Shown: piece by piece, positions 1 through 64,000 of the stretch
Layout: each line of letters starts with the position of its first letter
Numbering within the stretch: position 1 is the stretch's first letter
Assembly (NCBI GenBank): GCA_964016885.1
Contig: OZ024755.1
Coordinates: forward strand, 17,298,001 to 17,362,000
Direction of reading: 5' to 3'
Length of the DNA stretch: 64,000 bases
Origin: Eledone cirrhosa
Taxonomy: Eukaryota
The notes under the pieces: generated by a model
What the model saw: only the letters and a program-made list of their open reading frames with translations
What the model was told of the DNA's origin: nothing
Databases searched by the model: none
Translations under genes and position numbers: made by a program

Positions 1-879
1 TTTTGACTAAGTAAATTAGTCTAATTGTTGGAGTTATAAAAACCCCCAGATTGGAAAAAGGATGAGCATTGACGAACCCACATCTTTAGCTATCATGACC
101 ACTATATTATCCATTACACAAATTATTATAATAGTATTGAGTTCGAATCCCACCGAGGTTCAAATCTTGCCCATGTTAGATTTGCCTTTTATCCTTATGG
201 GGTCGATAAACTAAAGCAACCACTGGGGTTGATTTATTCAACTTTCTCCTCCCACAAATTGTTGGCCTTGTGCCTAAATCAGAAACAATTATTATAATAG
301 TAATTTTTATAATTATGATTGTTTACATTTAGAGATAATTATTTCTATCAAAATATTTTATCAGGTTTTTATTATAAATCTACAACTATTTGATAATAGG
401 TGATGATGTCGACTTTTATCCATTTAGGGGCTTTTATGCTTAATTTGTTAAACTATTTTTCATAGTAAAAAAATGTTATAAGCTTCTAAATTTTCAATAA
501 ATACATATCCACTCAATGTTTCTAAAGATAGATCATTGTTTACATTCTGGTCAAGATAAGACTTCAAAATAATAGCAAAACTGTCAGCCTTGCTTTAGAG
601 CAATCAGTAGGTTAGCCTGTCTGACATACAGCAGATGTGAGTTTGAGTTCCATGTTTTTCTGTCCAGGGGCTTTTATGCCTAGTTTGTTAGACTATTTTT
701 TTATAGTAAAAAAAAAAAAAATACATTGAAGCTTCTAAATTTTTTTATAAATATCTTTTAGATTTATGTATATGATTTCCATCCAACTTTTTAATAACAC
801 CATTCTTGTGATAAGAGGTTGTTTTGTTTTGTTTTTTATAAAACCCTCTATAGTGTGATAAACCAAATTTCATGAAAAT

Positions 880-1460
880 AACATTCTGTTTATACCTCGA
901 TACCTTGTTTTGGTAATGTCCCAATTTTACCAAAGTTATATTCCATCTATATATTAGTTGGCTGATTTTTTACAAATTTTCCAAAAATTACCTTCCATCT
1001 ATATCAGAATTATACCAATAATTTCAAATATTGTATGAAAAATATATATTCCGTCCAAACTTTGTTTTTGGTAATTTCCAAATTTTACAAAAATTATATT
1101 CCATCCATATGGAATAATTTATGGTAAAATTTCCAAATTTCAGAAAAATCACATTCCATTTACGTATATCAAATTTTAGTAATTTCCTCATTTTCCAAAA
1201 ATTACACTTTGCCCATATAATTAAGTAATTTTTTTGAATGATGTGAAAATTACTCTTTGGCCATATCAGATTTTGGTAATTTTCAATAAGCTTGAAAATT
1301 ACTCTCCGTCCATATCAGATTTTGGTAATTTTCAATAAACCTGAAAATTACTCTCCGTCCATATCAATTTTTTGCTAATTTTCAAAATTGTCAGAAATTT
1401 ACTACTCACCTATGTTAAATATTTGGTCATTTTTTCCATCAGTTGTGAAAATAACAAGGT
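880..1460. repeat. Degenerate minisatellite, about 49-bp unit
   Basis: Recurrent ccatatcagattttggtaattttcaataa..tgaaaattactctccgt; 49-bp period clearest at 1261-1380. Confidence 0.7.
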
Positions 1461-1724
1461 GGTCATATATTCTCTTTAAATATATGTGTTGGGGTTTAGT
1501 TGTGTATTGATAAAATTTAGTAGATTTTTCTGTCTATACTGGTCTTTTATAGAACATTCCAAATATTTTAATACTTTTATTGCCACTGACTTATATTCAA
1601 AGCTTTTATAGGCCTCTTTACTGTCTGTCATAGAACAATAGGAGGAGAACTAATAATATTATCTATATTGTACTGATCATACATTCCATGCAAGAGCACA
1701 GTATTAACTCTTGGCTGTATGAAT

Positions 1725-2261
1725 ATAAATGTATATGTATGGATATGTATGTATATGTATGTATATACATATAGATATATATGTATATAAATGGATATGT
1801 ATATATATATGTATATAAATGGATATGTATATATATATATGTATATAAATGGATATGTATATATATATATGTATATAAATGGATATGTATATATATATGT
1901 ATATAAATGGATATGTATATATATATGTATATAAATGGATATATATATATGTATATAAATGGATATATATATATGTATATAAATGGATATATATATATAT
2001 ATGTATATAAATGGATATGTATATATATATGTATATAAATGGATATGTATATATATATATATATATGTATATAAATGGATATGTATATATATATATGTAT
2101 ATAAATGGATATGTATATATATATGTATATAAATGGATATGTATATATATATGTATATAAATGGATATGTATATATATATATGTATATAAATGGATATGT
2201 ATATATATATATATATATGTATATAAATGGATATGTATATATATATATATGTATATAAATG

Positions 2262-2315
<54 letters not shown>

Positions 2316-2490
2316 GTGTAATCATATGCATATATATACTTGTGTTCATATATATATGTCTTTAAACCATATATATATATATACATATATTTATAAATTT
2401 ATATGTATTTATATGTATATATATGTGTGTCTTTAAACCATATATATATATATATATATATACACGCACATATATAAATAAATTTATAAA

Positions 2491-2529
<39 letters not shown>

Positions 2530-2530
2530 T
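1725..2530. repeat. (TA)n-based compound minisatellite (gtatataaatggatatgta + (TA)n)
   Basis: Direct reading; produces spurious YI-repeat ORFs. Confidence 0.95.
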
Positions 2531-4003
2531 CTTGAAGAAGAAAAGAAATAATTATTTTGCATTCTAATTCTAAAAGGGTTGTTTACAATAATATTCTGTA
2601 TATTTTATAGAAAATCAATTCTCTGTGTTATAAGATCCAAATTTCAATACAGTAAACTGTGACCTTTATTGTTATTTTTACTTTTATGTTCCTTTTTTTA
2701 AATATTTTTCACAATATACAATATTTTTCAAGTCATTTATTCAACACCTTTTATGGTTGAACATAAGTCAGTCGTTTGATAATTTTTAGAATGCTACACG
2801 AAATAAATTCCATTAAAACCTTTGATTTTTTAATATAATATTGAAGAATTATGACAATTATCAATATTTTATGTTTTCTGCCAAATTTCTTTTATCCTTG
2901 ATTGATTACTGCTGAGAATGGTGATCAATTTACATTATTTTACCATTAATATATTCTGACATTCAAATCCATTATGGATGTTAGAAATTAATTTTCATGA
3001 TTTTTATTCATTCCCTCGTGTGAAGTGTGGATATACATTTTGTTATACAAATAATATAAAGTTCACATATTGCCTTACTCTATGAAATATTGGACTATTG
3101 AGATGAGAATGTTACAGCTTCAAATCTTGTCAATGGTATTTAATAGTACTCATAAATATTTAAAGAAAAGAATATTCTATATAATTCAGTCAGCCAAGCT
3201 AAACGTATTCCACTCAGATTTACTACATATGTGGGGACATGTAGCCTAGTGGTAAAGGAGTTGGGCTAATGATCATAATGTTGTGTGTGTGTTTGATCCC
3301 TGAACTGACTTGTGTGTTGTGTCCTTGATCAAAACACTTCATTTCACTTTGTTCCAGTATACTCAGCTGAAAATGAATACCAATAGAAGTTGGGAGCTAG
3401 TCATATGAGAGACTGTATCCTGTCTTGGGGGAAGTATTGTATTGTCAGTTACTTAATGTCCATGAACCTGGGAGAAGCTCAATTTCATCTAACCTATATG
3501 TGGCCTAGTGGTAAAGGTGTTGAACTTATGATTATAATGTCATGGTTCGATTCCTGGACAGGACTGGGTTGTGGGTTTTGTTCTTCAGCAAAACACTTCA
3601 TTTCATGTGGCTCCAGTATACTCGGTTGAAAATGAGTACCAGCAATAGCTGGGAGTTTAACCCTGTGATGGACTGGTGTCCCTGCCAAGGGGAAACTTTA
3701 TACACTCAGCTGCTTAATGCCATCAGAAGATAGAATGAGAAACAGATGATGAAATACAAAGATAGAGAATGAGAAAAGGAAAGAATGGAAAATAATTTTT
3801 TGAAAATGAAACATGTGTATTCAGTCAGCCAGGGTAAAAGAGATTAAATCTCTAATATGTCCGGGAGATTAATAGTTATTGAAACAGTTAGTACCTTTTA
3901 TTTTTCATCTTGTATTTTCCGTTTGTTTCAGTTTAAATCTGTCAAACCAACATGGTCTTTCAACCCTCGTAATTTTAAACACCCAATTTACTGTGTTTAT
4001 TTC

Positions 4004-4060
<57 letters not shown>

Positions 4061-4152
4061 AGTGTAACTTGGAGTTACTGCAGGTTCACTCGGGTGAGCA
4101 CTCTGTGTTTAGGTTCACTACTGTGTCGAGGTGTAGAGCTATACAGAGTGTA

Positions 4153-4455
4153 ATATATTGAAAGGATAACAAGGACGATTGGTTTCTCCTTCATTACATT
4201 TATTGGTAGGTGACGCGTGTTTCGCCACTGATCAGCTCAAGGTTCGATCTGTATCGATCTTACCCGACTCTATAATCGGCAGCTCGACGGACCCTTTATT
4301 TTTCTACTAGCATTTTAAAGGGTCCGTCGAGCTGCTGATTATAGAGTCGGGTAGGATCGATACAGATCGAACCTTGAGCTGATCAGTGGCGAAACGTGCG
4401 TCACCTACCAATAAATGTAATGAAGGAGTAACCAATCGTCTTTGTTATCCTTTCA

Positions 4456-4461
<6 letters not shown>
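4153..4461. repeat. Near-perfect inverted repeat (146-bp arms, 17-nt loop)
   Basis: 4153-4298 is the reverse complement of 4316-4461 with 6 mismatches. Confidence 0.95.
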
Positions 4462-4525
<64 letters not shown>

Positions 4526-4711
4526 ATATATATATATATATATAAATGGATATGTAGGTATAAATCAAAATGGATGCAGTAAAACCAGAGTGCTTGATAC
4601 TTGGGGTAGGAGAGTGTGATAATATAAAAGAGTTGGGACCCAGATGGCTGAGCTCTTCCTGTTTGGAACTAGTTGTTGAAATGGCAAGAGCTCAGCTGTC
4701 GGGGTCCCGAC

Positions 4712-4772
<61 letters not shown>

Positions 4773-4776
<4 letters not shown>

Positions 4777-4876
4777 AACCAGTAAGACCCCGACGGCTGA
4801 GCTCAAGCCGTTTCAACGGCTAATTCTGGACGTCAAAACGGCTTGAGCTCAGCCGTCGGGGTCTTATTGGTTCCTA
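4773..4876. repeat. Inverted repeat, 41-bp arms, inside a (TA)n-embedded repeat module
   Basis: taggaaccagtaagaccccgacggctgagctcaagccgttt versus its reverse complement, 1 mismatch. Confidence 0.9.
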
Positions 4877-5359
4877 TTACCCACTCTACTACCCCAAGTA
4901 TTGAGTACTTTGGTGCGTTATGGTCCACCTGGTTTCTTACCACATTTCCTTCGTTATATATATATACACTCACATATGTACATATGTACACATGTATGTG
5001 AGTTTGTGTGTATATATCTGTATGTTTAAGCTTGGTTGACCGAAGGAAATAGTATAATCTAAATAATATATACAACATAGAAATATCAAACACATAATGT
5101 TCCATTCAGTATTTGAACACAAGATTCCTTGACCATTAGTCCAGTAGCTCAAACAGTCAAGACTATATGATTTATTATTTTTATTTAAACTGTTATTTCA
5201 ATATTCATTTTCTGAAAGTATCATTTTTTTAAAACAAAATATTCAATTCTAATTTTCAATATTTTATAAGATTGTGATAGATTATATTCTAAGATTGTGA
5301 CTTGATTATACTTCTATGACATTGCATTCCAACTTTTTACAAAGTATTGCTGTATATCT

Positions 5360-5367
5360 GATATGTG

Positions 5368-5429
<62 letters not shown>

Positions 5430-5452
5430 CATATGTATATGTATATATGTAT

Positions 5453-5486
<34 letters not shown>

Positions 5487-5566
5487 GTGTGTGTGTGTAT
5501 ATGTATATATGTATCAATATATATATATATATATAAATATGTGTGTGTGTATATGTATATATGTAT

Positions 5567-5598
<32 letters not shown>

Positions 5599-5701
5599 GT
5601 GTGTGTGTGTGTATATGTATGTATATATCTATATATATATATTTGTGTGTGTGTGTGTGTATACACGTACACATCTTTTTCTCTCCATGTATGTTTGCAT
5701 T

Positions 5702-5734
<33 letters not shown>

Positions 5735-5784
5735 ATATATCTATATACATATATATATCAGTATGTACGTATATTACTTATATT

Positions 5785-5824
<40 letters not shown>

Positions 5825-5835
5825 TGTGTGTATGA
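5360..5835. repeat. (TA)n/(TG)n compound microsatellite
   Basis: Direct reading. Confidence 0.95.
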
Positions 5836-6087
5836 GTAGTGTTTGTTCTGTATATTATACTGATTAATAAAAGAATTATTGGTAAATATATATGAAAAAA
5901 TTGTCTGTTATTATTAACAATGGTAATATCAATAGAAACGTTATAAAACTCAAGCTGCTTCTATTTTTAATTAATCAATTATTTCATTATAAGCGTATTG
6001 CCCGCTTAAACTATTATGAAATAATTTTTAATATAAAGAATTGCATCTGTATTTACATAGGGAAAAGTGCACGTAATATGATGATGA

Positions 6088-6125
<38 letters not shown>

Positions 6126-6710
6126 AGTATATGTTGGTTGTATACCAACACCTCAGTATGCAGGCTGGAGCACTCGACGCAGTGCGCAGGTTGGTTTGGT
6201 TACTCCGGAGTAATGTAAAATAAAGTTAAATAAAAAGTCAAATGTTTAAATATATAAACGAAGCTAAATTTTAAACATTTGACTTTTTATTTAACTTTAT
6301 TTTATATATTCATATATATATATATATATTTTAATATCGGTAGAGAGTCGGACACCATGCTTTGAAGCATAGAATTACGTCCCTTTATGATCTGAGTTCA
6401 AATCCCGCCGAGGTTAAATTTGCCTTTCATCCTTATGGGGTCGATAAAATAAAGTACCGGTAATGTATTGGGTAATTGCTGGCCTTGTGCTAAAAATAGA
6501 AACCATTATTTTAATAATAATGGTTTCTACTATATGCACAAGGCCAGCGATTTGGAGAGAGTGGAAAGTTGTAATGTGAATGGCTGTTCAGTGCTGTATG
6601 TGAACATGTGTGTTGTCAATGGCATGTACATATACAAGAGAAAAATATGGGAAGAAATGGTTATGACTGATATTAGCAAGTTGAGTGTCTATCACATACA
6701 AGTTGAAGAA

Positions 6711-7044
6711 ATCACCATCATTTTACGTCCGCTTTTCCCTGCTTGCAAGGGTGGGACAGGAACTGATTCTGGCTTGATTTCTACAGCTGGATGCCCTTCC
6801 TAACACCAACCTCATTTACAGTGAATGCTGGGTGCTTTTTTTGCTGTGGCACCTCCACGACCACTTTGCAGTGAAATGATAGGGACCCCAGTCCCTATCA
6901 TCTCATTTCTACAGCTGAGTAAACTGGAACAATGTGAAATAAAGTGTCTTGCTCAAGGAAACAACACATCACCCGGTCTGAGAATTGAACTCACAACCTT
7001 TCGATTGCAAGCCCTATGCTCTAACCACTTAGCCATGTGCCTCC
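6711..7044 (-). mobile_element. SINE family B (tRNA-like head, CORE/Meta-like body, RTE-derived tail), full length
   Basis: Minus strand reads GGAGGCACATGGCTAAGTGGTTAGAG (A box)...GAGTTCAATTC (B box)...CCTTGAGCAAGACACTTT...tail GCGGACGTAAAATGATG. Near-identical copies at 21266 and 54811. Confidence 0.85.
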
Positions 7045-8081
7045 ATATTCATGGAAATATCAATATAAATGGCAATGTGCTGTATGACAAACCTAGCAAA
7101 CCCATCCCAGATGATGATGCTGATGGAGATTATAATGATATTTGTTACAAGTGTGAATAAGTTTCTAAGTTATAACATGTCAATGGTCAATATTCTTTTT
7201 AAAGTTATATATTCAATATATCTGGTTTATAGCATTTATGGGTTAATATTTCTTTTCTTTTTACAATCAAGAATTAATGTGTTAATTATTGGAGTATTTT
7301 TATTGCACATAAACATCCTATTATTAACCACTCAGCTGTGAAAGACTTCTCTTACCAATAAACCATAATAAACAACAGGTGCGTGTCTGTATCTCAATAT
7401 CCATTAATCAATTGATACAATTTCAGTTATTAGTCTTCTAAATACTTTGATCAGAGGAACCTCTAGCTGGACGCTCAGCCAACTAGAAATAACTACCAAT
7501 TCTCCCTTAATATACCCTGGTATATTTTTTATTTGTAAATAAAGACACATTGAACTTGTGATGTTGTAAATGTGATCACAGCTGAACATTTTTGATCATG
7601 AGTCAACTTGATGAGAGCTGGCTTGGGATAAACAAGGGCAAGCTGTCCAACCCATGCCAGTATGAAAAGTGTATGTAAAACAATGACAATAATGTTATAG
7701 AAAGGTCAGAATTCTCTGCCCACTGAAGAAGAAACTTTGTCTTTGGGATGCAATTATGGCTATCATCATCATCATCATCATCATTTAACATCTGCTTTCC
7801 CTGCTAGCAAGGGCTGGACAGGTCTACATAGACCAAGTTAGTACTAAAATGGGACCACTGACAGACATCCCAGACAGGTCAAGGAAGTCTGTATCCTGCT
7901 TACATATGGTCATATCGAGTGCAGAGGTGAAGTTGTGTCTTTTGACACAAACTGAAAGCTCCTCCTAACCCTTTCGTTTGATAAGCTTTCTACAGCTAGA
8001 TGCCCTTCCTAACATCAACCACTTTACAGTGTGTACTAGGAGCTTTTGTGTAGATCACCAACACTAGGGAGGGTGTCATGT

Positions 8082-8146
<65 letters not shown>

Positions 8147-8834
8147 ATGTGTTAAAATATACTAGAATAACTAAGACATACTCTTAAACGTTGTTAGACT
8201 ACAACTGTTTCCAATGACAGGAGTTCTAGTTGTTCAAACAGCAGCAGCATGATCATGAAATTAATGTATGAGTGATTTAGCAATCCTCAGACACATGTAT
8301 CCTTAACGTAGTTCTCAGGGAGATTCAGTGTAACACAAGGTTTGAAAAGTTTGGCCCTTTTAAGTACAGATACAACTCATTTGAGTTCACTGAAGAAATA
8401 TGAAATAAAGTGTCTTAATCAAGGATACAATGTGCCACTGGGAATCGAACTCATGACCTTATAATTGCTAACTGAACAACCTAACCAGTAAGCCACTAAC
8501 TTTCATTTCTCTTAAATAAGGTATTGCATATGTGTTTAAAAATCCTTGACATTGATAAATCTCTTTCAATTAAACTGTAAAAAAATAATTCCATTTGTTA
8601 TAAATTATTATTAGAATGTGTTATAAAAGAAATTCTGTTAATAATTTATTCATAAAGAATGAGATATTATTTTTTTAGCAGTTAATTGAAAGAGATTTAT
8701 GATACTCTAAGATTTTGAAATATATACATTTTAATAAATATGTTATCTTTAATTGTAGTTAAATAATAATTTAGATACATATGCTGTCATTTAAATACAC
8801 ATATGATTTAAATATACATATGTTATCCATTATT

Positions 8835-9020
8835 GTGGATTGGCAGTATCGGTGGAGGGTCGTACGCCATGCTTTCCAGCATAGTTACGTCCCTTTACGA
8901 TCTGAGTTCAAATCCCGCCGAGGTTGACTTTGCCTTTCATCCTTACGGGGTCGATAAAATAAAGTACCAGTAATGCACTGGGTAATTGCTGGCCTTGTGC
9001 CTAAAGTAGAAACAATTATT
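8835..9020 (+). mobile_element. SINE family A (tRNA-like head, Deu/Nin-like central domain, (ATT)n tail)
   Basis: TGGCAGTATCGG A box, GAGTTCAAATCC B box, GCCTTTCATCCTTACGGGGTCGATAAAATAAAGTACCAG core. Many copies in the window; a second copy follows in tandem to about 9230. Confidence 0.85.
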
Positions 9021-11419
9021 ATAGGCAGTATCAGAGCATTGAACACCCTGCTTCCTGGCATAGAGTTACATCCCTGTATGCTCTAAGTTTAAATCCTGAC
9101 GATGCTAGCTTTGCCTTTCCTCCTTACAGGGTCAATAAAATAAAGCACTCGTAATGCACTGGGGTTGATTAAATCGACTTTCCCATCCCCCAAAAATGAC
9201 TGGATTTGTGCCTAAATCAGAAACCCCTATCATAGGCAACCAATTGGCAGTCATTAGAATATCAGATGGAATCGTTTGTGGTATTTGTTTCAGCTCTCTG
9301 AGTTCAAATCCCTCTGAAGTTGATAAAAAAAGTACCAGTCTGATATTGGGGTCAATTTCTCATTTCCATTCTTTCTTACTCTATATCCTTCTCTACTGAA
9401 GAGATGGATTCTAACAGGTTTAAAAATGCCCTAGAAATGCTGCATGTCAATATGGCACCCCTATGACTCCCTCAGGAGTTACAGGATATATGTTATCTGT
9501 TATTAGATAGTATATAGTGTGATGGATGAGCAGAGTTGTCAGAGCATTGGACAGATGTTTCAGTGTTTCTTCTGGCTCTTTACATTCTGAGTTAAAATCC
9601 CACCAATGTCAACTTTACCTTTCATTCTTCTGAAATAAAACAAAAATAAAGTACCAAAAATAAAGTAGTGGTGATGTGCTTGACTTTCCCCTCCTCGTAG
9701 ATTTTGAGCCATGCGCCTATGCTTTGCAGCATAGAATTACAGCCCTTTACATTCTGAGCTTAATTCCTGCCAAGGTTAGCTTTGCTTTTCATCCTTACGG
9801 GGTTGATAAAATAAAGTACCAGTAATTCACTGGGGTCAATTTAATCGATTTTCCCCCTCCCTAAATTGTTGACATTGTGCCAAAATCAGAAATCATTATT
9901 AGGCAGTATAAAAATTTGTGAAAGTATGCCTAGTGATTAATGTGTTGGTCCCACAATCATAAGGTCATAGGTTCAATTCTCAGGCTGGGCAGTACATATG
10001 TCCTTAAACAAGATGCTTCAATTCACAATACTCTAGTTCACTAAGCTGAACATAAGTACTAACAGCAGCAGCATCTGTAGTTAACCTTGTGGTGGGCTAT
10101 CTTCCTATGAATGAGGGAGTCTTTTATTCTCAGTGATTTACATCTAAATGAAACTGAAATAAACTCCATCCTGTTTGACCAACCCATGCCAGCAGGCAAA
10201 AACAAACAGATGTAAAACCCATTATGAAGATTGTGATAAAAGAAATTAAGAAATTGTGACATTTAACACAGATTACAAGAACTCTAAATGAGGAAATTAA
10301 AAGAGATCTTTATTTTACATCGAAGCTAGAACTTTCTACCAGGAGTTGCAACTGGTAGATAGTATCAACAATGGAAAGACCAATGAAAACATTGTTTTCT
10401 TGGTCTGATTGGATAAGTTCCATCTGAGGTTTGAGATCTTATTCACCAAACTCTAAAACAATTAAAACTAAATGATAGGCTTAGAACTAGTAAAAAAAGC
10501 AGGGACCTGAAAACTATATAACAGCTCAGTGTATGCTAAATGTCAAGTTTACCTATCCAGAAGAGAACAAACAATAAAGATGTCTAGCTGTCTTTATATG
10601 TTGATGAGAGACAAGAAGTATTTAGAATTTTGAGACAGCGTGTCAAAACAAACCTGGATGTCCTTTGGTAGGAAGGGTGTCTCAAGGGATTTTGGTGCAT
10701 TTTTCTTTTGTGTAAATAATGATTTATGATTTAGGCACAGGGCCAACGATTTTAAGAGCACAAGGGAACACCCTAAGTTTTTGAATAATGTTTTCTGCTT
10801 TAGGGGTACTAGGGAATACCCTATGTTATTAAAAAACATAGGGTTTTCTCTTGTGCCCCCAAAATTGTTGGCTTTGTGCCTAAATCAGAAATCTGAGTAA
10901 ATAATAAAATCCATGACCTATGTCATTTGAGGAATATCTACATTATCTTATGTGTCCTATTTTTCAAGAGGATAGAGTGTGATATGAAGGAGGTTTAACT
11001 GCTATTGCTAGCAGGTTCAATGACCATGTAGAGGTATCATTAAGTAGTATGTATATATATATATATATACATGCACACATATATATATGTACCTATGGAT
11101 TCACCGAACATTTATCATAATGCTCGGTGTGTTTGTAAACAAACATCTCGAATTAAACCGTACAGCGTCTAGCAACCATCGTTGCTCATATATATATTCA
11201 CATATATATATGTGTGTGTATATATATATAATGTGTATATATGTTAAGTAATTTGTATTAAATAATTATCCTTACGGGGTCGATAAAATAAAGTACCAGT
11301 AATGCACTGGGATAATTGCTGGCCTTGTGCCTAAAGTAGAAACAATTATATATATATATTATAAGAACAGGTTAAAATTTAAGTTAAGAACGCTTAACGT
11401 GATACAATCATCAAACATA

Positions 11420-12000
11420 AAAAAGTCAGCTAAAACTTTTTTGCACCCATTTTTGCGATTAAGTAAAGACAGAGTTATCGTTCTAGATTTGGGAAATTTG
11501 GGGAACTGGTGTCGCTAAATCGCCAAAGTTATTACCTCTACTGTTGCATTGTGGGAGGGTAATGGCTGAATTTTTTTTTTAACGTGGGCAATTTTTTTAA
11601 TTTCTTTCCCGGCATCTTGTTCCTTGTTTGATATTAATGAATAAATATCAAATAATTAATTTATTGCATACCTCTCTTTAATATGAACATCAAGTTACCA
11701 TGGGAGCGAGAGGGCAAAGGTTACGTGGAACCCCTAAACCGGTGTCAATTTTACACTATTATTCCCAAACCAATGTCGGATATTATGATTATTTTGAAGT
11801 TTTATTTATCTTCTATCTCTACACTTTCCGTATTTATAATTAAATAAATAAATTTAAGGTTTTTAATACTTTAAATATATAAAATTTACAGCAAGTTTTC
11901 TGGTAGCTTCGTTGGTAGGAGTAATGGGTATTTATTGTTTCGTAACGAGGTGAGAGGTTCGATATCGAACTGCCGTAGTAGGAATAATTTACAATGTGTT

Positions 12001-12032
<32 letters not shown>

Positions 12033-12816
12033 GCAAAAGTTCTATTTAAAATTGTTGGGATACAACAAGTAAATATTTTTATAACTGATGTAAAGCACTC
12101 GACAAGTATTTGGAGTAGATATACGATATTAATAAATGGAAACTATATTTATAAAACTGTTATATATTGTATTTTATCTGATGGCATACAATAATTTAAT
12201 TTGGTATCCCTGAAATATGTAAAATGAAATAAATATGGTTTTATAAATATAGTTTCCATTTATTAATATCGTATATATATATATATATATACATACATAT
12301 CTACGAGGTGGATTGGCAGTATCGGTAGAGGGTTGGACGCCATGCTTTCCAGCATAAATTTATTTATTTAATTATAAATACGGAAAGTGTAGAGATAGAA
12401 GATAAATAAAACTTCAAAATAATCATAATATCGGACATTGGTTTGGGAATAAATTGTATGTAAAAATTGGTGTAAAATTGACACCGGTTTAGGGGTTCCA
12501 CGTAACCTTTGCCCTCTCGCTCCCATGGTAACTTGATGTTCATATTAAAGAGAGGTATGCAATAAATTAATTATTTGATATTTATTCATTAATATCAAAC
12601 AAGGAACAAGATGCCGGGAAAGAAATTTAAAAAATTGCCCACGTTAAAAAAAAAAATTCAGCCATTACCCTCCCATGATGCAACAGTAGAGGTAATAACT
12701 TTGGCGATTTAGCGACATCAGTTCCCCAAATTTCCCTCAGCTGAAATCTCAAGAACGATAACTCTGTCTTTACTTAATCGCAAAAATGGGTGCAAAAAAG
12801 TTTCAGCTGACTTTTT
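11420..12816. repeat. Large inverted duplication (arms 11420-11856 and 12355-12816) with an inner 37-bp inverted repeat
   Basis: Arms are reverse complements with few substitutions and small indels. Inner perfect arms at 12121-12157 and 12238-12274. Confidence 0.92.
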
Positions 12817-12946
12817 CCCCTTACGATATGAGTTCAAATCCCGCCGAGGTTGACTTTGCCTTTCATCCTTACGGGGTCGATAAAATAAAGTACTAGTAAT
12901 GGACTGGGTAATTGCTGGCCTTGTGCCTAAAGTAGAAACAATTATT
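12304..12946 (+). mobile_element. SINE family A copy interrupted by a 460-bp inverted copy of upstream DNA
   Basis: Head ends ...ccagcata at 12356 and resumes ccccttacgat at 12817. Confidence 0.85.
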
Positions 12947-13633
12947 AATTAATCATTCTTTTATTCTATTCTTTTTTATTGGTTTCAAGCACCAAAACGA
13001 CCACATTACACTGTGGACTGGGCACTTTTTATCATTGCACCAAAACAACCACTTTACAGTGAGGACTGGGCACTTTTTATAGTAGCACCAAAAGGACCAC
13101 TTTACAGTGAGGACAGCGTAATTTTTCATAAATGACACCAACACAATATTCTAGCCATGATTCTCCTGTCTTTTCAGACATATTTTATCCATGACCACAT
13201 TATACAAAATGTCCTATTATTTTAAAGGTTATATGGTGTCCTTCCAGAGACATTTAGTTACAGGTTGAGAAACTATCTAAACACTCTCTCATTAGGTTTT
13301 TTAGCCCCAGGCCAACAATGATCAAGTAAATATATGATTAAAGGTCATTTTAATTTTTTATTTGTGGCTTACATCCAATGTATCCTTTAAAAACAATGAG
13401 CTGTGTTTTGAGGTAGAGTTAACTTTTTCTCTAGTATGCCAAGAAGCGCATAGAACCTCTCCCACTGGTTAATTCTGCTGTTGCTCTGACTAGAGGTGGT
13501 GATGGTGGCTGTCATGGTGGTGGTTGGTGGTGATGGTGGTGATGGTGGTTGTTGTTAATAGTGGTGGTGGTGGTGGTGGTGATGGTGGTTGGTGGTGACA
13601 ATTTTGTTTTTGTTTTTATTTCAATGAACAAAG

Positions 13634-13670
13634 TCTATCTGCTATCTCTGCAAAAGTTCATCAGTTGAAG
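13634..13670 (+). CDS. Candidate upstream micro-exon of the spectrin-repeat gene ((S)LSAISAKVHQLK)
   Basis: Long T-rich tract, AAG acceptor at 13631-33 (or a decayed CAA at 13622-24), AAG|GTAGGT donor. Ends phase 0 and reads naturally into exon 25594 (VHQLK|KLSQKLE). Confidence 0.35.
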
Positions 13671-13722
13671 GTAGGTTCTTCATGTCAATCATGTGTGAAA
13701 CTTGTTCACAACAACTCTTCTG

Positions 13723-13724
<2 letters not shown>

Positions 13725-13755
<31 letters not shown>

Positions 13756-13978
13756 AGTATACAAACATATATATATATATAAATACACACACACACACAC
13801 ATGAGTATACACACATATATATATATATAAATACACACACACACATGAGTATACACATATATATATAAATATACACACACACACATGAGTATACACATAT
13901 ATATATATATAAATATATACACACACATATATATATTTATTTATCTCTCTCTATATATATATTCACTTATATATATAT

Positions 13979-14010
<32 letters not shown>

Positions 14011-14035
14011 GCAATCATACATGTGTGTGTTTTGT

Positions 14036-14078
<43 letters not shown>

Positions 14079-14245
14079 TGTCTGTATGTTTGTTGGACAA
14101 TATATATATATATATGTGTTTGTGTGTATATATATGCGCGTGTGTGTGTATATATATGTGTGTATGTATATATATATGCGTGTATGTGTATATATATATA
14201 TATATGCGTGTGTGTGTGTGTATGTATATATATATATGTGTGTGT
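13725..14245. repeat. (CA)n/(TA)n/(TG)n compound microsatellite
   Basis: Direct reading. Confidence 0.95.
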
Positions 14246-14406
14246 TACAGGAAAATAAGTATGAGTGGGGGGTGAGGAGAGAAGGAAAAAGACAAGGAGG
14301 AGGAAGTCAATGTTATAGAAACACTATTGTAAAAACAAAAAAAGGTCATTAGTTGTTCTTTGTTTATTAATTTACCTGTCCTCCTGTAAGCAATTCCTCA
14401 CCTGAG

Positions 14407-14487
14407 ATGGGGACTGTACATAGCTGTACAGGTAAGAGAAAACATTCACATTATGGATATGTCAGTGGGCAACCCTCCAGGAGAAAA
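14407..14487 (+). CDS. Candidate alternative first coding exon, MGTVHSCTGKRKHSHYGYVSGQPSRRK
   Basis: gagATGg Kozak context, 27 codons, then a perfect GTAAGT donor at 14488 in phase 0, matching exon 25594. MGxxxS motif, Cys7 and basic clusters. Confidence 0.5.
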
Positions 14488-14501
14488 GTAAGTGTTATAG
14501 T

Positions 14502-14859
14502 ATTGTATAATAATAATTGTTTCTACTTTTGGCACAAGGCCAGCAATTACCCAGTTCATTACTGGTACTTTATTTTATCGACCTTGTATAATAATTGTTT
14601 CTGCTTTTGGCACAAGGCCAGCGATTACCCAGTTCATTACTGGTACTTTATTTTATCGACCTTGTATAATAATTGTTTCTACTTTTGGCACAAGGCCAGC
14701 AATTACCCAGTGCATTACTGGTACTTTATTTTATCGACCCCGTAAGGATGAAAGGCAAAGTTAACCTCGGCGAGATTTGAACTCAGAATGGCAAGGGCCG
14801 TAACTCTATGCGCCAAAGCATGGCGTCCGACCCTCTACCGATACTGCCAATCCACCGCC
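14502..14859 (-). mobile_element. SINE family A with triplicated 3' end (about 78-bp unit)
   Basis: 5' end GGCGGTGGATTGGCAG at 14859; three tandem copies of the 3' segment at 14502-14740. Confidence 0.85.
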
Positions 14860-15055
14860 ATAACAATAACAGTAGCATTTATTTAGACAGAGATTATATT
14901 TGTATTTTTCAGCCTGTATGTATGTATGTATGTATATTTCTGTTTGCTAAGGTGGTGGATTGCCAGAATCGGTAGAGCATCGGACAACGTGCTTCGCGGC
15001 ATAGAGTTACGGCCCTTTATGCAAATCCTGCCAAGGTGGGCTTTGCCTTTCATCA

Positions 15056-15605
15056 TTGGTGAATACCCACAAAGTTTTTAACCATCTCGCCAATTGCAAC
15101 CCTGAGCGCCTCTTCGATCTCCATGTGTCTAACACACGTGGACATGCCTACAAAATCAGAAAACAGCACAGCTCCCATGACTTTCGTAGACATTTTTTCA
15201 CGCTCAGAGTTGCTGAAGCATGGAACAAACTGCCTGCGTCAATTGTTAGCTGCCGAGACACTGCATCCTTTAAGACACTCATGCTTCCCAAAATACACCA
15301 AAACTACACCTGATGTACCCCTTCCATACACATGCACACATGTGTGTATCATGACTCGTGCACTGTTCATTTTACTGATGTTTGTGCATTGCCCTATGTA
15401 CTGTACATGCACTTTTTTGATGAGTTGTGGTGCACCTGGGCACTGTACACAATATTTCATTATTGTTATTATTATTATTATATCATGACTCATACTCTGT
15501 TCATTTTCCTGACATTTGTACATTATTCTATGTACTATACATGCACCTTTGATGAGTTGTAGTGCACCTGAGCACTGTACACAATAATTTCATTATTATT
15601 ATTAT
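15056..15605 (+). mobile_element. 5'-truncated CR1-clade LINE (ORF2 C-terminus plus duplicated 3' UTR)
   Basis: TRGHAYKIRK...RRHFFTLRVAEAWNKLP...SFK motif; 3' UTR present twice, each ending in (ATT)n. Confidence 0.85.
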
Positions 15606-16086
15606 GGTCAATAAAATAAAGCACATGTAATGTGCTGGGGTCGATTTAATCGACTTTTCCCTCCTTCTAAATTGTTGGCCCTGTGCTATAATCACAAACC
15701 ATTGTTGTTGTCTACATTGCTGATACCTGCTACTGGTTGTAAATCCTGGTAGATGGAGAGGGGGATTTGAAATCAGAACATAGAGAACCGGATTAAATAC
15801 CACAGGGTACTACTAACTCTTTAACAATTCTACCAGTCCCCTACATCTGGACTGGTACTTTATTTATTGACCTACAAATAAATGAAAGACAAAATTAGGG
15901 GCTTCCTAGGATTTTAACTCAGTCGTCTTATATCTCTGCCAATTTGCTGCTGGAAAGTTTTTAGTGAATGAAAGAAACCATAAAGGAATTCTTGAATTTT
16001 TGGCCTCTCACCAGCCTTTTTAGCTTCCACTTAGCTATATATATATATATATATATGTATTATATGCATTATAGAGCCACATTACC

Positions 16087-16139
<53 letters not shown>

Positions 16140-16312
16140 ATCTCTTTGCCACCAGGGAAAATGGACGTTAAATGATGATGATGATAAATATATTTACCTG
16201 TATGTATACATACATATATATACCTCTCTCTCTATATATATTTATATACATACATATATATTTATTTATATATATGTATGTATATATATATATTTATTTA
16301 TATATATGTATG

Positions 16313-16343
<31 letters not shown>

Positions 16344-16368
16344 ATATAAATATATATATATATATATG

Positions 16369-16417
<49 letters not shown>

Positions 16418-16419
<2 letters not shown>

Positions 16420-16628
16420 AGGCACATGGCTTAGTGGTTAGAGCATTGGCCTTGCAATCGAAAGGTTGTGAGTTCAATTCTCAGACCAGGTGATGTGTTG
16501 TTTCCTTGAGCAAGATACTTTATTTCACATTGCTCCAGTTTACTCAGCTGTAGAAATCAAGCCAGAATCAATTCCCGTCCCACCCTTGCAAGCAGGGAAA
16601 AGTGGACGTAAAATGAAGAAATGATGAT
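16418..16628 (+). mobile_element. SINE family B, internally deleted, inserted in (TA)n
   Basis: Same head and tail as the 21266 copy; deletion between the two cagctgtagaaat repeats. Confidence 0.85.
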
Positions 16629-17504
16629 ATATATATATATATTCCATGTGTTGACTCCATTTAAACAACTGATGACTTTTGTTTGTATCTTGTCACTCAG
16701 CTGTTTGATGTAGTTCAATGAACAACTACCTTATTTTATAATTGGAACTGGAAGTGTTTGTGTTGTAGCAAAAATAGTTTGAAACTCTAGCATAATACTC
16801 TTAACTGTAACTATGTTTAACACACTTTAGTGTCAGTAGGCACCTCTTAACCAAAAATACACCCCCATCCCACTCCCGCTACTCCCACCCCCATCTACAC
16901 CACCCCTTTCTCTGTAAAGTTATGTTGGTACCACAACATCCGGTCCTAAATAAATGAGGTCGTGTAGGTGTCACGACAAAAAAAAAAACACACACACAGT
17001 CCACGCTGTAATGTGGCCGTGTAGGTAACACGGTAAAAAGTTCTCGGTCGACACTGTAAACGTGGTTGGTGTTGGGAAGGGCACCCAGCCATAGAAAATC
17101 CGCCAGACGTGTAGGTGTCACGACAAAAAAAACACACAGTCCACGCTGTAATGTGGCCGCGTAGTAACACGGTAAAAAGTTCTCAGTCCACACTGTAAAT
17201 GTGGTTGGTGTTAGGAAGGGCATCCAGCCGTAGAAAACCTGCCAGACAGTCCTTTACGAGCGAGACGACCATTCTTGTCTCAAGTGGGACAATTCCCGTC
17301 TAAACCCATGCTAGCGTGGAAGATAGACATTAAACGATGATGATGATACTTTCAATTTATGTCCAATAATATTTCACACTCATATCACTCTATGAAATAC
17401 TAATCTACAGATATATCACTGATTATCACTTCTAAGTACTGGTAACATTCCAAAGAAATCTAACAAGACATACTAAAGGTCATCTCATGTTTGTCTCTTT
17501 GTCG

Positions 17505-17861
17505 TTCACTGTCTAGTTTTTTTCTCTCTCTCTCCTTTTCATTCCTTTTTCTCGTTCTCTCTCTCCTTTTTCTTTCCCTCTCTCGGTCTCATTCTCTATC
17601 TCTCTCGTTCTCTCTCTCTCATTCTCTATCTCTCTCATTCTATCTCTCTCATTCTCTATCTCCTCTCTCCCTCATTCTCTCTCTCTCTCGTTCTCTCTCT
17701 CTCATTCTCTCTCTCTCATTCTCTATCTCCTCTCTCCCTCGTTCTCTCTCTCTCTCATTCTCTCTCTCTCTCTCGTTCTCTCTCCTCTATCTCTCTCTCT
17801 CCTCTATCTCTCTCTCTCCTCTATCTCTCTCTCTCCTCTATCTCTCTTCTTCTCTCTGTCT

Positions 17862-17903
<42 letters not shown>

Positions 17904-18035
17904 CCTCTCACTGTCACCCTGCTTCCCCCTTCTTTCTTTGACATCCCCCTCTCCCTCTCTCTGTGATATCCCCCTCTCCCTCTCTCTGTGACATCCGCCT
18001 TTCCCCCACTTTGAGATCTCTGCCCCCCCCTCTCT
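17505..18035. repeat. (CT)n-rich polypyrimidine tract
   Basis: Direct reading. Confidence 0.95.
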
Positions 18036-18049
18036 GCCATCCTCTTCAC

Positions 18050-18057
18050 TATATAAA
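18050..18057 (+). promoter_or_regulatory. Candidate TATA box of an internal promoter
   Basis: TATATAAA in unique sequence after a (CT)n tract, followed by a CRE-like TCACGTCA, an Inr-like TCAATAC about 25 nt downstream, an ATG and a donor site. Confidence 0.3.
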
Positions 18058-18086
18058 TGTCACGTCAATAATTCAATACTGTCTGA

Positions 18087-18128
18087 ATGTGTTGCTTGTT
18101 TAGTGTGTTTACATCGTATCTCTACAAA
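18087..18128 (+). CDS. Candidate alternative first coding exon, MCCLFSVFTSYLYK
   Basis: ATG 37 nt after the TATA box, 14 codons, AAA|GTAAGA donor in phase 0 compatible with exon 25594. Confidence 0.3.
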
Positions 18129-18551
18129 GTAAGAAGAATTATGAAGAGTTTCTATTTTACTATGATAAAACATGTCATAACAAATCTTTATTGATGTGGT
18201 CTAGGGGTCACCTTTGGGCCTTAACCCTCTTCATACCAAACTGCCCCTAGTTCCATTTTACTATGATTAAACATGTCATAAATCTTCATTGGTGTGGTCT
18301 ATGAGTTAGCAGTGTGCCTTAACCCTCTTAATAACAAACTGCCCCTTGTTCTATTTTACTATAAAACATGTCCTAACAAATCTCCATTCATGTCGACTAG
18401 GGGTCACCTATATGCCTTAACCTTCTTAATACCAAACTGCTGCTCATTCTATTTTACTAAACTGTTTATTTTAGAGTGTTTATATTTATCTAAGATCTTT
18501 CAATCCTTTTTTGTTAGAATCTTTATTAAGTTATGCTCCAAACACCAGCTT

Positions 18552-18716
18552 CAGTCCTGAACTTACCTATAAGTTAAATAAACTATAGCTTAGGGCCACA
18601 CACCCTCGGGTGCCTCATTTTAAAAAATATGCTTTTATTTTAACACTAAATCATCAAAAATTAGGGCCTCAAATTTCATATAGCTTAAGACCTCATCAGA
18701 TGAAAGTCCAGCTCTG
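18552..18716. mobile_element. hAT-like MITE
   Basis: CAG...CTG imperfect TIRs; 8-bp TSD accagctt/atcagctt; related element at 54659-55817. Confidence 0.65.
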
Positions 18717-18957
18717 ATCAGCTTAAAATTTCTAGTTCTATGATACAAAACTGTTAATATTAAAGTGTTCATATTTATCTAAAATATTTCCATTTGAACT
18801 TTGTTAGAATTTCTTTAAGTTATTCTTCAAACACCAACTTAAAACCTTTGATGCCAAACTGCCTGAAACTGAACATAGTTTTATTATACAAAGCTGTTTT
18901 TTATATTTATCTTAAATCTTTCCATTGCAATTTTATTATTTTTAAAATGATATAACA

Positions 18958-19070
18958 ATAATAATAATGAAATTATTGTGTACGGTGCTCAGGTACACTA
19001 CAACTCATCAAAGGTGCATGTATAGTACATAAAATATTGTACAAATGTCAGGAAAGTGAACAGTGTATGA
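18958..19070 (-). mobile_element. CR1-like LINE 3' UTR fragment
   Basis: Reverse complement of 15490-15605. Confidence 0.75.
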
Positions 19071-20985
19071 AATGCACCAGTAGACTCTGATAGGTGGTTG
19101 CTGTTAGGAAGGGCATCCAGCCATAGAAACCATTCTAAATATAGAATGCATTATCAAGTTGAGATCTATCTGACCTGTCTATCGTTGAAAAACCCATCCA
19201 TCCCATTCCAGTATGAAAAGTAGAAGTTAAATGATAATGCATTGACCAAATTACATTGACCTCACCAGTGTGGGATGACCTAAAAAGGTCACAATGTCAA
19301 CACTATATAATGAATTTAAATAATTAAAATATTTTAGATTAACCCTTGCATTGTGATATTTCTAATGAAATAAACTGCACATGATTTTCAAATAATTGTG
19401 AAAATAATCAAAGAACCTTGTTGTGTGAAATGGCTAATGCAGTGGGTATCACTGGCTGTTCTCTGCAGCAGTGCTTTCTCCATCTTGACCACAGGGCACA
19501 ACTCAGATGTACCCACACAGCCAAGGGTGTAGAGTTTACCACACCCTTTTAAAAGAATATTTTCTCTTTTGCTTGCTGTTCGTAAATATTTATAACTGAA
19601 TATCAAAAATTTGGAAAGATATTTGTAAAATCACTAACTTTCTCATTATTAAGCTGTTCTTTGGAATATAACTTAATGAAGGTTTTTATATAAAATTACA
19701 ACAAAAGGTTTTTGAGTGAGGGATAGTTGATTAAATTGACCCCAGTGTATTACTGGTGCTTTATTTAATCGACCCTGTAAGGATGGAAGGCAAAGTTAAC
19801 CTTGGTGGGATTTGAACTCATATCATAAAGGGTTATAACTCTATGCTGCAAGGCATGTCGTCCGACCTTCTACCAATATTGCCAATCCAATAATAATGAT
19901 TTCTAGTATAGGCACAAGGCCAGTAAACTGGGGGAGGGAAAGTCGATTAAATCAACCCCAGTACATTACTGGTACTTTAGTTTATCGACCCCATAAGGAT
20001 GAAAGGCAAAGTTAACCTCGGCGGGATTTGAAATAATAATAAGAAGAAAACAGCAATAGCAATATAATTTCACAGCTGCCAGATTTATGTTAATTTCCTC
20101 CATTTTTACAGATATTTGGTGGGGGGGAGAATTGGATCGGAAAGAGAAACAATGAATAAAATAAATTGAATTCCTGAATATAATTTCCATTTTCACCCTT
20201 TGGGAATTAGTTTCCATTATGTAAAAAAAATCAACAAAATAATCAACAACAAAAAAAACCACATCAACTAGAGAAATGTGTGTATAAACTTTAGTGAAAG
20301 TCTCCAACAATGTATGCATATAGATGCTGTAGTCTTACATCTAAAGTCGTAGCTTTAGTGTGAAGATAGAATATTCCTATCTTTATTTGGAGTTGTTTCT
20401 TAGTATTGGTAAATTATTATTTTACTGACCTAATATAAAATAACCATAGATTTTTTTTCTTTTTGGCATTACTTAGTAATGGCTTTCAAAATAATATTTT
20501 GTTTTATTTTGTATTTTTTTCTTGGTGTTGTTGTTGTTGGTGGTGGGTTGGTTAATTGTAAAAATTAAAAACGATTTTTGTAAGTGAATATGAATGTGAG
20601 TTTTATAGCTGCTGCTCTTGTTGTTGTTAGTATTTTATATTGGACAGGGACACTTAATTTTAATTTTATATATTTTAGTTCACTTAATTGTGGGGAATTA
20701 ATTATTTTTAATATTACTTACGATGCACTCGTGTCCTATCTTGAGGGACTTTTGTCATTTATCTACTTAACACTATTTGAAATCAAGAAACTACTTTATC
20801 AGTTCCTAGGGTTTTATACTGACAATGTAAAATTACAATGGAAGGTTTTTGAGGGAGGGAAAGTCAATTAAATCAACCCCAGTGCATTACTGGTACGTTA
20901 TTTCATCAACCCTGTAAGGATGAAAGGCAACCTCGGCAGGATTTGAACTTGGAACGTGTAAGACCTTAACTCTATGCTGCAAAGT

Positions 20986-21210
20986 TGCCGCCTGGCTGGC
21001 CATATTCTGCGCCTGCCCAACAAACAACACTCGAAAACAGTGATGAACTGGACTCCACCAGGCAGCAAACAGAAGCGGGGTTGCCCCAGGATCACCTGGC
21101 AGCAAACATTCCAAAAAAACCTGATGGCAGCCAACATGGATGCAAAAAAGCTGCCACTGATTGTGACCATTGGTGACTACTTATTTAAGACTAAGACGTC
21201 GACAATAACA
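20986..21210 (+). mobile_element. RTE-clade LINE C-terminal fragment
   Basis: RLAGHILRLP...WTPPGSKQKRGCPRITW motif. Confidence 0.75.
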
Positions 21211-21265
21211 ACACATGAATTTTAAAAGAAAAGCCCAAACCTCACAGTTTGAATATATCTGTATA

Positions 21266-21598
21266 GCTTAGTGGTTAGAGCATTGGCCTTGCAATCGAAA
21301 GGTTGTGAGTTAAATTCTCAGACCGGGTGATGTGTTGTTTCCTTGAGCAAGACACTTTATTTCACATTGCTCCAGTTTACTCAGCTATAGAAATGAGATG
21401 ATAGGGACTGGGGTCCCTATCATTCCACTACAAAGTGGTCGTGGAGGTGCCACGGTAAAAAAGCACCCAGCACTCATTGTAAATGAGGTTGGTGTTAGGA
21501 AGGGCATCCAGCTGTAGAAATCAAGCCAGAATCAGTTCCCGTCCCACCCTTGCAAGCAGGGAAAAAGCGGACGTAAAATGAAATGAAATGAAATGATG
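21266..21598 (+). mobile_element. SINE family B, near full length
   Basis: A/B boxes, body, and a tail matching the RTE LINE 3' end at about 36325-36375. Confidence 0.85.
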
Positions 21599-22140
21599 AA
21601 GCCCCTTATTCTTGCAAAGCATTAATTTTAATCAGTTGAAGATATGGATATTGCCAATCAGGAATAATGAAAAATAAATATGATGCAATCTGCTGATACA
21701 TTTTTGAAAATAACATTTTTGTTTCAAATCAATTTTGATATGAATTATTTAGGCATGAGTTTCAGAAAATGAGCTCCAAACTAAGAAGAGAAAACAGACG
21801 CGGGCCTACATATTAAAACATATATGAGGAGCTTCCAATTCCAGAGTCAGGTTTGATCATTAATAGATCATTCCTCAAGCTGAATGACAGTGAAACATAT
21901 GTAATATGTAATTAAATATGTTATGATGCAACACTGATTCTTTTTTCCTTTATATATTAATACTATATATATATATATATGTCCCAAGGCTCTGATACTA
22001 TCAACACTATAAACACAGAGCTGGCATATCAAAGAACTGACTAACTGCTTGATGAGGTCATAGCCATTTAATGGCTATCATAGAAGTATATATAGCAGTA
22101 AATAAAGGATTATGAGTTCATGCAATTGACTTATGTTTCG

Positions 22141-22178
<38 letters not shown>

Positions 22179-22599
22179 GAGTATAACCGAAGTTGCAACT
22201 GCACTATAGCAGATGTCAATCGAATTATAAAGGCAGCCATGAAGCACTCAATGAGTGAAGAATTTATATATTTCCTCCCAGAGTGAATACAAAATGTTAA
22301 AGGATTGTGATATACATAAGGATTGTGTTTTATTATTATTTCTGGCAACATTATAACAATATGACCCTCCCCAAATATAACGATATATATATAAATAAAA
22401 TATCATCCATTTTCCACACGACCATGAGTTTTATATATATATATATATATATATGTATAGCACTTTAAAAAATATCTTCACGCACAGGCATTGCACGATA
22501 AAATTAATTAATAATTATTAATAATGGTATATCGTGCAATGGCCATACTCGATAACGAGGGGGCAGCAATCATGTATGTATGTGTGATGTGGGTGTGTA

Positions 22600-22835
22600 T
22601 GTGTGTGTGTTGTGTGTGTGATGGCTGCAAACTCATGCTAAGATTATTGTCAGATTCGCATGTGTGACTCTTGGATATGGCTTTTCAAGCCTGCTAGAGA
22701 CTTGCACTCTTTTGTACATTGATGACAACTATGGATCTCCCTGGCCTCAGGTCTTGCATCAGGTTTCCTGTGAACCTTCACATGCCACTTCACTCCTGCC
22801 GATTGACATTCTTTGCCACATTCATTTCATTTTTC
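22600..22835 (-). mobile_element. Decayed LINE (probably RTE-like) 3' end encoding two C2H2 zinc fingers
   Basis: 22826-22650 translates to [TGA]NECGKECQSAGVKWHVKVH...CHQCTKECKSLAGLKSHIQESHMRI*, followed by a short UTR and a (CA)n tail. Confidence 0.6.
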
Positions 22836-23101
22836 AATCCTATGAATGTATATATATATATATATATATATTTACATATATATATGTACAAAGTACTAAT
22901 ATGAGAATAAATTCTTTTTCCGACTAAAAAAAGAAGCTTTTAGACAATTGTGAGATTAAGAAAAATATGAAAGTTAAGAATTTATGAAGAATTACAAACC
23001 ATTGCACAAGAAAAATCTGAGTCAGTTTGTTGAAAGAAATTGTTTACTTAAACTTTTAATCTGTATTAATAATAAATATGTGCTCTGCAGGTTTATATAT
23101 A

Positions 23102-23147
<46 letters not shown>

Positions 23148-23198
23148 CAACCCTTATTGAATCCTCTCTGGATTTTGGTTTTTGCATTTATCATTTCT

Positions 23199-23247
<49 letters not shown>

Positions 23248-23281
23248 TTCATTCATTTGATTGGTACTATATTTCTCTTAA

Positions 23282-23475
23282 CCCTTTAGCCATATTCGGC
23301 CAGAATTCTCTCACCTTTTCTGTTGGAAACAGCTGTAACTTATCACTCATACTGACATTAAGGTATTCTTCTCAAAATAATTAACATCAAAATCTCATGG
23401 CTTTTATATTAAGTGAGATAATTATGTAAGATAAAGCCTTTACTGTAAATATAGAATAATATAAATGGTAAAGGG
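23282..23475. mobile_element. piggyBac-like MITE (family P1)
   Basis: TTAA|CCCTTTA...TAAAGGG|TTAA; copies at 43554, 46233, 57081. Confidence 0.8.
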
Positions 23476-25593
23476 TTAATCGAAACATCATTGAACTAGA
23501 TGGTTTTAACTGAGTAATGACTTTGGTTATTCCTTCTGAATTGTGTATATATATATACATATAAGCAAATACATGTGACGCATGATAAAACTGCAAATGA
23601 AATATGTGCTCTAAAATCAATATTTGATGATAAAAGAATTTTTTTTTTAAGCATTTTACACAATACAACATATATAAAACTTTAGACATTATGTTGCTCA
23701 AACAATACCAAATATCATAGAATATCATAATTATCAAAACTTTCTAAGATGCAGCTATAAAGCTTCATCTTGATAATGTATTTGAATAAAATGAATGCTA
23801 AATATTCTTTCCTTGTACGATTTTCAATGTTTATTGGTGCAACGAGTTGTTGATTTCTACAAATTAATGATGGGGAAACTATTTTAGTCCGAGAATTCTT
23901 TGTGGTGAGAATTTGTATTGAATCAGTATTATTTCTGTGATAACATTAAAGCTCAAGTCTTTAAATGGTATCTGCCATTATCTATAATTAAAGCTACATT
24001 TCATTCTTTTGTCTGCAATAATTGATGATAATTATACAGCATTTAAATTAAGCTTGACGAGTATTATTGCTTTGTAATTCAAATAATGAAATTATTCAAC
24101 CATTTAGTTTGGTTTCAAGGTAGCATTGTCATAGAAACAGAACCATTTCACTGGTGTTTCTTTTCTGTTTACGTATAATTAACTATTCAAGAAATGGTAT
24201 CTAGGGTGTGATAATGGAATTAGCATTTTATCGGAAACAAAGCATAGAAACCAACTACAGTATTACTTCAAATCTTGATCATACCGTATTACATTCCATA
24301 GACAATGGTGACATTAATATTGCTTGATTAATACATGTGGGATTTCTGAAAAGTAAGAATAGACAAGGTTCGATCCAAGTATTGTACTCAACTTCAAATC
24401 ATTGTCATCATTATCATCATTGGTTTACGTCCATTTTTCCATGCTTTGATGGGTTAGATGAGTTGTTCTGTGTTGAGACGAGTGAAATCAGATCAACTGA
24501 TATATATCCTTGTGGTTGTGTTCATTAAGCAGTTAATGAGTCTGTTTAGGAGCATGTCATACCATTGGAATCGAATTCCACCTTCCAACTTATTTATATA
24601 TTTACTTTATTAAATTCATGGTCCTACTACTGTTATCAACTGATTGTGATTGTAAAACAAACTCCTTAACCACACAACCACATTATTTTAGTCGTCGTTT
24701 GCGCTGATGCTGATTGTGTTGGTGTTTCTGTTGTTGTTAAATCTACCATGAAACATTTTTCCCATGGTAGCATTGGATTAGACAAGTTGTCTCATTTGTG
24801 ACAAGTCAGATCAGATGATTGTGTCTTGCTCATACGGAACTGTTTCTGGCCTGGTTTCTATGACTGGATGCCCTTCCTAATACCAATCACATTTACAGCA
24901 TGGACTGGGAGCTTTTTATCGTGTCACCAACAAGACCACTCTACAGTGTGGACTCGGTGTTTTTTGTCATGTCACCAACACGACAACTTTACAGAGTAGA
25001 CCGAGTCCTTTTTGTCATGTCAGCAACACAATCACCTTAGAGTGGAGGTGACAGGGTGCTCTTTGTCATTTCAGAGAGAAACTGTTTGGAATCTTTTCAT
25101 TTCAACTGTACTAGTAAATTTATGGCCAGCCATATTAAAACACTGTCATACTGAATCTCCCTGAGATGAGAATTATGTTAAGGGTACACGAATCTGTGGA
25201 ATACTCAGCTACATATTAATTGAATCAGTTGGTCATCCTGTTGATTACACAATTGGAAGTCATCATTGAAACCGAGAGAAGTCTAATTAATTTATTTAAC
25301 CTTTTAGTTACCAACCTGACCAAAGCCAGCTCTGGTTCTATGAAATAAAGTTGCCCATTTTAAAGGCCTCTAATCTAAATTAAAATCTTCCGATATAATT
25401 TTATATAAGAACTATATGTTAAGTTACTGTTGTAGTAAAGAAATAATAAAATAATTTTAATAAATCCCCCAAAATTCTTCATCCATTAAATGAAATTGGA
25501 AATATGTTCATGAAAGGGTTAATATTAATATTGATGTGTATTTACAAATAATTTTATAACAATATTTATCTGTTACTCACCTTTTCTTTGTAG

Positions 25594-25712
25594 AAATTAT
25601 CTCAGAAACTTGAGTCAAGCCGCAACAAGTTGAAACAGGTTAAATCTAAACAGGAAACCATTACTAAAACTCTCAGCAGCCATGATATACAGTTGGTGGA
25701 TGATAAAGTCAG
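25594..25712 (+). CDS. Spectrin-repeat protein exon (KLSQKLESS...VDDKVR), phase 0 to 2
   Basis: cttttctttgtag acceptor, AG|GTGAGT donor, open frame, phase matches next exon. Confidence 0.85.
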
Positions 25713-26205
25713 GTGAGTATCTGTGTTACATTATCTGTGTTACACTGTGTTACACTGTCTGTGTTACACTGCCTGTATTACACTGTGTTACACTATTTGT
25801 GAAGTTGTGAAGTCAATTCCTGGGTCGAGCAATGCATTGTGCCCTTGAGCAAGGCACTTTCTTTCACATTACTCTTTCTACCAGGAGTTGCGACCAATAG
25901 ATAGTATCAGCAACAGAAAGACCATTGGAAACATTGTTTCCTTGGTACGATGTGACGAGCTCCAGCCCACTTGGTAAGTGAATGAGGTCTGAGATCTTGT
26001 TATTCATTCCTGGAACTGGATACATATGTACACACATACTGTGTCTGGAAAGAAAGAAGAGAAGATCTCTGTAAGGATTCCTTTGATCATCACCTATGCT
26101 CACTCAGTATGTGAATGAGCTCTGGGATCTGGTTGATTCAAATCATATTTATCAAAAATATCTACCATTTCCATGTAAGAACCTTTGTTATGTTCCAAAC
26201 ACCTA

Positions 26206-26373
26206 CCATATTTCCCGGCACCGAAGGCGCTTTGTCCTCGAGGACGCACCCTAATTTTGACGACCAAAAATTTGAAAAGAAATAATAGACAATCTTTGGC
26301 CTCCAGGACGTATGGTAGATTTTTGAGACTTATTTTATGAAAAAAGTAGCGTCTTTGACGCCTGGAAATATGG
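26206..26373. mobile_element. pogo/Tigger-like MITE
   Basis: TA|CCATATTTCC...GGAAATATGG|TA TIRs with TA TSD, nested in a P2-family MITE. Confidence 0.75.
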
Positions 26374-27054
26374 TACTTAATCGTGCAAAATTTGGTTATT
26401 TTAATAAATTCATAAAATTGCTTATGATTAATCATTTTAAAAATAATTTAGAATGTGTCTTTCATCAGAAATGTAATGAAAGAGTTAAAATAAACATATT
26501 TGTGTTGTAGAACCAGAGGTAGTTTCAGACAGTGATTTGAAATAGATTAATCTGCTAGTGTCATCTATCCAATCACCCTGTCAATTAACACACAGTACTG
26601 CTTGTTATTTACTGTCTTAGTCACATCTCTTTGACACATACTCTCAGTTCACAAATAATTGGCCCCCTTGCCATTGCTTGTTAATTTTTCAGATTTTATC
26701 AACCCCCCTTCCTCCACTCTTCACCCCCCTCCTCCATTTATTAAATGTTCCTAATCTATCTCTGGCGAAATTTTATTTTATGTGGTAGCATTCCTGCGAC
26801 AATTCATTTTCTTTAGACATTAAAAAACATTATACATGACAAAAAAGTACATTACTAGAAATCTCATATGTTATAAAATAAATAGGATTGGTCGGGTTTC
26901 AAGATGTAAACTAAACGACTAATTCTGGTTTTTAAAAAATCAACGGAGACGACCTAGAAAAAGTATCATACACACGTATTCCAACTCCTCTCTCTCACTT
27001 ATTACACCCCTTATTATTTGGGACTCATGTGTACACACACATATACCTTTTTTC

Positions 27055-27670
27055 TCACACTGCCAGTCACACACACCTTTACTCTCACACTGTCGGTCAC
27101 ACACACACCTCCACTGTTACACTGCCAGTTGCACACTGCCAGTCACAATATTCCTGTCACACACACACCTCCACTGTTACACTGCCTGTCACACACTGCC
27201 AGTCACAGTATTCCTGTCACACACACACCTCCACCGTTACACTGCCTGTCACACACTGCCAGTCACAGTATTCCTGTCACACACACACCTCTACTGTTAC
27301 ACTGCCTGTCACACACACACCTCTACTGTTACACTGCCTGTCACACACTACCAGTCACAATATTCCTGTCACACACACACCTCCACTGTTACACTGCCTG
27401 TCACACACTGCCAGCCACACTATTCCTGTCACACACACACACACCTCCACTGTTACACTGCCTGTCACATGCTGCCAGTCACAGTATTCCTGTCACACAC
27501 ACACCTCCACTGTTATACTGCCTGTCACACACTGCCAGTCACATTATTGCTGCCCCCCCCCCTGTTATACTGCCTGTCACACACTGCCAGTCACAGTATT
27601 CCTGTCACACACACACCTCCACTGCTACACTGTCTGTCCCACACTGCTAGTCACAGTATTCCTGGCACAC
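27055..27670. repeat. 60-bp minisatellite
   Basis: Unit actgcctgtcacacactgccagtcacagtattcctgtcacacacacacctccactgttac, about 10 copies. Confidence 0.92.
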
Positions 27671-28379
27671 ACAAATCAATCCCTGTTACACAGTTTCAGT
27701 CTAACAACATCTCTGTCCTAATCTCAATTACTTCTTCTCTCTATCCCATCATCCATCCAGATTTGTTCTACTATATTTCTCCTGCCTCTCCTCCTCTCCC
27801 TTCCTCACTCTCTACCCCCTCTCTTTTTCTCCTATCTCTCACTCTCCTTTCTCTCCCCCTCTCCCTTACTCTCCCCTCTCCATTCATAACTCTATTCTTG
27901 CATGCTTCAATTTACACACACATTCTCTCTTTCCCCTATTTCACTTTTTCTCTTCTGATTTATTACCCCTTGGCTCTCTCTCTTTAACTTTCTTTCCCAT
28001 CACTTTCTTTATCTCTCTACTCCTCTCTCTCTCTAATACATATCTCTCTACACCTCTCTCCAATACATATCTCTCTACCCCCCTCTCCAATACATATTTC
28101 ATTGACACTAAATATATAAAAGCTATATTTGACCCTTTCACAATTCAAAACTAACCTACCAATCTGTTCAATAGACCATAAAATAATTTATCTTCAAACT
28201 ATCAAACCAAATTTACTACTATCATTTGTCTAAAAATCTTTATCAGTTAATGTCCATTCTTCCATGCTGGCATGGGTTGGACAGGTCATCACAAACCATG
28301 TCAATACTTAATACTTAATGGAAATCTATCCTTCAAAACAGCAAGCAGCTACGTCTCAATTTTCTGTTTTGACACAATT

Positions 28380-29285
28380 TCTAATGCTGAATGCAGTTCC
28401 TAACATCAACCACTTTACAGAGTGTGCTGGGTGTATTTTATTGTGGAAATAGCACTACTATATTGACACTACTAAATGATATTTTCAGTTCTTTGTATAG
28501 CAGGGTTTCTATAGTTTGATGCCTTTCCTAACACCAACCACTTTACAAAGTGTACTCGGTGCATTTTATTGTAGCAACAGCACTAGAGAGGTTGTCCTAT
28601 CTTTGTCACAACTGAAGACTCTTTTTAATCCTTATGTGATATGCTTTATATGGCTAGATGCCCATCCTAACACCAACCACTTTACAGAGTGTACTGGGTT
28701 CATTTTATTGTGGCACTATCACTAAAAAGGTGTTTATGTCTTTGAAACAACTAAAGAGTTCTTTCAGCCGTTTATATGACATTGTTTCTACAGCTGGATG
28801 CCCTTCATAACATAAACCACTTTACATATTTTGCTGGGTGTATTTTATTATCACCCATTTTGCAGAGTGCATTAATGTATTTTATTGTGGCACCAGCACT
28901 AGAGGGGTTGTTATATCATTGACACTACTAAAATGTCTTTTCAGCCCTTTCTATAGCAGGGTTTATATAGTTTGATACCTTTTCTAACATCAATCACCTT
29001 AGAGAGGGCACTGGATACATATTATCATGGCACCAGCACTAGGGTTGTTGCCTAGTCTTTCACACGACTAAAGAGTCCCCTGAACCCATTTTCTGGCATA
29101 GTCTCTACAGCTAGATGCCCTCCTTAACACTAACCTCTTTACAGGGAGCACTGTGTGCATTTAATTGTAGCATCAGCACTAAAGAGGTTTTCATGTGTTT
29201 GACATAACTGAAGAGTCCTCTCAACACATTTTGTGGTATGGTTTTTGCAGCTAGGTGTCCTTTCAAACACAAACCACTTAACATA
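28380..29285 (-). repeat. Tandem array (about 7 x 140 bp) derived from a SINE-B internal segment
   Basis: Each unit carries gatgcc(c/t)ttcctaacaccaaccactttacag, as in SINE B at 6785-6830. Confidence 0.75.
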
Positions 29286-29342
29286 GTTTACAACAATCAT
29301 TTGTCTAAAAACTATATAGATGTACTATATCTTGTTATCTAG

Positions 29343-29553
29343 GTGTGCAGAGAAAAAATGTGATGAATTGGCCACAAGAGTTAACAAGCAGCTGTTTGCC
29401 ACCAGTACTAAGGATCAGTCAATTCAAGAATTCAAAAACCAAGTTGATGGTATACTGGCATGGCTCAAAGAAATGTCCAACCATATTACTTGTCAAGATA
29501 ACAATATTACCTATCTGGTCAGTGATGCCAGCCGAAGAGTGGATGATATCAAA
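29343..29553 (+). CDS. Spectrin-repeat protein exon (CAEKKCDELA...RRVDDIK), phase 2 to 0
   Basis: TAG acceptor, GTAAGT donor, helix-A motif FKNQVDGILAWLKEM. Confidence 0.9.
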
Positions 29554-29574
29554 GTAAGTAATTTTATATTTTCA

Positions 29575-29920
29575 CTACCACCATGAACATCATCATCATC
29601 ACCTTCACCGCCATCACCACCACCACCACAACAATCATTGTGATCACTACCACCTCCATCATCATCTTCATCATCACCACCACCTTCACCACCACCACCA
29701 TCACAATATGCTCCACCATTAACAATAACACCACCATCATCATCATCATCATCACCCAACCACCACTTCCATCATCATCTTATCATCATCTCCACCTTCA
29801 CTGCCATCATTACCATCACCACCACCACCACCACTACTCTACCATCAACATCATCATCTCCACCTTCACCACCATCATTACCATCACCACCACCACCAAC
29901 ATCATCATCATCATCACCTA
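29575..29920. repeat. (CAT/CAC)n low-complexity tract
   Basis: Direct reading. Confidence 0.9.
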
Positions 29921-31160
29921 ATATCTGTATTGGCCTTATATTTATTCTAATAAGGTTTTGGAAGATTTTATCATATTTCTCTGGTTTAATTTTTATTCTA
30001 AATTATTCCAAACTAACCCTTTATTCTAACTGACCATCAATCCAGCAAAGAAGCCTCTATGTGGTCCCTTGTCCTGCCAGAAATGGCAACCAAATCTGCT
30101 TCAAATCACACTGTGACATCTTTAAAAAAAAGACAGGCTAAATATTTAGTCCAAATACACTGTGTTTGATAATAGAATAAAAAATAAAGTGAACAGAGTG
30201 GTCAAAGCTGGAATGTCTTTAATTATAGGTTGATTGATTAGTATTGATCTAGGGCTAATAACAACAGCAATAGCAACCGATCATAATTTTATCTTAAACG
30301 AATTTGTGTTAGCTATGCTCAATGACGGACATTATATTAACTTGCCTTTCCTTTGAAGATTTGCATATTCTTGCGTATGTGTGTGTGTGTTCTACATATG
30401 TGGAGGTGTGTGGCCTAGTGGTAAGAATGTTGGACTTACAATCAAAAGGTCATGGGTTTGATTCCTGTACTAGGTTGTGTGTGTTGTGGTCTTTAGTAAA
30501 ATATTTTATTTCACATGCTCCAGTATACTCAGCTTAAAATCAGTACCAGAAATAGCTGGGAGTTTAATCCAGTGATGGACTGGTGTCCTGTCCAGGAGAA
30601 TGTCTTGTACTCTCAGTCACTTAATGTCATGGAGATCAAGATAAGCACTTATCTAGAAATCATCTGGCTTGTGATCTGGCTTGTGCTTATTCCAGTTTCT
30701 GTGACATGAAGCAACTGAGAGTACAAGATTCCCCTCTAGACAGGACGCCAATCCATCACAAGGTTACACCCCTCATCTAGTTGTTGCTCCTACTCATTTT
30801 CAGCTGAGTATACTGGAGCAATGTGAAATGAAAGTGTTTTGCTCAAGCACACAACAAACAACCCAGTTGAAAATCGATCCCATGACATTATTATCAGATC
30901 CAACACCATACCACTAGGCCAAACACCTCCACTGAACATAATAGAACAACGTGAAATGAAGTGTTTTGCTCAAGAACGCAACACACAGTCCCTGTCCAGA
31001 AATCAAACCCATGCCATGATATTATGATCAGAAGTCAAGACCCTTACCTCTAGATCATGCACCTCCAAATGCCTTGCTTTAAATATGTCTTTTTCTTGTT
31101 TTTTTCTGTCTAAATTCTGCTCTTTTAATGTCTAACTATAAATAACTGTTCTACCAACAG

Positions 31161-31430
31161 AATCTGGAAATTGAAATGAAGAAGAAGAAGCTCCTATAAC
31201 TCAGTCTATGTCAGGAAGGTATAATATTACTGAAGAAAATACCTGCAAAGAGTCCAGGTTCACAAACAGCTAAAGAAATGGGTGTCTGACATCAAAACTA
31301 TTTATCCAAACATGCTAGACAGTTTAGTTCCGATGCTGGAAAGATGGCAGAAATACCATTTGGAAAGAATCTCTTCTCAACAAAGACATGGATGACACAA
31401 ACAAGATGGTTACAGAGCACTGAGGATAGA
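31161..31430 (+). CDS. Spectrin-repeat exon with in-frame stop and frameshifts, truncated by assembly gap
   Basis: CAG acceptor, phase 0, NLEIEMKKKK. TAA at 31197-99. Spectrin-like pieces in shifting frames (LCQEGIILLKK, LERWQKYHLER, RWLQSTEDR). Runs into Ns. Confidence 0.7.
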
Positions 31431-31630
31431 NNNNNNNNNNNNNNNNNNNNNNNNNNNNNNNNNNNNNNNNNNNNNNNNNNNNNNNNNNNNNNNNNNNNNN
31501 NNNNNNNNNNNNNNNNNNNNNNNNNNNNNNNNNNNNNNNNNNNNNNNNNNNNNNNNNNNNNNNNNNNNNNNNNNNNNNNNNNNNNNNNNNNNNNNNNNNN
31601 NNNNNNNNNNNNNNNNNNNNNNNNNNNNNN
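31431..31630. other. Assembly gap (200 N)
   Basis: Run of N. Confidence 1.
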
Positions 31631-31679
31631 TGAATAGTTTAGGAATCTATGTATAGTCATTTTTTTTTTTTGTTTTATT

Positions 31680-31747
<68 letters not shown>

Positions 31748-31881
31748 TACATATATATATATATATATGTATATAAATAAAACGACCCCTCTTTGGATTT
31801 TAGTCTTCAATTTTACTATTATTACATATATATATATATGTATATATATATGTATACATATATATATATATATATATATGT

Positions 31882-31945
<64 letters not shown>

Positions 31946-32672
31946 GAGTCAGGACCCGATGGATTAGATCTTGCCGCTTCTTTGTAATAGAACCATACTC
32001 TACTACTCCAAATATCCCCCCCCCCCCCTGGATTTGGGCCTCTGTATTTAGTATTACTATATATATATGTGTGTGTGTGTCTATATATGTGTATATATAT
32101 ATATGTCGATATATATATATGTCGATATATATATATATGTGTGTGTGTCTATATATGTGTATATATATATGTGTGTATATATATATATGTCGATATATAT
32201 ATATATGTGTGTGTGCATATATTTTCCAGTGAATACATTTGTATTACTAGTACACATGTGTATAAAATATATGTACATTTATATGTTTTATTCATTGGCA
32301 ACAAAAAAAACCAGAATTTTTGGAAATATTCTTACATATATACTTGGGTTTGCACACACTGGAATCAAAGCTTTGTATAAAATAAATTCAATATTTCAAA
32401 AAAGAAAATATTGTTTTGTTTGTAAAACCTTATAGCAAGGAGCTCAACATATTCTGGGTTTAAGACTGAAAAACAAAGCAAAGCTATTTTAATAACAAAT
32501 ATTTTGGGTAAAGTTTACCAAACTGATCAATCGATGCCAATATATTCTGTTGAATTACATGGAATTTATAGCTAGAATATTATAATATAATGTATATAAA
32601 GTGAGATTGGAAAGACAAAGAAAGGCATTCATTCAATATGTGCGCGAGTGTGTGTATATGTATCTATCTATC

Positions 32673-32703
<31 letters not shown>

Positions 32704-32738
32704 ATGTGTCAGTGTGTCTGTACATATAAATTTGTCTC

Positions 32739-32785
<47 letters not shown>

Positions 32786-32855
32786 ACATACATTACATGA
32801 TGTGTATACATATTTTTATATACATATATATTCCACACATAAATATGTTACTGGC

Positions 32856-32889
<34 letters not shown>

Positions 32890-33085
32890 GTATATGTATG
32901 TATGTATATTTACATACGTATGTATATATTTGTGTGTATGGATATGTATGTATATGTATGTATGTATATGTACATACGTATGTATATATTTGTGTGTATG
33001 GATATGTATGTATATGTACATATGTATGTATATATATGTATATACATGTGTGTATGGATATGTATATATGTATATAAAAATATTT
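31680..33085. repeat. Cluster of (TA)n/(TG)n compound microsatellites
   Basis: Direct reading, with short interspersed unique modules. Confidence 0.85.
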
Positions 33086-33773
33086 ATACACATCATGTAT
33101 GTTGCTTTTATGAGCAACCCAAAAAGTATTGATTTTTGAGATGTTCTTTTAAAAATATATGTTTAAGTAAAACATATATATTTAAAATGAAGAAAATTTC
33201 TTGATATATTGATAATATTAAAAGGTTATAAAAAGTTTTTTTTAATTTCTTTAAATCAGATCTACACAGTCCTGTTGGATAAAATTTAAACTTTTAAACT
33301 TTAAATGTTTTTACTAAGGCATCGTTTCTTCAGGCAAATAATAATAACCATAACAATAAAAATAATGAGCATATATATATATGGAGAATAGGGTGGCTGT
33401 GCAGTTGCTAGTTAAGTTAGGCTTAAAAATGGAATGATAGTAAGAAAAAAGAAAGAACGGTGGTGGTGGGGGTGGGGTCCTCATCAGTTGACTACTGGGG
33501 CTCTCGGATATATATCCGAGAGCCCCAGTAGACAATATATGTATGTGTGTGTGTATATATATATAAATATATATATATATAGTGTGGGTTGTACTGTGAA
33601 TTACTGTTGTTAGTACCAAATCAAGCACTCTATGCACATGGCAGAGTGTATATGATAGAAAAAAACAAGGAACTTTTGTCTACATATGGGGTACCTTGAG
33701 CCAATCCTCTGTGAAATGCACGTAACAGGATGATACACAATAAATATTTTTCATATGTAAACAAAACTTCCTC

Positions 33774-33829
<56 letters not shown>

Positions 33830-34097
33830 AGAAAACGAAAAATCAGTGATGCATCTTAACTCAATTTATTGTGTGTAACAATTGTTTCGCCGGCGGACAG
33901 CTCGAGATGCGATCATTGTGTGGCTCTGTCTGATTCTGGACCCGCAGGTTCGACGGACACGTCTTATGATTTCGGAGCATATTCTCTGCTCTGTAAGAGC
34001 ATACAGTGCTCAACTGGCATACCACCTATGGAAGCATCTTAGCTACCATCACACAGATATATATATAAATGTAAGCTATCGCCATATTTTGACTAAA

Positions 34098-34454
34098 GAA
34101 ATTAAAGAAATTATTTAGCCTGATAGTGGGGTTAAGAACCCTCAGAGAAATGGAAAAAGATGAGTATTGACGTACATGGGAGTCGAATCCACATCTTTGG
34201 TTATCCAGACCACTGTGCTACCATTTACACCAACACATCACATCATGATGTGTTGGTGTAAATGGTAGCACAGTGGTCTGGATAACTAAAAATGTGGGTT
34301 CGACACCCATGTGATGTGTTGGTGTAAATGGTAGCACAGTGGTCTGGATAACCAAAGGTGTGGGTTTGACTCCCATGTACGTCAATACTCATCTTTTTCC
34401 ATTTCTCCGAGGGTTCTTAACCCCACTATCAGGCTAAATAATTTCTTTAATTTC
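34098..34454. repeat. Head-to-head inverted pair of a tRNA-headed repeat (146-bp arms) with an extra 65-bp head copy in the loop
   Basis: 34098-34243 versus 34309-34454, 4 mismatches. A-box TGGTGTAAATGG and B-box GGTTCGAC. Related copy at 1-120. Confidence 0.9.
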
Positions 34455-34516
34455 GGCGATATTTTACATTTATAATAATTTCAAACCCACTCGCTGTTTC
34501 GAAAAATATTCTTACT

Positions 34517-34554
<38 letters not shown>

Positions 34555-34671
34555 AAAATTAAGATAATCAAAATTAAGATAATCAAAATTATGGGTGTCA
34601 TGCCAGAAAGACATGCGCCATATCACCCGCAAAATAAGCTCTAAGATTCTAACGAATAGGTCCGAGCAATT

Positions 34672-34779
34672 TATAATAACTAGAAATTGATTAACATATA
34701 AATAAACATGAATAATCACAGGAGATAATTATTATCTCCTGTGATTATTCATGTTTATTTATGTTAATCAATTTCTAGT

Positions 34780-34786
<7 letters not shown>
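34672..34786. repeat. Palindrome, about 57-bp arms, 1-nt loop
   Basis: Centre ggagataat-t-attatctcc at 34730; one 2-nt indel. Confidence 0.9.
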
Positions 34787-34855
<69 letters not shown>

Positions 34856-34890
34856 ACTGGTATCCACCCGTTTATTGTAGGGTAAATAAT

Positions 34891-35074
34891 TGTAAAAAAT
34901 TGGCACAAGGCCAGCAATTACCCAGTACATTACTGGTTCTTTATTTTATCGACCCCGTAAGGATGAAAGGCAAAGTTAACCTCGGCGGGATTTGAACTCA
35001 GACTGTAAAGGGACGTAACTATGCTAGAAAACATGGCGTCCAACCCTCTACCGATACTGCAAATTCACCGCCAC
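34891..35074 (-). mobile_element. SINE family A with 16-bp TSD
   Basis: ttgtagggtaaataat at 34875-34890 and 35075-35090. Confidence 0.9.
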
Positions 35075-35577
35075 TTGTAGGGTAAATAATGTTGTTAGAG
35101 CTCCAAGGTGTCTTGAAGAGATTGTTCCAAGATCATGTAGTGCGAGCTATTGATTTTGTAGTAGGCTTTCATCACATAAGGTTCCATTGTAAATTCTAAA
35201 GATTCTAATCGAGTTACTGAATCATATATAGTGGCCAAAGGCAACTTCTTCTTCCATCTTTTTAATGTCTACACCCTATTTCATAAGCTAATTTATATCA
35301 TATATGTGCTTGAGCACATCATCTTTTATACTTTTATATATATATATATATATATATATGGGTTTTTAGAATCCATATTCAATAAACAAACCAGGATTTT
35401 TCATTCTGAGGATTGAAAGCAAAACCTTTTGCTTTTAAGAAACCACTGGTAAATGGAATAATTGCCTTATGTTGTTTATTACATAATAATAATAATATAT
35501 ATATATATGTTTGTAGGAAAAGAGTCAAGACCCCGAAGGTGCGTTATGGTCTACCTGGTATCTGACCATGCCTCTTT

Positions 35578-35625
<48 letters not shown>

Positions 35626-35775
35626 GTACATACATATATGTATACAGATGTACAGTAATATGTATATATATACATACATGCGCACATATATATATATGTA
35701 CGTATAGGTTTACCAAACATTTATTATAATGCTCGGTTTGTTTGTAAACAAACTGCCCGAATTAAGCCATTTTTT

Positions 35776-35814
<39 letters not shown>

Positions 35815-36322
35815 TTGATATATATATATATATATCTCTAATCGATCGACTTTCGTCAAATCGGACCGAGGGAGCAATGTTTCCGTTGGTCTTTCCAATT
35901 GCTAATACTATCTATCGGTCGCAACTCCAGGTAGAAGGAGCAACGTGAAATAAAGTGTCTTGCTCAAGGACATAACGCATCACCTGGTCCAGGAATCGAA
36001 CTCACAACCTTACGATTGCGAATCCAATTCTCTAACCACTCAGCCACACGCCTTCACTATATATATTTATTTATTTATTTATTTATTTATTTATTATAAG
36101 AACAGATTTAAGTTTAAGCAAAAAATTATTACTATTATTACATATAATAATTATTATAATAAAATAACAGGAGGCTGGACTTGTGTAAATCCTTGAAAGG
36201 TTTATTATACTATGATCATTTCAATGACCGGGATCCATATGAATCCGGTGATATCATCAGGTATTCGAAATATAACAAAGGAATATAACAGATAAAATCC
36301 ATGGGGCTGAAAATCATAGACA

Positions 36323-37185
36323 TATCATCATCATCATTTTACGTCCGCTTTTCCCTGCTTGCAAGGGTGGGACGGGTCTTATTCAGCACAGCATCTCTCC
36401 ACTCGTCACGGTCCTTCGTCATCTCCACCGTGAGCTTCAATGATCTGAGGTCTGTTCTCACCACCTCCGCCCATGTTTTTCGTGGTCTACCTCTACCATG
36501 TCTTCCTTCAACTGGCATTTCCTGGCACTTCTTCACCCATCGGTCATCCTCCATGCGCATCACATGTCCATACCACCTCAGTCTCCTCTCCCGTACACTA
36601 CATTCTATCCCTCTCAGACACAGTTTCTCTCTCAATACTGGGTCGTTCACGCACATTTACACTGCCCATCCAACGGAGCATGCTTGCCTCATTTCTCTCC
36701 AGCCGTCGCATATCCTCTGCAGTTGCTGCTCATGTCTCAATACCATGCAGCATCGTGCTCCTCACACAGGCATCATATAACCAGCCTTTCGTACGCAGGG
36801 AGAAACCCTTCTTCGTCAGCAGAGGAAGCAGCTCCCTAAACTTCTTCCAACCCGTCCTTATTCTAGATACTATGGCCTTGGAGCACCCTCCTCCCATGCT
36901 AATCTGATCTCCTAGGTACCGGAAGCTATCAACCACTTCTATAGCGCCCTCCTGCATTTGAAAAATGTGTCTATCAATGCAACTTCTACTGTCTAATTTC
37001 CCTGTACATCTACTGCATACATATTTCTCCCTACCTCTTAGTTTGCCTGCTATCCCGCTACATCTCTTGTGTACCCAGGATCTGCATTGTGTGCATTTTA
37101 TAGAATTTATGCCAGTTCCTTTTCTGCATATCGAACATGGCCATTTCCCTGACGGAATCAGAGTTTTGTCCTCTTTTCTACTCAT
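36323..37185 (-). mobile_element. 5'-truncated RTE-clade LINE with PHD-type finger, one stop and one frameshift
   Basis: C4HC3 finger, then EVVDSFRYLGD, RRLRWYGHVMRM, GRGRPRKTW; (ATG)n tail. Confidence 0.9.
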
Positions 37186-37465
37186 ATATATATATATATA
37201 TATATAGGATTCTCCATGGTCTCCATTTGAAGACTATGTATATCCCTTTTCAGAAACTAATTAGTTGGAGTGAAATTTAAGTAAGTTAATTACTATAATT
37301 TCCTATTTTACGTCTTTTATATATATATATATATATATATATTTTCTCAGTGCTTAAATGTCCAAGTATTCTTCTTATGCATGTTGACTAACTGCTAAGT
37401 GTATTGTATCCTTTTAAAATGTTTAACTAATAATGATGTTCTTGTATTCTCTGTTACTTTTCTAG

Positions 37466-37586
37466 AAACTTAAACAAGAAATTGAAGAATACGAATCTCC
37501 ATTGGCATCAGTCTTGGAAAAAGGAAATATTATAAGTAATCAATGTTGTGTTGAATCTCAGGCAGAGCTGCAGCATAAACTAGCAG
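37466..37586 (+). CDS. Spectrin-repeat protein exon (KLKQEIEEYESPL...QHKLA), phase 0 to 1
   Basis: ttttctag acceptor, CAG|GTTGGT donor, phase matches exon 38988. Confidence 0.85.
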
Positions 37587-37884
37587 GTTGGTATATTGAT
37601 CTGTGCATTCATATATTGATTATTTTCTCTCTTATAATATCTATTTAACAGTTATATATCTAAATTCTAAACAATAATTAGTTTAATGTATTGATTAAGA
37701 AATATTTATTAAATAAATTACGAATAAGAAAAATATAGGAAGAAATAATGTCAACAACATTAATAATAATAATAATTGTTTCTACTTTTGGCACAAGGCC
37801 AGCAATTTGAAGGGGAGGGGAAAGTCAATTAAATCAATTCCAGTGTTTTATTGGTGCTTTATTTTATCGACCTTGTAAGGATTG

Positions 37885-38265
37885 TGTTATATGGTCTTGA
37901 CTGTGTTAATTAGACGACAAAGTCACTTCAGAAGCTTTCTACGTTCCATTTGACCGTATCTGTATCAGTGAGATGCTCAACATTACCAAACTTAGGCCAA
38001 TTACATCAATTGTCAAGTCAAAAGTATTCAAACTATACAGCCATATAAAAAGATCAACACATGGTGTGAATAGGTTATGCCTGGAAGGAAGTTTGGCTGG
38101 TAAGAGAAGCAGAGACCGGCAGCCAAAACAATGGCTTGACAATATCAATTTATGGACTGAACTTGATCTTTGCTCTTTGAACCCTGCTGCTGGTGATCGA
38201 ACTTTGTGGAGAGAGATATCACATGTTAATGCGCAGTCTGCAAGTGGCAGAGTTTAATGTCACAA
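37885..38265 (+). mobile_element. RTE/BovB-like LINE C-terminal fragment inserted in SINE A
   Basis: LEGSLAGKRSRDRQPKQWLDNI...DRTLWR motif. Confidence 0.75.
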
Positions 38266-38404
38266 GAAAGGATAAATGACAAAGCTAACCTTGGAAGGAT
38301 TTTTAATATAAACTAAATAAGCTCTCCTATACTAAATGGAGCATTTTTTTCCTTTGCTTTCTATCTGCAGATATCAGATACCCTACTTATACATACATGT
38401 ATAT

Positions 38405-38438
<34 letters not shown>

Positions 38439-38987
38439 GTGTGTGCCTGATGGTCACCGAACTGTTCAGATACCCTGCATATACATACATGTATACACAC
38501 ACACACACACACATATATATATGCCTGATGGTCACCGAACTGTTCAGTTCATTTGTCTACCAGCACATCAGGAAAAAGGATTATACATTTTCTATATATT
38601 TTGTCTGAGGAGAACATGTTTTGCTCTATGTTATACATAAAACTTTGCATCTTCAAAATATATATATAATAAAATAAATAGAGATGATATAAAGTATATA
38701 TCTTTCATTTATTACTATTATTATTATTATATATATATAACTCAATTAGTACCTTGTATATTGCGGCTACAACATCGATTCATACCTAATATTGTTGGTG
38801 GTTGTGGTGGTGGTGTTGTTGTTTATTTTTGTTTCATTCAAAATCTTATTATAATAGTGGAGATTGTTTGTTAAATATATGTATGGTTTCTGCAAATTTG
38901 GAAAAATTGTTTAAAGAATTTTACAGCAAAATACGTTTTGGAACCACTGCTACCAATAGTACATTGTTACTTCATATTTTATTATAG

Positions 38988-39193
38988 GTTTGGAAGCTCG
39001 TTATAATTCACTGAAACAACAAATTACAACTGACCTCAGTGACTTGGAATTGTTCTTTGAAAATCTTTGTAAATATGAGACAAACTATGAAGAACTTAAG
39101 AAATGGTACAAAACAACAAAAATGAAATCATCCAATCCTATCCATACAGACTGTGCTACTTCAGTTCTTCGAAAACAAGTTGAAGAATATCAG
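38988..39193 (+). CDS. Spectrin-repeat protein exon (GLEARYNSLK...QVEEYQ), phase 1 to 0, GC donor
   Basis: TAG acceptor. Ends CAG|GCAAGT with an in-frame stop 6 nt later; next exon needs phase 0. Confidence 0.85.
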
Positions 39194-40375
39194 GCAAGTT
39201 AACCCTTCCGATACTATATTTTAAATGAAATACACTGTGTTTCAATTAATTAGTGAAGAATTTGGAATGATTTACTAAATTTATTGATTGAGGCACATGG
39301 CTTAGTGGTTAGAGCATTGGGCTTGCAATCGAAAGGTTATGAGTTCAAAAGTGATGCATTGTCTCCTTGAGTAAAATACTTTATTTCACGTTGCTCCAGT
39401 TTACCCAGCTGTAAAAATGAGTTGTGACATCATTGGTGCCAAGCTATATCGGCCATTGCCTTTTCCTTGGACAACATCGGTGACATGGAAAGAGAAGACT
39501 AGTATGCATGTGTGATTGCTGGTCTTCCATAAACAACCTTGCTCAAACTTGTGCCTCGGAGAGGAACTTTCTCAGTACAAATCCCATGGTCATTCACAAC
39601 CATGTGAATTTTACCCATTTGTTACATAAGTCATATAGTCAGAACAGATTCAGCAAGACAGCCATATTTCTACAGTTTCCATCAAACAAATTTCACTTGC
39701 AAGGCAAGTTTACAGTAAAAAAACTTGTCTAAGGTATGATACTATGAAACTAAACTTTACCCTATTTGTTACATAACTTGACAAAACATTCTTATATAAA
39801 ATTATGCTGGAGAATTTTATTTTAAATAGAGACTCTTTAAAATTGGTAGTTTTGTTTTTCATAGATTCATAACCAGTTTTGGGGCAGGTTGGTATAAAAT
39901 GAATCAAATGGTATTTTGTTTGGAAATGTTTTCTTGGCTATTGTTTGCTGTTGTTCAGCGGCGGTAGTAGTGGTAGTTGTAGTACTGGAATAACAAGCTA
40001 TCAGTTTGAAAACATTGTTTGAGGCCTTAGTCTTGTCATACCACAATTATTCTGGGAACAAAAAGTAGGATTTGAACCCAGAACTCACATAGTCAGAACA
40101 GATACAGCATGACAGTAAATTTTCTACAGTTTCCATCAAACAAATTTCACTTGTAAGGCAAGGTTACAGTAAAAAAAATTTGTCTAAGGTATGATACTAT
40201 GAAACTAAACTTGAAACCATGATAAGGCTGCAAAGCAAACTCCTTAACTACTCGGCTAACAATTAAAATAAAAGAAATATCATGTCTATTCTATTTATTA
40301 TAATCCAGTAAAAAAATCTCTTTTTAAATATTTTCTAGTTAGATTTTAAATTAAAAGATTAACATCTTTTTGCAG

Positions 40376-40518
40376 GCTTTGAACCAATCTTGTGAAGAAA
40401 AACTGATTGTTTTGTCTGACATGGAATCTATCTCCTCTGTGATGCTCCCAAGACTCTCAGCAACTGATAACAAAACCATGCTAGAACAAATCAAAGACAT
40501 AAACAGCAAAACTAACAG
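40376..40518 (+). CDS. Spectrin-repeat protein exon (ALNQSCEEK...NSKTN), phase 0 to 2
   Basis: tttttgcag acceptor, AG|GTATTT donor. Confidence 0.85.
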
Positions 40519-40610
40519 GTATTTATTACATTGGTTTAGAATTGGTGTTAGCAATTTTAGCTTTTCTATCTCTATTATTTATTTATTTATTATTTATGGT
40601 TGTGATAAAC

Positions 40611-40614
<4 letters not shown>

Positions 40615-40700
<86 letters not shown>
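40615..40700. repeat. (CT)n microsatellite
   Basis: Direct reading. Confidence 0.95.
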
Positions 40701-40704
<4 letters not shown>

Positions 40705-41065
40705 TTCCATGCACTCTCTTGCTTTCTCTGTCTTCCTCTTCTCTCTCTCCTTCTTTCTTTATATACCTCCCTACCTCTCTCTCTCTCCCCAAAACATCAA
40801 AGCTGAGATAGGGAAGCTATATATATATATATATGTGTGTGTGTGTTTATACATGTGCATGTGTATATATAGATATTAACCTGTTGACTGCCATATATAT
40901 TTTACACAGCTGCAGTTGCTGTGCTAGTTTTTTTTCAGTAAAATGAAATTACATGCTGTTGGAAATGAGTTATCTCACCTGTGGAACTGGGATGCATACC
41001 TTTTAGCACAAGTTATCTTGTCTACGGCACTGAAGAGATTCTTTATGCAGTATTATATTATTACT

Positions 41066-41233
41066 AGAGTGTCGGACGCCATGCTTTGCAGCAAAGAGTT
41101 ATGGCCCTTTATGGTCTGAGTTCAAATCCCGCCGAGGTTAACTTTGTCTTTCATCCTTATGGAGTCGATAAAATAAAGTACCAGTAATACACTGGGATAA
41201 TTGCTGGCCTTATGCCAAAAGTAGAGACAATTA
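41066..41233 (+). mobile_element. 5'-truncated SINE family A with about 21-bp TSD
   Basis: attatattattactagagtgt on both sides. Confidence 0.85.
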
Positions 41234-43553
41234 TATTATTACTAGAGTGTTACCCATCATATGTTGCGTCATTTTCGAAGTATGTATAATAGAAGGTAAA
41301 TAAATAAAAACATGTATTAATATATAAATAAAAATAATATAAAATAAGATAAATAAATGAACTCCCTACACTTGCATTTAGCTAAAATGGTTTGTAATAT
41401 TGCTCACATGCATGCAATAACAATATAGTATTAAAGGAAGTAACGATTTGGGAAAAAGAAAAGAAATTAAGAAAAGGAACACATATTTTGATATATGTAT
41501 TTTCTCTTTATCAAAATGAACAAAGGAAGAGAGAAAAGAAGATGTAGCTTCATACAAAGCATTCACTTTTCATTCATAAGTTCCTGGTAAAAAGCATATC
41601 ACACTTAATTTGAAAATATTTATTTCCATGACAAATATCTTATGAATAATATAAATTATGTATGCTGTATCTATAAAAGATTATGTCTCCGATTTTGTTC
41701 CATAGTTTATCAGTCAATTCCCATGTGAATAACATAAATATGTTGTGTATAATAGAATATAAGTTCGATCTTGCACCATAGTTATTAGTATTGCATATGT
41801 TAACAATATCTATCTACTTCATAGAAATATAACAGTCATATTTTGAATGTGAAAATTTACAAATATGTTCATGTTTATGCTGTTATCTCAACTATTTGTA
41901 TGTGTAAGCTGTGTCTGTGTGTCTACGTGTGTATGGTAAGCTTTCCTTTACCTCTCTATCTCTCTCCCACTTTGCCTGCCATCCAACTCAGTATGTGTGC
42001 TTCTCCTTCAACCCATATGTTTATTCTTTCCCTTTCTATTCTCTCTCTAAATGCTCTCAAACATTGGACTCATGAACCAATACACATGATCTATTAGAGA
42101 CAATTGTGTCAAGAGCACAAAAACCTGCTTAGTTTTGATGTTATGATAATATGCACACAGTACACTCTGTAAAGTGCTTGGCATTAGAAAGAATATCTGA
42201 TTGTACAAAACTTGTCAAAAAAAGGATTAGGAAGACTTTATAATTGTGTCAAGGGTATTACTATCTCTCTAGTGATGGTGCTATGATAAAATGCACTTAG
42301 TACACCCTATGAAGTGGTTGGTGTTAGAAAGGGCATCCTGCTGTTTAAAACTTGCCTAACATGGGTTTGAGAGAAATCTTCAGTTGCGTTGGGGGTAGGA
42401 CAATCTCCCTTGAACTGGTGTTATAAATACACATTAAAAAATGCACTTGGTACACTCTTTAAAGTATAGAAACAGGACGCCAGTGCATTGCAGGGTTAAA
42501 CACCCAGCTATTGCTGGTACTCATTTTCAGCTGAGTATACTGGAGCAATGTGAAATGAAGTGTTTTGTTCAAGAACACAACACACAACCCAGTCTAGGAA
42601 TCAAACCACCAACATTATGATCACAAGTCCAACACCCTTAGCACTAAGCCACATATTATATAGATAGTCTTTAAATATATGGAGCTATTGTGATACATGG
42701 GGAATAAATACAATGGTTAAAAAAGGCCCTCAATACATGTGTAGTAGATTGATAATTGGAGAAAATATTCTGAAGAAAACTAAAAAAAAAATCCTCCAAA
42801 CCAAAAAAGTGTCTGTTTTTAAAGAATGAGAATTGATAGTATATAACAGAGCAGAGTGTAGAGAAGTCACATAGATCGATCCTAATCATATTAGCATTGG
42901 GAAAACAGTTGTAAACACAAGATATATCTATATTATATTTTATTGGCATAAATCCCTAGGGCAGCTCAATATAACTGCTATAACTCAATAGTTCTGTTAG
43001 CTATGAAATAAAAGGAAATAAAAAGTACAAAATATAAAAGTGAGGAAAGAAAAAATATAGCATTGACCATGTTCTTTTAAAGGTATCTTGCTGCAAACCA
43101 CATTTTAAGTTCTGTCAACTGTTTTATATTTCAAAGCATGATTAGTAATATATGTTAAACTTTCTTTAACATTTTATATCGATAGAGAACACTTAAAATA
43201 TAAGCTCCAAACTGATCTAATATATTCTGACTACATATTTCTAAAATTGTAGAAGCAGACATGATAGTGTGGTTTAGAAGTTTACTTCACAACTGCAGGG
43301 CTCTACTTGGCACCTTGGACAACATGTGTCTTCTGTTGCAGCCTTAGGCTAATCAATGTCTTGTGAAATTGATAGAATGAGAATGTACAATAGTCCATTG
43401 AATATGTGTGGGTGGGTGTATGTGTGTGCACGGTAGTGCTTACCATTAAAGCCAACTCAAGTGCAGAACTCAGAGTGGTGCATTACTAAATCTTAAATAA
43501 TCATAGTTTTATACAAATTAAATAAAATATTTATATTCAATATATATATCAAA

Positions 43554-43771
43554 CCTTTAGCATTTACATTGCTCTATATGCAATTGTATTTTCATGGTAA
43601 AGGCTTTAACTCACATAATTATCTTACATAACATCAAAACTATGAGATTTTGATATTATTTATTTTGAGAACAATACCTTAATGTCAGTATGACTGGCTG
43701 ATTATGATCAGTTTGAACAGAAAGAGGTGAGAGAATTCTGGCCGGATACAGCTGGTTTAATTTCTAAAGGG
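43554..43771. mobile_element. piggyBac-like MITE (P1)
   Basis: Similar to 46233-46462; decayed TTAA ends. Confidence 0.7.
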
Positions 43772-44544
43772 TTAGATATATATATTTGATATATATATAT
43801 TAAATATATAAAATATATATCATTTAATTAAATATAATTTAATTAAATAATATATATAGAGAGAGAGATTTATTAAAATAACAGATTAAAGTTTAAGCAA
43901 AGAATCGCTGCTTTCTCCACACACGTCTTTTCTTTGCATTGACACCGCATGAACAAGCAATGAAATTTGTTCATATACTTCATAAACAATATGATCTGCA
44001 ACTTAACAGTCCACCATGTGAGAATCAGTCAGTAGTTTACTTAGTGGAAAAGCAAGGGTTGTTTGTATGAGGAAGGGTGTCCAACCATTGAATACTACCT
44101 ACAAAAAAATACTCATACAACCCATGCTAGAATGAAAAAAATAGACATAAAAACAAAGATGGTGGTTGTGGTTTCAGTGGTAATGATGATGATGATGATG
44201 ATGATGATGTGGATTTTATCTTTCTATTATAAAAACCAGTAAAGTCTTCCATAAATAAGATATATGACAACAATAAACTCTCAGAATAGATATTAAACTT
44301 CATTTGCATATCTAACGATCTTCAGTAAAACTTCACCATAATAATACCTGTTTGGCTTTATTTATGAGATACATTAATGTTTTAAATATAAGTCCAGGCT
44401 TTAGTGGCAGTATGGTTAAAGAAGTTTGCTTCTGAACCATGAGATCCTAGGATCAATCTCACTGCAAGCCTTCTACTGTAACCTAGGGTTGACAAGTCCC
44501 TCATTAATCAAATTTGGTAGGTGGAAGTCAATCATGAATACAAG

Positions 44545-44925
44545 TGGCTGAAATGGAGTTCCTCCAAAGGGTTTTTGGAATAACATTACACGGTAGAGTA
44601 TGTAGCTCAGAGATCAGTGTGTCACTCTAGGTAGTGCTGCTGCTTCTCTGAATTGAGGGATTACAGCTCTCATATTATGAGCATGGTGTTAGAATGTCTC
44701 AGGAAAAAAATCACTGGACAGATTTTACAGGCAAAACCAAACAGCAGGAGACATAGGAGTAGACCCCGAGCAAGAGAGTTGAATAACATTTATGAGCTCG
44801 GCTGGTCTCACTTGGGGATCCAGCAGGATCAACTGGAGTTTGTTGCTTCTGACGGGAGCTGCTGGATGGCGTGATTGAGGTCTCTACCCTTGTGACCCTC
44901 TCAGGAATAAGTGGGCAAAGAAGAA
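44545..44925 (+). mobile_element. Decayed RTE (Expander/Rex3-like) LINE 3' fragment
   Basis: AEMEFLQRVFG and QILQAKPNSRRHRSRPR...LGWSHLGI motifs across frames. Confidence 0.65.
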
Positions 44926-45455
44926 CTCTGTGTATGTGTGTTCATGTTAACAGATGTTACAAAATGTCTTCCTTTATGTGAATATATAACTTAGTGATTC
45001 AGTTAATAATGATTGATAAAAGAATTGCCAGACTGTAATAAGTACTGTAGTCACTATGTTAAACGTTTAAGTCCTAAGCCTAGAGGTTTACCAAGCGAGA
45101 ACTTATCTAAGTTTTATGTGGCATTAAGAGATTGCAAGTACTACATTGTCCCCTGAACAAATGAGATGAGTGCTGGCATTTTTTCTCAGCTAAGGGGGCT
45201 GAGGGTCACTCTTGTCAACTAAGTAAAAAAAACCTTGTATCTCAGTATGGCTGCAATCCAATGTCTTGAGCCAGAGCCTCATTAGGCTGGAGCTTATCCC
45301 AGTTTTCATGATGTGTAGCGACTGAGAGTACAAGACTTCCTTCCTGGATAGGATGCTAGTCCATCACAAGTCCAATGAATGAAACCAGGAAAATGATAAA
45401 ATAATTGATCGACCATTTCAAATCCTATTGTAATCTAACATGTTTTTGTTTTCAG

Positions 45456-45639
45456 TGTTTCCCAAGAAGTGGCCAATTCTTTAAAGTTACTCCAGGAATC
45501 TCTAAGCCAACATGATGAAATTGATTCTAATATTCAGAGTCTATCAATCTGTTTAGAATCTATTGAGAAACAGACCCACTTTATCACACCAATTGGTAGT
45601 TCTGTTGATGAAGCTGAGAAACTATATTTACATTCCAAG
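45456..45639 (+). CDS. Spectrin-repeat protein exon (VSQEVANSLK...LYLHSK), phase 2 to 0
   Basis: ttttcag acceptor, AAG|GTAAAA donor. Confidence 0.88.
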
Positions 45640-45826
45640 GTAAAAAAAAATATATTTTCATATCTATCTTTTAATTTGTACAACAACCTCTTTAGTTTTT
45701 GTGACGGGATAAAACACACCCTGTACACTCTGTAAAGTCCCAATTCGACATATTTTTGTAAACTTATTTTTGATTATATTTTTATGTTGCCTTTCATGTT
45801 TCTTTTTTGTCTTTTGTCTGATTCAG

Positions 45827-46132
45827 GAACTGAGTTTAGAAATGGAGAGTTATAATCATATTGTCGGAAGACTGACTGAATATATAGAAAAATTCAACAG
45901 CAGTGGTCAATCTGCAAGTGCTGCTAACATCCAACAGACACTGACAAAATATACATTGTTAAATGAACACATAACTCAGTTACTTGACCATACAAAGGCT
46001 GCAGTGACCCTTCGAAAGCAATATCACACTGAATTTGCTGACTTGGAAACATCATTTGAAGATTCTTGTCAGAAAATTGATGAAATCTCAGCTCTAAACC
46101 TACCAACTACTGAAAAAGTGAATGAATATAAG
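45827..46132 (+). CDS. Spectrin-repeat protein exon (ELSLEMESY...KVNEYK), 102 codons
   Basis: Polypyrimidine tract plus CAG, AAG|GTTTGT donor. Confidence 0.9.
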
Positions 46133-46232
46133 GTTTGTAGAATTGAAATAGAAATAGAAGCTTCACCGTAACATTGACTAAATAATATAGTCTAATAATG
46201 GGGCATATAAACCCACTGAACATGACTATTAA

Positions 46233-46462
46233 CCCTTTAGCATTTACATTACATCTATTTACATCTATTTATACTATTATATTTTCATGGTAAAGGCTTT
46301 ACCTCGCATAATTATTTCACATAATATTGAATCTGAGATTTTGATATTATTTATTTTGAGAACAATACCTTAACATCTGTATGAGCAGCCAGTTACAACT
46401 GGTTTGAACAGAAAGAGGTGAGAGAATTCTGGTCGGATATGGCTGGTTTAAAGGCTAAAGGG
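46233..46462. mobile_element. piggyBac-like MITE (P1)
   Basis: TTAA|CCCTTTAGC...GCTAAAGGG|TTAA. Confidence 0.85.
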
Positions 46463-47226
46463 TTAAAAATGCACACAAAAACTACATGTTTCATAAGGTT
46501 TTTAGTTTTCGTTAGTATTTTTAATAGTCATGTTTTGAAAAAGTTATAAATGAAGAAGTTGACAATATTGTAAAATAGATTATAAAGACTGCTCTCTGAC
46601 ATTTCGTTAGTTATTATATTGTGTATATGTAACCGATCTCTAGGACTCTTACAAACTTTATATAGAGAATGATGTGCTCATGCACAGAAATGCTATAAAA
46701 TAACTTATAAAATAACTTATAAAATAGAGGGAAAACCCTTAAAAAATGGAAGTTGTTGCCATTGGCCACTTCGAAGGAAACTTCTTTTTTCATCTTTTAA
46801 TTGTCTTCTCTCTAGAAGTTATAAGTTATTTTATAGCATCTCTGTTCATGAGAACTTCAATTATTATATGCGTTTTTATTTTCATTTTATAAAGAAAACG
46901 AATGATATTCTTAACAGAAATAAAATGCAGCTATAAAAGTCTGAGGTTGTGAATTCAACTTGTCCCCAGATTATTCTCCTTGGCAGTTTATTCTTTGCTG
47001 GAACATGAAGACATGATTGAGACAAAGATATTACAGTTTCTGTTAACAGTATAACATTTGTAATAAACTTAAGATGCTATCATGTTCTTATTTTCAAAAT
47101 AGTAGTAACTGTGCTTGACTTACAATCATAATGTCAAGGGTTCGATTCTATCACCAACCATTTCAGATTTTGTTGTTATCAATGTATCTTTTAGATTTTA
47201 TTTTCTAATGGTTTCTCTCAATCTAG

Positions 47227-47550
47227 GTTGTCTACAACAATCTACAAACTTGTGAAAGAGATCTTGGTACTATGGCTGAAAAAGCACACCAAATAGACTT
47301 AGATTTAGCCAATAATGACAACTCTTTGACATCACAACTCATAATTGTCCAGTCAGACATTAACAACACCAAAAGGAATATAGACCAAAAGATTCAAGAG
47401 TGCCAAATGAAAGAAATGAATGAAAAAGAACTAAGCAATTCTTTAAAAGAAACAATATTATGGCTGGAACAGAAATATATCTTTCTTTCTTCACCTGAAC
47501 CTCTACATCTAACTGAAAGTAAGATTGATTCTATCAGTCAGAAATATCAA
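47227..47550 (+). CDS. Spectrin-repeat protein exon (VVYNNLQTCE...ISQKYQ), 108 codons
   Basis: TAG acceptor, GTGAGT donor, LKETILWLEQK motif. Confidence 0.9.
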
Positions 47551-47584
47551 GTGAGTCTAAACTATATTATAATTACCATATCAT

Positions 47585-47829
47585 TTTCATCATCATCCTG
47601 ATTTTTACGTCCATTTTTCCACGTATGCATGGGTTGGGTGGGTTTTTCTCAGAACGGTATCTCTCACTCGTCGCATTCCTTCGTTATCTCGTCTGTGAGT
47701 CTCAGCGATTTGAGGTCAGCTCTCACCATCTCTTCCCAGGTTTGCTTTGGTCTATCTCTATTGTTTTCCTTCTACTGGCATTTCCTGGCATTTCTTCACC
47801 TAGTGATCATTGTCCGTGCACATCACATC
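47585..47829 (-). mobile_element. RTE LINE 3' fragment related to the 36323-37185 element
   Basis: Aligns by eye with 36330-36570. Confidence 0.7.
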
Positions 47830-48035
47830 TATATACTCGAATATAAGCCAAGGAATAAGTGACCAAAAAAAATCAATGATAGGAGTAGGGGTTATATTAG
47901 GGGGTCAATATTTTGATGATTTTCACCAACTTCAAATTCTACATAAATAGGGTTTGGATTTTTGCCCATTTCTCTGACATAAAGTAATGGGGTCGGCTTA
48001 TATTTGTATCAGCTTATATTCGAGTATATACAATA
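47830..48035. mobile_element. pogo/Tigger-like MITE
   Basis: TIRs tatatactcgaatataagc / gcttatattcgagtatata. Confidence 0.7.
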
Positions 48036-48145
48036 TGTTATGCTTTACAATAATTTTTTCTATAGTTATATTTCCCCAATATATCAAGAAATAAGGAAAC
48101 TAATTTTCATCTAGAATTCTAACACAAGAATGTGATGTGGTTTAA

Positions 48146-48385
48146 CCCTTTTGATATCAAATTGCATGAAACTGTCCCTGTTTTGTTTTTTATACAAAAC
48201 TGTTTATTTCAAAGTGTTTATATTTATCTAAAAATCTTCCATCATAATTTTATGTAAGAACCTTTAAGTTATGTTCCAAACACCAGCACAATATTGAAAA
48301 TATGAGTTATATTATTAAATTACTCCAAATCTGATTTGAAAATTATAGGCAGAATCCTTTCATTAGAAATATGGTAATAAAAGGG
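48146..48385. mobile_element. piggyBac-like MITE (family P2)
   Basis: TTAA|CCCTTTT...AAAAGGG|TTAA; related pieces at 18420-18930, 25300-25520, 26110-26490, 57030-57390. Confidence 0.7.
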
Positions 48386-48461
48386 TTAATTTAACTGGGT
48401 ATAAAGAAAATGATTTGTTAATTTATGTTCTAAATGCAAGCTTAATAATGAGGAAGGTATA

Positions 48462-48527
<66 letters not shown>

Positions 48528-48582
48528 CACGTACACACACACACACACATATACATATATTGTCTACTATCTATTATTCCAG

Positions 48583-48720
48583 CAAACCTCACAAGAATCT
48601 TTAGATCGTATTGCCATGGTTAGGAAAAAAGTCCATTCCACAGAACAGGATTCTTCAAATACTGATGCTAACCTAAAACAACAATTGGTATTGATTGAAG
48701 AATTTGAAACCAAGATTCGG
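48583..48720 (+). CDS. Spectrin-repeat protein exon (QTSQESLDR...FETKIR), 46 codons
   Basis: ttccag acceptor, GTAAGT donor. Confidence 0.85.
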
Positions 48721-50289
48721 GTAAGTGATTCTATTTTGGAAATTCTCTAAAGACTTTTTCTCTTAGCTCCCTACTACCACCACTTCATTCCTTTACAATT
48801 TCCTCTTCCCCTTCCTCACCATTTATTATCAATGATAAGGGTAGTGGATTGGCAATTGGCAGAGTATCAGACAACATGCTTTGCGGTATACAGTTGTGGC
48901 TCTTTATGTTCAAATTCAAATGTTCCTCAAATCACAGCAACAGCTACAACAACAATTATAAACCCACCTCCATTCTTCAGAACATGAATTTGCAACTGGA
49001 AAGTTCCTCTCCATGAGGCAAACCTATGCGAGGTGTTTTTTGGAAGATCATCTGTCACCTTAACATGCAAGGCTTTTCTCTGAATGCCACTGATGTTGTC
49101 CAAAGAAAGGAAAGGCAAATACCAATACTCCTTGATACCAGTAATATCACAGGCAAAACCAGAGCAATAGAAAATGAGGTACCTTCCCTGGGAATTGATA
49201 CCATAACATTATGTTGATGAACCCAATGGCCTAACCACTAGGCCACATACCTTCATAATAATTAAGGTAACAACCCCCTTAAGTCATGAATGGCCATGGG
49301 ATTTGCACCTAGAAAAATCCCTTCCCAGGCCCAAGTCTGGGCAAGGTTCTTTGTAGAAGACCAGCAGTTGATCATTTTTTCTTCACACCACCAATGTTGT
49401 CCAAGGGAAAGGTAACGGCTGATACAGCTTGGCACCAGTGATGTCTCAACTCATTTCTACAGCTGAGTAAACTGAAGCAATGTGAAATAAAGTGTCTTGT
49501 TCAAGGACACAACACATCACCCAGTTCAGAAATCGAACTCTCAACCTTGTGTAAGTGTCATGAAAAAAGTACCCAGCACACATTGTAAATGTGGTTGGCA
49601 TTAGGAAGGACATCCAGCCATAGAAAATCAGCCCCAAAACATCCAGCCCACACTGCAAAGTGGACGTGTAAAAGACACAGCAAAAAGCACCCAGCACACA
49701 CTGTCAATGTAGTTGGCGTTAGGAAGGACATCCAGCCAGAAACTCTCCTATATGAGCGAGACATGGTCACCCAACCCAATTTGCCTCTAAATGGGAGGAA
49801 CCTGTCTAACCCATGCTAGCCTGGAAGATAGACATTAATCGACAATGATGATGATGATCCTCATGGTTGCAAACCCAACACTTTAACCATTAAACCATTT
49901 GCCTTCATATTAATAATTATAACAACTATAATAAATTCGAAATTATGAACGATATATTGTCCATTGTGTTTATTAGCTTTCATTAGACATAGAGAATCAC
50001 AGCTGGTCAAAGTCATTAATGTCAGCATAGTGACCCATGTGGTCAAAGGGTCAGGTGAGGGGTTTGAATGCTATTGTCAGATCTGTGCAATGTCTTGAGA
50101 AGCAGGACATTTAATATAAATGACTGGATTGATGGCAGCAATGTAAAGAAAAGAGTGGAGATTAGTGAATAATTGATGAGTTTTATCATATTTAGATTAC
50201 TGTGTTACTGTAAAACATATGTCTCTTGGGTAATTGGAGAAGAATTTAATATAGAACAATAATTATATAAAATAAATGAATTACTAATT

Positions 50290-50645
50290 TAATAATTGTT
50301 TCTACTTTTGGCACAAGGCCAGCAATTACCCAGTACATTACTGGTACTTCATTTTATCGACCCCGTAAGGATGAAAGGCAAAGTCAACCTCGGCGGGATT
50401 TGAACTCAATTACTAATTTAATAATGATAGTTTCTTATATAGGCACAACGCCAGCAATTCGGGGGGGGGGGGGGGGTCGATTAAATCAACCTCAGTGCAT
50501 TACTGGTACTTTATTTTATGAAACCTGTAAGGATGAAAGGCAAAGCTAACCTTGACGGGATTTGAAATCAGAACATAAAGGGCTGTAACTATGCCATAAA
50601 GCATGGTGTCCGACGGTCTACCAATTTTACCAATCGACTACCCTA
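50290..50645 (-). mobile_element. Two tandem SINE family A copies
   Basis: Reverse complement of the family A core, twice. Confidence 0.8.
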
Positions 50646-50764
50646 ATATCAGAGAAATTTATAAATTAAAACAAGAAAAAGTAAAATCTCAAATAGTATC
50701 CCAGATATTGTATTTTATAATCTGCGAAATACTTTATGCTCAGCCTGTATATTGTGGTTTCTAG

Positions 50765-50941
50765 GATGCTGCTAAAGCCAAGGAGAAATACCTTACTGAA
50801 GCTAAAGCCAATCGGGATCAGTTTGAACAATCTCTAAAACAGGTCACTGATTGGTTGACTGGTGCAGAGAAACTTCTGGATTCTGGATTCATAGAAGACC
50901 TTGATCCTGATCTACTTTACCAACAACTTGAAGAACACAAA
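50765..50941 (+). CDS. Spectrin-repeat protein exon (DAAKAKEKY...QLEEHK), 59 codons
   Basis: ttctag acceptor, GTAAGT donor, canonical FEQSLKQVTDWLTGAEKLL helix. Absent from the ORF track. Confidence 0.92.
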
Positions 50942-52343
50942 GTAAGTATTTATTTTTATTTCTAGTTTTTTTTCTTTATTGATATTTTTGATTGGAATTT
51001 TTTGATTACCCAAAAAGTTGACAATTTTTTTCTCAAAGAAACCTCTTCTTCTTCTTCTTCTTCTTCTCCTTCTCCTCCTCCTCCTCCTCCTCCTCCCCCC
51101 TCCCCCTCCGCCTCCTCCTCCTCCTCCTCCCCCCTCCCCCTCCTCCTCCTTGGAGGGTTATGGGAAGGCAGATTCCTCAAACACTCCTTCCAGCAGGTAT
51201 TGTCACAAGCAACAGTCTCCAATTGAGACTGCCAAAACATTTCAATTTGGCAAGAAAACATATCTTTCTGGAAGTAGTTTGTTCTGATTTTATCATAGTA
51301 TCACACACACACACACACACACACACACAAAGACACACACACAAAGACACACACATAATAAAGGCAGCATATATGGAAGCAAAATTTATGTCTGTTTATT
51401 ATATAAACATATTGTATCTGCTTCCAAAACCACCTCTATACTGAATCATGCCATGCAAGAGCTACAGCTAATTAATGTAGAAGCATGGAGAAATAAGTGT
51501 AAAATGATGTTGGTACATATATATATATTATGTTATTATATATATATATACATATATATATATATGTTATATATATATATGTTATATATATATATGTTAT
51601 ATATAATATATACATATATATAGATATATATATTATGTTATATATATATATGTTATATATATAAATACATATATATACATATATATATATATATGTGTGT
51701 GTGTGTTTATGTATATATATAGTAGAGAGAGAAAGCACTGGGATAGTTTCCTATAAATCCTTTGCAGTTAAATATGAAGTTAGATTATTATTTTTCGTTT
51801 TAGGAACAAGAAAAATGTGATTTATAACATAAATGTTTTTCCTACAATGTAAAATAAATTAAAAATACTGTCACAGGAAATTCAAACCACTTTGTTAATA
51901 ATGGTTTCTGATTTAGGCATAAGGCCATAATTTTTGTGGTAGGGGAAAGTCAATTAAATTGATTCCAGTGCATTACTGGTACTTTATTTTATCAACCTTG
52001 TAAAGATTAAAGGCAAAGCTAACCTCGGCAAGATTTGGACTCAGAACGTAAAGAACTGTAACTCTGTGCAATTAAGCATGTTGTCCGACGCTCTACACCC
52101 TCGTTTCTTGCTAAAATATTTGGGTCAGTAAATCTTTTACTTAAAATCAAGAAGTGTTTGAAGCTGGAAATGACTTTGTGGCTTACTAATGTACAAGCCT
52201 GACCAGGGGGATAGAGGGGGAGCTGGTGAGACACTTGGAATGGACCTACAAGTTTGTAGGTCTATATGGGGCATGAGGGAGTAACTAACTAATTCTTATC
52301 AATCACTACTACCATTTGACTATTGAATATTTAATTATTTCAG

Positions 52344-52556
52344 GAGTATCTATCAGAGGCCAGTCTCTGTCAAGATGAAATGGATATATTAACAGACACC
52401 AGTGAACATCTGTCAGATTCTCTTGACTGCAATGATAAAGAGACATTACAACAATCTCTCCAGAGTCTCACTGGAAGACTTAATAATGCTGTGTCATCTC
52501 TTCAGAAAAGACAACTTGCCATTGAAGAAAAAATAGATCAATGGAAAGACTTTCAG
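52344..52556 (+). CDS. Spectrin-repeat protein exon (EYLSEASLC...QWKDFQ), 71 codons
   Basis: tttcag acceptor, CAG|GTTAGT donor. Confidence 0.9.
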
Positions 52557-53623
52557 GTTAGTTGTATTCCTTTACTCTTTTATTGATTTCAATCATGAAA
52601 CCTGGCTGTAAATATATCATCATTCATAATTTCCTTTTAACGTCAATTTTTTTCCATGCTTGCATGGGTTAGACAGGTCGCCCATGCTGAGAGGCAAGTC
52701 TGGCCAGGATTGGCCATGTGTTGCACCTTGCTCTGGCGAGCACTGTAAATTTTGCTGGATGCCCAACCACGATTACAGTATAGGACTGGGTGGCTCCGTT
52801 ATGAGGAGGGACAGGCCAGTTGGCTGCACCAAACCCATCTCACAATGGGGCCATAGTTTTGGAACCCATTCCAAACATCGATTGCTTCTAAACAAAACAA
52901 TTATATTGAATACATATAAAAATGAGAAAACTCATCGCTAGAACAGCCATTAAAACAGCTAAATGCTGTCAAAGACAGCGATGGGCAAATATGCCTCAGA
53001 GGACAGAGATCAGCAGCCAGTGGGCAACAGAGAGACAATCCACAAGGTGGGTGACAGGCAGATGAAATAAAAAAAAGATTGAAAGAGGAAGATGACACAC
53101 AGAAGTGATTGGAAGAAGGAAATAAAGAAAAGCAATGTAGAAGACAGGTTTACACAAACATACATCTTCACCCTCACAGCTCTCAAACCAGCAAAGTGGT
53201 TTTGCATGATAATTTTTTTTTGCAATTTTGACATTATATTTTGATAGTCAACTGATATTGTTGGGTCAAATTCATCAGTTATTCACTTATTTAACTGTTA
53301 AGAGGCTGGAATGGTTTAGTATAAAATATCTATAAGCTGGTTTATTAATTCAAATGTTTATAGTATCTTTACTAGTTGGCTGATTGTTGTGAAAAATTGC
53401 AGTAATCCAATTTTTAATGTGATGTATTCATAGAGCTGTTTTATACTTTTCAAGAATGTCTTGCTGATATGGTTTTATGTGGTACTGGACATTAAGGGTC
53501 AATTCAATAAGATATCAAATTGAAATCATATTGAATTTTGTTGTTAACTTGTTACCTTAATTTGTTCTGTTCCCTTTGTGCCTTGTAATGTTGTTACTAA
53601 TCATACTTTATTCTTTGTTCAAG

Positions 53624-53743
53624 GGTTATCTTCATGATTTTGATACCATCTTCCAAGATTTCCACATTCAATGGTCAGAACTTGAAAATAACCAATCATT
53701 TGATGACCAAAATAAAATCACTTTGTCCATATCTCAAACAGAT
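53624..53743 (+). CDS. Spectrin-repeat protein exon (GYLHDFDTIF...ISQTD), 40 codons
   Basis: Branch-like TACTAAT, AAG acceptor, GTAAGC donor, symmetric phase 0. Confidence 0.78.
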
Positions 53744-54116
53744 GTAAGCATGGGCATGTTTTTTTCAAATATTTTTTATTGAAGTAAAAACAAAAATAAA
53801 TGCTTTAACTTTTAACATTCTATAATGACTTAGCAGAAAATATATAAAAACAATTTTCTTAATTCAAATGTTTATAATGTCTTTTACTGGGTCACAGTAA
53901 AGGCATTAATAAATTTATCCTCAGAGTGAACACAAGTAGTTAGGTAATAGTGACACCATGAATAATGTGACCAGAGGCATGTTGCCACATTAACAGCGAA
54001 AATACAGACTGGTTAAAGACAAACCTGGATCTGATCGATATATATATATATATACATATATATCTCCCGTCTAACCCATGCTAGCATGGAAGAACGGACG
54101 TAAAACGGTGATGATG

Positions 54117-54154
<38 letters not shown>

Positions 54155-54302
54155 GGGTTTTCCTGATGATTTCTTTCAAATGAAACAGCTCTAGACCTGT
54201 AGTAGCCATTTCTATATCAAATTTGTTGTTTAAACTCTACTAATGTATTGAGTACCTTATTTACTATGGTTACCCCCGATTGAACCCAGGACTCACACAC
54301 AA

Positions 54303-54333
<31 letters not shown>

Positions 54334-54432
54334 CATACACACAACAAAATAAAATATAAGAAACACAGCAGTCTCCAAAAGTACATTATTGATAATAATT
54401 TAATAATTTTGTCATTTTCTTTTCCTTTGTAG

Positions 54433-54615
54433 AATTTTCTAAAATCTCTCTTTGACAATAAAGAACTAATCAAGAAAATTAATGAAAGTGCCAAGGCACT
54501 GGATAAATCTAAATCTCCAGGCTGTCAGTCTGCTATTAAAGAAGCAACAAACAGTGTTAACCAAAGATGGGAGTCCATTAAACAACAAGCAGAAGAAAAA
54601 CATAAAGTATTAATG
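54433..54615 (+). CDS. Spectrin-repeat protein exon (NFLKSLFDNK...KHKVLM), 61 codons
   Basis: Strong pyrimidine tract plus TAG, GTAAGT donor, VNQRWESIKQQA helix-C motif. Confidence 0.9.
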
Positions 54616-54658
54616 GTAAGTAAGATATCATCATCATCATTCTGGCATGGGTTGGATG

Positions 54659-55141
54659 CAGTGCTGGGCTTACTTATAAGCTAAATAAGATATAGTTTAG
54701 GGTGACACACCTTTCGGGGGCCTCATTTAAAAAAGAATATTTCAATTTTATCATTAGTTTTTATTCGTAACAATAAATCTTTAAAAATTATATATATATA
54801 TATATATATATCATCATTTCATTTACGTCCGCTTTTTCCCTGCTTGCAAGGGTGGGACGGGAACTGATTCTGGCTTGATTTCTACAGCTGGATGCCCTTC
54901 CTAACACCAACCTCATTTACAGTGAGTGCTGGGTGCTTTTTTGCCGTGGCACCTCCACGACCACTTTGCAGTGGAATGATATGAACCCCAGTCCTATCAT
55001 CTCATTTCTACAGCTGAGTAAACTGGAGCAATGTGAAATAAAGTGTCTTGCTCAAGGAAACAACACATCACCCGGTCTGAGAATTGAACTCACAACCTTT
55101 CGATTGCAAGGCCAATGCTCTAACCACTAAGCCATGTGCCT

Positions 55142-55176
<35 letters not shown>

Positions 55177-55817
55177 TAGGATTTATCTTCATGCATGGCT
55201 GTATACAGATATATATTAGAATTTCGTATTTCTAAAGAAACACGGTATGTTTACATGTAATCATTTAGAAAGCCATAGCTATACAAAACACCGGGGCTAA
55301 TGACATGTGGTGGTGTCCAGCAGAAACAAAGGGAACAATCGTCAATACATTTCGAACTTAACTAGTTCTCACCAGGTCGATCCCTCCCACACTTGCGACT
55401 GCTGGACTTGAAAACAGGTGACAATCAGGATTTTAACAGTCTTAAATTGGATGCAGTGCTGGGCTTACTTATAATGTCTAGTACTGGGATCCCTTCTTCC
55501 TCTAAATCTCTTTAGCACTTCTTTTCTCTCATTTCTCTGGAAGAAATCTGCTGTACTCAGGCCTGGAGAGACAATGGGCTCCACCAGGTTTTAAAATGGC
55601 CTAAGAAACACTGAGTCAGCAGAGTACTCAATACTTGGGATAGTAGGGTGTATCTATATTAGAGTGAGTCAAGGCCTGATGGCTGAACCATTGCTATTTT
55701 GACAGCTAATTGTTCTTTATCATAAACATTAATATTAAAAAAAATAATAATATATTTTTAGAGAAGGTCCCCAAATTTCATATAGCTTAAGGCCTCGGCA
55801 GGTGAAAATTCAGCTTG
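54659..55817. mobile_element. hAT-like MITE expanded by nested insertions
   Basis: Ends homologous to 18552-18716; flanking duplication (gg)gttggatg. Confidence 0.6.
54811..55143 (-). mobile_element. SINE family B, full length, in (TA)n
   Basis: Near-identical to 6711-7044. Confidence 0.88.
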
Positions 55818-55934
55818 GGTTGGATGGGTCATCACAGATCATTTTAATACTTAACTGGGGCTGTTGTCCTCCTTTAGCTATCTTAACTGAATGATATTTC
55901 CTCCGTTTGTCATTCTATTTCTTCATATTTACAG

Positions 55935-56087
55935 AACATAAACAACTTATGGCAGAACGTTGATGACAATAAGAAAAATCTTGAACCAACTCTTCAAAGT
56001 GCTGAAGAAATGTTGTTACCTGAACATCTGAAATTTGACATTGCTGCAAGTGATGCTGCTTTACAAACACAATCTGATAAATTAAAG
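55935..56087 (+). CDS. Spectrin-repeat protein exon (NINNLWQNV...SDKLK), 51 codons
   Basis: ttacag acceptor, AAG|GTAAGA donor. Confidence 0.88.
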
Positions 56088-56149
56088 GTAAGAAACAAGA
56101 AAAGAAAAATTATAATCTTTATCTCTTTTCATACCAACCCTCCTGGGTC

Positions 56150-56180
<31 letters not shown>

Positions 56181-56192
56181 CATCATCATTTT

Positions 56193-56670
56193 ATTGGCAG
56201 TATCAGTAGAGGGTCGGACGCCATGCTTTCTAGCATAGTTACGCCCCTTTACGATCTGAGTTCAAATCCCGCCGAGGTTGACTTTGCCTTTCATCCTTAC
56301 GGGGTCGATAAAATAAAGTACCAGTAATGCACTGGGTAATTGCTGGCCTTGTGCCTAAAGTAGAAACAATCATTTTATGTCCACTTTTCCCTGCTTGCAA
56401 GGGTGGGACGGGAACTGATTCTGGCTTGATTTCTACAGCTGGATGCCCTTCCTAACACCAACCTCATTTACAGTGACTGCTGGGTGCTTTTTTGCCGTGG
56501 CACCTACACGACCACTTTGCAGTGTGGGCTGGGTGCTTTTTTGCCGTGGCACCTCCACCATGACCACTTTGCAGTGGAATGATAGGGACCCCAGGGATAC
56601 ATATCATCTCATTTCTACAGCTGAGTAAACTGGAGCAATGTGAAATAAAGTGTCTTGCTCAAGGAAACAT
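56193..56670. mobile_element. Tail-to-tail SINE A (+, 56193-56371) and SINE B (-, 56372-56670)
   Basis: Matches to both family consensuses. Confidence 0.82.
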
Positions 56671-57080
56671 GTGATACAATTTCAAAAGGAGAATATTTAT
56701 CTAAGGCAGAGATATTTTGGCAGAACCATGTGAATGTCAGATAGAATGTTTTACCATATTTGTTCTGGTTCTCTGTTCTCTTAGTTTAAATCCCACTAAG
56801 GTAAACTTTGCCTTTCAACCTTTCAAGGTCGATAAAAAAAAAATATGTCTAGTACTGGGATCCCTTCTTCCTCTAAATCTCTTTAGCACTTCTTTTCTCT
56901 CATTTCTCTGGAAGAAATCTGCTGTACTCAGGCCTGGAGAGACAATGGGCTCCACCAGGTTTTAAAATGGCCTAAGAAACACTGAGTCAACATGGCATCC
57001 TTATGATTCCATCGGGAGTTACATACCATATCATATTTGTCTAAAAACCTTCCATCACAATTTTATATAAGAACCTTTAA

Positions 57081-57275
57081 CTCTTTAGCATTTACATTAC
57101 TCTATATATACTATTGTATTTTTATCTCACTTAATATTGAATCTATGAGATTTTGATATTATTTATTTTGAGAACAATACCTTAACAATGCCTTAACAAT
57201 ATCAGTTACAGCCAGTTTGAACAGAAAGAGGTGAGAGAATTCTGGTCGGACATGGCCAGTTTAGTTGCTAAAGGG
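57081..57275. mobile_element. piggyBac-like MITE (P1) nested at a TTAA in a P2 element
   Basis: TTAA on both sides; empty site gaacctttaagttatgttcc at about 48258-48278. Confidence 0.85.
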
Positions 57276-58147
57276 TTAAGTTATGTTCCAAATATTAGGT
57301 TAGTAGTGAGAAAATTAGTTATATTACTAAATCCCATTAACGTTTTCTGTATTTTATTAGAAATATGGTAATGAAAAGGATGCCGTTTGTGTGAGTGTTT
57401 ATGTTGTGTGTAGATACATGTTTGAGTTTGGGGATATGACATGACAGAATTATTAAGTAGTTTGTTTCCCATTCATGAGATCCCTGGTTTAATCCAGTCA
57501 TGTGGTATCTTGGACAAGTATCACATAACCTCATGACGACACTAGATTTGTGTGTGGGAAATTAAGTAGACAGAAACTGTGCAGGAGAAGAAGACGACGA
57601 CAAAGAAGACGAATAAGACAAAGAAGATCATCCTTGTCATCTATGAAGGCTGGATGTAGAAAATAATAAATAAATAAATAAATCAGTTATAGGCTGTTAA
57701 ATATGTAATGTTTAGTGACAGAAATGGTAGATCACAAGTGAACTGAAAAAATGTAGTAGTATTGTTGTTGTTGTTGTTGTTGGTGGTGGTGGTGCCTTAA
57801 TGCTGCACTATATAACCTAAACAAAACATTATAAACTAGATACACCAAAAAACAACTCTCTCAGTACATTTTTCACCCAATATGTAAGACTCAATGATAT
57901 TACATATCAAGCCTAATCTATCTTTGATGTTCCAATGTACATGTTATATATCATTGTTTTTTAACTAGATTTTTATTCCTTTATATATATTTATATATAT
58001 ATATGTGTGTTTGTGTGTGTGTATATTTTTTTCTCTCTCTCACCCTCCTTGAAAACAAGAAAACATCTGCTGCAGTTCTTACAATCTTTTAAAACATTTA
58101 GTAATTTTCTTTTAGATTCTTTTGTTTTACATCTAATATTTATCTAC

Positions 58148-58925
<778 letters not shown>

Positions 58926-59394
58926 TAGAGTGTAATATATAAATACACACCTTCGTTGATCTATTAATCATAAGGCAACATAAAAAAAAAATGTTCATTT
59001 TTTGAACTGAATAAAAAAACAACATAGCGATGACACTATATACAATAGATGATGATGATGATGATGGTGACGATGGTGATGGTATTGTTGTGAATGGTAA
59101 TTTTCATCAGAATAATGGTTCATGATGGTAGTGTTAAAAACAAAGAAAGAATCGGATGTTTTTAATCAACACAATAATGAAAGGATTATAATCCAACTTT
59201 AATTCTTGAAATAAAATTTAAGCACTGTATATTTTGAAGAAAAAAAAATTCTTAAGCTACACAATTATGTGTAAATATCTAAATGTGTATTATTTTTATA
59301 GTTGCTTTTTTTGTTTTGTATATCAGAACAAAAGTTTCTCTTTAAATATTTTCTTTGTCAGAAAAAAAGTTTCTCTTTAAATATTTTTCTTTGC

Positions 59395-59545
59395 CAACAA
59401 CTCTGAGCACCTTTTTGAATTCCTTGTATCTAACACGCCTGGGCATGCCTACAAAGTCAGAAAACAGCACAACTCCCATGACTTTCGGAAACATCTTTTC
59501 ATGCTCAGAGTTGCTGAAGCATGGAACAAACTACCTGCATCAGAT
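59395..59545 (+). mobile_element. CR1-like LINE fragment
   Basis: Homologous to 15095-15240. Confidence 0.7.
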
Positions 59546-60536
59546 ATTAGCTAAGATATTGCGTGTGATAATTATGTGAGATAAAGCCTTTACCATGAAA
59601 ATACAATAGTAAATACAGAGTAATGTAAATGCTAAAAGATTAAATATATATTGTTTGAGTGGAGGGTTTCTTCCCTGAAGACCTGCTTCTGTCCAGATAT
59701 CTTGAGAGCTTCTGACCATATTGTTAAATTTATATATAAGTGGCTGAGTATTTAACAGATATGGGCTCTTAGGCTGGATCAGCATGACAAAGTTGGACCT
59801 TTGAATTACAAGTACAGTCCATTTGACAAACTTACACATAGTTTCCATCTACCCAATTTCATTCACAAGACTTTGGTTGCCCTGAAGCTCTGGTAAAAGC
59901 TATTCAAAATTCCACAGAGTTAAATTAAACCTTAGATCACATAATTGCAATGCAAACTTCTTAACAACTTGGTCATATTTGCATCCCTTTAAGATTAAAT
60001 ACCCAAAGGAAAATAGATATATCTTTTAAAGATGCAATATCTGTGCTGTCTTTAAATGGAATAACTAGATGAGATTCGCACAGTTAATGTTCAATTGGTG
60101 TTGTAAGTAAAGGTTAGAGGAAAGACATGGACGAGAAGAGAGCTTTAAAGAAATGCAATTCTGGGAAGAAAGTTAGTAAAAAGACATAGTATTAGGTCTG
60201 AGAGATGGGGATGTAGTGTAGTGGAGTGGTGTGGAGTCGTGGGGGAAAAGAAAACTATATTAAATTGGTTTAGGTGAAAGCTAACCTACATGGAATGAAA
60301 TAAACCTGTTAGTGTTTCTCTGTTTGTGAAGTGTAGATGGTTTTAGAAGTGTCAAGCTGACATCTAATTTAAAAAGTGAGAGGGAATATATTAAAATGTT
60401 ATTGACCATATGTTTTACTTTGTTTTTGTTATAATACTTTCTATTTTATTTTTTTTACAAAAGGAAACCAATATTTTATTGGTAAATGTTTATTAAAAAG
60501 CCAGTGTTTAATATGTGTTATTTCATTTTGTTGCAG

Positions 60537-60682
60537 AAAATTGATCAGAACTTGAAAGCAGCAGAACCTACGTTAAATAGATTAAAAGATTCTGTATCAT
60601 CTCTACTATATTGTCTGCCTACAGCAGGGGCTAAGCTTCATTCCCAAAACCAACTGTTGTTATTTACTGAAAGATATGAAAG
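60537..60682 (+). CDS. Spectrin-repeat protein exon (KIDQNLKAAE...TERYE), phase 0 to 2
   Basis: ttgcag acceptor, AG|GTATCA donor. Confidence 0.87.
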
Positions 60683-61543
60683 GTATCAACTATTTTAATT
60701 TCCACCTTATATATCCATGTATAAAAGCAGCATTTCTTATTAACTTGAAATATATTATTATGGCAAAAATCGATTTGAAACTTCAAAGAAAAATTCAAGT
60801 ATGTTTCAGAAATCATATTTTAATCAAGTTGAACTTATTTGACTATCATTATGGCGAATACAAACATACGCTTATTAATAATTGTGCTATTGAAAACCTG
60901 TAACTAGTGATGTTATTGTTCCAAAATTGTGATTAAAAAATCTAAAACATATATAAATAAGTTATTTTGAAAGCATCTCAGGTTCATTTCAAACTGTAAT
61001 TCATCTTCAACATAAATCTAGTTAATTTCAAACAATCATAGTGTTACCTTACTTCGATTGATAAATCTTTAAAATATGGATATTATTTAGCTGTCCTTTA
61101 CTTTGAAAACTAGAATATTTCTGATGTTGTATTCCTGGTTTTCAAATAATGGTTTCTGAATTAAGTGCAAGGCAAACAATTTTTTTTTTGTGTGTGTGGG
61201 GGGGGGGGGGGATTAAATCAACCCCAGTGCATTACCGATGCTTTGTTTTATTGAACCCTAGTGGTAAGTGTATTGAACTTACAATCCTAATGTCATAGGT
61301 ATGATTCCAGGACTGGGCTGTGTCTTGTGTTCTTGAGCAAAACACTTCATTTCAGTAGAGTATCAGACAACATTCCGTTTTGAGTTCAATTCCCACCAAG
61401 GCTAGCTTTACCTTTCATCCTTAGGGGGTCTATAAAATAAAGCACTAGTAATGCACTGAAGTCGATTTAATCGATTTTCCCCTCGTCTAAAATTGCTGGC
61501 CTCGTGCGTAAAGTAGAAACAATTATTATTATTATTATTATAG

Positions 61544-62062
61544 TTGCATTTATCTTGCTTTATGTTCATACAAGTTATCACCAAGTCACAACCAGTGACC
61601 TCAAGAGACAACAAGGTCCGCCATGTTCAAGAAAGAACATACATACACACACATGCATCTTTAGGTGTTTAGACTTGTGATATACTTATATTGACAGAAT
61701 CTTCCTTAGTATATGGGCAGTTCCCATTAGTACTATCTTTTGTATTTCTCCTATACGCGGGTTTCCTGGGATTTGCGATAAGTAATCATTAGACCCCTTG
61801 GGTATCATTCCTAGAGCGCCTTCAACCACTGGTATTGTTTTAGTTCTCAATTTCCACATTTTTCCAATTTCTATCTCCAGGTCTTTATACTTGCTCAATT
61901 TTTCAAATGTTTTTATAGATACATTCTTGTCTATTGGAACGGACAAATCAATTAGCAGGCATACCCTCTTTTTAAAGTCCTTCAGTATTATATCAGGTCT
62001 ATTTGCATCTATTTTTCGGTCTGTTTGGATGCTGAAGTTCCACAAGATTGAGATGTGATCTT
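61544..62062 (-). mobile_element. 5'-truncated Dong/R4-like LINE (restriction-like endonuclease domain plus 3' UTR)
   Basis: IQTDRKIDANRPDIIL...LIDLSVP...EKLSKYKDL...IQKIVLMGTAHILRKIL (PD-(D/E)xK RLE domain); flanked by duplicated ttattattatag. Confidence 0.85.
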
Positions 62063-62074
62063 TTATTATTATAG

Positions 62075-62252
62075 GATATCTTATCAGTGCCAAGAATATT
62101 CAACCCAGATATGTGATGAGTGTAATGAAAGGAAGAACTTAAACAAAGAACTTGATAAAACCCTTGACTGGCTCCAAGATTATCATATAACAGTCCGAAG
62201 ACTTGGTAATGTCACTGAAGAAGTTTCTGTTCCTCCCGCTGAGAAAACAAAG
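62075..62252 (+). CDS. Spectrin-repeat protein exon (ISYQCQEY...PAEKTK), phase 2 to 0
   Basis: TAG acceptor, AAG|GTAATA donor, ELDKTLDWLQDY motif. Confidence 0.85.
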
Positions 62253-62916
62253 GTAATAGCAATCATGTCTTTAATAAACATCGTTTCTTCTTCTTCTCCC
62301 TATGTTTGTTTATATATTTCTGGTGCATTTACTTATATTTATACATGTGAAGTCATGTGGCTTAATGTTTAGAGAATTGGATTCACAATTGTGAGGTTTT
62401 GCGTTTGATTCTTGGACCAGGCAATGCATTGTGTTCTTGAGCAAAATACAGTTTACTCAGCTGTAGAAATGAGTTGCAACATCACTAGTGCTGAGCTGTA
62501 TTGACCATTACCTTTCCCTTGAATAACATCAGTGGCGTAGAGAGGGGAGACTTGTATGCTTGGTCAACTGCTGGTCTTCCACAAAAGCAACCTTGCCCAG
62601 ACTTGTGCCTCAGAGGGGTATTTTCTTGATGCAAATCCCATGGTTATTTATGACCAAAAGAGGTCTTTACCCTATTACTTATATTTATACATGTGTCAGC
62701 ATCTATGCTTTTCAAAAACTCAGCTAAAGCTATTCTTTAAATTTATTTATTGCTGTTAGTTTAATTTCCACTCGAAGAATATTATGGTTAAGAAACGCAA
62801 CCTCATGCAAAAATCACTGTCAACCTCTTCCTACATTCTACGATTTACTTATCTGTATTGTGTGTGCTTTGAGTATTGTTGGTTATAAATAAAACATATA
62901 TTCTATACTTTACTTA

Positions 62917-63114
62917 CAAGGGTGTGCTGAAAAGTTCATAGACTGACTATGAAGGAGTGATGTTAGAGCTGTAAAATCTTGCATGCATTAATTTCAACTC
63001 TTCTTATTAATAACTGCATTGTTTCTTTCCAGGGACTATGTTGAAAAATAAACCTCATTTGGTCATTCCATGAGAGTATCTTGGTCAGCCTATGAATTTT
63101 TCAACTGGCTCTTG
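62917..63114. mobile_element. mariner-like MITE
   Basis: TA|CAAGGGTGTGCTGAAAAGTTCATAG...CTATGAATTTTTCAACTGGCTCTTG|TA. Confidence 0.7.
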
Positions 63115-63626
63115 TATATCTATAGAGTGTGCTTTGTGTATTGTTGGTTTATACATAAAACATACATTCTATATTTTACTACGTCTTGGGTGTGTTTTGT
63201 GTATTCTTGGTTAATACATAAAACATAGATAAATATAAATTGAAAGACAATATAAAGTTGGAAGCTTCAGGTTTGGGATATTGTTAAAAATGTGAGAGGG
63301 TGATAGATATAGCTGAGTTTTGTAATGCAAACCACGAGAAACCTAATCAGTACCTTGCATTATTCATTATTATTGGCTCAATAAAGTACCAGTAATGCAC
63401 TGGGATAATTTCTGGCCTTGTGCCAAAAGTAGAAACAATTATTATTATTACTATTATTATTATTCTGAGTTCAAATCCTGCTGTGATTAGCTTAGTCTTT
63501 CATCCTTACAGGGTTGATAAAATAAAACACCAGTAATGCACTGGGGTCGATTTAATCAACTTTCCCCTTTCCTTTCAAATTGATGACCTTGTCCCAAATG
63601 TAGAAATAATAATTATTATTATTATT

Positions 63627-63805
63627 CTTTGAGTCTCAGTCATTGATGTTATTTAACTGGAAAGTTTGTTGAAATGAACATCAAGCTGTTACCTGCTGCC
63701 TCAGATATTCAGGACATCGGAGGGTTCTTGCTGTTCCCAGCAAGCATGCCTTTTGAAGTGTTCCAAAAAAAGGAGCTGGACTAATGTTCTTTAACCATCC
63801 TTGAA
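63627..63805 (-). mobile_element. Second Dong/R4-like LINE 3' fragment
   Basis: LQKACLLGTARTLR C-terminal motif; (TTA)n on both sides. Confidence 0.65.
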
Positions 63806-64000
63806 TATTATTATTATTATTATTAACTTTGCCTTTCATCGATAAAATAAAGTACCAGTAATGCACTGGGAAAATTGCTTTCTGCCAAAAGTAGAAACAA
63901 TTATTATTATTTGCAGCAAAGAGTTACGGTCCTTTATGATCTGAGTTCAAATCCCACCGAGGTTAACTTTGCCTTTCATCCTTACGGCGTCGATAAAATA

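What the first reader, a model, noticed from the sequence alone, without database searches (positions are those of the whole stretch)
14407..14493. Hidden alternative first exon encoding a myristoylation/palmitoylation/polybasic anchor for a spectrin-repeat giant
Seen: a unique island between a microsatellite and a SINE has a strong-context ATG, encodes MGTVHSCTGKRKHSHYGYVSGQPSRRK and ends exactly at GTAAGT in phase 0, in frame with exon 25594. Established: MGxxxS is the N-myristoyltransferase consensus, and a nearby Cys plus basic residues form SH4-type membrane anchors. Vertebrate dystonin has an alternative N-terminus with a myristoylation motif. Inference: an internal promoter makes an N-terminally truncated isoform tethered to membranes by lipids; if the gene is a KASH nesprin, this would be a direct membrane-to-nucleus linker. 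A competing phase-1 donor (CAG|GTAAGA, 14432) also exists.
Basis: partly seen in the sequence, partly recalled or inferred. Interest (0 to 1): 0.75.

Follow-up and report, generated by a model that had tools for sequence, protein, structure and literature searches.

The report
Candidate lipid-anchored start exon of nesprin
Inside a long intron of a giant nucleus-anchoring gene (nesprin-1), a single-copy stretch holds a start codon, a fatty-acid attachment motif and an in-frame splice signal, so it likely begins a shorter form of the protein that would stick to membranes instead of gripping actin, though its use in the cell is untested.

Summary
In detail: ATG at 14407, 27 open codons, and a phase-0 donor in frame with exon 25594. 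The host is a roughly 625-kb nesprin-1/Msp300 gene with CH exons 320-340 kb upstream and a KASH exon 221 kb downstream. The candidate lies in a 67-kb intron that the giant form skips (collinear with amphioxus nesprin-1). It sits 18 kb after an unreported 610-codon alternative last exon, a plausible place for an internal promoter. It is single-copy, its donor type is the commonest in this gene, and the feature set arises by chance about 0.001-0.014 times per 29.5 kb (filters chosen after the fact). Against: a stronger phase-1 donor 56 nt upstream gives a stop after 14 codons when joined to 25594 and itself spells two of the basic residues. A similar look-alike in this window lies in a high-copy repeat. 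A second last exon downstream could remove the KASH. Transcription, splicing and lipidation are all inferred. Verdict: about 45% a real myristoylated internal start, 30% chance. It would be a new variant of known internal-start nesprins; the direct membrane-to-nucleus tether is about 12%.

The parts
14407..14487 (+). Candidate coding part of an alternative first exon, 27 codons: Gly2, Ser6, Cys7, six K/R, no acidic residue
   Evidence: single copy
14488..14493 (+). Phase-0 splice donor AAA|GTAAGT, 10.6 bits, stronger than 44 of the 63 donors of this gene used for training; the same 9-mer ends 4 of those 63 exons
14432..14437 (+). Competing phase-1 donor CAG|GTAAGA, 12.7 bits, stronger than 58 of 63; joined to 25594 it stops after 14 codons, joined to 38988 it is open
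14251..14406 (+). Possible 5' leader: purine-rich, two short upstream ORFs (ATG at 14261 and 14310); a weak-to-moderate acceptor precedes 14251 (9.1 bits, above 14 of 63)
13671..13676 (+). Third strong donor AAG|GTAGGT (11.1 bits), single copy, no upstream in-frame ATG; possible end of a non-coding first exon (inferred)
13725..14245 (.). TA/CA microsatellite upstream of the island
14510..14739 (.). 78-bp unit x 2.9 tandem repeat just downstream of the donor
25594..25712 (+). First nesprin rod exon after the 67-kb intron; phase-0 acceptor shared by the giant splice and the candidate
29343..29553 (+). Next rod exon (phase 2 in, 0 out)
38988..39193 (+). Nearest phase-1 acceptor exon found (ends at a GC donor); the only in-frame target found for donor 14431, at the cost of skipping three exons

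Best explanation
The stretch 14407-14487 is likely the coding end of an alternative first exon, driven by an inferred internal promoter that lies after an alternative last exon of a nesprin-1/Msp300 gene, and it would splice in frame to exon 25594. Shown: host gene, intron position, frame, single copy, donor strength. Inferred: (1) a tissue-specific start in 13.1-14.4 kb, perhaps with a non-coding exon ending at 13670; (2) use of donor 14487; (3) removal of Met1 and myristoylation of Gly2; (4) palmitoylation of Cys7 and/or binding of acidic lipid by the K/R residues as second signal. The product would lack both actin-binding CH domains and the 5' rod. It would run about 4,600 residues to the KASH, or about 1,700 residues if it ends at the second last exon. 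The lipid would replace actin binding as the far anchor, holding the rod on a membrane within about 0.2 micrometre of the nucleus (ER, Golgi or a closely apposed plasma membrane). The stronger donor 14431 would give an unproductive form and could tune output.
For: Host: KASH match E 2.6e-23 at G000:C15:17583158-17583331, + strand; CH exons 323-340 kb upstream. Position: the intron -41375..25593 holds a single-copy 610-codon exon ending in a stop with AATAAA 250 and 290 nt later. No convincing internal exon lies between it and 25594, so any restart must come from this 29.5 kb. Of 8 donors >=8.2 bits there, the top three (14431, 13670, 14487) lie within 820 nt; 14487 is the only phase-0 one with an upstream purine(-3)-ATG-G. 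14431/14487 is the only pair within 60 nt among 52 strong + strand donors outside the training exons. Among 12 purine(-3)-ATG-G + strong phase-0 donor hits on the + strand of 664 kb it is the only one with Gly2; the minus strand has 0 NMT-motif hits among 8 at >=8.2 bits. Residues 2-6 fit the NMT motif quoted in PMC9018777. Exon GC is 0.43, against 0.32-0.41 for 8 rod exons and 0.18-0.45 for 26 unique intron islands. Internal starts and stops are normal for the family.
Against: Every step beyond the DNA sequence is inferred. The upstream donor is stronger (12.7 vs 10.6 bits), gives a stop after 14 codons with exon 25594, and its GTAAGA spells K10-R11, so part of the basic patch is a by-product of a splice signal. 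Position 7 is Cys, not the K/R of the published motif, which the paper calls optional. A look-alike with Gly2, Ser6 and a phase-0 donor of 8.9 bits at 52981-53046 lies in a high-copy repeat (46 matches from 40 of 2523 candidates scored). At a donor cut-off of 6.5 bits in any phase there are 3 other + strand and 2 minus-strand motif hits in 664 kb. The null filters were set after seeing the candidate. The giant form needs no such exon: amphioxus nesprin-1 aligns across the junction without an insert. None of 54 mostly long relatives inspected begins with an NMT motif (39, 15), but none of the 7 named representatives is a cephalopod and many are partial gene models.
Confidence: 0.45

Rival explanations
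1. A chance look-alike: neutral intron DNA that happens to combine an ATG, an NMT-type motif and two donor-like 9-mers. The gene uses only the giant splice and the alternative last exon here, or a different promoter.
For: Expected 0.004-0.06 per 64-kb window on both strands, depending on the filter, which is not rare across a scan of many windows. A repeat-borne look-alike exists in the same window. Exact donor 9-mers occur on the minus strand too: AAAGTAAGT 5 times, CAGGTAAGA 2 times in 664 kb.
Against: Single-copy island in an intron 52% covered by repeats; sense strand, right phase, after a last exon; three strongest donors of 29.5 kb clustered here; 0 hits in 60 Mb with a donor >=10.55 bits plus both second signals.
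Confidence: 0.3
2. A real promoter-proximal exon whose main donor is 14431. Joined to 25594 it makes a 14-codon upstream ORF, so the nesprin frame would start by reinitiation at a later Met (for example in exon 29343) or the RNA would be degraded. Alternatively it would join the phase-1 exon at 38988 and give an 8-residue myristoylated leader without the basic patch.
For: Donor 14431 is the strongest in 29.5 kb and comes first. The whole NMT motif and Cys7 lie upstream of it. 14431>38988 is open.
Against: No phase 1-to-0 exon or microexon was found between 14432 and 25594. The 38988 route skips three exons. The frame stays open to a second strong donor in exactly the phase that 25594 needs.
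Confidence: 0.17
3. A real, translated alternative start whose peptide is not lipidated or does not hold on membranes; it would merely supply an ATG for a CH-less nesprin, like nesprin-1 alpha/beta or Msp300-G/M.
For: No K/R at position 7; CH-less isoforms without a known lipid anchor are common in the family.
Against: Gly2, Ser6, Cys7 and a net +6 charge without acidic residues would all be coincidence.
Confidence: 0.08

Closest known systems
Human nesprin-1 variant p931KASH-Nesp1 (Rajgor et al. 2012, PMC3388047; passages, section 5 and one row of supplementary file 1 seen)
   Same: Internal start in an intron, CH-less, proposed with KASH; the authors note a predicted N-myristoylation site.
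   Different: It starts in intron 14/15 near the 5' end and keeps almost the whole rod; large variants were hypothetical there and the site only predicted. The candidate starts past the middle of the gene; no sequence homology was tested.
Drosophila Msp300 CH-less isoforms E, F, G, M and KASH-less B, E, F (PMC8616381, passages; PMC11230431, passages and section 5)
   Same: One nesprin-1 locus with four starts and four poly(A) sites making CH+/- and KASH+/- products.
   Different: Fly internal starts (exons 18, 21) lie upstream of the early stops (exons 26, 29); here the candidate start follows the early stop. Neither paper mentions myristoylation (0 occurrences).
Dystonin-a3 (spectraplakin; PMC3308695 and bioRxiv 10.1101/122010, passages)
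   Same: An alternative N-terminus with a putative myristoylation/palmitoylation motif aids plasma-membrane anchoring of a spectrin-repeat giant.
   Different: Different gene family, with a microtubule-binding C-terminus and no KASH; the variant N-terminus sits at the 5' end next to the actin-binding domain, not in mid-rod. It is an analogy, not a homologue.
Myristate-plus-second-signal N-termini of Src-family kinases and G-alpha-o (PMC9018777, passages; PMC2133112, search listing only)
   Same: Gly2, small residue at 6, nearby Cys and basic residues.
   Different: Cys at 7 rather than 3; never tested for this peptide.

Membership tests
Nesprin-1/Msp300 (host gene) | C-terminal KASH domain | tested here: met
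   PF10541 match, 93.7 bits, over the cut-off, same strand, 221 kb after the window; the only match reported in G000 from 150 of 182 candidates scored
Nesprin-1/Msp300 (host gene) | N-terminal paired CH domains | tested here: met
   tblastn of CH regions of P0073 and P0091 hits -326.6 and -323.5 kb at 51-63% identity; further CH exons at -340, -337 and -321 kb
Nesprin-1/Msp300 (host gene) | Long spectrin-repeat rod collinear with nesprin-1 orthologues | tested here: met
   Collinear hits to proteins named nesprin-1-like; alignment score 837 vs 196-221 for 5 shuffles against amphioxus X15. Pfam Spectrin itself is weak: E 0.004, below cut-off, in 1 of 8 pieces
Alternative first exon | ATG in good context, open frame and donor in phase with the next exon | tested here: met
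Alternative first exon | Transcription start (capped 5' ends) at or upstream of the exon | not testable with these tools
   needs CAGE, 5' RACE or raw RNA reads
Alternative first exon | Spliced junction 14487>25594 in RNA | not testable with these tools
Alternative first exon | Conservation in related species | tested here: inconclusive
   searches could not reach cephalopod nesprins; see Tried and rejected
N-myristoylated proteins | M-G-[^DEFRWY]-X-[^DEKR]-[ACGST] at positions 1-6 | tested here: met
   M G T V H S against the motif quoted in PMC9018777
N-myristoylated proteins | K/R at position 7 (preferred, called optional in the same passage) | tested here: not met
   position 7 is Cys
N-myristoylated proteins | Myristate on Gly2 and a working second membrane signal | not testable with these tools
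   needs labelling, mass spectrometry and localisation

The most novel reading that the evidence does not exclude
An internal promoter turns the 3' part of nesprin-1 into a two-ended membrane tether: myristate, palmitate and basic residues at one end, the KASH in the outer nuclear membrane at the other, linking the nucleus to a second membrane with no actin in between, with two competing donors switching it on and off.
Probability: 0.12. Interest if true: 0.7.

Novelty: new variant of a known kind. Interest (0 to 1): 0.4.

Why it matters
LINC complexes are thought to reach other membranes only through the cytoskeleton. Work in worm and fly shows giant nesprins act partly without their CH domains (PMC8139857, search listing; PMC11230431, passages), which leaves open what holds the far end. 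A lipid-anchored, CH-less KASH isoform would be a simple answer, testable with a 27-residue GFP fusion and one RT-PCR. Four paper searches showed no demonstrated myristoylated nesprin, only the prediction for p931KASH; I opened few of the listed papers, and most subscription journals are not searched. If the exon is not used, the stretch is ordinary intron and the lasting result is the gene map with two alternative last exons.

Tried and rejected
RNA: the one run search, with 14246-14500 (19 sampled words), listed 3 runs of one sample and no RNA holder; this is no evidence either way. Laying them on 14246-14509 gave 0 records. On 13100-13720 it gave 1 unspliced intronic contig per run, as DNA would; they may be the assembly's own source. 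Homologues: exon 29344-29553 against proteins of 124-2000 aa, 0 of 11 candidates; Lingula P0005 residues 1-110 against 1766-5621 aa, only itself among 656; 14407 onward, first 40 residues, against 35-114 aa, no candidate. A real rod exon also drew a blank, so these say nothing on conservation. The representative search (125 hits) gave one 85%-identical single-exon piece and no long close relative. A degenerate pattern for the first residues gave 1 metagenome locus, a chance hit with a different sixth residue and early stops. A recalled likeness to the N-terminus of the CDK5 activator p35 found 0 papers and is not used. Octopus + nesprin gave 4 unrelated papers. The Jaw1 paper's one mention of myristoylation is a reference title. 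(U1 sites near promoters) was seen as a listing only and is not relied on. Rejected: the island as an in-frame cassette from 14251 (stop at 14350-14352); acceptors at 14391 or 14407 (1.2 and -5.1 bits, below all 63); 52981-53046 as a second such exon (repeat); donors at 11949 and 12691 (in or beside an inverted-repeat element). The '16 stops' for the giant join came from a one-base coordinate slip, corrected (0 stops). Earlier-finding look-ups by place and sequence were empty. No fold or complex prediction was run: it cannot test a 27-residue lipid signal.

Full report
Observation. ATG 14407 has G at -3 and +4; 27 codons are open to AAA|GTAAGT (exon end 14487, phase 0); a second donor CAG|GTAAGA ends at 14431 in phase 1. 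Exon 25594 has a phase-0 acceptor. Seventeen exons from 14407 to 62252 read as 1001 codons without a stop. Coordinates below zero count back from the window start (G000:C15:17298001).

Host gene. An exon scan of the window plus 200 kb on each side showed spectrin-like exons on the + strand throughout. The KASH family matches once, 221 kb after the window. CH exons lie 321-340 kb upstream. Collinear relatives are named nesprin-1-like in Lingula, Tubulanus and Branchiostoma. The gene spans about 625 kb.

Position. No rod exon lies between -41376 and 25594. The direct join is in frame and aligns to amphioxus nesprin-1 X15 with no insert at the junction (offset 2399 to 2401; score 837 against 196-221 for 5 shuffles), so the giant form skips the intron. 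Inside the intron, at G000:C15:17292290-17294122, is a single-copy 610-codon low-complexity exon in phase with the -41376 donor. It ends in a stop with AATAAA 250 and 290 nt later, has no Pfam match, and its C-rich acceptor scores low on my matrix (-0.3 bits). I read it as an alternative last exon. The candidate lies 18 kb after it. In human nesprin-1 a 3' end at exon 82 is followed by a 5' start at exon 83, and the fly gene has four starts and four poly(A) sites, so a restart here is plausible, not shown.

Is it more than chance? I trained splice matrices on 63 exons of this gene, picked from my own scan. AAA|GTAAGT is the commonest donor among them (4 of 63); 14487 outscores 44 and 14431 outscores 58 of the 63. 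Between the last exon and 25594 (29.5 kb) only 8 donors reach 8.2 bits, and the top three are 14431, 13670 and 14487. Among 52 strong + strand donors outside the training exons, 14431/14487 is the only pair within 60 nt; the minus strand has 55 such donors and 3 pairs, all in one 5-nt tandem. The island 14268-14492 is one of 26 unique islands in a stretch 52% covered by repeats and is single in the genome at DNA and peptide level. In 60 Mb of order-5 Markov DNA, good-context ATG + Gly2 + NMT motif + phase-0 donor >=8.2 bits came 29 times, and 2 times with both Cys and net basic charge; with donor >=10.55 bits, 6 and 0 times. A cruder null gave 0.015 per 29.5 kb for Ser/Thr6 plus Cys. These filters were chosen after the fact. 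Look-alikes exist: 52981-53046 passes the motif and donor tests but lies in a high-copy repeat, and at a looser cut-off 5 other hits occur in 664 kb on both strands.

The two donors. The upstream donor is stronger. Joined to 25594 it stops after 14 codons; joined to the phase-1 exon at 38988 it is open but skips three exons. No phase 1-to-0 exon or microexon bridges it to 25594. Its GTAAGA spells K10-R11, so the basic patch is partly a by-product; Gly2, Ser6 and Cys7 lie before it. The donor at 13670 and an acceptor before 14251 (9.1 bits) allow a non-coding first exon and a 580-nt microsatellite intron; the leader would carry two short upstream ORFs.

Mechanism. Residues 2-6 fit the NMT motif quoted in PMC9018777; position 7 is Cys, not the preferred K/R. 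Established knowledge: myristate needs a second signal, here Cys7 or the six K/R without acidic residues. The product would lose the CH domains. Length: 670 residues before exon 52344 plus about 2,430 and 1,500 from Lingula and Patella alignments gives about 4,600 residues, some 43 repeats, about 0.2 micrometre at a recalled 5 nm per repeat. It could bridge nucleus and ER, Golgi or a closely apposed plasma membrane, not a wide cytoplasm. A second predicted last exon of 262 codons at G000:C15:17389868-17390656, in phase with the exon ending at 87747, would instead give a KASH-less rod of about 1,700 residues. Gene models of Patella, Tubulanus and B. belcheri begin 57-145 residues before the exon that follows that second intron (scores 61, 61, 49 against shuffle maxima 48, 51, 45). 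That hints that stop-and-restart is real at the second site; it is weak, may be an annotation break, and concerns another intron.

Comparison and novelty. Internal-start, CH-less nesprins are known. A predicted myristoylation site was noted for human p931KASH-Nesp1, which starts in intron 14/15, and dystonin-a3 has a putative myristoylation motif. None of 54 mostly long relatives inspected starts with an NMT motif; 2 start with Met-Gly but lack the small sixth residue. Paper searches showed no demonstrated myristoylated nesprin. An earlier AI note (e1-7881182) reports a transcribed nesprin 5' exon with a predicted myristoylation start in another genome, and another (e1-9822960) found a similar candidate to be a transposon relic; both are unchecked leads. 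Papers seen: PMC3388047 (passages, section 5, one supplement row); PMC8616381, PMC9018777, PMC3308695, PMC7804115 and 10.1101/122010 (passages); PMC11230431 (passages, section 5); all others as search listings only.

Verdict. Observation confirmed, interpretation partly supported. A good, cheaply testable candidate for a new variant of a known kind; expression and conservation stay open. Interest 0.4.

Noticed in passing
G000:C15:17292290-17294122 (L002:4290-6122; 5.7-3.9 kb before the window): Single-copy 610-codon Ser/Pro/Gln-rich exon ending in a short basic helix-like tail and a stop, with AATAAA signals; likely alternative last exon giving a CH+ KASH- nesprin. No Pfam match.
   Followed up: partly
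G000:C15:17389868-17390656 (L024): Second predicted alternative last exon, 262 codons, Ser/Pro-rich, in a 26-kb intron; three invertebrate gene models begin just before the next exon.
   Followed up: partly
window 52981-53046: Met-Gly start with Ser6 and a phase-0 donor inside a high-copy repeat (LINE tail by recall): a false look-alike of the finding.
   Followed up: yes
window 38988-39193: Rod exon with a phase-1 acceptor and a GC-AG type donor (CAG|GCAAGT).
   Followed up: partly
window 29554-38987, N gap at 31431-31630: The exon chain is about 110 residues (one spectrin repeat) shorter than amphioxus here; an exon may lie in or near the gap.
   Followed up: no
window 11690-12545: Element with long perfect terminal inverted repeats (about 65 nt seen), probably a non-autonomous DNA transposon.
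   Followed up: no
window 14370-14404, minus strand: Two donor-like sequences on the opposite strand just upstream of the ATG (read); not scored, may be chance or mark a divergent transcript.
   Followed up: no
L003/L004 and L023 (about -20400 to -19200 and 79500-80900), minus strand: Long open reverse-transcriptase frames of a LINE-type element inside nesprin introns.
   Followed up: no
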